Source: Paraspadella gotoi (taxonomy: Eukaryota > Animalia > Chaetognatha). Taken from it: a stretch of 64,000 bases of DNA. The DNA is taken from the NCBI GenBank assembly GCA_051294375.1, contig CM119264.1, positions 16,155,245-16,219,244 of the forward strand. The letters are read 5' to 3'. Shown here piece after piece: positions 1-64,000 of the stretch. Position 1 is the first letter of the stretch. Each line of letters begins with the position of its first letter. The position numbers and the translations under genes are program-made. The notes under the pieces are model-generated. The model did no database searches. It saw nothing but the letters and a program-made list of their open reading frames with translations, and was not told where the DNA came from.

Positions 1-346
1 TCATTCATCGCCTTCCATCTCTCGGCACATTTCTTGGAAAATTCCGCGAACACAACTAAAGGCAAACAAAGTAACAGGTAAAATTATAACCAGCAAAAAA
101 TTCTTATTAATTCTGTCTCGCTATAAGACAGGTTCATCGTAATAAAATAAAAAAAATAAAAAAAATCACGGCAGCCAGTTTAGATTTTACAACTTGTAAA
201 AAAAAGATGCCATCGATAATATTGGTTTAAAGAAATTGCTTACCCGACTGATTCGGATGTTTCCGCTTGTGTTCCTCGCGGCAAAGTTGCACGAAAAACG
301 CATAAGCGGACATCTTCCCGCGCGGCTTGTTGTGGTCCTTCGGCAT
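1..346 (-). CDS. HMGB: HMGB/DSP1-type HMG-box protein, 5' coding exons (gene continues off the left edge)
   Basis: Exon 346-244 ([34 protein letters not shown]), GT-AG intron 243-56 and exon 55-1 ([18 protein letters not shown]) join in frame into a typical HMGB box A. Confidence 0.93.
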
Positions 347-630
347 CTTTCCTTTACTCTTGCTCAAATATTTGAGAATTTTTTCTAAGTTCAGAAATGA
401 AAGCGATAAAGACAAGAGAGTATTTAGACGAAAGCAGCTTCACTCGTCCCAATAAATTTTAAAGATAATAAAAAACATGGCACACAGAAGTCGGGTGATG
501 GAATCACGGTGCCATGGGATATTCGCGCACCGAGAAAATTTGCCTTTTTTTTCTTTGAAAAAATCAACAGTAATAATAAAGGGCTTACGAATAACGAAAA
601 GATTTGGATATGGAGAAATTGAAACCTGCG

Positions 631-801
631 ATTGGTTAAACGCACCGAGAAAAGCCGAAATTTTAGTGCGACCATTGGTCGGACTCTGACTGACAACTGT
701 AAGATTCAGCTAGAATCGGGAACCAACGAGCCTTGCGAATGCGCTCACAGGGCCAAAGCGTCGCAAGCTAATAAGAGGGAGGGAAAAAGACCGGTGATTG
801 G
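631..801 (-). promoter_or_regulatory. Putative HMGB promoter with three CCAAT boxes
   Basis: ATTGG at 631-635, 674-678 and 797-801 (CCAAT on the minus strand) in a CpG-containing stretch 290-450 bp upstream of the ATG. Function is inferred. Confidence 0.45.
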
Positions 802-2292
802 TCGAATCCCTTTTTGAATTGCGACTATTCTGGGAACAAAGGGGTTCGTTTACGCTCGCGACGGGCCAGGGGATTTGAAAATTGTGGACGTACTCCTAAC
901 GAATAAGCGAATCAGAGTTCAGAACAAAAGGCTAAATACCCAATGGTTATGAAGGACCTGCATCGCTCCTGAGGCAACGCTGGATCAAGTCCTACCTTGA
1001 ATCTAAAGAAGAGAGCAGCGAGAAAAGTATAATGAAGTGAAGAATTAGGTTCCCCAGTGGGTTTCATTAACGAAAAACCGCTAAAATAAATCTTATCCTA
1101 AGCCTGAGTTAAGACTATAATTTTAAATATATAAGAATTATCTATAGGAGAACGCTATGAACATTAACTTAATTAAAAGACCTAAAACATTGTGACTAAT
1201 TCACACCGGCACAGTGACAAGGAAAATCTGTCGAGAATTGAAAACGACGAAGGATCTTTCATTTTTCCAGTTGCGATTCTGGTTTAGTAGTTCGTGTTCT
1301 TCCTTGATTCCACGTACGATTCTTTAAATTCAATGTTATAAGCAAAATTTTAACAATTGGTGTGATTTAGATCCATTTTGAGAATTAGATATTTTTCAAT
1401 CTTCTTGATTGAAGTTGACCTAGACAGATGTTACAACACATTTTTTAGAAAGTGTAACCTTCTCATTTTGTCAAATGGCTTCACCAAACGACTCGGTGAA
1501 TTTAAATAATCATTTGAAAATATTTTGACAATTTTATAATTTCATCATGTCAATGAAACAAAAATCCTGAAAACATCACCAAAAAAAAACCTTGAGAAAT
1601 ACTATGCCACACAGCAAAATTACGATAAAATAAACTAAAAAACTTCAAGAGATTAAAAAGATCCAATATAACATCCTAAAAAATGAGATTTTTATAACTA
1701 TAGACATTAATGTATACATTACTGTATCAACAATAACAATAACTGCTTTTGATGCACATATTTCGAAATGTGCAAAAATTAGATCATAAAATTTATCATG
1801 ACTATTAAAATTTAAACTCGAATTTCAGAAGGGAATATTTGTAAACAGTGATGTGCGGATGATTTTGACTAAAAGCGATATAAACGGCAGGATGATACTC
1901 GTGTCTATCACTGGTTTCGACTTTTACGAATGCAAGCACAAATACAAGTTAATTTATAGTAGTTACATGTACAGTTGATTGTGTAGAACAATAATCATTT
2001 TACGAATCCTTTACGCGGTACAAACGTTCATCGTTCAAACCTCCCGAAAAAAGGACTAAACCAATAAAATAAAAAATACAAGAAAAAAGTCAAGATATAT
2101 TTCCAACCACGCATGTTAAAGTCATACTGTGAGAGCCACACCATGTCGGGGTTCTGGTGAGACGATCGCCTCTATTAATTTTCGATATCATTAATTTATG
2201 AACAAACTAGTAAAAATGGTAACTGATGAAAAACGGCTTTGACAGTCATGACTAAAAAACCTTACAAATAAAAAAACAAAATTTCGACAAAT

Positions 2293-5200
2293 TTAGACAC
2301 GGCCATGTACTCTAAATCTGTAAAGGCAGGTGAGTTCTGAGTTGCCATGATTAGACAAAATTCTGAGTTCGATGACGCCAAATTTTTTATTTGAGTCAGA
2401 GGACGCCGAAAAGTGCTGTAAAGGCTCCGAAGACGACGGTGGGATCTGAATGGGAGTGGGGCAAATTAAAACAAGTTTGAGCAAACAATGTCGGATCTGC
2501 CAACGATAATTAAGCGGTAATCAGCTAAATAATAGATAAATAAATAAATAAATAAATACTATTATAAAAATAATTATAAATAAAATACAAATAATTTTTT
2601 TTAACTATTATTATTTTTTCCAACATTTTTAAAATAACTTGCCTCATTTTTTAAAAATAACTTGCCTCATTTTAAAATAACTTGCCTCATTTTTTAAAAT
2701 AACTTGCCTCATTTTAAAATAACTTGCCTCATTTTTAAAATAACTTGCCTCATTTTTAAAATAACTTGCCTCATTTTTAAAATAACTTGCCTCATTTTTA
2801 AAATAACTTGCCTCATTTTTAAAATAACTTGCCTCATTTTTTTAAAAATTAACTTGCCTCATTTTTAAAATAACTTATGGCACTCCATTTTTAAAATAAA
2901 CTTAGCCTCATTTTTAAATTAACTTGGCTATCATTTTTAAATATTTTAAATTTCCTTTATGGAATATTAATTCTATATCGGTCCGCCTAGCGACTAGCGA
3001 CTAGCGCGAACAAAAGGGCATTTCGTGGCGAGGCGGACCGATATGAGAATAACTGGCATCATTTTTAAAATAACTGGCATCATTTTTAAAATAACTGGCA
3101 TCATTTTTAAAATAACTTGCATCATTTTTAAAATAACTTGCAACAATCTTTTAACTTTCATTATTTTTTCAATATGCATAATAGAGTAAAGTGAAAGTTT
3201 AAAATCAAAATTTAGCAGTTATATCTTGAAAACTATCATATTAGTGAATACTAATCTGTAGTTATTTTTCTTTTTTTATTAATATAGTAACCCAGTCAGC
3301 TTATTTTGTATATAGTACTACCCTTATATGATGTTAAAATTTCAAAATATTTTTTTTTAAATTCTGATAATAGATTCAGATTCCTCGTAAAAAGTTGATG
3401 AAAAAAAATAAACCTTTTTCAAAAATGTCATTAAATAGGTTAAAATTACAAAACTATATTTTTAAGCTGGAAATTAAAAATCAGCATCTTAAATATAGTT
3501 TTTTACATTTTTGACTAACTTAATGAAAGAATTTTTAAAAACGAATTATACTTTCTTATATCAACTTTTTGCAAGGAATCTAAATCCGATCAGAAAATTT
3601 AAAAATTTGTATTTTGAAATTTGAGCCTATTATATACTTATTACTATATATAAATATAGCTTACTGGTGCCCACTAATGTATAAAATTAAAAAATAAATT
3701 TACTAAAGTATTTTTATTCATATTTATTTTCATGTTTTATATGCTAAATTTTAATTTTATAAAATTTTATCATTTTCACATCACTCTAATGCATAATTTT
3801 TTTAACTTGCATAATTTTTTCAAATTGCATCATTTTTTCACTTAATTAATAAAAATTCAAGTCAACTTGACTTTGGTTTTTTCCATGCTCACTGATTTCC
3901 ACTCCTGGATTCCATCTAAACTATATCCAGCTTCATCAAACACTTTCCAACGAACACAAAATTTAATCTCAATCTAACCATCCAATTATGATTAATTCGA
4001 GTAATTATGGCTTAAAAAATAGTAAAAAAGATTTAAGTTAATGTTTCTTTTGTTTTTTCCATTTAAACTCATTTCCACTCACACGATTCCATCGAAACTT
4101 TATATCCAATTCAATCACACACTTTCCTACCCACACACGAAATTTCATTCCAATCCATCCATCCATTCACGAGTAATTGGAGTTTTTTGCTAAGTGGGGA
4201 CGGACAGACGGACGGACATATTTTTTTTTGCTTAATTTAGCATAATATGATCTTCTGATGTGATAAAAATGATTTACCGACAAGATTTAGGGTGGGACCG
4301 ATGGACCGACTAAGTGAATTATAAAGTCGAAAAAGAGAAAAAGAAAGAAAGCCCCTGCAGAGCCCAAATCGTTTTCGAATCAGCAGAAGCAGCTGCAGAC
4401 TCTTTTTTTTTATGATAAAACAAACAAAACATTTAAAAACTGTCCTCACCCAATTTCAAGGACCTCAATGATGAGAAGCTGTATATAAAATTTCAGCTTC
4501 ATACACCCAAATTTAATCATCAAAAAGGCGATCGATAAGTGGAACGCCGACGACAACGATGACGACGCCTACGCCATTTATGCGCAAAAGCGTTACAAGA
4601 TCGTTGCAAACGCAAAGCGATTGCGACGATAATAGAAATCGTGAGTAAAAAAACATACTTTGTATTCGAAAGTCCCCAGGGAAACTCCCTCGGTGTCGTG
4701 CTCGTCAGCTAAACCATAAACAGCAAATTCCTTGGGAGCAGAATCCACCAAGCCGGAGGGAGATACGGCCAGAGGGATGTGTTCGTAGCTAAAGCCAGTT
4801 ACAAATATCTGCGCCGCCAGTTGAATTACAAGGAAACCCTCGCTACCGCGAAACGCCCAGCACTGACCGGGGTGTACGTCAGGTTGAATTACGGTTCGGG
4901 GAGAGTTGTACGAATACCTGTTGATGAAGAAAGTGTTCGTTAGCAGCGTTTAGCTAGCAATATTTTTACGTTAAGACACCAAAATTCGTATACATCGTCT
5001 TTAACTAAAAAGTATAAACAATCCCATTAATTAGTTAACAACCCAGTACCGCACTTTTAGATATCACCGTAGATGAACTGCTTACCAGATCGGAAAACCT
5101 AACAGAGTAATCATCGCCGATCGTGAGGTATAAGTCTCAGAGCATCTTGTTGACAATATAGAGCCCCCGGCCGACTCCAAGGCATAGTCCGCTTTTCCAG

Positions 5201-8200
5201 TTTTATCGGCGGCAAAGAGGCGAATGTGCTCGCGAACGATGGCGGCCACGTGCTCCTCGTTCAACGCAGACTCTGGCACATAGGCTACAGCGCCCTTTGC
5301 AGATTCATCTATCAAGCGACTGCAAGACAGCTTGACTTCGTCGGCGGAAGAGGCAATGGCATCTTCAGTGGCGGAACGAGACTCGGCGATCCGGGACGCG
5401 ACGGAGGCCCCGATCTCAGTTTGCAGCGCAGTGAGGCGAAGATTCAAATCCTCCTCACGCGACGACAGAATGCCGGTGAGATATGATCGGAAATTGGCGT
5501 CCCCTTCGTCCGAATAGAGAGAAGAGAGCTGTCCCTTAACAATTTTTAAGATGTCCTCGTTTGAGACGGACGAAATTTTTTGGCCATTCGCCGAAATGTC
5601 GCTTTCGGCTGCGAGCTTGATGGCTGACTCAGCCTTGCCGCAACAGCTGGAAATTTGCGCTTCGTTGGACAATTGCAGTTGTTGCAAAGAGGCGATCGAA
5701 GAACCAAGGTCGGTGAGTTGAGTTTCAACGCGACGGAAGTCCAAGTTGAAGTTCGTCTGACAAAGTTAACATTTTTTTTTTCAGTCGAAACAAAACGCTC
5801 AGTTAAATTACGTATATTTTTATTATTATTATTTTTATTATTCAATTCTTTTTTTTATATTTTACTATTATCTGTATCCTTTATTTAGGGAAAAAAAAAA
5901 GGTATTGTACTCACAATTGATTTGTCATTATTTTTAGAGGTCACTACGATCTGGTCGACTTGCTTCTTCAGAATACCGACGGAAGCCTCCAACGATGCCT
6001 GCAGCGACTTTAAAGATTCTAAGTTGGCTTTAACATCAGCGAGAGCTTCATTGACGTGCTTGTTATTAGCGAAAGATTCCTTTTCGGCACTACTTTTCGT
6101 AACAGTGGAAAGTTTGGCGAGAGACGACTAGAAAAAAGAGAAAAAAAATCAATTCCTTGACAACGGGTCACTTTCATATGGAGACTGAGCCATACCTCAA
6201 GTTCCTTCATCCTAGCCCCCAGCGCGGATTCGATGTCTTCCTTTAACCTCGAGTTCCGCTCATTTTGAAGGGCTATGTCTTCTACGCGAGCTCCCGCAGC
6301 CTGGACAGCACGTTTGTTTTCTTCCAAAGTCGCCTTCCAGTTCACCTGTTCTCTCACCAAAGCGGTGCCGATCAAAGTCTCCACCTCTGATGAGGTTAGT
6401 CCGCGGGGGGCTGACTCGTCCGCACGTTGGGCGACGACGGAGTTTTTGATTTGTGTAGTAAATTGCGATGACAAACGAAATTCAGCAGCTGCCACGGCAG
6501 CGGCGGTCTCAGCGTCGCGTGCCGCGATGAGGTTCTTAGTAGTCGAATCGATGAGGGATTTGATTTCGTCAATAGATGGTCCGCAACATTTGGCTGAATA
6601 GTCGATTAATTTTAATTAATTTTAAAGGTCTTAATTTTAAAAGTCATCCATCTTGCGCAATTGCAATTTTGAAAGATTAAACATAACTTGCCTCCAACTG
6701 CAGCACCGACCAGTGTTTCTTTAGACGCGGCTTTCACATTCGGTAAATGAGGCTCGGCCTCGATCGGGATCACATCTTTTTCAGGGGTTGTTTGAGTCGC
6801 AGGCACAACTGACATAAAAACTTGCCAGAATGAATAGAAGAAAGCGGGAATGAGCCTGAGCGCCATCCACATGAGAGAAACTGATATTGACAAAAATTTG
6901 AACAAAAATTAATACCTGTTGTTATACAGATCCGATTGACTCTCCTGCCAATTGATTTAGATGATGGCCTCAAAGAAACAGAGGAGATCATGAAAAATGC
7001 AAACGTCAAAGACGCTCTTTACTTACCGATGTAAGATGATCCTTGAATAACTCCGACATAAAGTGCTTGACCAACAAAAAGCAAGAAATTTGACAGAGCG
7101 CTTCCGGCGCAATCCCGCAGCCAAACTAAGCCAGTGAGATTTTGTCCAATCTCACTCCACCCAGATAATGTCCATCCGGCCGCCATGTCGCCAAACGCAA
7201 GCAGCCAGCGCCATAGGATCGTGCCGGAAGATGAACAATAATAAGCGACGCCACCGAAAAGAGAGGACATACCGATGGATACCCGATCCATGACTTGTAA
7301 GATAAAGTCACAAATGAGAGAAAAATAGTAAGAGAATTCGCTTGATAACGAAGGAACGACTAGGAAGAACCTAAGGAAAAATAATAACGCAAACTTCAAC
7401 ATCGATTCATAAGACGACCATAACTAATTAATAAATAGAACCTGGAGAAGCCGTTCTTTATCCTCGATCCAAGCCCCAATCCTATCTGCCAACAATCGGT
7501 AAAGCCCGAAGCAGTCGCCTCTTTAGTACGCGAAAAGGCACCGACGATTCCGCCAACAAAACCAGATCCGCTGCAAAAGTCACCCAGTTTTGCGACTAAA
7601 GCGCAGACGAGATCGAAGGCAGAGATCGCTAACCATTTGGCCGTCTCAAATGCAACCAACACCCATGCCGAGACAGCTTCTTTTCCAGTGACGATGTAGT
7701 CGGCGCAACGAGAAGCCAAAACCGATGTCGTTCGAGTCACAGAAAATTCTCCATCCGACAAAAAACCTTAAAGTGAAGTATTCAGTATTAACCATTGAGA
7801 AACTTGTGGTTCATTTCAAATAGTTCCTCGAATATCTTTGAATTATGCATATGGTAGCAGTTAATATTATTTCTTTCAATTCGGTTATTATGATGAATGA
7901 GTCGATAATTTTGTATTGATTGTACAAATTTCGTAACAGTCAGCTCCGTAGTATTTTGATGCTAGTGCTGAGTATGTTACCATGATGGGAAAAAAAATGT
8001 CGCGATTAGAAAAGTCGGTTAATTTCATTATCAAATATATTTTTTAGCCATTAAATAAGTTTTACTATGTAATATGACCTCCCTAGGACTGAATAAAAAT
8101 ATTATTTTTTAACAGCATAAAATTATTTATTGCATACAATCACTTCCAAAAGAGGTGGTCTCTGTTTGATCAAAAGGACTATTCATATTATTATTATTTT

Positions 8201-10228
8201 TTTATTATTATTTTTATCAGATTTTGGGCAAAAAATTGTCTTTATTCCTACTCCTTATGTCGTGGTCTTTCACATCCTTGACCAGTTTTACGTACGGCCA
8301 AAATTCGGGGGCATTGTTCTCCCAACTTGATTTCCGTATAAATATAATAAATAAATAAGAAATAAATATAATGACTGATTAAGTCACTTAAGTTTGACAA
8401 TACCAACATTATATCATCAATAGTCTGTAGGCACCTAGATTATGAGATCAATCATAAACCGTCATTTATTATTAATTTACCAGAGAGAGGAAAAATCAAT
8501 AGAAGCAGCAGCAGAAACGGAAGGCACCAGCAGCAGACAGCCTTCCAACCCACTCTTCGTTTCGGCAACAGGGGGGTTTCCGCGTCAGCCGCATAATAAA
8601 TTTTTTCGCTTCGTGTAGTACGAACAGCAACTGGAAGATAAAAGTGAAGATGAAATACATGTTAAAAAAATCTTAAAAGTATAGTGACGCCAGACGTTAC
8701 TATTAAAGAAAATTAATGAAAAAATCAGGAAAAAACGAATGATTGATGCGAAAACGAATTATTAATGCGATGATAACCAATTATTGATGCGATGATAACC
8801 AATTATTGATATGATGATTACAAATTATTGATACAATGATACCAAATGATTGATGTGATTGAAGAGACAGTAATAATTGTTATGAGTTGGTGTTACAGCC
8901 TGATCTGAACGGTTCTGTCACTGTGTTACAGGCCACTATATGAGCTTAGTAGGGTGGATGACGGAAAATATCACAGGGCCTCGCTATCGAGCCAAAACGA
9001 CTACACTATATGAGCTTAGTAGGGTGGATGATGGAAAATATCACAGGGCCTTGCTATCGAGCCAGAACGACTACACTATATGAGCTTAGTAGGGTGGATG
9101 ACGGAAAGTATCACAGGGCCTCGCTATCGAGCCAGAACGACTACACTATATGAGCTTAGTAGGGTGGATGACGGAAAATATCACAGGGCCTCGCTATCGA
9201 GCCAGAACGACTACACTATATGAGCTTAGTAGGGTGGATGACGGAAAGTATCACAGGGCCTCGCTATCGAGCCAGAACGACTACACTATATGAGCTTAGT
9301 AGGGTGGATGACGGAAAATATCACAGGGCCTCGCTATCGAGCCAGAACGACTACACTATATGAGCTTAGTAGGGTGGATGACGGAAAATATCACAGGGCC
9401 TCGCTATCGAGCCAGAACGACTACACTATATGAGCTTAGTAGGGTGGATGACGGAAAATATCAAGGGCCTCGCTATCGAGCCAGAACGACTACACTATAT
9501 GAGCTTAGTAGGGTGGATGACGGAAAATATCACAGGCCTCGCTATCGAGCCAGAACGACTACACTATATGAGCTTAGTAGGGTGGATGACGGAAAATATC
9601 ACAGGGCCTCGCTATCGAGCCAGAACGACTACACTATATGAGCTTAGTAGGGTGGATGACGGAAAATATCACAGGGCCTCGCTATCGAGCCAGAACGACT
9701 ACACTATATGAGCTTAGTAGGGTGGATGACGGAAAATATCACAGGGCCTCGCTATCGAGCCAGAACGACTCCTTTTTTTTTTAATAGATGTAATTGAGCC
9801 AACATCCCACCCACCTCCAGAAATCCGTTTTGACTTTAATAATGACTAAAAACTTTAATCTTCTCAATTCCTAAGTTCATATCTATTAAAATATTTTTTT
9901 AAAAATTAAAAAAAAAAAGGAATTTATGCTGTAATATAATATTATAGTTTTCATTTATATAAGTTGTATTAACTTTTTCTTTAAATATTTGTTTCTTTTT
10001 TGTTTGTTTTTATTCTTTTTTTTATTTTAAAATCTCTTACTACAATATGCAAATGAGAATTATAACCATTCATGGTTTTGAGTTGAATATAAACGTAGTG
10101 GAGTTTGAAAAACGAAAGTGGTTAATGGTTGACAACGATTTTAATTATTTGAGATTAAAGACCAAGTCTTATTACATCAATGACTTTATTTTAATGGTAA
10201 CTTACCAAATGTTAACTCTGCTTCCCTG

Positions 10229-10264
<36 letters not shown>

Positions 10265-13200
10265 AAATTTAATTTCTTTTTCCCTCACATTATCTTAATT
10301 GCATGAACTAGTCAACTTGAGTGAGGCCTATTTTTTCTTAAATGGAAAAACCGCCAAAAAACCGCAACAGAGGGTAATAAATGGGAAATACTCCTGACTA
10401 TTTAAATACCATCCAAGGTTCAATTTCGTTTAACCCTAGTTAACCCAGACCTTAAAGATGAAAATTTGGAACTTAAAGGAAAGAAAGTACTGAGAAAATG
10501 ATGCTGTCATCTGCATGCCACTGTATTTCTAGTATGTCGACTTTAAATCATTGAAAGAAGCATGTCAGCAGAAAACCCTATGAAAAGAGCTTCCGATAAA
10601 TGGTAGAAAAAGTAAATATTTTTTCAAAATAACTATTTTACCTAAGGTTAAAGTCCGCCAGGTCGAAAAAAGTTAGGAAAAAATCAATTTATGTCGAAAA
10701 ATGACAACTTGTAAACAAAAAATCACCATGACAACAAACCAAATAGCTAAGGTCAGATATCGCGGACTCAGAACTTTAAATTAAACCAACTTTACGAAAA
10801 TTTATTGAGATTGTAGCTGTGATAAAGTTGGCCCGGGATATTTTCCGTCATCAGGTAACAGTGTGCATGCCTCCTGCACCAATAGCTGCTGATGAACAGT
10901 TGGTGGATTTTAGTCCACCATATGATGATGCCAAATTATTGGTGTGATGATAGGGAATCATTGATGGGAAAATGTTTAAAAAATGCAATAAAATAATTTA
11001 AGATAATAAGTTTGAGTTGAAAGAAATGAGTTGAATGAAATGAGTTGAAAGAAATGAGTTGAATGAAATTAATTGACTAAAACTAAAATCATGAAATTGG
11101 TACAACCAATATAAAAATTATCCATTCATTTAATAAATAAGCTATCTTGCCCATGACTTTGGACAGGCTTTGTTGGTTTAAGGCCTCCATCACTTTTACA
11201 AGATAATGACATAGCAGGTCCCTGCAAGCTTTCAATCAAGACTCTCTCACAGTCTGGTTTATTCACTCCCAGAGTACCTGGCTTCCCTATCAATGAAGTG
11301 GTTTTATTTTATTTTATTAAAATAAATTGAGATAAATTACATTTGAATAAATAAAGTATGAGCCGAATTAAATTGAACGAATTTAATTAATTTAATTTAA
11401 TTAAAAAAATGAACAAATGTGGGAAAGATAAAGAGATAGAAAATGAGAGAAAATGAGGGGAAGCAAAAAAGCGAAATAAATAAGGTTTCGCAATGGTAAA
11501 ATGAAAACATGAGCGACTGCGAAAAAGAGAGAAAAATCCAGTCGATGCAGAGATCAACAAATAAGAAGAGGCAGTGACGGAGAAATAGAGAGAGCGACAT
11601 ATAATTAAAGTAGTTTTTATATAAAAATAAATAATTTGTTTGTTTTATCTAAAGACAATTATGAGTATTGATATGAAACTGACAATTTCAAAGATCTTGA
11701 TGATTAGAAACCTAATTTTGTAATTTCCTATGATTTCACTATTTCCCAAGCGTGACGACGACGACTCAAAGAAGCAATAGTAAACGATTATGTCGCCCAA
11801 GACGGGCCAAAGCCCTTCTGGCGAGATAAAAAGATAGGTCGAAATAATGTAGTTCATTATGAGAGAATAAAGAGAAAAAGACTTGATTTGACATGAAACG
11901 GGAGGTATAAGCATAAAGAGATTCGCGTTTTAGAAGTCTCTTACCGGGTATTTTGACTGCTTCTTCATCCGAAATTCCAACAAGCAAAGCTTTGGCTTTC
12001 GAAGGCGCCGAGGAGATGCTGACGTTGCCGAAAGATTCTGTGACATCCGGTTCTTCAAAGTCGACATATTTCGGGAGGAAAAGATATGCGAAGCATCGGC
12101 GAAACGGAAACTAAAATCGTAAATAATAACGACTGTTAATTACGATAGAAATCGCAAAATTAAACTCCATACAGTACCGTCAAAGAGAAAAGAATTATCG
12201 AAGCAACATGGGAAGCCAAATTCCAAGTAGAACCCAATGGTTTGACGATGGCGAAGCCAAGGAAACGAGAAATCCCGGCGCCGATACGGGAGATGCCCTG
12301 GCCAGACGAAATCTTTCCAAACAGGCAAATTATTTCCCACAGCCATGATAACGGTTGAACCAGAAAGTATAACAGACTGATCAAAAAATGATAACTTTTA
12401 GTACGTCATGTCTCATATTTTCTTCTTCTGAAAGGAGAATTAGAAAACTTACCCTATAAAAAGGTAACATAGTCCGACGGCTCCTCTTTTACAAAAAATA
12501 AATGAGGCCCTCCATTTTTCCTCCTTGAAAAATTGTACCACGCAGAAGAGCGGCTGAATCATGAGCGACCTCGCCAAAAAGCAAATAGCCGTCCATACCC
12601 TTTGCGCGACAGTTCTAAAACCAGATGTGGCGCCGTTGAATACGCACGAAACTGTGGCAATGACTCCAGATCGTAAGGATGTGAGCGGGTAAACTATAAC
12701 GCAGTTGAAGCAAGTTGATAGGACGAAAAAGACGAAAGAGAAAAAGCCCGCGAAGAAGTTTATAAAGCCGTCCAAGATCCCAACCAAAGAGGATTTGAGG
12801 GGAAAAGTGCGAAAGCACTTCAGGATGAATCCAAACAAGCGATACAAGGCTACGAAGGGAGCACTGACGATATAGATTAAGTAAATGAAAATTACTTTGA
12901 AAGCACAAACGACGTTCTGCGCTACGAAGGATAATTGGGTCGCTAACCAAGTGACTATCGACATTACATTGACAGCCGCCACCTTGGTCAACCAGCAAAG
13001 CCAATGCCAGAGAGTGAGGCCACCGTATCCGCAAAGCTCCGCTAAACGACGCAACCCTTCACCGATCCACAGAGCCGGGAAATGAAATAAGAATGTGTAA
13101 GTGTAGTAGATGAAGCCTACGAAGACCGAAAATACGCCGGTAACAGTGGACTTTAGGACTTCGTAAATATTATGTAGACCTGACAAAAATGAATCATATA

Positions 13201-16200
13201 ATAGAAAAGCCGAAACACATAAGTATTAAAGTATTCTCTTCAACCTGATGAGCAGTATTCAGAGAAGACCGTCCAAGTGGTACAAGATTTGTTCTTAATC
13301 CATTCAGCCGGAAATGTTAACATCGTAACTACCGAAGGGGCCCGTAACCAAGCGTCTTTAACTGTGATGTGAAATCATGTTTTATCAGAAATTTAAGCAA
13401 AGTACTAGACCTCCCAAAATTATCTCATATTTAAAGTTGTTGATTCTTGCAAAGTTTCGTAGTCAATTTTTAGTGAAACAAGTTTGAGCAAACAATGTCG
13501 GATCCGCCTACTATAATTAAGCGGTAATAAGCTAATCCGATGATAAATCATGGTAATTTTTCTGACTCTCAATTTGTGATTATAACAAATCATAACAGAC
13601 ATCTTAATATATCTCACGGTTCTTTTTATAGGAGGAAAAAGAAAATGGAAATATACCATCTCTGGAATGATAAAAACCTGAAAGGTTGCTGTCTGGACAA
13701 GAGCTTAGGCTAAGTCGAAAAATTTGTCCAAACTCAGTTTTTTTTTAAATTGCAGTTGAAGTTGGTAAGTTAATTTTTGAGAAAATTTGATAACTTTTGT
13801 ACTAATTTTGCAAAATATAGACTCAATTCAAACATCTATATGTCAAACGATATCAGTAAACCGAGAGCTTTAATTTAAGACCACTCCCAACTTTCTCCGA
13901 CTTTTGGTTAAAAAGTTATTAATCAAAATATATTATTTTTTCTTTAAAAAAGTAATGGAATGGTGAGTATTATTGAGAATATAATAAAACTTTAATCTAA
14001 AAAATTGAGGATACCAACAATTTTTGGGGCTTTTTTTGGTAGTACCTCAATAAATATTTATTGTAAAGAGTTGGCAATAGGCTCAAAATGAAGGTCACAT
14101 TATAATTTTTCGACTTAGCCTAAGCTCTTGTCCAGACAGCAACCTTTCAGGTTTTTATCATTCCAGAGATGGTATATTTCCATTTTCTTTTTCCTCCTAT
14201 AAAAAGAACCGTGATCTATGAACAAATCTATAAACCAATTGATCTATCAATCATTACCAGTCGCTGTGCTAATACCAACTTGCATTATTTGGTAAACTTT
14301 CATAATTTAATCAACTAGCATAATTAAATCAACTGGCATAGCTTGGTCAATTGTCATAATTTGGTCATCTGGCATAATTGATCAACTGGCATAATTTGGT
14401 CAATTGTCATAATTTGGTCGATCCATCCATCCAATCTCGAATAATTGGAGTTTTTTGCTAAGGTGGGACGGACGGACGGGCATTGCATTTTTTGCATAAT
14501 TATAGAGTCGGGATCTGCTTATGAGCAGATCCGACTAAAAAACGATTATAACTATAAAAAAATTCTCAGATTTTGATTTATGGATTTTCATCGCCACTTT
14601 TGGTTTTTAGAAATAAAACGTTTTTATGCTGATAAATAAGATTTTTCTGGATATTGTATACTATATAGTTTTAGATTATTTCTCCTTTTTTATAATTTAA
14701 TTCTAAATTATATATTCAAAAATATTAATTACTTTCATAAATTTTATCTCGAAATTACAAAAACTTAAATAATCAATATTTTTGAAAGATTTGTCACATA
14801 CTGTTCTTTCAAATTAAAATGATGAAATAATAAGTTATTCCAAATATTTATTAATTATTATAGAATCAAAAATGAAACTGCGCCTCCTGTATAACTGTCA
14901 ACCTCTTAAAAGTAGGGAAAGTGGCAGGAATCAGGAATTTATGGTTCCAAATGGAACCGGGATTCTTCATGGTTCTTCCCCACCAACAAAGTGAGCATCT
15001 GCTCTGCAAACGCGACATCTCCCGAGAGAAAAACGAAGAGGAAACCTCTTCCCGCCTTCTCTTCCCCCTCCCGTACGCTACCTCAGTACGCCGACACGAG
15101 ACAGAATCACTCGTAACCAAGCAAACCAAGAGGGGGGAATCCCGCGAAGACTTCCGGTGAAGCGCCACGCCCACTTGACCGGACGTCGTAGAAGGGGGGG
15201 ATGAGAAACCGCAAAAAACCAGTCCATGGACGAAAGCCGGGCCTGGAGAAACTGACGGCCAGACGAGGCAACGGCCGAAAGAGCTGTCGGGCGATCAATC
15301 GGCGTCCTTAGACGTCCCTGGAGCCCCGCCCCTACGCTTGGGAGGCGGCGAAGACTTGCGAGGCCGGTAGGGACGGCGAGCGGGACTACGCGGACTGCCA
15401 CGCCCACGCTTGCGGCTAGCAGAACAGGCGCAATTGTGTGGCGCCCCGGAGCGGAGAAGCGAAGAATGGAACGCTTGAGTGACGTCTGTGGAGCGGTCTC
15501 CGAAAAAGAACGACGTGGAGGGCGGAGAACTGGACAGAACTGTCTTGAGATCCGAAGGGGCAGCGTCGACAACTAAGCGCCGAGACTCAGAGAGGGCCGA
15601 ACCAAAAATCGCCGCCAAACCCGACGAGGCGTCTCCAAGGGGCTTGGCAAGATCGTCAAGGTGGCCTGCGTCCACTGCACCGGGCCCCTCCGAGCGAAGG
15701 GCCTAAACCATGAGGCGGAGAGCGTCAGCGACAGAAAGGACAGCATGAGCGGACGCTCCGGCGTCCCTCATGATGCGCTCAAAAGCCTTGAAAGCGCGCG
15801 TCGTCTTGGAGTCCTTCCGAACGGCGTCGAACTGAGCAGCAAGGCAACTCTCTTGAGCAGGAGGACGAAAAATCCGCCGGCGAAGAGACATCCGACCAGC
15901 GCCGGAAACGCGTATTGGCGGAAAGCACGTCCCATGACGGTAAAAGAACGTCGTCCTGGCCAACTCTGCGCAAATCCCTCCACTGCTGTAGGACCCACTC
16001 CGAAGGCTGTACAGAAGCACGACGAGACAAGAAATTGTCAAACCCCGCAGCAGACTCTTCAGAGGAGGAACCCTCCTCTTGATCCGGAAACGGAGGCGTC
16101 GTTCGTTGACTTGCGCAGATGGGGCTCGACGAGGAAGGCGTGACGCAGTCACCCGCTCGGAGCGTGAAGGCCGATCCGCCGCCGAAGAGGGCCGCCAAAG

Positions 16201-19200
16201 AACGCGAAGACTCCAAGTCGCTGGCGAACAAACGAAGATCGACGAAGAACGGCGAAATGGCGAACAGAGGCGTCCAAGAACCATGAAGACAACGTACATG
16301 GAAAAAAAGAGAAATCATTGAAAAATGACAGTCTCAAAAAAAAGAACCCCAAAAAAACACCCCACCAAACAAGACAAGCGAGCCTGAGCCGCCCTCCACC
16401 ACCGGTGGTGCCAGGGGTGGACGGTGGGTGGTTGTTGGTGGGGAAGAACCATGAAGAATCCCGGTTCCATTTGGAACCATAAATTCTATCATGTTGTTCT
16501 TCCCACCAACAAAGTGAGCCTGTAACAAGACCAGGCGAAGGCCCGACAAAAAACAAACAAAGTCGAGTTAGGTGGGGCACAGGAGGAAAACCCCTCTGTA
16601 CGCCGAATGTACGCCAAAAAAAAGGCGAAAAACAAAAACGAAAAGAGAACTCACCGCCAAAGACTCTCCAACTCGGAACGAGACGAGCGGCGAAACTCCT
16701 TAAATTTGCGACGAACGCTAGAAAGAGCGTTGCTAATTTGGAGAAGAACTGCCTCCATCTGAAGGGGCATGACTTCGGCCTGACCAGAAAAGCCCGGAAT
16801 GGCTGATGGTGGAGGCGGTGGTGGAGGCGGCGGCGAAGGCGGTGGCGGAAGAGACATGAGGGTAGTCGAGTTGAAAACACGCGCCTCAGTCCAAAAAACG
16901 GAGAGCACTGGACAAACAAGGGGGCCGAAAACAAGGTTCTTCCCCCTGCAGCCGTACTAAGCGCCGTGGGCAAACGAGAGGGCCGAGTCGCAGCTCTTCC
17001 CTCCGCAGCCGCGCAGGGTGCGTCGAGGGCAAGCGAAAGGGCCGAGTCAAGGCTCTTCCCTCCGAAGCCACGCACAACGAAGACGAAAAAGATGGCGGCC
17101 GTGAAGAGAAAAACTTCAAAAAGCCACGTGTTGAAGAATATCTGTATTCTGAACTCCAAAAAAAAGAAACGAAAAAATATGCAAAATTATTCAACAAAAA
17201 TAATCAAAAAATATTTTCGTAAAAAAAACGGGAGACTGTGAGCGCAAAAGCGCGAACAGAAAGAGTGATTCTGTCTCGTGTCGGCGTACTGAGGTAGCGT
17301 ACGGGAGGGGGAAGAGAAGGCGGGGAAGAGGAGGTTTCCTCTTCGTTTTTCTCTCGGGAGATGTCGCGTTTGCAGAGCAGATGCTCACTTTGTTGGTGGG
17401 GAAGAACAACATGATAGAATCAAAGCTTGCACAGCATTCTGTGGATGCTTGCAGAAGGTCAATGCGGCTGAGGGTAGATTTTTTTAATAGATTGTATTGT
17501 TTAAACACTTTTACATTACATTTAGTGAAAAGTTTAATTTTTTTTAACAAGGAATTTTTTTTTAACAAGGAATTTTTTAATTTTCTATAAAAAACGGATA
17601 TTTTTCGGCTTTAATCAGCGTTTCACAATTTGTAAAATTATTTTATCAAAATTATGTGCAAAAGAAGAGGGAGAGAGAGATAGTAAGAGAGAGTAAAAGT
17701 TTTCCAATACAGTTGAAAAAAGGATAGTGGTCAGAAGTGAGGACAGGCTGATGGTAAGGACAGATAGAGTAAATTTTGAAAAGAAGAGAAGAATGGTCAG
17801 AGAGAGAGAGTTATGCAGAGAGAGAGGGTTAGTAACTAATCTATTTATGCAATAGAGAGAAGGAAAATGAAATTTGAAAAATACATTAAGGAAGGATGGC
17901 TATTGGCCAAGTCACACACAATCAAGGGGGGCCAGCTCATTTTAAGCTTTATCTTATTCTTAAACTAACTGATGGGTCGGTCCATCATCTCTATCACTCT
18001 ATGAGTAAAGTCAAAGGAAAAGTCCAAAAAAATAGGCAAAAAAAGTATATTCTCTGAGAGGGAGCTCTTGAGCTGAAGTAGAACCCAAGACAGAACTAAA
18101 ATCTCTCTTTGCTCCTGTCGTGCTCGATGAGGAGGAAGGGAAAGGGAGGAAAAGAGGCGAAAGAGGAAGAAGAAAAGGTGTCTCGAGCGAGAATGGGGAA
18201 GAGAAATGAGGGAATCCAGTGAAATCTACTCATCCCTCTATCTGTTTAACTTTTTCATTCTCTTAGCTATTCCCTCACTAATATGTTTTTGATATTTTAA
18301 TTTTCCCCTCTCTCTATTTTCTCTTATTTATTAGTAGTTAATTGTCGATAATTAATTATTTAATCAGTCTAAAAATTTTATTTCTGTTGTATATGACATA
18401 AATGTATTAGTTACCAACCTTCTTTCTCTGCATATCTCTCTCTCCCTTTCTCTCTCTCAGACCATTATTCGTTTCTTTTCAAAACTTATTCTATCTATCC
18501 CTACCTTCAGCCTGTTCTCACCTCTGACCACTATTCTTTCTCAACTCTGTATTGAAAAATTTTTACTCTCTCTCTCTCTCTTCTTTTGCACAATTTCGCA
18601 AAATAATTTCACAAATTGTTAAACGCTGATAAAGGCTACACAACGAAACGAAAGTAATATCACAATAATATATTATAACAACATTAACAAATTCAAATAT
18701 TTGTTTTAATATTTCCAAAAATTTTTATGGTGATATTCGTTTTCTCTAGTAAAATTTCTGTCATGCTATTTAGAATTAAAAAAATAAATTTACTTTTAGG
18801 GATAAGAAAACATCTTCATTGACTGATTGAAGGAAAAAATTAAATATTTCTAATGGTTTCTTTATAAGCTGTAAATAGACCGGAGTAAACTATGAAATAT
18901 GAAACTAAAAAGTAGAATAAATTTTTGGTTTAAAGTATCATTTTTAAAGAATAAACTAGCTATATTTTTTATTATTTATAAAAATTAAGACACTATTTAA
19001 ACAAAATTTGAACTACTTAATTGAAGGTAGGGGACAAATTACAGCATGAGAAGTCTGCACCTTAATTTTTTTTCCGTTATAACAATAAAAGCTATAAAAA
19101 AAAAAATTCATTTTTTGGTCCTTATCCTGTATTTAGTCATATCTTTCATAGCATATAAGATTTTGCATTAATATTTTTTGTACTTGTCTGAAACATCATG

Positions 19201-22200
19201 TTTTTTTAGATAACTCATTCAAAGGCAAGATTTAAAGTCACCGAAATTTTTTTATTTCTGCATAGTCTCCGCCACGTTAACTTGCATCGTGTCATAAGAA
19301 GCTCTGCAAGAACCTAGAACTTTTAAAAATTTTTGATATTTCTGGGAAAGTACTATGTATGATTCAAAATAATCTTACCGGCAACGAAAGCAGAAACTGG
19401 CAATAGCAAAATCCAAATAATAAATCTGTAAAGGATAGATAAAGGACGAAGTATCCCAGAGAAAACTGATGCTGAACCGCGTTTGAAGCCACAGAAGGCG
19501 GGGCCTACAAAACGTCTCCTCACAGAATCTGTTTAAGAAGAAAGCGATTTCAAACCTTGTAATTTTGTTATTTTTACTACATATTGTAAGGAAAAATAAT
19601 ATAAAAAAATCTTAAAAGCATAAGGATCGTCGCAATTGCGACACTCTGATAATCAGTTAAAGCACTAAAAGTTGTACTAGAAACTTCACAGTGTGTTTAA
19701 AAATTTCAGTTGTATGGTTTAAAAAAAAAAAAAAAAATTAATGCGCGCGAATAAAAACGACTGAATGTTTTGAAAACATCCACTACGCCTTGTAGTAGCT
19801 TGAGATTTTATTTTGTTTCATAAAAGAAAAAAGACGTTTGCCACTCGGATCGTTCAGACATGGCAGGACGTTAAGTTTTGTCTCGATATATGGTCCCACC
19901 CCTGTATATATTTATTATTTATTCTATCTATTTTAAGCGCCGCATAGTAGGGAGTAATAAAACAAATTTATTACCTGTTATAGCTTTCATGGACGTAAGG
20001 CAGAACTTGAATGAATTAACGATGGCTATACACGAATGTCGAGCGCCAATGGCCAGGGAACAACATGCCGCAGTTGCGCCACGAAGTAGAGTTGCGATGA
20101 CGGAAGAGATGAGGTGAATCGGTAAGAGGAGTAAGGACGAACCTTTTGAAGAGATGGAAGAGTTTCGTCCAACGGACTGATTGGCACCCGACAACCGCTG
20201 GATGAGCCAAACCGCTCCGAAAACAGGAGCAAAGACAACAGAGGCGACGGCCTTGATCAAAGTCCCAGCAAAATGAACGAGTAGAAAAAGAAAATTGAGA
20301 AGCCAAGAATGCAAGCGAGAGAAGACTGAGTAACGGGCTGAAGGGCTAAACTTCCTTTGCTTCTTCGATTCTGCGGGAGAAGAAAAAGAACAACGAAAAA
20401 GTGTCATATCCAAGAAATAACTCGAGACAGACTCACCAGAGTCTTCGTCGTCGGAGACGTCGGCTTCGAATCCCTCTACAAGACGCATTTTTAGTACGTC
20501 TTCCGACGAAGCAACGGCGTGAGAAGACGACCTCCATAAGTTTGAGGAGACGCGCTGCGAATTTTCCGTTGCTTTGGAGGAGATAGACGCGCGAATCCGT
20601 TGTCGAGCCTCTAAAGTCAGACAAAGAAGATTTGTTGAGTTAAGCTGGCGACCTTATCATTCTCTCTTCCGCGTATCTCCTTATCGTCATTTTATTGTAA
20701 ATCACTTTACCCCTCGAAATTGTACAATTTTTTCCTTTTTTTTTTCAATTAACTTTTTTCAATTAACTTTTCTTCTCTCCTACTAGGATTTGTCTTTTAT
20801 ATTCTCTACTATGAGCATTTTCCCTTTACTTTCTATAAAATTTTGCTCTTCTGTCTGCACCCACTAGATCTTCACATGAATTGCTTTATACAAAATAGCA
20901 AATTTTTACATGTTTTAATCTTAATAGATAGATAGCTGTACAAACAAAAGAGCATTTTTAAAAACAAAATAATAATAAAATTTAGTTTAAGTACATCCAC
21001 CATAGGTTTTAATATTTTTTTCTGAAAAAAAAAAAAAAAAAAAAAAAGTCCCATTATTTTTTGTTGTTTTTAACATATTCTACTAAAGTGCTCTACAAAA
21101 AAAGAAGCTTTTTGTAAGACAAAGGAATATTTAAAATAAATTTTAACTGTACCCACTACATCTTCACTTGCACCTACTCTTCAACAAAATAATAATTATT
21201 TTTATAAATTTCTATTATCTTAAATCTTTTAAAAATTATTTTTTGATATTTTTTCTTATATTCTATTTTATTTTATTTCTTATTCTATGTTTTGATAAAA
21301 CATTTTAATCATATAACATATTTCAAAAGCAAAATAATATTGTTTTGATTTATAAAATGATATTAGTGCCACAGTAACAGTTCAGTTTAAGCCCTTAAAA
21401 GTGATTTACATGTATTGGCGCATAAATTTTCCTATCTTTTTTAGAACGAAAAGTGTTATGAGGATCATTCCGACAATTCACACCTATCGAAAGCTTGAGA
21501 AGCGTTTCCAAGTCAACGTCAGGTACTCTTTCGCCATCGTCTTCGTCGTCACTAACTTCCGGTTGGTAGAACTGGAGATGAGAAATGTGAAAGTCGAGTC
21601 CGAAGTCATCGCCGGGAAATCTTTGTCGCGCCAACGCACACAGAGAACACCGGCTGTAGAGGTGACGCAGGTTTGACGCGCTACAAGGAATAAGAAGGGA
21701 TCGGTGGGTTAAAGTACAAAATTATAAAATTATTAAATAAAATTTATAAGCGGGCTTACCTGTATAGCCCGTAGGATTTGTGCAACCGCCTTCTGCTCAG
21801 GTTAGGAGACACTATCTTCTTTCCGTCAGGGCCAATGGTCGTATCTTGAAGTTGACCGAATGACCGATTCATGGAGATATCAGCTCCATGTTGATGAACA
21901 TCCGTTGAGGAGGCAGATTTTCCCCAGGCCCCACCTTTGCTGGATCGGGAGGACTTTGCCCCGGCCTTAAGAGCCGATGACAATAGTTTCACCGTTTGTT
22001 TTTTGTCGTTTGAGATGTTGTCACTTTCACCGCCGTTTGGTAATGCGGCCGTGGATGTGGTGGCGTCATCTGGCGCTGGACCGTTTTCGTCGTAAGCGCC
22101 CCCGTAGGCGATTATCGTCTCGCTTCCGTTCAATTCCATCGCGTCTGCGTGTCGCATGTAGATGCCAGTGTGCGAATACGTATAATCTAAAGAAATAGTT

Positions 22201-23123
22201 GAACAGTAGGTTTTCGGGTATCTCCACTCCATATCATAGAAATAATTTTATTTCTAAGATCTAATGTTCGAAAAATTTAGTTCTCAAAAGAATAGTCGCG
22301 TTCTTTAATGATTGAAATATTTTAATATTTTAAATATTTTAATCAATAACTTTAACCTTATTTTGTCTATAGTGGTAGTTTTCATGCAGTCTTTAACTTT
22401 GTTTTGTCTTTAGTCTTTGCTTTTTTGATGCTCAATGTATGTACTGAATCAACCTTGTTGAATTCGAAATAAAACGCATATATCAAAATCCAGTTGTAAA
22501 ATTTACCGGTTTTCGGTCGCTTTTCCCAAACTTCTTCCGTCTTGTCGAGTTCGTCGATCTGTTCCAAGGTGCGCTTTAGTTTCGCGGTAATCTTTGGCGT
22601 CGACGTCGTTTGTGAGACGACGACTTCTCGTCGAACCGTCACAGTCGATTTTCTAAAGTAAGCATAAAAAAATCAATCTAGAGGGTTTCTGAAAAGAGAT
22701 AGGGAAGAGTCTTGCTCACCTCCCGGGTTCGCTAGAATTAGATTCCGTCTTTGATTCCGTCAGTTTGTCCTCTGCCGAAGAGGTAATGACGAAATCGTCG
22801 TCTTTATCAGCGTCTTCTTCCATCGGAATCTCTTCGTCTTCTCCGTTCGTCGTCGCTGCAGAGGTCTTGGCAACTTTTTTTTTGCCACGTCGAGATGAGG
22901 AGGCCTGAACGTCCATAACCTGATATGTAGAAATCGATGAGATTGATGTTGTATTGATGTTGTGGTAAGAAAAAGAAATTTAAATCTTCTCTGCTAAAGC
23001 AAGGACCTGCATCTGTTCCTCGGCGGTTTCGTGACCAGAATCAATGTCAGGGTTTCCATCCTCCTCAGTTTCCATTGCGTCGCCGTTGATGGCGCCTCCC
23101 TTCGTTTTTCGAGACTTAGTCAT
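2293..23123 (-). CDS. SUN-domain protein (SUN1/2, klaroid-like LINC complex component), 19 coding exons, ~1,888 aa
   Basis: Exons (minus strand): 23123-23007, 22919-22720, 22652-22507, 22186-21760, 21680-21484, 20610-19975, 19528-19379, 13179-12453, 12376-12178, 12110-11945, 8630-8481, 7766-7442, 7370-7027, 6880-6692, 6593-6196, 6127-5915, 5756-5086, 4917-4659, 2445-2293. Phases are all compatible and the sum of 5667 nt is divisible by 3. The C-terminal SUN domain is unmistakable (DYALESAGGSILSTRCSETY...PRTVIQPDVHPGQCWAFRG...EHIP...SAPKEF...ILSNHGNSELTCLYRFRVHG). It is preceded by coiled coils and a TM helix (WKAVCCWCLPFLLLLLIFP, 8630-8481). Middle exons are less certain than the SUN domain. 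Confidence 0.88.
2468..4330 (+). mobile_element. Non-autonomous Helentron/DINE-1-like element (family 1) with nested foldback insertion
   Basis: The 5' end AACAAGTTTGAGCAAACAATGTCGGATCTGCC recurs at 13476, 46905-46931(-), 48946-49003(-) and ~60400(-). It has central tandem repeats and a (GGAC/GACA)n microsatellite at 4198-4218, which is the DINE-1/HINE layout. Confidence 0.65.
2630..3145. repeat. ~21-bp tandem repeat (AAAATAACTTGCCTCATTTTT)n
   Basis: Arrays are directly visible at 2630-2940 and 3048-3145 inside the family-1 element. Confidence 0.9.
8934..9770. repeat. 70-bp tandem repeat, ~12 near-identical copies
   Basis: Unit CACTATATGAGCTTAGTAGGGTGGATGACGGAAAATATCACAGGGCCTCGCTATCGAGCCAGAACGACTA repeated head-to-tail with no spacers. 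Confidence 0.95.
11091..11300 (-). repeat. ~210-bp interspersed repeat (other copies 33132-33341 + and 35275-35388 +, partial)
   Basis: Near-identical reverse-complement match (CACTTCATTGATAGGGAAGCCAGGTACTC...TTGGTTGTACCAATTTCA). Class unknown. Confidence 0.8.
13476..14540 (+). mobile_element. Helentron/DINE-1-like family-1 copy with intact 3' stem-loop
   Basis: 5' subterminal GTCGGATCCGC, GGAC microsatellite at 14465-14480 and 3' hairpin GTCGGGATCTGC-TTATGA-GCAGATCCGAC at 14507-14535. An ~18-19-bp central repeat lies at 14270-14420. Confidence 0.7.
13615..14213. mobile_element. MITE with ~110-bp TIRs, CAC...GTG termini and 4-bp TSD (Chapaev/CMC-like)
   Basis: TIR 13615-13724 is the reverse complement of 14104-14213. 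Flanks read ATCT|CACGG...CCGTG|ATCT. Confidence 0.85.
14935..17420 (-). mobile_element. Non-autonomous DIRS1-like tyrosine-recombinase retrotransposon (ITRs + ICR + gag; no RT/RH/YR)
   Basis: ITRs at 14972-15112 and 17263-17407. The ICR at 16432-16519 is the joined reverse complement of both element ends. Both ends share GAAT. Gag-like peptides include FRPPAQESCL..., RRLVVDAAPSDLKTVLSSSPPSTSFFFG and a basic C-terminal tail. Confidence 0.9.
15295..16857 (-). pseudogene. DIRS gag (ORF1), two exons, frameshifted
   Basis: Exon 16857-16655 (MSLPPPP...SELESLWR), predicted intron 16654-16221 (GTGAGT...TTCGCCAG), then an in-frame exon from 16220 (DLESSRSL...). The reading continues through frameshifts via ORFs 15703-16299 and 15295-15675. 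Confidence 0.6.
17590..18640. repeat. Inverted pair of a Penelope pseudo-LTR-like repeat ending in decayed hammerhead motifs
   Basis: 17600-17840 is an approximate reverse complement of 18405-18632. A related copy lies at 39383-39620. Ends read AAACGCTGAT...GCCGAAA..TCCGTTT. Confidence 0.55.
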
Positions 23124-24174
23124 CTTTCATCGCTGAAGGAATTTACTCGATAAGAAACGGCGACGCCGTTAATTAAAACTAAGGAAGAAATAATTAGATA
23201 TTAAGCGGTTGGATGTAGAACAGACAAGTTGAATCTGATGAATTTTTTAATTTTTCATTATTTGAAAATATGATTTTCATTCATATAAAACTGGATTCGC
23301 CTGGATGGAGTCCAACGGATTTAAATACCAAAATAATTCTTAAAGGGCTAAGAAGCAAAAAAATGAATATTAAACTGGAGAACTAATAATTTAACCATGA
23401 ATAAAAAATGTTACGTACGTTTCCTCGAGTGCAATCTCACACTCCCTGGATAAGACGATCACAAACTGTATGAAAAAAATAATTACTTTTAAAACCATAA
23501 AAAATTCTAAAGATGAAAAATCTTTCATTATAATGCATTAAAATAAATAGCCACCTCCTTCGCCGCAAGAATTTACCAAAAATAGAAAAAGCAATATTAA
23601 AAAAAGGAAATTAAGTGACTGATAAGGAAATAAAGAGAGAGAGAGAGCGCAGCGACAATTACAATGACAATATTTTGGCCAGAGGAAACGAGAGAGTGCA
23701 GTGACAACGCAATGGCGGTTTATGGCTACCTTCACATTGATGCCATAAAAGCTTTCTGGTCTGTCGAGACTTGAGAGCATGAAAAAATGAGGTTATAAGC
23801 TACAGTTTTGCAGATGGTAATTCGAAAATACTCTGCGTTTTCACCAGGGAGTGGCGATTTAACATATTTCCAATCAAAAAACATCAATTTTTTTTAACGC
23901 GAATTTTTTTTCGCTAAATCTCCTCGAAAGACGGGGGCACGGAAAAAAGACAATGAGAGGAATAAAATTTTCAACGCGTCACGATTCACTGTAATACATA
24001 AAAAGAAATTCATGATTGAAAAGTATAAGGGATAAAAATAACAAGTGCCGGTTTGGTACATTTGAGTATACGGAAGAAAAGAGAACACGGATATATGTAC
24101 GTAGCTACGAAAATACAAACTTGAAATTAAGTTTAAATGCGTCTTAATTTAATTAATTTTTTTTAAAAAGAGCA

Positions 24175-27100
24175 CTACTTCTTGCTGAAACTGGTTTTCT
24201 TGGTAGCGGGCATTCCAATTCCAATGGACGCTCCCTGGGTAACCGACTGACTCATGGCGGGAACCATGCCGTGTCCCATAGATGGGTTGACCGACGCCGC
24301 GGTTTGGGTCATGGGGATGGACATACCTTGTCCGAGTCCGTGACCCATCGCTTGATTAATTCCGTGCGTCATTCCATGGTGCCCCATGCTGGGATGATGC
24401 ATGGATTGTCCCATGGAGACATTAAGGCCCTGGTTTATGCCGTGAGTCATGGTGGGCGCCAAGCCATGGTTGACAGATTGTCCCAAACTGCTCGTGGACG
24501 TTGAGATGCCGCCACTGAGATTCCCGCCAAGCCCAACCGTGGACTGGCCGCTCATTCCGCCTGAAGACGGACCGCCGGTTCCCCATCCGGACTGAGGATA
24601 AGGGGGCATTGGGGCTGCCGGGGCGTACTGCCCATAAGGAGACGCGTGATGAGTCGGGGCGGGAGGATATGGGGGAGGATAGTAAGAGAAATGAGGCGGA
24701 GGGGGAGGCGGAGCGTAATAAGGGTATGGAGGGTAATATGGTTGTTGCGAAGGATACCCGCTGATGGTCTAAAGGAAGAAAACAAACAAATATAGCAGTA
24801 ATGTGAGAATAATTCATTGAAATAAAACCTAGATTCATTCTTACCGGTTGATAAGGTGTAGTTAAGGTATTGTTTTCATTGCCTTGTCCCGTAAACTGTT
24901 GTTGCTGTGGCTGCTGTTGCTGCTGTTGTGGTCTTGTTCCCTGTTGAGATTGCGGTTGGTGATCTTCTTCATCTTCGTCGTCGTCATCATCGTCGCCAGC
25001 CTGCAACGCCTCCTCGATTTCTTCGTTATTCAAGTCGTCACCAAATTCCTTCATCAGCTCCTCGGCGAGTTCCTGTGGAGACTTGAAGCCTCCGGCGGAG
25101 TTCGTCGTCGAGTTGACAGGACCGACCGAGTGCTTCGTAGACGTCGAAGGCGCGACAGAGGCCGTGGGAGGATGAGTGTGATGAAGCGTCTGCTGAAAAT
25201 TATTGGATTGCTGGTGTGAGAGATTGTCGACATATTTTTTTGTGCCTTTTAAACCCTTGTCTCCTTTCGAGGCGGTGATCTTGGATCTTCCCTCTTCAGC
25301 GAGAAAATCGGCAGCTTCCGGTTCGTTAGCGGCGTTCCATCCCCGACGCATAGCGGCTGCTGCTGTTGCAGCGACGGCGCTGAGTTGACTCGAGCTTTTC
25401 GTGTTCTCGCCAGGTTTTTTATCCATAAATTGAGCAACCTTTTTTAATTTCTCACTGAGACTTCCGCCCTGCGTCGATTCAAGATGCCGCATGATTTTCG
25501 AATCCGACTGAAGCATCATCGCCATGTCCTTCAAGCCCCGCAAGCCACCAACTGCCTGTCCGGAAGCTGTCTGAGAAGATGTCGTCGGAACGTCCGAGAC
25601 ATCCGCTTGAGGATTAGATAAGGAAGAGTAGGTCGAGGGAAATGACGGGGATTGGAAGTCGTCAGCCTCGCCATCCCAATCGTCTTCTCGTTCTTCCTCC
25701 CAGTTAGCTGCATCCCGATCTACAGAGGAATCCTCGTGTGGCTCTTCATCGTTGGATCCTCCTCCAGATGAGACGGCATTCCGTGCAGTTGAATTTGAAG
25801 CGTTAGACTGCGTGACAGATCGAGAATTTTTTGCCGGGGCGGTTTCCTGCGCTTGTTTGGCCATCATTTGTAACTGTTCTTTCAGAGATCCGCTGGTTGC
25901 ACCGGTAGCCAGCTGCGTCGCCACAGAGGGATCGTTCTGGAGTGAAAGCGCGATTTGTTTAAGTTGAGAGAATGTGGTGGAAGTGGAGGCGCCACCGAGG
26001 AAAGGTCGACTCAATGCAGTCGTCGCCGCCGCTGTTGCGTTTTGCGGCTGAGGTTTGACCTTGACGACCGTCTGCGTTGGCGATGGTTTGGCGGTGAAGG
26101 GATTTCGATTGAGAAACGAAGACTTGGAGGATGTCGTCAAACCCGTGGAAATCGATTGCGAAAACGGACGAACTTGCTGTTGTCGAGACGCGTTGGGCCA
26201 TTTCGTCGATGAAGGTAAAAACTGTTGGCTTTTCGATTCGTCCGCATTCTCGCTACTAATCTCGTTTTGGTCGGAGTCTACGTCGTTAGCCACAGGATTG
26301 GGAACTACCTCTTCCGACGTAAATGCACCGTCGTCGTTGGTAAAATCAGCGTCATCTGAGGGGAAATCTCCTTCATCATCGTCATCATCTTCACCAAAAT
26401 TATCCTGAAAATCTGCGTCCTTGGAGATTTCGAGGGAAGTATCAGCTCCAGTTTCCGGTGGAAGGGCCGCACTGTCGGCGTCTTCTTCAGCCAGGGCCGT
26501 CGGCAACCAGACATCGTCGCCAGGTTCTTGTTCACCACCGCTATCGAAAGACTCTGTACCCGCCGGTAGTTGATTTGCAGGAGTGGGACGACGGTCGTCG
26601 TTCTGATTCTGCAGAAAGGTTTTCAACTTTTCGGCCAAGGATGATCCCGGAGTAGAGTCTAGTTTTTCCACTAAACTCGGATCGTTTTGCAGCATTGATG
26701 CCATCTCCTTCAGTTTCTGGAAAACGTTAAAGAATTTCAAAAATAATACATGTATTTATTTTCCGAAGTACAATGACAATTTCTCACCTGAAAAGATCCG
26801 TCCGAAGAGGCAGCAGAGGAATTTTTCTTGCCGGGGAAATTTAAGGACGTCTGGCGCCTCGTTACGTTTTGCCGAGAAGCTTTAGAACTTGCCGGGGTCA
26901 CAAAGTCAGTCTTCGTTACGTCCGTCAAAGCTTTAGAGATCGTTAATGCCTCCGCCTTGGTCAGTGACGAAAGCATGGGCGTCTTGTTCGTAAAGGCGTC
27001 TTCATCTTCTTCCTCCTCCATTCCGTCGCCGCCTTCCCCCGATCCAATATTGTCGTCACCGCTTTCCGTCGCTGCGCCATCTTCGCGGTCGGCTTCACTT

Positions 27101-30100
27101 GTCTCGACTTTTCCGTCGTCGTTGTTCCCTTCTCGTTCGGCGTCACCTCCATCGCCCAGATTGTCCTCAGCGTTGGGTTCGGAATCGTCAACCGAGGTCG
27201 CCGACGCCGCCGCTGTCGCCGACGAAGACGTTGCACCGGAGGGATGATCTATGGGATTCATCTCATCGGGGGAGATACCGGCGGCAGCCATTTGCGAAGC
27301 CGTACGGACGGCAAAAATTTTTCCGTCCATGGTTCGGATGTATATACCCTTAGGAGTTCGAATGACGAGAACCTGGGAACCTAGGGACCAAGAGCATTTA
27401 AATTTTAAAGTTGGATATTGGAAAATATTAGCACGGACGATGAAATCTCACCCGCGGGAATCTTAGTAGCTTCACCGGATTCGTTTGAGCTGGGAATACC
27501 GATGTCAGTGGTGGTCGTGACCTGTTGGACAGACACTCCCGCTTGCGCCATGCTGTTCGACGCAGTAGAACCTTGAGGAACAATTTAGAGATAGATGAGC
27601 AAAAGAGACATTTACTGTAAAGAATAAACAGTAGAACAATCAATTCGGCTTCCCAATATGTAACAATAACTTTGTAATAACCTTGCGATTTAAGGTGACC
27701 AGTGACGGGTGTGGACTGCAACGGCTTGACGGTTCCAACGGGACGAGAATTCGTACCCCCACCCTTGCTGACGAGGGCCTCGTTAAAACGCGGGGAGGCT
27801 GTGTTTCCGTATATAGTGAGATTACCGACGCGGTGGAGAGGAAAGGTGACGCCTGATCCGGTGCCGCTCCCAGTGCCGGCGCTTGCCGACGCAGCGGCGC
27901 TCATCAGGCCACTCAGTCCTCCGGCGACACCTCCGTAACCCTAACATTAGAAATAGGTACGCTTCAAGAATAGGAAATGAATAAATGAAAAAAATAATGA
28001 TCGACACTCACCTTTTTCAGCAATCCAGCGATTGCACCGTAACCTCCCAACCTCTGCTGTACGAAACCTGCCTTGGCCAAGCCAGCTACGGTTGCCGCAG
28101 TTCCTTTAGGGTAAAAAGCTGCGTAGTTGGGGCGAACGTAATTCGTTGAAGACTTCTTTTCCATTTCGTATCCTTTCTGAGCCAATCTTAATAGATAATA
28201 AATACGAAAAAAATTACCTATATTATAAGTCCTTAAATAATAATAGAAATGCAAAAAATAGACCCACTTTTTCTCTGTTCGAGACAACTTATTGTCCTTT
28301 CGATCTATGAGCAGTGATTCGTGATGAAACGGGATTTTGACAAGCCACTGCTGATAATTGGAGCAGACGTCTTTCAAAAGGTCGTCAGTAGCTTCTTTCA
28401 CATAATCACTATTAAAAAAAAATTTATTTGAATAAATAAAGAATCAGGACTCGATGCATCACGAATATAAAAAAAAAACCTTGTATCTAGAGGAGGAGGC
28501 TCTTCTTCTTTGAACTCCAAAAGCACGGCAAGATCTTTTTTGGTCATCAACATATCAGGATTTAATTCATCAACAACGCGATCGGCCACTCCTTGTTTGG
28601 ACACCTGAATTTTAAAAATAATATAATATAATATAATATAACACAAAACGTAGTATTAACATTTTAGTTAGCATTTTGAAAAGTTAAATTCTCAAAACGA
28701 TTACGACTGTCTGTATAAAGTATATAGTCATATATTATCTATATATATGGTTAAAAAAAGTTTAATGGTTATGATAAAAGCATTTTATTTTGCAATTTGA
28801 AGGAAAATACAACTTTTTAATACATTGTTGGACCACCAATTGCTTCCAGCCTCGCTTCCATGCGACGAGAGAGAGAGTCGTAATACTGAAGTCTCTTAAG
28901 GAATTGACAGTTATTCTTATGATACCAGCACCAAATTAGGTACACAGCTTCTTAACAACATAATACAACTTTTCAGTGAAGGAGAACAAAAATTCGAGGT
29001 GGTTATGGCAAAAGCCGGGTTGCCTGTGATGCCCATTGGGATGGGGCATCTCACTGTTGGCTTTGGGGGCTTCCGACCCTCAGTGACGCCTCCAGTCACT
29101 GGCGCGGTTACCCTAGGACGGTCTCGCTTTGCCAACGCAGAGGGAAGTCGTTAGGACTGTGGATGGAACACTACGCCTGGGATGGTGTGTTCCCCTCTGA
29201 GCCAATGGATTTGGCTGACGGATGGTGGACGTGAGGCGTGTGAATATACCGCCACAGGATCCCGGGCCAAGACATCACTCAGGTTCCTCAAGCCTGAGAG
29301 GTGTCTGACAAGACTGTTACCATAGGGAGAGAGAGAGAGCGCGCGAGTTGTGGGGTAAGGCGTAGTGAAAGTTACGTACGAAAATTCTAAAGGTCAATTA
29401 TGAACAACATACCATCAGTGAACATTAATTTGTAAAAAAAATTAATTTTATGTTTTTTAATTTTCGCAGTAGGCTATATTTATATATAGTACTATCCTTA
29501 TAAAATCGAAAAATTTCAAAATAGGCTTTTCTTAATTTTGATTGCAGATTTGAATTCCTCGTCAAAAGTTGATAAAAGAAAATATAAATTATTTTTAAAA
29601 TTATTTCATTAAGTGAGTTAAAAATTACAAAAACTATATTTAATATATAAAAAGTTAATTTTCAGCTTAAAATATAACTTTTTCTAATTTTTGACCCACT
29701 TAATGAAGGAATTTTTCAAAAAGAGTTATATTTCTTTTTATCAAATTTTTATGACGAATCCAAATCTGCAAAAAAATCTTAGAAAAAACTGTTTTGAAAT
29801 TTTAACATTTATTGGATTAGTACTAGTATAAATATGGCCTACTGCGTAAATTGTAAAATTTATTATAAATTTTTTTTATACATAAATGTTCATTAGTATA
29901 ATGTTGTTCGTTCCTCACTTTTAGAATTTTAATTAAAGTTAAATTTAGAAATTTTACTACGCCTTATTGTGGGGGCATAGGCGTTTGTCGTAGCGTACCC
30001 AAGGGGCATAGGCGTTTGTCGTAGCGTACCCAAGGTCGGCAGGGCATAGGCGTTTGTCGTAGCGTACCCTGAGAAGGTTGCGTGTTCGATAGTAGGGCTC

Positions 30101-33100
30101 ACCACTTATGGCAACACTTATGGTCTCCTAGTAATTTGAGGATGAAGTGTCTCGTCAACATATGAAGTGCAGCCATTTTTTTATTTATCAATATAATTTT
30201 TAGTTGCATCTTGAAGCTAAACCTTAATCAAATTTAGAGATTTTTTTTAAACGTGAAGGAAATACACTTCCTTTTGCATAATAACACATTGTACAAAGCT
30301 TTATGGGCCTTAAGAAGCTACGTACAAAATTTGGTGCTGGTATCATAAAATAACTATTCTTTTGCCTAACTTCCTAAAGAGACTTCAGTATAAAGGCTGC
30401 ACAAATATGAAGGGTTCAGCTCCTGCTATATGCATTTTATAATTTTCTTTATTTTATCGACTGTCGTGGCGTTGTATCCTTGACCAAACATTTTCGATAA
30501 TGTTGCAGTCAGGCGAGTTTCCAATAAAAAAATTTTGCATAAAAAAAATTATGAAATAAAATATTGTTTTTTTTTTATTTTAATAATATTTAGCCTTATT
30601 AAGTTGCTATGTATTCCATTCTTTTAACGCTAATGAAGGCTTTTCTTCTCTTCTTTTCTTCTCTTCTCTGTGTTTCTATTTTTATCTTCCTCTTTCCTCC
30701 CCTACTTTTCACGCCGTAACTTACCTTTTCTACGACCCTACCTTTCTCTGCCACTATTTGACTTTCCTTATCTCTCGCCTTCTCTTTCTTTTCCCCTCTT
30801 TTCCCCACGTCTTTTTTTTCCATTTTCCCCTTTTTTATCCGCCTTTCCGTTATCTCCCTATTTTTCCTCTTTTCCTTCTTTTTTATGCTTTTCCCCCTTT
30901 CTCTCTCATTATCTCCCCTTCTCCTTTTTCTGTTCCCTCCCACTACTTTTCTACTTTTACATTGAGCCTAATGAAAGAAATTCCTTAATATGCATTATAA
31001 GAAAAAAATTTACGGTATCTCATGATTTTATTTCCATTTTGGTTGCCAAGCAGATTTAGTAAATCGACAGATTTTGCAGAAAAATTTTCTGCAAAATCTG
31101 TCGATTCTGAGAAAAAAGTCCTGACGCTTTCCATTGGTTTAAAAGGATGCGGTTTTTTTTGTTTTATTAACGTCAGTGATAATTTTGTAGGTGTTAAAAG
31201 CTCATTTTGTTAGTTTAAGCCAATTTAAACTATTTTTGTTAGATAATTAAATAAAATACTAAAACTGCGACTTTTTGACTTATCACTTTAAAATTAATTC
31301 ATAAGTGAACTATGAATGATTTAAGGAAAATATTTTACTCAAGGGTGAAGAAGATAAGGAAGAAAGGAATTCCAAAATAAAAAAAATTTCTCAACTTTCC
31401 TTGGCATTCAAATTTGAAGACGAAAGTGAAAATGGACGAAAATGGACATGATTTTTTTCCTAAGAGTTGCGAAAATATTACTCTTATAGGATTATAAATA
31501 GCTGGAGATCGTTTTAACCAATCCGTATTTTGGCCTAATTTATATTATGGTGCAAATTAAATTAATTATGTTAATAGTATATGAACAATACTGGAAAAAG
31601 TAGTTTTTTTTCTGAATGCGAGGATTGTAAGCAAAGGCAAGATTGCTAATCAAATTTTTAAATCAATATTATTGCAGTCGTTTAAGCTGCAACTCTTCAA
31701 ATTCAGTGTAGATCGAATTTATTTACCATCTATTTAACTAAAGATTTTGTTCAAGACTGGAAAACCAACAGAGTAACAAGATTAATTGTTTAACTCTCCC
31801 CTTCTAAATTATCCCTTACCGTGTTTTAACTTCTTACCTATAATTTATTAACAACCAGATTGAAAAACAAATCTTTAAAAAATGTGCTTACTGCTTACCC
31901 ATTTAATTCAACAATTTTGTTATTTACTGATTTAAAAAAAAATTTATTTAAAACAGAATGTTTACATATAAATAAAAACAATTTTTTTGTAATTACTGAT
32001 GATTACAATGTATTTCTCGATGTATTAGCTCTAATACATCAAAGATTATGCATTGTTAAAGTGAATGACCCTTCCTCTTAAGCCGAAACATGTCCGTTTC
32101 TCTACTGAAATAAAAATCGTTGTTGAAATCAATATCAAACTTTTCTAATATTTAGCCGAAAAATCTCATTATGGTCTCGAATAAAAGATTTTTGTCAAGG
32201 CTTTCAAACAAACCCAAATCTTAATTAATAGGACGACAGACAAGCGAGTTAGTAGGGGTTCAAAATTTAAACTATTTTTTATCACATCTGTACTTCTTGT
32301 CTTCCACAAAGTAGTTACTGACCTGGCGATCGTATATTCTTTTCTCCATGGTATTCGACGTTATCAGACGATAAATGTAGCAATCCTTAGTTTGACCATA
32401 TCGATAAACACGACAAACGGCCTGCGCGTCATGGCAGGGATTCCACGAGGCGTCAAATATTACAACGCGGTTAGCACCTTCATTAGAGAAAAATCTTTTT
32501 AATACGACAGTTCAACTAACAAAATTAAGCAGTTTCAGCCCTAACTCACCAATCAAGTTAATTCCTAAACTTCCGGCTCTGGTGGAGATAAGAAAAAGCC
32601 AGCAGTGTTCGTTCTGGGGCGAGTTGAATTTATTAATCATTTTTTCCCTATCCATCGCCGACGTGCTTCCGTCGAGTCGAAGGTAGTGACGGTTCTTCGT
32701 CCAACGCTCGCGCCCCCTGCAGTTGGAGCAAGGGATACGTAGAAATAAGTAAAACGAGTCAAACATTTGATATAAAACAGTTAAGCACCTGTAGAGATCC
32801 TCCAAACAGCCAAAGTTGGCGCCGGGGTCGGCGGCCGACTCCTCCTTCTTCGGCGGCAGCGGAACCTCGTAATTTGCGAGGAAATTCTCGATGAGATTCA
32901 GGGTGAGGAGCGACTGGGAAAAAACCAGAATGCGGTCGCCCTTCTCGATGGAGAGCTAAAAAAGGTATATAAAAATAGTTGAGAAAACTGTCGAATCAAC
33001 TTTCGGACAGTAACTTTTTAAAACCATCACATTATCAGACATAATATAAAATAAAATATATAATTATCTTAGTATACATACTTAAGGGAGTGGTCTTTTC

Positions 33101-36100
33101 ATACAATTGAAACATTCTTGAAATATTATACCACTTCATTGATAGGGAAGCCAGGTACTCTGGGAGTGAATAAACGAGACTGTGAGAGAGTCTTGATTGA
33201 AAGCTTGCAGGGACCTGCTATGTCATTATCTTGTAAGAGTGATGGAGGCCTTAAACCACCAAAGCCTGTCCAAAGTTAGGGGCAAGATAGCTTATTTATT
33301 AAATGAATGGATAATTTTTATATTGGTTGTACCAATTTCATAATATAATATAAACAGAGCCAAACTTCGTCAATGGGGTGGGTCAGAAGTTTGATTTGGG
33401 AACCTTTCTAAATGAAACTTCATACATTTCTGAGAAAACTTTCAATGGAGCAAAATTTTCTAAAATGGCAAGAAGCATTAGTAATTAATTTTTTAATATT
33501 TATTTATAGATAGGAAATGTCAAAAATTTTTTTTTGAATTTTTTATTTTAAAAGCAGATTCAAATAGCTTATGAAAAGTTATCTACACAAAGTATAATTC
33601 TTTTTTCAATATTTTGATGATAAGTGGGTTAAAATTGAGAAAAACCTTAAAAATTCATCATCATCATCCGATGATTTTAGCAGTTTTTCCTAATTTTTAG
33701 TAATAAAACATCAAAATTTTAAAAAGTTGTAATTATATTTTTTGCTTAACTTTTTAAGCTCTATCAGAATCAATTAAAAAAACTTAAAATATAAAAAAAA
33801 ATTTTTTAACATTATATAGCAATATAATAATATTAATTAGTGAATTACTCATGGTTCGGAACATTTTTGCAAAAAATATTTTAACACAATAATTAATACC
33901 AATAATGGATTAGTTTAATGCTGTTCCAATTAAAATTTGAATTTGGTCGGCTACCGCTAATATAAATATTAGGGTAGTGCGGGGTAATTCGGAACACTTT
34001 TGGAAGTATTAGAATTTATTTTAATAGTTAATTTATTTTAAAAAAAATTCTGGTGATATATCTAGAATGTCCCTGCAACAGGTTTTTATCTTGCGGCCCC
34101 AAGGGGCTCCGAGGGCTGAATTTTTAAAAAAATTAATATATGTATATTTTTTTATAATATTACAGAAAATAATAACTAAAACACTATTAATTAGAGCATA
34201 AAGCCTCTCATTAATGTTGTATAAAAAATGTTAAATCTTAAGTGGGTAAAATAATTTCTAATACTATGTTCTTTTGGAAACCCTCGTTATTAAATGACAA
34301 TAGATACAAATTTTGTATATATTTTTTGATTTTTAGTATTTTAGTTTAGTATTGTAGTTTTTTATTTCTTTTCATTCCTGAATATCGTCCCCATTTTTTC
34401 TTTTCCAAACTTTTGTATATTTTTTATTGCTACAAATAGATTTTTTTACTGTACCATTAATAGTATAATAAATTTTTCTGCCTAATTCTTTAAATGTTGC
34501 TAACTATTATTAATACTTAATTTAAAAGCATATGAGTAAACACAGAGTTACTTTACAGGTGTTCCGTTTTACCCCAATTTACTTGTAACTATGTAAAAAA
34601 TAATTGAATTATTTGTTCGAAATAATGTGTTAGTGACAGAACTGTTCAATATAAGCAGTCCCTGAGCTTCGGATCAGGCTGTAACACTTACAGGCGGGTT
34701 AAGCGCCCCGTCCCTCTTAACTGTCAGGCGACTACCGGGCTAAAACCCCAGACCTTTGGGTTGGGAAGCGAATGACTTGCCTCCGGCACCAATGGTCGCT
34801 GAAGAATGGTTGGTGGATTTTAGTTCACCATACATCCCCCCTCCCGTAGGGAGAAGTCTGTTGCGTCTCTTCAGTGAATTGTTGTTGGTGGAAAGTTTGT
34901 CACCAAGTTGAGGCATATTGCCTGAAGTGTTGTGGGCGGAAAGTGCATCGCCAGGTTGAGGCATGTCGCCTGAAAGTGTTGTTGTTGCTGTTGTGTTCGG
35001 AAGTCGGGCTCACCAATGAAGAGACAGTAATTATTGTTATGTGTTAGTGACAGAACTGTTCAATATAAGCAGTCCCTGAGCTTTGGATCAGGCTGTAACA
35101 CTGTTACAGGCGGGTTAAGCGCCCCGTCCCGTCCCGACCACCGGGCTAGAACCCCAGACCTTTGGGTTGGGAGGCGAATGACTTGCCTCCGGCACCAATG
35201 CTGCTGATGAACGGTTGGTGGATTTTAGTCCACCATACTATATAACTAAAAGTTAGTAGTCTCATCTATCAGATATCTTGTAAGAGTGATGGAGGCCTTA
35301 AACCACCAAAGCCTGTCCAAAGTCAGGGGCAAGATAGCTTATTTATTAAATGAATGGATAATTTTTATATTGGTTGTATCAATTTCATATTAATATTCAA
35401 TAGTCATATGACGTCAAATATGACTGACAGAGGCTTGAAAACGACTACTCAAAAGACGAAATATCTAAAAGAGAGAGAGCTACATATAATTAAAAGAGAA
35501 AAGAGAGAGAGAAAGAAACATAAAAATAGACGAGAATCTCGCTTAAAAAAAAATTCAACATTTTTCTAATAGAGAATTCCGTTCAAATCTGACTACCCAA
35601 ATTGCAAACGCGTTTGCCAGAAATTCGATTAAAAAACACTTGTAAAAACGCACGATTCCGATATTGTTACATCTGAAGAGCTTATCCTATTCGTTTTATG
35701 GCATTTGATAAAGGATTTAATATCAAACAAGCCAGGGGAAATGCACTACTCATCTCCGGAGAATTTTCAAACCTCATTTTTACTATAGAAATGAAAGGGA
35801 AAGTTTACAAACTTAAAATTGCAAACGGGATTGCTATATGTTCCTGTTACATGAGCGACTTCGACTTTCGCGATTCTGATAGCTTTGTGTCCGAAGAGCT
35901 TGTCCTATTTTTCTTTTTTCATTTTATAATGATTTTAACATAAAATGATAAGGTTTAAATGAAATAGTCCGGTTTGAATCGCGAAATTTTTATTTAAAAA
36001 GAAATTAAAAGGAAGGTTGAGAAAAAAACTGATTTTTCCTAATATCTTTTGAAGGAATAAAGATAAAGGGATGGTAATAGTACCAAAATGAAGCCATAAT

Positions 36101-39100
36101 CATAGGGCACATACAAGATACAATTTTAGAATTACTTATGCTGAAACCTCCTTACAGGGTGAGTGTCAAACTAAGTCAAAATTATAATGAATTTTAAAAC
36201 TAATGACACCCCATAAGAATAAATGAAAATTTAATTCTTTTTAATGATTCTGAAAGAAAAAAGGCTAAATTGTAATCTAGTAAAACTTTAAAGTTTTTTG
36301 GATAAAGAAAATGTGAATTTTTTGTCACTTAAATATTTGCTTGTCTGATTTTACAAGCATGCTTACAAAATTCTACAAAATATTATTCACCCCATCACAG
36401 CCTAAGTATTTATCTTTCTATTCCACCAGCAAAAAGTAAACATTATCTTATTGAAGAGAACAGGGATGTTTACTGAAATGAGTTGGAAGACTTTCAACTT
36501 CTTCACTTTACTGTCATTTTTCAATAATAAAATAGGCGAATTTTTTAATTATTTAACTCTCACAAGCTTCACAAGACATTATACTTTCATAATATCCCAA
36601 TGTTAATGTAATTTATTATATTTTTTACCCAGAAATCATATAATAACAGAAAGTTGTGGATTCCCTTCACTCGTTTAAGAAAAAAAAATTAACTAGCGGA
36701 ATTATAAGTTTGTAAGAGGAAGTCAGAATCGGCGAAAATCCTAAAAGGCGAGAATGTTGAAAAAAAGGGGTGGAATTTTGATGGGTTTACTAAGATTTCT
36801 CCACAATGTGAGGTCCGATTAAAGCGAAACTTGAGATTTACATTATTCCCGTCATTCCACATCTATCGTATAAAAATATAAGAAAAAAGTCACTGGCTTC
36901 TTTTTCTATAGAGGCTTCCTAATAAAAATAAAAATAAAAGTTGAGCAAATTTGTTTGTTTTGATAAAACGTAATCAAAACGTATTTAATAAACGTCCTCA
37001 CCCAATTTCAAGGACCTCGATGATGAAAAGCTGTATATAAATTTTCAGCTTCATACACCCAAATATAATCTTCAAAAAAGCGATCTATAAATTGGAACGC
37101 CGACGACGACGCCACTTATGTTCAAAAGCGTCGCAATCGCTTTGCGCTTTAACAATAAAATTAACTAATTTTTCCAAAGGACGACAATTTTTTTCCATCT
37201 TGGTATTTAAGTTCAAATACCTGAATAAGTCTAAAGAGGATGATAAGTTTTCCCCCGTTTTCGACCATGCCGAGCTGATATTCCTTGACGATGTCACCAG
37301 CCCAATCATATCGAATGGTGGCGGTCTCTTCGGCAGCGTTAGACTCTTTGTCTTTCGGCGAGGCGACTCCACCCTCGCCGTCCGTCCTGGCTGCTGAAGA
37401 CAGAGCAATTATTGCACAATGAGCAGTAAGGCAATACCGTATTCTTAAACTTACCCAGCGCCTTGGCAGCTGCCGCTGCTGCCGCCTTCTTTCCTCCCTT
37501 TGGCTTAGCTTTTGACTTAGGTCGGCCTCTGGCGTTGGCGGTTGATCCAGGCGTACCGTTTTCACCTTCATCGGCTTCGGTGAGTAGCTCATCGAAGTCG
37601 TCAATGTTGGTGTCGACGTCGCCCTGCTGTTGCTTCGTGTACACGTTGAAAAGAATATCGGGATGATTCCAAATTTTGCAGCAAACCGCGTATGCCTGTA
37701 AGAACGATGAAGTAAAATGATCGCCAAATATATCTAAAAGAATAGGAATCCAAAGGAGTTGAGGGGCCCAAGTGACCAGGGGTAAAAAGCATAACGTTAG
37801 ATTCTTTAATTAAGCTGGTTCTAACCATATGATTCTTTCTTCTTTGGTCATTTGGGAAAATAGTTAAAAAATTCAATATTATTAACTCGCCTAATTTTTT
37901 TTTTTAAATTTAAAAGTATAGTAATCTCGCCAGATATTACTATCAAACAAAATTACTTAAAAAATCTGAAAAAAAATTAATGAGATAATAAATTATTTAT
38001 ATAATAATAATTGATTATTGATGTAATCGTAATTAATTATTGATATAATAATGATTATTAATATAATAATTGATTATTGATATAATAATAATTGATTATT
38101 TTTGTAATAATAATTGATTACGGATATAATAGTAATTGATTATTGATGTAATAATAATTGATTATTGATGCGATGATAACCAATTATTGATATGATAAGG
38201 AATTATTGATGCGAAAATAATCATTTATTGATATGATGATAGTTATTCATTAATACGATGATAGTTATTCATTAATACGATGATAGTTATTCATTAATAC
38301 GATGATAGTTATTAATATAATGATAATCAGTCATTAATGCGATAATAATCATTCATTAATGTGATAATAGTCATTCATTGATGCAATGATAGTCATTTAT
38401 TGATGCGATGATAAACATTTATTAACGCGATGATAATCATTTATTGATGCGATGACAGTCATTCAGCAACGGGAAAAAAAAATATAATTCGTAATTTGTC
38501 ATAGTTTTTATATAAAAATTGATTTATAAATAAAACAAACAAATGCGTGTAGCAATATGAAACAACCATTTAAAAGGCCTCAATGACAAAAAGCCATATA
38601 TATCATAGGAAGTTAAAAATTTAGATAACTTCCTTTCCTATTATATAAAAAAATATATAATTGATTTATAAATAAACAAACTAATCCAAGTATTGATATA
38701 AAACTTGTCAATTTAAAAGACTTTGAAAAATAAAATCTAAATTTTAACTTCCTATGGTTATACACTTTTATAATTTGCAATTATAAAAAAAGTGTGATAA
38801 CAACGACGGCAAAAAAAAAGAAGCAGAAACGAACTAACATCTCGCCCAAGTCGGGCCTTAACCCATCTGGCGAGATAAAAATGGGTCAGAAAAAATATTT
38901 TTTTTTAAAAAAAAGTAAGATTAAATATTAAAAAGTTTTAAAATTTTTTAAAAAATAAGATTTAAAATTTAAGCTATCGACAGATTATACTGATTATAGT
39001 TCCTTTTCAAGTGATTTTATTAATTAAATAAAAATAAATCTGTGTAATAAAATAAAAAAAAAGGTTAAGGATTTTTGTTAAATCTTAAACTGTAATAATT

Positions 39101-42100
39101 AAAAGTTAATAAAGTTTATTAATATTTTTAAAGGGGAAATATAAAAATTAATTATTTTTTTAATTTTGTTTCTACTAGAATAAATTTTAGATTTAATTTT
39201 TATGCTTTTAAATATATATAAAAAACAGAAATTATCACTCTTTATTGAATGAGGCCTAAACTTAAAATTTTAGCTTTGCATAACAAAAAATCTAAATTTA
39301 TAATTTAATAAAAAATATATTTTCCTAAAAAAATAGAGAAAGCAAAATATTTTGAAATTGTAACAACGATTTTTAATTAAGAGTTAGACATGTTTTGGCT
39401 TGTTTACTTCAAGCCTTCATCAGCATTGGACATTCAGTAATAAATTTTGTATAAAAAAAGAGTGTGTGTGAGAGAGAGAGAAAGAGGGTAAAAGTTTTCC
39501 AACAAAGTGGTGAGACAGAATAGTGGTCAGATGTGAGGACAGGTTAACGGTGAGGGCAAATTGAGCAAGTTGTGAAAAGAAGTGAAACTTGTTAAAGAGA
39601 GAGAGAGAAACAAAAACAACAGGGATAAATAAATAATAAAGATACATTTTTGCAATATACAAAACAGATAAAAGACTTTGAAAAAAGAAACTAATATTAG
39701 TGAAAAAATTAATGCCTAAAAAATAAAAAAATTGGGGTTATGAATATTTAAAAAAGATTAATAAAATTTTTTTTCATAATTAATACATTTTTATTTCCAT
39801 TACAAATTTACAATACTTTCCCCTGCAAAAAAAAATCTTAAAAGTATAATTATCTCGCCAAACGTTACTATAAAAAAAATTAATAAAAAATATGAAAAAA
39901 AAGAATGGTTGATAGTAATTGATTATTGATGTAATAGTAATTGATTATTGATGCGATGATAACCAATTATTGATGCTGCAGAAGACGATGCCGCGAGCAG
40001 CTTACCGTCCGTTGCACACAAGGTCCCGAACTTCGGATCGGGCTGTAGTCCGTCACTACAGGTGGGTTAGACGCCCCGTCCCGCTTTTACTTGTGTGAAT
40101 CAGCAGGGCGCGAACCCGAGTCCTTTGGGTTGGGAGAAGCTCTTGCTACCTCGGGCGCCATAGGTGCTGCTAATTCTCGGACGAGTAGCAGGGTATGAAA
40201 TACTACCGCTACAATGCGATGATAAGCAAATGATTGATGCGATGATAACCAAATGAAGGATGCGATGATAACCAAATGAAGGATGCGATGATAACCAAAT
40301 GATTGATGCGATGATAACCAAATGATTGATGCGATGATAACCAAATGATTGATGCGATGATAACAAAATGATTGATGCAATGGATTAATACCAAAATGAA
40401 AAGGATGCGATGATAACCAAATGAAGGATGCGATGATAACCAAATGAAGGATGCGATAATAGTCATTCATTGCTGCAATGATAATCATTCATTGACAAAA
40501 AAGAGAAAAAGAAAGAAAAAAAAATGATAGAGAGAAGCTGGACAGCCCCTGGACAGCCTCTGCAGAGCTTAACTCGTTTTTAAACGAATCAGAAGAAGCA
40601 GCTACGAAAAAAAAGAGGGACATATAATTAAAAGAGAGAGCTGGACAGCCGCTGCAAAGCTGAACTCGTCTATAACTCTCAATCACACACTTTCCGACCC
40701 ACAAACAAAATTTCATTCCAATCCAACCATCCAATCACGAGTAATTGGAGTTTTTTGCTAAGGGAGGTTGGACAGAGACAGACGGACGGACAGCGTTTTT
40801 TTGCTTAATTTAATATAATATAATGTTCTGATGTGATAAAAATGATTTACCGATAAGATTTAGGGGTGGGACCGACAAAGTGAATTATAGAGTCCGATTA
40901 AAAAGAGAAAAAAAGAGAAAAAGAAAGAAAAAAATTATAGAGAGAAGCTGGACAGCCACTGCAGAGCTGAACTCGTCTATATATAACAAAGAACGGTTAT
41001 TCTAAGGTATTGCGCCGCATTACTTTTCTTTTTACTTTTCATGTCATTTATTCCTTATAGTTTATACAATTTTTTTAAAAACAAAAGGCGGCGCCAGTAG
41101 TCGCTTAGATTTGATTTTTAACAAATGAGCAATAAACTATAGGCAAATTATAAGCATTTTTAATGTAAGTAGGACAGACCGATGACAGATACACCGACCG
41201 ACTGACCAAAAAGTGACTTAGAGTTGCTCCGCGAGTAGTCGCAGAGCAAATAAAAATTGTTTTATAAATAAAACAAATGAGTGGAGGAATACAAAACATA
41301 GCAATTTAAAAGACAATGATGAGATCCCATATCTAAATTTTTAGCTTCCTATGGTTACACAGTTGAGCTATTTTCAATGTTAAAACAGCGTGATGACAAC
41401 GACGGCACAAAGAAGCAATATTAAAGGGTTATAACTTATATACGCCCAAGACGGGCTTAAGCCCATCTGGCAAGATAAAAATAACTATTACTGTTCAAAT
41501 TCCTTTGATGATATTGTGGTGGTATATTCACACACCTCACGTCCACGATCGTTCAGCCAATACCATTGGCTCGGAGGAGGAACACACCATCCCAGGCATA
41601 GTGTTCCATCCACAATCCTAACCACTTCCCTCTGCGTTGGAAAAGCAAGACCATCCTAGGGTAACCGCGCCAGTGACTGGATGCGTCACTGAAGGTCGGA
41701 AGCCCCCAAAGCCAACAGCGAGATGCCCTAACCCAATGGGCATCACAGGCAACCCGGCTGTTGCCATAAGTGGTGAGCCCTATTATCGAACACGCAACCT
41801 TCTCAGGGTACGCTACAACCTATGCCCTGCCGACTTCGGGTACGCTACGACAAACGCCTATGCCCCTGGGGTATGCTATGACAAATGCCTGTACCCCCAC
41901 AACTCACGCTCTCACTCTCCCACTAAGGTAACCGTCTTGTCAGACACCTCTCAGGCTTCAGGAACCTGATGTCTTGGCCCGGGGATCCTGTGGTCGTATA
42001 TTCACACCACTTCCTGTCCACGATCGTTCAGCCAATACCATTGGCTAGGCGGGGGAACACACCCTCCCAGGCATAGTGTTCCATCCACAGTCCTAACGAC

Positions 42101-45100
42101 TTCCCTCTGCGTTGGCAAAGCGAGACTGTCCTAGGGTAACAGCGCCAGTGACTGGATGCATCACTGAGGGTCGGAAGCCCCCAAAGCCAACAGTGAGATG
42201 CCCCAACCCAATGGGCATCACAGGCAACCCGACTGTTGCCATAATATACCCTTAAGATTATGATATCATTTTTATCACTGGGTCCCCTAAAGAAAATTGA
42301 GTGTGCTCTCAACCGGTTAAACCAGCGTTGTTATTTCAACGAAGCTAAAAATAGTTCGCTATCTTCAGTTACAGCCACCGAATAAACTGGTTTCGGAGAA
42401 ATTCAACCTTTGCTCCATTTTTTCAAAAAAATACCTTAAGAGGGTTGGTCATTGGAAACGGCGTGGATGGATCCTCCACCTCCGTCATGAATCGTTGATA
42501 GAGTTCTCTTTGAAATTTCGACATTCGAATAAGTAGCACATTCTCCTCTTTGGGTGGTAGAGTCGCTTGTAGCACGTCGTGAGATCGACGTTGGACAAAA
42601 CCCTGTACAATGAAAAAAAAAAAAAAAAAAAAACCACTGTTATGCTTTTTTTTCCTCATCTTAATGATTCTCCTGCTTCTCTTGTCATTGTCAAAATATC
42701 AGGCCTGTTAAAATTTTTCACTACAATAAAAAATTGAGAATTCATTACCTCGTGAGTCATGAGGCAGGATATAAGATACTAGGTTGTTGTAAAACATATT
42801 GCAAAAAATATTTTCAATAAATATTTTGTTTGAGGGCAAAACAAAGTGGAATTATTATAAAATATATATGTTGGTATTTCGAGCTTTTTCATTTCGTTAC
42901 ATTTGAAATAAGAATTGAGCGAAATTGTTTATTTTGTTAACAGACAATGAAATTGTATTTTACCTGTAGCTGTTTGTGCAGAACGAACGCCCTATATTGC
43001 ATAAGTTTAACGTCTTGTGGGGTAGAGTCGACACATTGGCCATTGAGTATCGGCCGTTCGAACATGTTGCAAAACTCAGCTTTTGTACCCAGGAAAGAGG
43101 GGCGCACAAAGTCCACCATGCACCTGGGTCGGAAAAGAAAAAACCTTTAAACAGCGAAAAAAAATAAATAATATGAGATAATAATAATATAATAATAATA
43201 TAACATTTAATATCATAAGGTAAATTAACAATTTCAATTAATATCTGTATAGAAACAGGAGTAACATTTGAATTAAAATTCAAGTAACAATTCGTTTGGG
43301 AATTTTTCTTATATTTTATAAATTTTAAATTTAATAAATATAACAATATTTTTGTAACCTACCAGAGAGCCAAAAAAACAAAAAAACAACCCGTAATTTC
43401 ATTTTTAAAAATTTTTTGGCTTAACCAGATTCGAAGAAAAAAATCGAAACGAAAAAAGCGAAAGGATCACAAAAGCGCCAAACTGATAACTGACGAGAGC
43501 CGATCCTGATCGTTGTTGAATTTTCTGAACTTCAAATAAACACGCGAGCATCGCAGCTGAGAGTTAAAGATTCAAGTTTTCTCCGTCGAGCAAACCAAAT
43601 TTAGGAAGAAACCAAGCGTCCGCGGTTGTAGATGTGATTATCAAATTGAGAATAGATGCAAAGGAAAATTACGTCGGCCAGAAATGAACAAATTTTAAAA
43701 AAAATTATAATATTACAGGGAGGTCCAGTTGTTGGGACTAAATAAAAAACATCTTATGGATGGGTAAATAATCGAATTATGATTTGAAAATTTGTAATCA
43801 AGTAAAGCGTTGTAATGACAACACATTCTATTAAAAAAAATTATCTTAGGTAACCATGACCTTCTCCAAGTGTACAGAGAAGGCTGCATATGATTTTGCG
43901 ACCGCGCCAATTGGGAATGCCGTCAGTTCTATCATTATTTTTTTTGTCAGAAAGTTGACAGTTCTAGAAAGGATGCGTGGGACATTCAGCTTTTCCATCC
44001 TACATTTTTATTAAACAAGGGGATTGAAGGCAGAAAAAGTGTACGGTCGAAAGTCAGATTTTTGACAAAATTTCTCAAAATTTTGTAAGCAACCGGAGCA
44101 AAAAAATATTATATGCTATGCAAAATCCAATAATTACAGGAGTTTCCTCGACATTTTTTACACAATTTTGATATCGATTAAAAGAAAAATTAGCCTAACT
44201 TCCAACAGCATGTCAAACCCTACCGAGATACAAGAGGCCACACTATCTGTCAGCAGTTGCTGAACATTCTGCAATTATAGGCCGTCTGTTCAGAGAGGAA
44301 GACTGTCTTGTGCTGTCAAGAGGTTCTCAAGAGGTATTAATGAGGCGATTTACATCAAGCCCTCGAGCCCTCTTTGAACCATGATGGAGAACGATACGAA
44401 CACCCTCCAAGCTATGATTCGCTTATCAAAAGCGTGGTGACATCCCCAAGACCACCACGTCGGCACAATGATTCCGTCTCTACTCAATAAAAAACAGGCG
44501 GAGACCCTCAGTCAACCAATGGGCAACCGACGCCTCTACCCCTCCTGCAGCAAGTCATTCTGATCATCCCCCAAAACACCGGTCGCAGGTTGATGCAGAG
44601 GAGTCAACCCTTCCCAATGCAAAGAAAACAAAGGTTGACAACCGCCCGCCGCACCGTCAGGTGAGAAGAGGGCCGACGGCAGGTGTATCAGGCCAACAGG
44701 ACATCTGAGTAACATTGGGCATATTTCCTTAAGGGAGTATACCTGATCCTGCGCACATAAACAACCACACTGTCCTCGCAGCCTATGATACACAAGACCC
44801 GCCCACATCGGCACTGCCTCTCCTTCACACGACCGAGGGGGGCCATTTCATTTAATTACTATTTAATTATTTATTATCACACATTATTAATTTATGGCTC
44901 CAAAATTCATTTTATTTTCAAGTTTTGACAAATTTTATTTTTATTTTTGTATAGGGGTGAATCCTATATCGAGACAAAACTTAAAGTCCTGCCCTGTCTG
45001 AACGATTTGAGATACAATAATAAAATGAATAGCAAAAGTTTTCTTGAGCTTTTTACTTTTATATACAAATTGTAGGGGTACATAATATATTTCATTGGCA

Positions 45101-45168
45101 GTAAACAAGGAGATGTGTACATGTAGTGATCGAATATTGAGACCGAGTAGAGAAACGGGGCACCGGCT

Positions 45169-45224
<56 letters not shown>

Positions 45225-48200
45225 CAGTAGCCGGCTTCCCTTGCCACCACCAAACATAGTGGCCAGCAGGGGTCAACCCCATGGCGACGAAACCGTCGTC
45301 GCCACAAAATATACGTAGAACCAAATTCCTAAACTCGATCCCAAACCTTTTTTCATAATGTTTTTACATTTTTGGATGGAGAATGACTGGAATAATGTAA
45401 ATCTTAAGTTACGTCTAAATTGGCCAATTGGTTTAGAAGATATCGACCAAAAACAACCAAAATATTAAAGTTATTTATGAGTTTAAATTTTATATTGATC
45501 AGTTAAGATATGCCTTGGCAATTAATGTATAAGTTGGCTTGTAAAATCGGGTTTAATTTTTCAACTCACTTTTTTAGATTCAATTTTTTTCTCTTACTTT
45601 CAATAAGTTTTCTGAAGAAATTTGAAATAAAATAATATTATTATCTTCTGAAAGCCCTTTCAAATCTAAAGAGAATGACATACTTATAAATACTGTAGTA
45701 TAAAATTTAACCGGCCCAGCTTTAATTTAATTAGGATACTCCAAAAATGATACTTATATAAATAATAATATTTTATGTTAGAATAATTTTGACTCTCTTA
45801 ATTGAAACAAGGCTGGGCAGCTTAATTTTTATGTTAAGGCTTTTGTAAGTATATCATTCTCTTCATTTTTTTAAGGGCTTTCTGAGGATATTAATATTGT
45901 TAATATCTTAATAAATACTTTGTTTAAAAAAGAGCTAAAAGTTGAAAAAAAAAATTGAATTTAAAAACTGAGTTGGAAAATGAAACCTGATTTTACAAGC
46001 CAACTTTCTCCACTCATTGCCAAGGCATATCTTAACTGATCAATATAAAATTTGAACACATAAATGACTTTAATATGTTCTACTCAACTAATTTTTAAAA
46101 TCAATGAAATAACCACTAGTTTGCAAATGACAGCGTATTTCTACCGGCGCTTGTAAAATTGTCACCATGTATCTTATGAATTCTAAAGATATTTTTATAA
46201 AATGAATTAGAAAAACTGACCAGTATTCGATGAGATTGTTCTGAAGAGGGTATCCAGTGAGAACGACCCTCCGCCGGGTCTTTACCGTCTTCAGGCACTG
46301 GGCTGTCGAGGCGTTACAGTTTTTGATACGATGTCCTTCGTCGCAAATGATCAAATCGGGTCCCGGGGACGTCAATGCCTCCCGCATCTGCATTGCATAC
46401 GTATATCATACTTATATCATGTCAGAACATCGAATTATGATAAATTATGCAAAAAAAACGATGTCCGTCCGTCCGTCCCACCTTAGCAAAAAACACCAAT
46501 TACTCGTGATTGGATGGATGGATTGGAATGAAATTTTGTGTGTGGGTAGGGAAGTGTGTGATTGAGCTGGATATGAAGTTTCGATTGAATCGTTTGAGTG
46601 GAATGAGTTTAAATGGAAAAAACAAAGAACCTGTTTCACTAATTGATTATGCTTCTTTTTCTTTTTATTTTAAATGTAAATGCAAGATGTATTAATTAAT
46701 CAAATAATTAATTAGTTAATTAATCAATTAATTAATCATTAATTAATTAATCAGTTAATTAATCAATCAAAACAAACATTTTGGATCAAATTAATTAATT
46801 AATTGCATAATTAATTAAATAATTAACTTGAATAAATTAATTAATAATTAAATAATTAATTATTTATTAATTTATTAATTAATTAATAACCGATAATGAA
46901 CGTGTGCAGATCCGACATTGTTTGCTCAAACTAATTGATTATATTTCTTTTTTCTTTTATATTAAATGTAAATGAAGGATGTATTAATAAATCAAATAAT
47001 TAATCAGTTAGTCAATTAATTAATCAATAATTAATTAATTAGTCAATAAATCCGTCCCATCTTAGCAAAAAGCTCCAATAACTCGTGATTGGCTGGTTGG
47101 ATTTGAATGAAATTTGTGTGTGGGTAGGACAGTGTGAGATGAAGCTGGAGATAAAGTTTCGATGGAATCGTGCGAGTGGAAATGAGTTTAACTAAAAAAA
47201 ATATGAGTCACATTTACTTGAATCTTTTTGTTTTCACGATTCTGTTAGTCCTGCAATGTTACTTTTTAAACCATAATTACTCGAATTAATCATAATTGAA
47301 TTAATAGATTGAAAAGGAAAGTGTGTGAAGAAGCTAGATATAAAGATTACGGAATTGTGCCTGTGGAAATGAGTTTAAATGGAAAAAAAATAATTCACAT
47401 TTTCTTGAATCTTTTTTATTTATGATTACTAATAAATGTTATTATTAATTAATTAATTATTAATAATAATTAATTTGAAAAATATACAAGTGAAGAAATT
47501 ATACAAGTTGAAGAAATTATACAAGTTGATAATGAAATTTACAATTGAAGAATTATACAAGTTGAAGAAATTATACAAGTTGAAGAAATTATACAAGTTG
47601 AAGAAATTATACAAGTTGAAGAAATTATACAAGTTGAGAAATTATACAAGTTGAAGAATTATACAAGTGAAGAAATTATACAAGTTGAAAAATTATACAA
47701 GTTGAAGAAATTATACAAGTTGAAGAATTATACAAGTTGAAGAATATTACAAGTTGAAGAAATTATACAGAAATTATACAAGTGAAGAATTATACAAGTT
47801 AAAAAATATACAAGTTGAAGAAATTATACAAGTTGAAGAAATTATACAAGTTGAAGAAATTATACAAGTTGAAGAAATTATACAAGTTGAAGAAATTATA
47901 CAAGTTAAGAAATTATACAAGTTGAAGAAATTATACAAGTTGAAGAAATTATACAAGTTGAAGAAATATACAAGTTGAAGAAATTAAAAAGTGAAGAAAT
48001 TATACAAGTTGAAGAAATTATACAAGTTGAAGAAATTATACAAGTGAAGAAAATTAAGTTGAAGAAATTATACAAGTTGAAGAATTATACAAGTGAAGAT
48101 ATAAGTTGAAGAAATTATACAAGTTGAAAAATTATACAAGTTGAAGAAATTATACAAGTTGAAGAAATTATACAAGTGAAGAAATTATACAAGTTGAAGA

Positions 48201-51200
48201 AATTATACAAGTTGAAGAAATTATACAAGTTGAAGAAATTATACAAGTTGAAGAAATTATACAAGTTGAGAAATTATACAAGTTGAAGAAATTATACAAG
48301 TTGAAGAAATTATTACAAGTTGAAGAAATTATACAAGTTGAAGAAATTATACAAGTTGAAAAATTATACAAGTTTGAGAATTATACAAGTTGAAGAAATT
48401 ATACAAGTTGAAGAAATTATACAAGTGAAGAATTATACAAGTGAGAAATTTACAAGTTGAAGAATATACAAGTTGAAGAAATTAACAAGTTGAAGAAATT
48501 ATACAAGTTGAAGAAATTATACAAGTTGAAGTAAATTGAAATTATACAAGTGAAGAAATTATACAAGTTGAAGAAATTATACAAGTTGAAGAATTATACA
48601 AGTTGAAGAAATTATACAAGTTGAAGAAATATTATACAAGTTAAGAAATTATACAAGTTGAAGAAATTATACAAGTGAAGAAATTATTACAAGTTGAAGA
48701 AATTATACAAGTTGAAGAGATTATACAGTTGAAGAAATTATACAAGTTGAAGAAATTATACAAGTTGAAGAAATTTTGCAAGTTGAAGAAATTATGCAAG
48801 TTAAAAAAAATGATGCGAATTGTAAAAATGATGTAAATTGAAAAAATGATGAGTTGAAAAATTATGTGCGTGGAAAAAATTATGCGAGTTCAAAAAATGA
48901 TGCTAGTTCAAAAAATGATGCGAGTTAAAAATTTTTTTAAAAAATTAGCAGATTACCGCTTAATTATTGTAGGCAGATCCGACATTGTTTGCTCAAACTT
49001 GTTAATTTTTAAATGACCTTTTTTACGGGGTTTCAAAAAAATAATTACTGAAAATATTCCCTTTTTATAAAGTTGAAGCTCTAAAATACTAATTAAATAA
49101 CTCGAGATAATTAGTACGTTGAAAAAGTTGCGCCTCTTAAAAATATTTCTTGCCTGTTCTGAGTCAGGGATAATCTCTTCTCCCATAATCTGTTATGAAA
49201 TTTTTACAAACTACTAATGCGCTGATGAAGACTCGTATGAGAGTCGAAACAGGTCTGTTCTTTAAAAATAAAATCGTTGCCTCAAAAACCAATTTTCGTT
49301 AAATATCATACACAACGAAACGAAAGGATACTAACGAACAATGTCTACTTTTAAATTCATATTTAACATTGAAAAAATCGTCATGGAATGGGTTTGCAAA
49401 TGACAGCATTTTTTTACCGGCGCTTGTAAAATTGTCACCATGTAGCTGGGTTATACCAAATATATTAGTTATACTAATTTATTGATATTATTTTAGTCGT
49501 GTTCACAGATAGGGAAGTTTATGATTTTTTTAATTTTTTATCATAACGTGGAAGACGATGCCGCGAGCAGTTCACCGTCCGTATAAAAAAAACGTATAAA
49601 AAAAAAAAAGATTCAAAAAGTAGTTCCATAATGATTTTAATTCAAAAACTTAACCCACCTGCTTAAGAATCTCTTCAGTTTCGTCTTCTTCGTCGATGTT
49701 GACGCAAACGGGTTGCAGTCCAGGACCGCCTTTCTTTCGAGCCTGCTTTTTACGTTCCTTATTCTCATCTTTGTAAACAGACGATTTAACCTGGTTTTAA
49801 CAATTCTTAACATTAAAAGACATTGAAAGAGCAAGGAAGTCATGCGCATTGCGCAAGTACAGTTGGTGCAGAAATTACCTTATGTGAGACAAGCAGCCGG
49901 TACATCTCGTAGCCCATAAGCAGCACGCCGCCCTTTTCAAACCATTCTACGACCAGTTTAGAGCGGGCAACTGTAGTCTTGTACAACTCGTTTAAAGTGT
50001 ACACACGATAAGTACGTTTTCGTATTTCCTTCTCCTGCTCCTCCGCCTCTCGTAATTCCTTCTCTTTTCTCTCCGCCTCTCTCCGTTCCTCCTCCAATCT
50101 TTCAGCTTCTCTTCGCTCCATCTCCACTCTATCCGCTTCTCTCCTTTCCACCTCAATTCTCTCAGCCTCTCTCCGCTCCGCATCCCTTCGCTCCTCCATC
50201 ATTCTTTCCTCCCACATCCTTTGCTCCATCATAGGATCACCTCCCATCGCGTGATGAGTCCCCATCATAGGCGGCATCATGTGGTGCGGCATGTAAGGTG
50301 GCGGGGGAGGCATCATATGTTGGCCCATCATGTGGTGAGGCGGTGGCGGCATCATTTGCTGCCCCATCAAAGGGTGCGGAGGAGGAGGCGGCGGTGGCGG
50401 CATCATGGGGTGGTGATATTGGCCCATCATCTGAGGATGATGAGGTGGCATGATTTGAGAGTCCATCATGTAATTTTGATTAGACGGCGGGGGTAGAGGC
50501 GGTGGCTGATGCTGCGGCGGTGATTGATCCTTGGTCTCCTGTTTCAACTTTAACTCCTTCTCCTCCTTCTCCCTGTCTTTCTTCTTTTTTTTTTTCCCAT
50601 TGGGAGTGGATGGAGATGGTTCTTTTAATTCAGCTTTCTTTTTATCCAATACCTCTTGATTTGGAACCCACTGGTCAAACTCGTGGGCCCAGTTTTGCAG
50701 TGTGTTTACGGGGACAATCACGAGAACTTTGTTAGCCTTTGTCTCTCGCAGGAAAGCGTCGATGAAGGCGATCATCTGTAGCGTCTTTCCAAGACCCATA
50801 CTATGGGCCAGAATACACCCGAATCCTTGGCTTTTCTCGAACTTGGAAAGAAAGTATTGAATTGTTATAGCTATTTTAGCTATTAACATGTACTGTAATT
50901 AAGTCGACGAACCTGTTCCAAAGATTCGACGAGATTGTCGTACAAAAAGCGAATGCCGCCAACTTGATGGGGCTTCACTGCTTTGGTGATTTGCGGAGGC
51001 AAAAAAATGTCTGGATCTTCTGGAGGATGACCGAGATTGATCTGTAGTTAAGTTGTGAAAAAAAAAATTATATAAAACTTTGAAAAAATTTTAGGGAAAA
51101 CTGTAACGGGAACGTGGTACGGGGTCAGCTTGGGATCCAGCTTTGCAAGTAGTTACAAGGTCACACACCGAAACCCGCCACTAGAAAAAAATCGTCATTT

Positions 51201-53116
51201 GCAAAACTTTGAAGATTTTTTTAATCTGAAAGTTTTTTGGTAGTAAAAACTAGTTAGTTATATATTCTAATTTCATATGGAGTTTCTACCAAAATTCGTC
51301 CTTGGCTGTCCGGGGTGTTGAATTTGTCGTTCGTGTGCATTCCCGAGTTCTCCATATCCTCTTCGTCGTCGTCGTCGTCCTCTTTCTCGTCGTCTTCCTC
51401 GTCTTCTTTCCTGAAGAATAAAAAACCATCCCTTATTGAAGGTACGCAAAAAAAAAAAATATTTATTAAAAATCATAAGGATCGTCGCAATGGCAATAGC
51501 AAAAATCTGGACCCACAACAAACTTTGATTCTCAAAAAATCAAATTTGATAAAGGAAAAAACTAAGTTTTATATATAACAAACTTGGCTTAACAAAAATG
51601 AGGGATTTGGCCACAATCATTATCGGTAATTAATTAATTAGTTAATTAATTGATTTGATCCAACATGTTTGTTTTCAGGTCTTTTCGTCATTGACCATGA
51701 CAAAAGCAACGACGATGATGGGAACGACTACAATAATGCCGATAACGATTAATGATTGATTGATCGACTTGATTGATTGAATAATTAATAAATTGATAAA
51801 TAAATTGATTGATTGAATAATTAATTGATAAACTGATTAATTAATTTATTAATTAATACATCTTGCATTTACATTTAATAAAAAAAATAAAAAAGCAAAA
51901 TCAATTAGTAGAACAGGTTTTTTGTTTTTTCCATTTAAAGTTTTTATATTTCTGGATAGAAAATGACTGGAATAATGTAAACCTTAAGTTACATCTAAAT
52001 TGGCCCATGGGTTTAGAAGAAAAAGAAATCGACCAAAACAACCAAAATTCCTCTCCCTTTTTTCAACATTTTCGCCTTTTAAGATTTTCGCCGATTCTGA
52101 CTTCCTCTTACAAACTTTAATTCCGCTAGTTAATTTTTTATCGAGCCTTGACCGGCGAAGCCGGGTCAGGCTCTATAATGTTTTAGGGTTGCTTCTTTGT
52201 GACGTAGTCGTCGTCGTCGTCGTCCGTCACGCTGTTTTTATATATAAAAACTACTACGCTTTTATAGGTTTGGCTGTGACTTACCTTTTTTTTTTAAATA
52301 AAAATTATTATGAATTATGATAAAGTTTTACAAAAGTGTGCGATCATAGTAAGTTAAAAATTTAGATATGGCTTTTCATCTTGAAATAGCTGTGATATTT
52401 TTTGTTTGAATTTCCACTTCATTATGATTTACTGCAATATGCAAATGAGATTAAAGTACTCATTATAATATCCAAATTAGTATATAGAAATGCTTTAATA
52501 CTAATTTACATATTGCAGTATATAATATTGAAGATGAAATTCAAAAAATTTGGTATAAATTTTTAATAAAAATGGGAACTCAAAGGATTTTTTAATGAGA
52601 AGCTATATCTTAATTTTAATACAAATATAAATAAATCTTTACAAGCTGCGATTGGAAAAAATTGAAAAATTTCCAATTGTAAACCATGTGTAACATTTTT
52701 TGCCTTTCTTTTATTTCTTTAAATTATATATATATATTTGTCTCTCTTTCTCTCTCTCTTGATCGATCTCATACCTGATCGTTCGTTTTTTGAAAAATTC
52801 TGATTATTTTTTTCCTTCTAAAAACTTTTATTATTTGCCATTTATTCCGGCTTTTTTCACAATACAAAATCCCAAATTTACATCCGAGATTCTCTGGATT
52901 TGTTGGAGAAAATGTTAAGAATATCTTACTTGACCTGCATTTCAACCAACTATGTCGAGGAACATGACCTATAACGCGTTTTGATGGCAACGGAAACGTT
53001 ACGTGTATAAAAAAAATCAACTTGACCGAGATCACGTCGCCCGTTGCTAGGCAACGGATAACCGATATAAACGAGAGTAACCTAATATTGCGTATCGTTG
53101 GCGGGAAAACTTTCTT

Positions 53117-53150
<34 letters not shown>

Positions 53151-56100
53151 CTGTCTCTCTCTCCTCTCTCTCTCACTCTCTCTCTCTCTTTTTTTTTTTT
53201 ATTTTTAGTCACTTTTTTTTCACCACCGAGTCCGGCTCTCTCTCTCTCTCTCTCTCTCTTCTTTCAGCTTCAGCTTCTTTCTCTCTCTCTCTCACTCTCT
53301 CTCTCTCTCTCTTTCTGTCTCTCTCTCTCTGTACGATCTCTTGCGTGATCGTTCGTTTTTTGAAAAATTCTGGTTATTTTTTTCCTTTTAAAAACTTTTA
53401 TTATCGCCATTTTTTTAATACAAAACCCCAAATTTACATCCGAGACTTTCGTGTTTACATTTTAGAATAACGTATAATGACATGCAATGTCACATGTGCA
53501 TCAGCTAATGTGACAGGTAGGCGATACCTGTATGTATGTATTTATCATTTTTTAAAAAAATAATTTTTTTTTTGTTTTTATTTATTACTGTAACTTTGGA
53601 CCGGTCGGCCCACTTTTAGCAAATTATATCTAAAATAGGAGTCGAGAAGAGAGATATAGTCAAATTAAACATTACTTTTTTTTATTCTGATAATTTGTAC
53701 TATTATTAAATGTATAAATATTTTTAGTGTATATATTAATCATTTTTATCTTTTTTTAAACTAATAATTATTTTAGTTTTGTTAACTATTTATAAATTAA
53801 TTAAATATGCAAATATAAAATTGACCTCGGTCTGGTTTCTTCCTAAAAAAAGAACAATCAAAATTTTTATTCAAGATTAAAATTTATTAAAATGAAGAAA
53901 TAAATTTTTTTTGATAAGTAAAAAAAATATTTGGAAATCTGTAATTCTGAATGGAATTATGATTCTTATCGAAACCCCCCCACATTAGCCTTTTGTCTCT
54001 CCAAAAGGCGAGACACGCGCTGTGACCAGACACGTAAAACAGAAACAAAAGTCAAAAAAAAACCAGACTCCCGGCCTCGGCGACAGCAGAGCTGCTGCAG
54101 GCCCAGTCCCGACGCTGCATCACTCTGTCGAAGTGCTGCTGAGCCGAGGAACGCGTCACTTGTCCCGAGAAACGCCAAACGAAGCGCCCCATGAGACGTC
54201 CCTGCAATGGAACCGAAGAAAGTCTGGGCCCGTCTCCGGCCCTGAGGATGACGCCGAGCTCGACGCCATGGCACGCGTAGAACCTGTCGGAGCGTCGGCA
54301 TCCGCCTCCAAAAAGAGCGCCCTGAGAATCACCGCAAAAAGTTGAGGCGAAAGCAGAGTAAAGAGCGGCGAAGGGGCGCAGAAAAGAAAAAACGTGAGAC
54401 GGCGCTAAACATTCGCGGACTCGAATCCACTCCCTCAGAGCCGCAATGGGGCAACGCAAAAACGCCGGCAGGGCGTCCACCCTGAAGGACGGGCCCATGT
54501 GCCCGACGCGATCTGTCTTGGAGAGCTTGGACGGAACGAAGCGCCCATGATCTGTCGCGAGCGAGAATGGGCTTGATCACACTTGAGCGAGACTAATTCC
54601 GACGGCCTCCTGGCCGAAGCGAGCGCCAAAAGAAAAAGAGCGCCGAAGAACGTGAGCGGGAGACGGCGGGAGGGCGACGCTGTCCAAAACGCGTAGAACC
54701 AACGCCGCTTCTCACGGAGGAAGAATCCGACGAGAAGGAGGACGCTGCTCGAAGGTCCCCTTGATTGGGGAGCACCCTCTCGTTCGACGCCTTCTCGAGT
54801 ACGATCCCTGCGACGGCAAAGAGGCCAAAATCGCTGAGCGGTGAAGGATCGAAGTGCTGTACGACAAGCCCAACCCAACGAGATGGGCCAGGTACTCCAG
54901 AACATCCTTCAGAGACGCAACAAGTCCTCGAACTTCCTTACATTGAAGGAAAGAGCAGAACACGAGGGTCACGGGTGTTCCGCCCCCCGAGTTACGAAAC
55001 CCTGTGCCTCGGGCAACGGTGGCCGAATATCTGCTCTGAGCGGTGAAAAGGTTTCATTTTTCGTGCTGTTACGACAAGCCTAACCCCAACGAGATGGCTA
55101 GGTCACTCCCGAAACATCCCTTCAGTAGACGCATCAAAGATTCCTCGCAAACTTTTCCTCTACATTTGAAGGAAGAGCAAGAAGGATGGTCCAGGGCTCG
55201 AGCGTAACAGATTCGCGTTCGAGCCTCTCACGCTGTCGGCGATGATGTCGGAACGGCCGAGTCGCTGAGGTACGTCGAGGTTCGTTCGCCCGCCGAAAAT
55301 TGGCCCAAACGACCAGCTTCGAGACGGTCGTATGCGGCGGCGGAGATCCTGTTGCTGAGGTCGATGACGTGCGTCTCCGGGNNNNNNNNNNNNNNNNNNN
55401 NNNNNNCTCTGGAACCGGAAGGCGTCGAACCTCCCGAATCCTCAAGATCCTCAAAAACGGGAACCAGTAGGAAGGGCCCCGACGTCTCCACCAATTTCCG
55501 GATGACGCTCGGGAGAATAACGGCGGAGGAAAGAAAAGGGCCCGAACGAAGCTCCAATCTGGGCGAGGGCGTCCACACCCTCCGTAGCGACTCCGCCTTC
55601 CAAGCGAAGAAAAAGGCGCCCCCGCGTCGAATCCTTCGTCGCAAAAAGATCGATGGAGGGAGTGCCGAAGGTCTCGCAGATCTGACGGAAGATCCGTGGA
55701 AGGAGAAGCCAAACCGCAACTAGGCGTCCCCTCGACGCCGCATCCGTCACCAAGCTCTCCTCTAACGACAGGTGACTCCCGGTGATGCGGATCCCCAGAG
55801 CGTGGGCGATCAGGAGAGAAACCTCATGAAGCTCCGACGAACGACTGCACGAGCGTTGAAGACGGAGAAAGAAACCAAACTGTCGACCTTCCAAAGATGA
55901 TTCGGAAAACCGAGAGAGCTGCCGACTCGAGAGAGGAGGATCTTCAACGCCCTGAACTCCTCCACATCGATATAGCGACGGACGGACAGGTGCCCTGGTG
56001 AAGCTCTCCCTGAAAAAAGAAACGCCCCAACCTTCTGCGAGGCATCCGTCGCCGCTACGTGAGCGCAAAACTGGGAGCAGATCGTCCACCGGTGCAACAT

Positions 56101-59100
56101 GGACCTCCAGACGAAACGGCTGGCACCACTAGCTCCTCCCGCGCCGAAGCATCCAACGGCGTCGGGCGATCGAGAACCTTCTCAGAGCGATAGACGCGGT
56201 AGACGCTCCGTTGAATCNNNNNNNNNNTAAGCAGCAGCAGCCCTTGCTCCCTCCAAAACTCGGTTGCCATGGAAATTGCTCAAACATCAACCCTCGCCAC
56301 GTGTTTTTTTTTAAGATTATGAAATTTATTTTCGTAAGTATTAATTAGGAATGTAAATTTATTTAATATTACTTTTTAATGAAGGTTTCTTAATATAAAA
56401 TATTACGTCGTTTTTTGTGAGTCCAGAATCGGACCATGTTTAAAAAAATAATAATAATAATTTTTCTGCTCGTGAAGACGTCGGCTCATTCGGATCAGCG
56501 ACAAGGAAAAATATTCCACCTCAGAGCTCATTGGCCGAGCCGAGGAAATAGGACAAATCATAACACGCGGACAAACTCAAAGCTTTCGTTTTCATAGAAA
56601 TTTGATACGTTTTTAGTATTTACGTTTGAAATATTTAATGTACAATATTTATCAATGTATTGCTAGAAACTGCTCAATGTGTATATTGTAATGGTTTACT
56701 GCATTTAGTCAATTGTTAAATGTAAGTTTGTACATTTAAACAAACAACGGGATCAGAGGTTAGGGTGAAAGTAACAAATGCTTTCAACCAGGTCCGATCG
56801 CGATATATATCAATTCTGTAACTTTTCAATTGTCGCTTGTGATTATTACCAGATAATTAACTTTGTTTACAATAAAAAGTGCCCCCTTTATGGTGAGCCC
56901 GACTTGACGATTGTCAGGAGCTCACGACGCCCACGTTCTCTTCCACCGCGCTGGGGCACGGCGTGGTTCATCACATCCCGATTCAAGGCCACCCGGTTTC
57001 CGCGAGGGCACGACTGCCGATTTGGCGGGCATGACGGAACAGGTTAAAAACTAGAAGTTCTCTCAAATAAATAATGGTTAAGGGACTGTTAGAGAATATG
57101 AAAATAAAATAAATTTTTAAAATTTATCTTATTGATAAGACGCAGAGACAGATCACGCTTAATTTCATGTGCACGAAAAAAAAATTATCGGTCATTGAAT
57201 TTACTTTGTCTGACCATTTTTATTAACAAGCCATCCCTTCCTGACAGTTATGCTGGACAAATACATGCAAAATATGATTTGGCTAGAATGATACAGTAAA
57301 ATACAGTGTAAAAGTTAAAATTTGGACTAGATACTTTATTTCTCTGAATTCTTAAACCATAAGCCATAAACGAGTAAGACGATGGGTACAACTGAAAGTG
57401 ATATGTCTCTAGATGATTAAAAATTTTTATTTAGTTTTATTTTGAAATTTAGGTATTATACAAATAGGATAAATATAGATACTCCCACTTTGCCGAAATT
57501 TTTATTTAACAAAGATTTGTACTGCGTAGTTCAAATCCTTAGTTCTCCGATGATAAAAAAAGTTATTTTTTTGCATAACTTTTAAAATAAAAGAGATAGG
57601 ATGGTGGGCGAGGTATCAAAGTAAAGCCTTAATCATGGGGCACCTTTCTGAACTAGTTTCTATAAATTTTATCCAAAAATGTTAAGACAGGATTTGTTTA
57701 AAACCTAGTTAAAAGTATAACAAGTTTCGGAGTTAAAAATTTTAATGAAGGCATATAAATTTTTTTGTTTTTCTTTCGGATTTGAAAAAAGCTCAGATTG
57801 GAAAAAGAAAGACTGAATTACATTTTGAATTACCAATAAAGCTCTTACCCTTTACGCCTTTTCACTTAGTAAAAAACGAACTTAATTTTAATATATGCAG
57901 AGGTATGTAACATAGTCAATTTTTCCGCTCTAAAAGATAGTTGGTCGTCCCTCTAGCAATAATAGCTTTTAAAGATATATGACAAATATATTTTTTACCA
58001 TTTTTTCTCCTTTTTTTCAAAAGTGCAGCAATTATTGTAAAATTTTTTTGGAAAAAAAAATTGTTCAAAAAATGCATTCATGAAAATGTGGGTAGATTGC
58101 TAAAACCATTTTATACTTTGAGGTAATCACTCATCTAGTCAAAGTATGCTAGCAACATTTTTTAAGCCTACCCATATTATTCCAGATATAAATTAAGCTA
58201 AACGATAATTTGAAAATTGGCACACCCTAATAAGCACCTCTCTCCATGGCTAATGGACCTCAGTAAGTAGAGTGATGTGCAAATGAATAGAATTTTATAT
58301 AATTAAAAATTTAAACATATAAACATGAAAAAAAAACCATAAAATACTTTGTAAATTATTTTTTTAATTTTATACATTAGTGGCCACCAGTGAGCTTTTA
58401 CATTTATAATAGTAATAACAACTTCGTAATCAGTAATTAAATATATAATAGACTAAAATTTAAAATAAAAATTTAATTTAAGATCGATTGGATTCTGTAA
58501 AAAAGTTAATAAATAAAAGTATAATTCTTTTTAAAAATTTTTCATTAAATTGGTCAAAAATAAAAAAAAACTATATTCAAGAAGCCGGATTTTAATTTCG
58601 AGCTTAAAAAATATAGTTTTTGTAATTTTTAACACTAATTTAATAACATAATTTGAAAAAGGTTTATTTTCTTCAATCAAACTTTAAACTAGGAATCTAA
58701 ACGTTCTAAAATTTTAATAAAAAATTTGAAAATTTTAAATACATTATATAAGGTAGTACTAAAGTACATATAACATAAAGCGGCTATTATATTTAAGTAA
58801 AAAAAGAAAAATACTATAGATTCAAGTGATCAACATACGACAGCCCGCCGCTAAAAAAAATCATCATTGCAAATGTGCAAAAATTTTTAATCTAAAATAT
58901 TTTTTCTGTAGTAAAGACTTAATAATTAAATTATATATCTCAATTTCATATTGAGGTATGATTTGACTGGCAATGATGCGAAGAAAATTGCCTAGGTCTT
59001 ACTACAGAAAAATTTTTCAGAATTAAATCTTGGTACGTTTGCAAATGACGAATTTTTTAGCCGGCGCGAATTGTGTGTCACCTTGTAATATTCACTAATA

Positions 59101-60699
59101 TGTAAATTTTCAATATATAACTGCTAAGATTTTTGAGTCCAAAACTTTCACTTCACCCTCTACAGATGGCCTCACCACAAGGTTAAAGCCAAACCGTCAC
59201 GCTTGCCAGGTTAGTAAGCGCGGAGCTCTGGTATTCGAAAAGCAGAGACGCAAGATAGGGATGTTGCGTTGACCCTCGTGGGTCTCCATTGATGGAGCGA
59301 GTTAAATAATAGTGAGTCGGCTTTAATCTCAAGCTTAAGTAAAATCGTTTTTACTTGGCAACGTAGCTTCTCTAGTTCGTCAATCTCAGTTTCTCCTCGT
59401 GACGCTCCCGGCTTTGGCGTCTCCTGTCCCCTTTCCAGCATCTACGTGCAGATTTTTTCGTCTCTTCCTCAACTGCCGTTCGTTCGCTGAAAAAGTCCCT
59501 CTTTCCAAAGTCTTTCATACCTCACTGTTTTTTCTTTTTTCCTGTGAACGAAAAAAAAATAATTGAGAAATGAACGGTAATTAAATTCTCATTTCTAAAC
59601 TAAGTTAACTTTTATAAATATGATGTAGGACACGGTCCTAATTGAATACGATAGAATAAAAAGGAATCTTTTAGTCGATAATTCGTATCAGTCAGATTCC
59701 GACGTATAATCGCGTTTGTCGGCCCACCCCTAAATCTTGTCGGTTACATTCATTTTTATCACATAAGAACATCATATTAAGCAAAAAAACGATGTCCGTC
59801 GGTCCATCCATCCGTCCACTAAGCAAAAACTCCAATTACCTCGTGGTATTGGATAATGGATTGGAAGAAATATTTGTGTGGTTGGAAAGTGTGGAAGTTG
59901 CTAAATTGAGTTTGGAATGGAAGAAAAAAAAAGTGAACATTAACTTAATCTTTTACTATATTTGAACCCATAATTATCAAAATTAAATCATAATTGCACT
60001 TATATAATCTTTTTATAATTAATCCAACATTAATCGAATTAATTATAATTGGATAGGATAGATTGAGATGTAAATTTGTGTGGGGGGAGGAAAGTGTGTG
60101 ATTGAGCACGATATAATTTCTATGGAACGAGGAGTGGAAATGAAGTTGCAATGGAAAACCAAAGTCAGTTTGATTTGCGAATTTATTATTACGCTACTCG
60201 TGAATGTTTATTAAGTGAAAAAATGATGTCGAGTTGAAAAAATGATGCCGAGTTGAAAAAATAAAATAATATTAAAAAATTATTGTATTGGATTATTTCT
60301 AATATATTATTTTTAATTCTTTTTATTTTTTAAAATTTTTTTTCTTTTTATTAGCTTAATGACTCGCTTAATATCGTGGCGTAAACCGACATTGTTGCTC
60401 AAACATTGTTATTAATAACTTGGCAAACCCATCGTAATTAGCTATTACATTAACCTCCCCGGTAACCGGCTCGAAGTTTGTTACCCCTTTACTGTTGGAT
60501 CATGATCCTTCTTTCGCTGATTTTTAGATTTTATTCTCGCAACAGCTCTTACTCGTGATCCGCTTGAATCTTTCGTGAGCGATCCAGCGTCCGAGTGTCT
60601 CTGTCTCTCCATTCTTTTTCTCTTTGTTTTCTTCCAGTTCTCACAGAATCTTCGATGAACGATTGTGTGCTGGTTTTCCTCCAACTCCTCCCTGATCAC
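24175..60699 (-). CDS. RAD54L2: Helicase ARIP4 / RAD54-like 2 (SNF2-family ATPase), 5' end unresolved
   Basis: Exons (minus strand): 60699-60485 (noisy), possibly ~59541-59350, 51410-51290, 51041-50913, 50841-49879, 49790-49659, 46387-46221, 43123-42964, 42602-42435, 37695-37455, 37393-37221, 32955-32789, 32716-32550, 32477-32323, 28604-28480, 28408-28268, 28186-28012, 27940-27682, 27571-27452, 27380-26788, 26716-24845, 24768-24175. Phases are consistent from 51410 onward (~2,200 codons). ARIP4-diagnostic motifs: [120 protein letters not shown]. Confidence 0.93.
29003..30115 (-). mobile_element. GC-rich ~480-bp structured repeat unit (one full unit), interrupted by a MITE
   Basis: Reverse complement of 41515-42244. 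It begins and ends with TTATGGCAA and has an internal ~28-bp subrepeat x3 at 29972-30070. Confidence 0.75.
29356..29966. mobile_element. hAT-like foldback MITE with 8-bp TSD
   Basis: TAAGGCGTAGT...ACTACGCCTTA termini, flanked by TTGTGGGG at 29348-29355 and 29967-29974. The interior is quasi-palindromic, with related AT-rich cores at ~3170-3790 and ~58340-59165. Confidence 0.8.
33975..34583. mobile_element. Old TIR MITE
   Basis: GGGGTAATTCGGAACAC (~33981) and GTGTTCCGTTTTACCCC (~34559) form imperfect TIRs around an AT-rich interior. Confidence 0.45.
34626..34797 (-). mobile_element. tRNA-derived SINE copy
   Basis: Near-duplicate of 35040-35204. Confidence 0.65.
35040..35204 (-). mobile_element. 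tRNA(Gly)-derived SINE
   Basis: The minus-strand head GCATTGGTGCCGGAGGCAAGTCATTCGCCTCCCAACCCAAAGGTCTGGGGTTCTAGCCC resembles tRNA-Gly (GCATTGGTG...TCGCCTCCCA...GGGTTC) with A/B-box-like motifs, followed by an unrelated body. Confidence 0.7.
37905..38880 (+). mobile_element. HINE-like family-2 copy with ~22-bp central tandem repeat
   Basis: Same ends as 8664-11835, with a degenerate GATGCGATGATAATCATTTATT array at 37990-38460. Confidence 0.55.
39383..39430 (-). ncRNA. Degenerate minimal type-I hammerhead ribozyme (GAAA mutated to AAAA)
   Basis: Minus strand: AATG CTGATGA A GGCTTG AAGTAAA CAAGCC AAAAC AT GTC. Stem II is perfect; the core has one substitution and stem I is poor. Confidence 0.5.
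39830..41480 (+). mobile_element. HINE-like family-2 copy with nested SINE (~39985-40170 -) and family-1 fragment (~40680-40900)
   Basis: Family-2 5' and 3' ends, plus a 22-bp array (GATGCGATGATAACCAAATGA..) at 40215-40490. Confidence 0.55.
41515..42244 (+). mobile_element. GC-rich structured repeat, ~1.5 tandem units (period ~475 bp)
   Basis: 41515-41769 is repeated at 41990-42244, and both end in GGCAACCCG(G/A)CTGTTGCCATAA. Confidence 0.8.
44200..44850 (+). mobile_element. Penelope-like element 3' remnant (GIY-YIG endonuclease C-terminus)
   Basis: Frameshifted translation FQQH...[14 protein letters not shown]...LVL...[10 protein letters not shown]...[21 protein letters not shown] matches the PLE endonuclease C-terminal pattern (SAVAEH...R.IKEAIYI...PSLNRD). 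The 3' boundary is approximate. Confidence 0.7.
45141..45305 (+). repeat. Interspersed repeat with (GA)n; second copy ~61741-61870
   Basis: Shared CACCAAACATAGTGGCCAGC..GGGGTCA..CCCC..GCGACGAAA..CGTCGTCGCCA. Confidence 0.65.
45462..46077. mobile_element. Foldback/palindromic MITE
   Basis: 45462-45600 is the reverse complement of ~45940-46077 (ATTGATCAGTTAAGATATGCCTTGGCAAT / ATTGCCAAGGCATATCTTAACTGATCAAT), and the inverted symmetry continues inward. Confidence 0.7.
46430..49003 (-). mobile_element. Two adjacent Helentron/DINE-1-like family-1 copies
   Basis: Reverse-complement 5' ends at 46905-46931 and 48946-49003, and a GTCC microsatellite at 46463-46480. Confidence 0.65.
47480..48800. repeat. 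18-bp satellite (GAAGAAATTATACAAGTT)n, ~1.3 kb
   Basis: Directly visible array with scattered indels. Confidence 0.95.
49217..49260 (+). ncRNA. Minimal type-I hammerhead ribozyme-like motif (Penelope type)
   Basis: GCG CTGATGA A GACTC GTATGA GAGTC GAAAC AG GTC TGT: intact core, 5-bp stem II, minimal stem III and a weak G.U-rich stem I. Confidence 0.6.
52760..53450. repeat. Direct-repeat element with (CT)n microsatellites
   Basis: GATCGTTCGTTTTTTGAAAAATTCTG...CCCAAATTTACATCCGAGA at ~52777 and ~53347, flanking CT tracts at 53115-53330. Confidence 0.6.
53953..56280 (-). mobile_element. Degenerate DIRS1-like retrotransposon 3' part (RNase H, DAM-like methyltransferase, tyrosine recombinase)
   Basis: RH/MT peptides: [68 protein letters not shown] peptides: [14 protein letters not shown]...[42 protein letters not shown]. 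Many frameshifts and two N gaps. Confidence 0.85.
59690..60410 (-). mobile_element. Noisy Helentron/DINE-1-like family-1 copy
   Basis: Degenerate CCGACATTGTTGCTCAAAC at ~60386 and GATGTCCGTC..TTAAGCAAAAACTCCAATTAC at ~59790. Confidence 0.5.
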
Positions 60700-61979
60700 C
60701 TGTCCACGAATATAACAAGGCGGGAGTTTATGAGCTGTGTAGTAATCGAGACACTATCTCGCTCCAAAAATAAACAAAGGGTATTTTGCTGGGGACTGAG
60801 TTGATCTAGTCATCAGAAGCCCATCACAATGAATCATTCACCGAACATGTGAAAGCCTGCGGTGGGTCGTCGTCGTCGGTTGACCTTTTTTTAATCGTCC
60901 GCAATCGGCTTTTAAGAGTTCCGAAACGTTTAACGAGTTCACAAAATAATTTTAACTTAACCGTTAATTAATTTATTAAACGTAAATTCGGTTAATTTCA
61001 TGTATGAGTTTTTTGTATTTTTTTGTTAGGAAATACTTTATTTTTTAAGAGAAAGTTTTTCCTGTCCTCTCTTATTCTTCCTCTCCCTTTCTCACTATAT
61101 TTCCCCCGTCTCTTCTACATTTTTCATTTTTCCCCTTGATTTTCAACCCTTTTAAATCTTTTTTCTATCCTAATCTCGTATCTTTTTTTTTCGGCCCTTC
61201 CAGTATTTTTAACTTACTTCTTCCTAATCTGTTTTCTTTTCCTTTCAGCTAATTTTATACATTTACATCAAAAGAATATTTTGAAATATAATATCATCAT
61301 GCATATAATTAATTCTTACATCAATAATTCTATTTTGCTAATAAAAAAAAAAATATCTTCTAATTTTACTTTTCTCACTTTATTTCCCTTTTTAAATTAA
61401 CATAGAAGTAAATAAAATAAAACAATAAAATTTAAAAAAACTAAAATTTATTAGAAACATTAAAAAATGAACAATAAAAGGAATAAATCTTTGAAAGCAT
61501 TAAGGCCTAAAACTTAAAACTATCTTTCAATGATGATATACTTTACTTTAATAAATTGAAAAAAAATTATTAATTAAAACTCTTTTTGAATGCAATCCAT
61601 ATCATGATCAAGCCATTCAATAATAAGTTGATATTCATACATTAAGAGAAAACAAAGTTTAGTAGGCGGTATCATAAATTTATTAGCAATGGTTAAATAA
61701 CAGAAGGAAACGGAGAGCATTAAATGTACAAGATATTAGATGAGACTAACTAGAGAAAACGGCACCGGCCTAAGAAGAGTAGTGTCAGTTAGCCGTGCTT
61801 CCTTGCGGACCACCAAACATAGTGGCCAGCGGGGTCATATCCCCGTAGCGACGAAAAGCCGTCGTCGCCATCATCGCCGCCCCCGCCGAAAAGTCCCAAG
61901 GACTTTCTCTTGGTGGATCGCGTGACTGTTCTGCGGGCGTAAGGCTGGAAAGGTGAGCGACTTGAAAAGTCTGTCGCGT

Positions 61980-64000
61980 ATTTAAAAATCTTGGAGCCGC
62001 TGCCTGGCCGAGATCAGGCGGACTGCAACAAACAGCGCGTATGATCGTGGAGGCCGAGCTGACTTAGAGGCACGTAAATGGAAGCAATTCTGTGCTGGCC
62101 ATGGTAGGTGGCGGGCGAGATTGACAGAAAAGGCCGAGATGGCGGAAAATATCCGAGAGGGTGGTAATCTGCCGATGATTGTCCGGAGCGTCCTGGAAGC
62201 GTTGGAGGCGTTGGCATCAACTCCAAGGTTTCCGACGGACGAAGCGTATAGATGCAATAGCCACGCCGATGAACGTGAGAGTCGTGCTGCAGAGACGGGA
62301 CCTGATAGCCGCGCTGCATTAAGGACAGTCTGAAGCACCGTCAATGGCGGGCGACATTTACTTCGCCGTCAAATCTTGTCTGTGTTGCGGCCGTCCCGAC
62401 TGATTCGTTTTCTGTTGTGACTTAGGCCTTGACCATTGAGTTTGTCTTCCGTCGCACAAGCGCGTCGCTGCACTTAATAGCGAACTGGTGAGAGTGGAAG
62501 GCGTTTTTGTAGTGACCAATTGGAAATTAGTTCGGTAGAGGCGGAACTATTGAAAGAGCGTTAGTGGAGGTTGAACGCTCTCTTGTTTCGTACGGTCCGC
62601 CACCAGGAGGGGGGGGGGGCCCCCCCCTTTTTCCACAAAGGGGAACCCCTGATAAAAAATTTGGAAAAATGCCGCTTGTGGGGGGTTGGGCCCAAAGGTT
62701 AAAACCGGAAAGAGGCGCCCGAATTTCTTATTGATTTTGCAAGATGACGTCATAAAAGTTATTCATTTCTTCCTCGAATTGATATGTAAAAACGTAAGTT
62801 TATAGTCCCATCCAGCGTCTCTATGAATTTATAATATATATATATTATATATTATTTTTAAGAGCATTCGGATTCGCCTCGGAAAAAACTGAGAAAACTT
62901 TGTAAAATTATGTTACATGATATTTTAGGTTAAAGCTTCAAAAACATTACCAAAACGTTTTATCAAAAAAGCCAGCAGAGCTTGCCGCCTGAAAGGAGAC
63001 CGGGTTTTGCAACGAGCGTACGCCAACCAATTGGATGATATCATGGCATTGCTGCGGCTCGACCCTGGAAACTGGCGTACTCAGGGTTCGGATTGATCGT
63101 AACTATGCCAGCCTGGTGCTTAGGGAGGCAAGTCACTTCAAAGTCCTCTGGCAAGACTTTTATATGAGGACATGAGTGGAAGCTTTGGCTCTTATTCCGA
63201 TCTCCTGCATGGGGCAAGTGCAGTCCTCTCTGGTATCCGGAAAGCAGACGATACTATTCTGGCCGGAAAGGGGATGCTGCTGATACCCTTTTGACCCATT
63301 GGAACAGCATACGAAGCGATATCAAGTGAACTTGCGAAATAGGAGGAGAAATGTAAAAATTGCCAAATGCCCTCGATGCTATAAAGGCAAAGAGGGTGGC
63401 TCATTAGAATTTTCTGTTCTATCGCAAACCAACACATACGATCATACATTCCTTTCGATTTGTATGCTCCCTGCCTGTCGCACAATGCTTCGCCATGGTC
63501 AGATTCCCTTACCAGAAGAGCTCAGCTGATTTCCGTCAGACCCCCCGACTCCAGGCCCCGCCGAGCTTCGAGCATTCCAAAAGAGCCTTGGCGCCAACTG
63601 TTACCCTCTGTGGCTGTACGAGAAGGCAAGTTCCGGCTTGAACCTGGCTGAGGGGCATGGCCACCTAGGTGGCTGCCCCATAGTAACTTCTAAAGCAAAG
63701 TTCAACCTCCGCCCCCAGGAGGCACGAAACGAGACCTTGCTGCTAGACCGACCGCTGCCCACCACAGCGCAAGTGGAGATAAGCAGAAGCGTCTCAGGAG
63801 AACGTGGGTCATGTCTCCTCCCCTACCACCAGCGATTCACTGAAGAGCACTGGTGGCGGGTTGCTTGCAAATGCAGGGGATCCCAGTGCAGTGATGACCG
63901 CCCGCTGGCTCCCTACTGAAGCAATTGTTAAACCGAAAGACAAATCCCAACCGAAACACAGGAGCCGTCTACTGGTCGTCCTGTGCAGGAAGGGCAACCC
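61980..64000 (-). mobile_element. Decayed Ty3/Gypsy LTR-retrotransposon pol fragments (RT, RNase H)
   Basis: Fragments RMC...HPL..I, YFASSLDIASYAVPM (RT-like) and VDANASN...GQ...HPLGYF...TY...IASIY (RNase H-like) in the pol order. Heavily frameshifted, with no LTR found. Confidence 0.5.

Follow-up and report, generated by a model that had tools for sequence, protein, structure and literature searches.

DIRS-1 of Dictyostelium discoideum carries an ICR of 88 nt, split 33 + 55, and in the part of its description available (PMC7192593) an element lacking the ICR makes cDNA yet cannot complete retrotransposition. According to the same available text, the DIRS-1 reverse transcriptase appears to act in trans and endogenous DIRS-1 failed to rescue an ICR-deleted construct. 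In a survey of DIRS elements (PMC3266345, supplement S3) the ICR lies after the recombinase motif in all 28 annotated elements, which agrees with what the earlier reading of this DNA, made from the sequence only, had said of canonical DIRS1. Among the 28 elements tabulated the most frequent arrangement is ATT at the ends and AAT at the junction, and the words 'intron' and 'splic' are absent from the survey. Here we analyse an element in a stretch of 64,000 nucleotides of DNA (the window, to which all coordinates refer unless a related locus is named), in which the ICR lies in an intron of gag.

The element, its ends and its ICR

The element is of DIRS type and occupies 14936-17420 on the minus strand (2,485 nt), with ATT at each terminus, and belongs to a multi-copy family. 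The left inverted terminal repeat (ITR; 17263-17420, minus) is 95% complementary over 159 nt to 14961-15112, the right ITR proper, which together with a right extension bearing a terminal hairpin spans 14936-15112 (minus). The repeats are thus non-identical, with a right extension, as in DIRS1-like elements; the split direct repeats of PAT-like and Ngaro-like elements were not found, the ends being inverted repeats accompanied by an ICR. As to a target-site duplication beyond the shared trinucleotide, a joint between 14936 and 17422 resembles an empty site, but it stems from a divergent version of the flanking repeat and has 18 other letters in between.

No reverse transcriptase, RNase H, methyltransferase or tyrosine recombinase was found in the element by tblastn with the pol and recombinase of L006, one of the related loci described below, the sole match in the window being a relic at 54-56 kb. 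Since it has no reverse transcriptase, RNase H or recombinase, the element is a gag-only, non-autonomous DIRS-type retrotransposon. The spacer that separates the gag stop from the right ITR (15113-15294, minus; 182 nt) holds no ICR, no detectable recombinase and no significant match to pol, with a faint likeness to the start of pol by eye only.

The ICR (16432-16519, minus, 88 nt) had been described as the fused reverse complements of the two termini, and this is borne out at the level of single bases. The right end is matched in reverse complement by 16432-16486 without exception (55/55) and the left end by 16483-16519 (37/38, E 8e-11). The two halves overlap on AAT (16485-16483), matching the terminal ATT of the element at 17420 and 14936 as in DIRS1-like elements. 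The ICR is predicted to fold on itself (−45.8 kcal/mol, z −7.5); a search of Rfam with the hairpin gave one sub-threshold Histone3 hit, which was taken as chance. The distance to the right ITR, put earlier at about 1.3 kb, measures 1.32 kb, and the ICR interrupts gag rather than standing at the 3' end after a recombinase. Directly after it lies a short motif (16397-16428, minus) common to the related loci L007 and L004 and, weakly, L003. The score was reached by 0/1000, 0/1000 and 13/1000 shuffles for L007, L004 and L003, respectively, in 60-nt windows picked after the likeness had already been seen.

The element lies, in the same sense, inside an intron of a spliced host gene (5082-20653, minus), which from its translation may be a SUN-domain gene, though Pfam gives no support for this. 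Two MITE-like inverted-repeat elements flank it (13609-14219 and 17608-18636), and an empty-site form of the immediate flank is present in 4/4 sequencing runs. Elsewhere in the window are an exon of an ARIP4/RAD54L2-like SNF2 helicase (49840-50898, minus), with no close relative among the matches listed, and tandem arrays at 8864-9881 and 47126-48942, one of them made of a 70-nt unit (about 98% identity) and the other longer and more diverged. Matches to the host genes point to an animal and no further, the best local identities being 59-73% and spread over many phyla.

The gag intron in the window and in sequencing runs

The coding part of gag exon 1 (16655-16857, minus) starts with an ATG at 16857 and is 203 nt long, or 67 codons and 2 nt. 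It is followed by a GT-AG intron of 434 nt in phase 2 (16221-16654, minus), defined by the sequence and by one junction contig from run X7. The consensus donor and pyrimidine-rich acceptor that had been proposed are both present, as CG/GTGAGT at 16654 and ...GTTCGCCAG/ at 16221 (a slash marks the splice point). The interval is also U-rich as claimed, its T content being 39% compared with 25-27% in the exons; the 5' leader, with 37%, is equally T-rich. In the spliced form W-R is fused to D-L-E-S-S at phase 2, while in unspliced RNA exon 1 ends at a TGA lying inside the donor.

Exon 2 (15295-16220, minus) is recognised by homology to 23 proteins (HMMER with the gag end as query, E<=0.001, 29-43% identity), and the upstream gag frame matches the profile of these homologs with E 9.7e-5 and a probability of 58%. 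In this copy the exon is broken, with a frame break near 15870, indicated by homology on either side and with mixed contig support, and a stop at 15705. Contigs from all four runs show single-base length differences from this copy at 16189, 16102 and 16079. These cancel out. The difference at 16102 is carried by no more than about half of the depth in every run, and nearly all contig depth in 4/4 runs lacks the stop at 15705. Over the five stretches between the family length differences the spliced phase contains one stop (15705), compared with 3 and 10 in the other phases; five indel rows from the comparison with the contigs were not included in this assessment. The fusion in phase 2 described by the sequence-only reading therefore stands as a join, and it applies to the common contigs of the family but not to this copy alone, whose gag is broken. 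Nor did that reading mention the decay of gag or the status of the element as a non-autonomous derivative that retains gag only.

Little is matched by gag beyond its own homologs: Pfam has no family at E<=0.01, no PDB sequence is better than E 0.52 and Foldseek with the gag fold gave nothing at E<=0.001. DIRS ORF1 has been linked to LAP2alpha. A model of a gag homolog gave Z 6.9 with the LAP2alpha dimerisation domain (134 aligned, rmsd 6.2), and unrelated helical proteins scored just as well.

Four of the 11 listed sequencing runs were used (X1, X5, X7 and X9), none of them recorded as RNA, and the kind of run was judged from joined host exons. In X7 and X9 one contig each joins two host exons, the edges of which (end at 13177, start at 19975) are 270 nt apart in the contig, 6.8 kb apart in the window and marked by GT donors, and these runs were therefore treated as RNA-like. 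X1 and X5 cover the host intron and exon evenly and were for that reason treated as DNA-like.

The predicted junction is present in X7. The joint 16220-16655, skipping 434 nt with ends CT..AC, occurs in that run only (one of the two RNA-like runs and neither of the DNA-like ones) in a contig of depth 152, beside an unspliced contig of depth 111. It is a single short contig, the shorter side of which is 29 letters, under the 31-letter bridging bar, from a run automatically labelled 'DNA?'; a junction bubble in a 31-mer assembly would, we infer, have a length of about this order. The other RNA-like run, X9, does not have the junction at an unspliced depth of 590. This is weak evidence, because the element in X9 has about 0.26-0.49 of its depth in X5, much as unrelated flanking repeats do (0.29-0.52). 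The unspliced depth of 111 in X7 is 0.08 of the 1,361 in X5, and in both X7 and X9 the unspliced depth is no higher than that of background repeats. We conclude that the reality of the gag intron is supported, by one RNA-like junction. The second acceptor suggested at about 16520 fared less well, being used by none of the eight joints that make up the complete listing for 15780-16900 across the four runs. In the 5' leader there is a further acceptor-like, pyrimidine-rich site at 17149, where an X7 contig ends exactly at 17148 and an X9 contig continues through; it may mark a further intron, a host-exon join or a trans-splice.

Splicing of this kind could derive from host read-through transcripts of copies that sit in host introns, as exonisation outside the element's own cycle. 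The present copy is in just such a position, in the sense of the host gene, contigs cannot reveal where an RNA starts and X9 lacks the junction. The splice, however, connects the gag body, in its only open phase, with a start that the element itself encodes, and the donor and acceptor contexts, CG/GTGAGTT and AG/CG, are found again in relatives whose gag is only some 30% identical. We regard exonisation as very unlikely.

Element contigs in X5 have depths of 1,274-2,381 compared with 15.1 for a unique host contig, which, as a rough guide and not a count of copies, makes it likely that the family has around a hundred copies by order of magnitude. A contig from X7 (15082-15870) spans the gag end to the right ITR unbroken, so the gag-only form is common and not a private deletion. 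The decay of this copy, which has no pol or recombinase, might be read as the mark of a one-off rearrangement or an assembly artefact that put the ICR into gag, with splice signals arising by chance. Intron sequence flanking the ICR is nevertheless covered at family-level depth in 4/4 runs, the junction falls at the predicted bases and the related locus L003 has the same order of parts; this explanation is hardly credible and we consider it largely refuted.

No intronless joint was found in the DNA-like runs X1 and X5, where joints at single-copy depth are listed (156-270, 14-36), contigs showing presence rather than absence. The result bears on whether spliced RNA could itself replicate by borrowing an ICR in trans, in which case splicing would only tune the output of Gag and there would be no hard switch. 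While the apparent action in trans of the DIRS-1 reverse transcriptase lends this some plausibility, an intronless form is missing from 2/2 DNA-like runs in a family of such a size, and the ICR-deleted DIRS-1 construct was not rescued by its endogenous counterparts (available text of PMC7192593). Borrowing in trans is quite unlikely.

Related loci and the position of the ICR

From an alignment of 13 of the 23 gag homologs, eight metagenome loci (L001-L008) were obtained among 49 pattern matches. Five of them share one assembly prefix and may come from one host lineage; two lineages are counted in all. Pol directly follows gag in five of the eight (L001 and L004-L007, L004 and L005 being near-identical), and L006 extends to the recombinase, which no related contig passes. 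RVT_1 was detected in 3/3 pol ORFs scanned (E<=1.5e-24), and L006 gave a Phage_integrase match with E 1.1e-4 that does not reach the curated cut-off. The relatives show the motifs DLKDAY, YLDD, TDAS, AD..SR, AFPP and PFW and the xSTR recombinase motif. No relatives of gag were found at any locus in five scans of viral contigs or two of prokaryote genomes, and a word-based search for the gag end among longer proteins gave 0/6,490 candidates.

Three loci reach far enough upstream to be informative on the ICR (L003, L004 and L007), and all three carry an ICR or an ICR-like hairpin before the gag body. In L003 the first seven bases after an AT-rich flank are those with which the window element also begins, and the ICR at 720-753 is the exact complement of the left end of this locus (34/34). 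The order of parts is a GTGAGT donor at 626, the ICR and then, 700 nt on, the gag body (E 7.6e-13), with the contig ending before pol. L004 and L007, both of which have an open pol, contain a segment colinear with L003 (65-68% identity over the region) that is predicted to fold as the same long hairpin (z −6.4 in L007 and −5.0 in L004). The ICR in these two was called from colinearity and shape, their contigs having no element termini, and the L003 ICR alone gives no blastn hit against either at E 0.1. The GTGAGT donor is also present in L007. Conservation of the ICR and splice sites among relatives is seen in the L003 ICR, the ICR-like hairpins of L004 and L007 and the donors of L003 and L007; it does not extend to the phase of the intron, which is 2 in the window element and 0 in L007.

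These loci also bear on whether autonomous elements keep a normal 3' ICR in addition, the 5' duplicate serving to let internally deleted elements survive, so that splicing would leave autonomous RNA able to replicate. The related contigs end at or before the recombinase, leaving the region beyond it unseen, and every one of the 28 published elements has its ICR there. An ICR-like segment is, however, retained in the pol-bearing L004 and L007, 76% identical between the two. A second argument against comes from a decayed DIRS pol/recombinase relic in the window itself (53960-56217, minus), which is cut by an assembly gap. Though it has no DNA similarity to the main element, its identity to L006 is 35% over 106 residues and 33% over 126. 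No ICR-like inverted repeat follows its recombinase (score 17, mean of shuffles 18.7), its end not being proven intact, and the likeness of its right end to that of the window element is not significant (46/1000 shuffles). Taking both sides together, we think a retained 3' ICR unlikely.

The predicted exons of L007 (231 nt, 55 nt and the gag body) would join in frame, judging from sequence alone. The 55-nt mini-exon has the same length in 3/3 intact loci (L004, L006 and L007). With it goes a second intron, a well-conserved GT-AG intron of about 370 nt with no ICR, kept in four relatives (mini-exon and intron region at L007:825-1251, L004:308-734, L006:77-502 and L008:10-375), while its donor is absent from L003. 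A consensus fold of this intron is unsupported, with two-sided changes in 3/89 pairs. Since the four relatives keep an intron free of the ICR, a lock by the ICR would not be the sole way in which introns are kept; a genome pool that is never spliced would explain the retention of all of them. When aligned with intron 1 of the relatives, the window intron gave scores reached by 0, 1 and 9 of 300 shuffles, whereas with intron 2 there was no alignment (223 and 207 of 300 shuffles). Together with the matching junction contexts, this suggests that the window intron and intron 1 of the relatives share descent.

In L003, L004, L006 and L007 the open frame runs for 149-161 codons before the gag body has its first Met. 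The gag stop is a TGA followed by CTA, CTG or CTT in 6/6 loci that show it (L001:1000, L002:1121, L004:1649, L005:943, L006:1420 and L007:2178), and pol lies in frame behind it in five of the six, L002 ending too soon. These stops resemble UGA-CUA(G), a read-through context (available text of bioRxiv 10.1101/2021.04.18.440353), and it would seem likely that the relatives make Gag-Pol by read-through. The corresponding context in the window element is TGA-TCG. Two gag homologs, P0050 and P0059, have predicted N-termini with 20-25% Phe, compared with 6% overall, as if the U-rich end of an intron had been translated; this was not seen in six other homologs checked.

Splicing as a probable switch and comparison with known systems

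This is a multi-copy, gag-only DIRS-type element with its ICR in a gag intron, and we think it probable that splicing yields an mRNA that cannot be copied and that only unspliced RNA serves as template. Because the donor contains a stop, unspliced RNA would give only a peptide of 68 residues, and cDNA made from spliced RNA would have no ICR and hence no circle junction. Copies that lost the intron would die out, and for this reason the intron would be kept by a retrotransposon. In the autonomous relatives the gag body has its first Met about 150 codons deep and pol is in frame behind one TGA, so that Gag as well as Gag-Pol would depend on the spliced RNA. The proteins would then need to work in trans on RNA that carries the ICR, to the advantage of non-autonomous families such as this one. 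The behaviour of ICR-less DIRS-1, which stops after cDNA (available text of PMC7192593), makes a switch the natural reading. As first put forward, the switch is thus supported in part, by the junction in X7, by the lack of an intronless form in X1 and X5, by the 5' ICR or ICR-like segments of the relatives and by the DIRS-1 data; the part involving a second acceptor was not upheld.

A wider interpretation, which we hold with only slightly better than even confidence, is that the element belongs to an undescribed clade of animal DIRS elements in which the only ICR has moved to gag intron 1. Retroviral logic would thereby be inverted: spliced RNA would be the sole mRNA for Gag and read-through Gag-Pol and unspliced RNA would be genome only, while loss of the intron would kill a copy and the proteins would be bound to act in trans.

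Retrotransposons are expected to lose introns because spliced RNA gets copied, and placing a sequence essential for rebuilding the ends inside an intron would be a simple way of keeping it. With an intronic ICR, the mRNA and the genome RNA of DIRS elements would be physically separate. Several questions on DIRS elements also become testable: whether an ICR can work from any position, whether it is needed in cis and whether the proteins work in trans. For annotation there is a warning, in that assuming a 3' ICR and an unbroken gag misses gag starts and ICRs in this lineage. No description of a 5' or intronic ICR was found in the literature searched, the scope of which did not take in the papers of Goodwin, Poulter and Butler, the Xenopus supplements or Repbase/Dfam, and novelty is accordingly provisional. 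The word 'intron' is absent from the available parts of PMC9210276, PMC3783388 and PMC2685390, and those of PMC5718144, PMC9940879, PMC13465315, PMC12477816 and PMC3212892 hold nothing relevant to such an ICR.

Compared with DIRS-1 and DIRS1-like elements, the window element has the same non-identical inverted ends, right extension, 88-nt ICR with 55 nt of it given to the right end, and ATT ends with an AAT junction, while its relatives share the pol and recombinase motifs. In DIRS1-like elements the ICR is 3' of the recombinase motif, whereas here it is 5', inside the gag intron, and pol and recombinase are absent. As the 3' position of the ICR does not hold, we place the element from its sequence features as a variant that would work like DIRS1 and not as a canonical member.

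In retroviruses other than RSV and HIV-2 the packaging signal can be lost on splicing. In RSV and HIV-2 it is present on both spliced and unspliced RNA, and in retroviruses only unspliced RNA serves as genome, as proposed for the window element (both from the available text of PMC5035971). The retroviral unspliced RNA is also the mRNA for Gag and Gag-Pol, however, a role that here would fall to the spliced RNA. The plant Ty1/copia elements EVD and BARE1 devote a spliced subgenomic RNA to Gag, and BARE1 keeps separate RNA pools for translation and reverse transcription (EVD and BARE1, available text of PMC5580714 and PMC3735527). Gag would likewise come from a spliced RNA in the window element. 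The EVD/BARE1 splice, as far as those texts describe it, trims the coding region of an LTR element, whereas the splice here removes a non-coding ICR that would rebuild the ends, and no complete Gag is predicted from the unspliced RNA.
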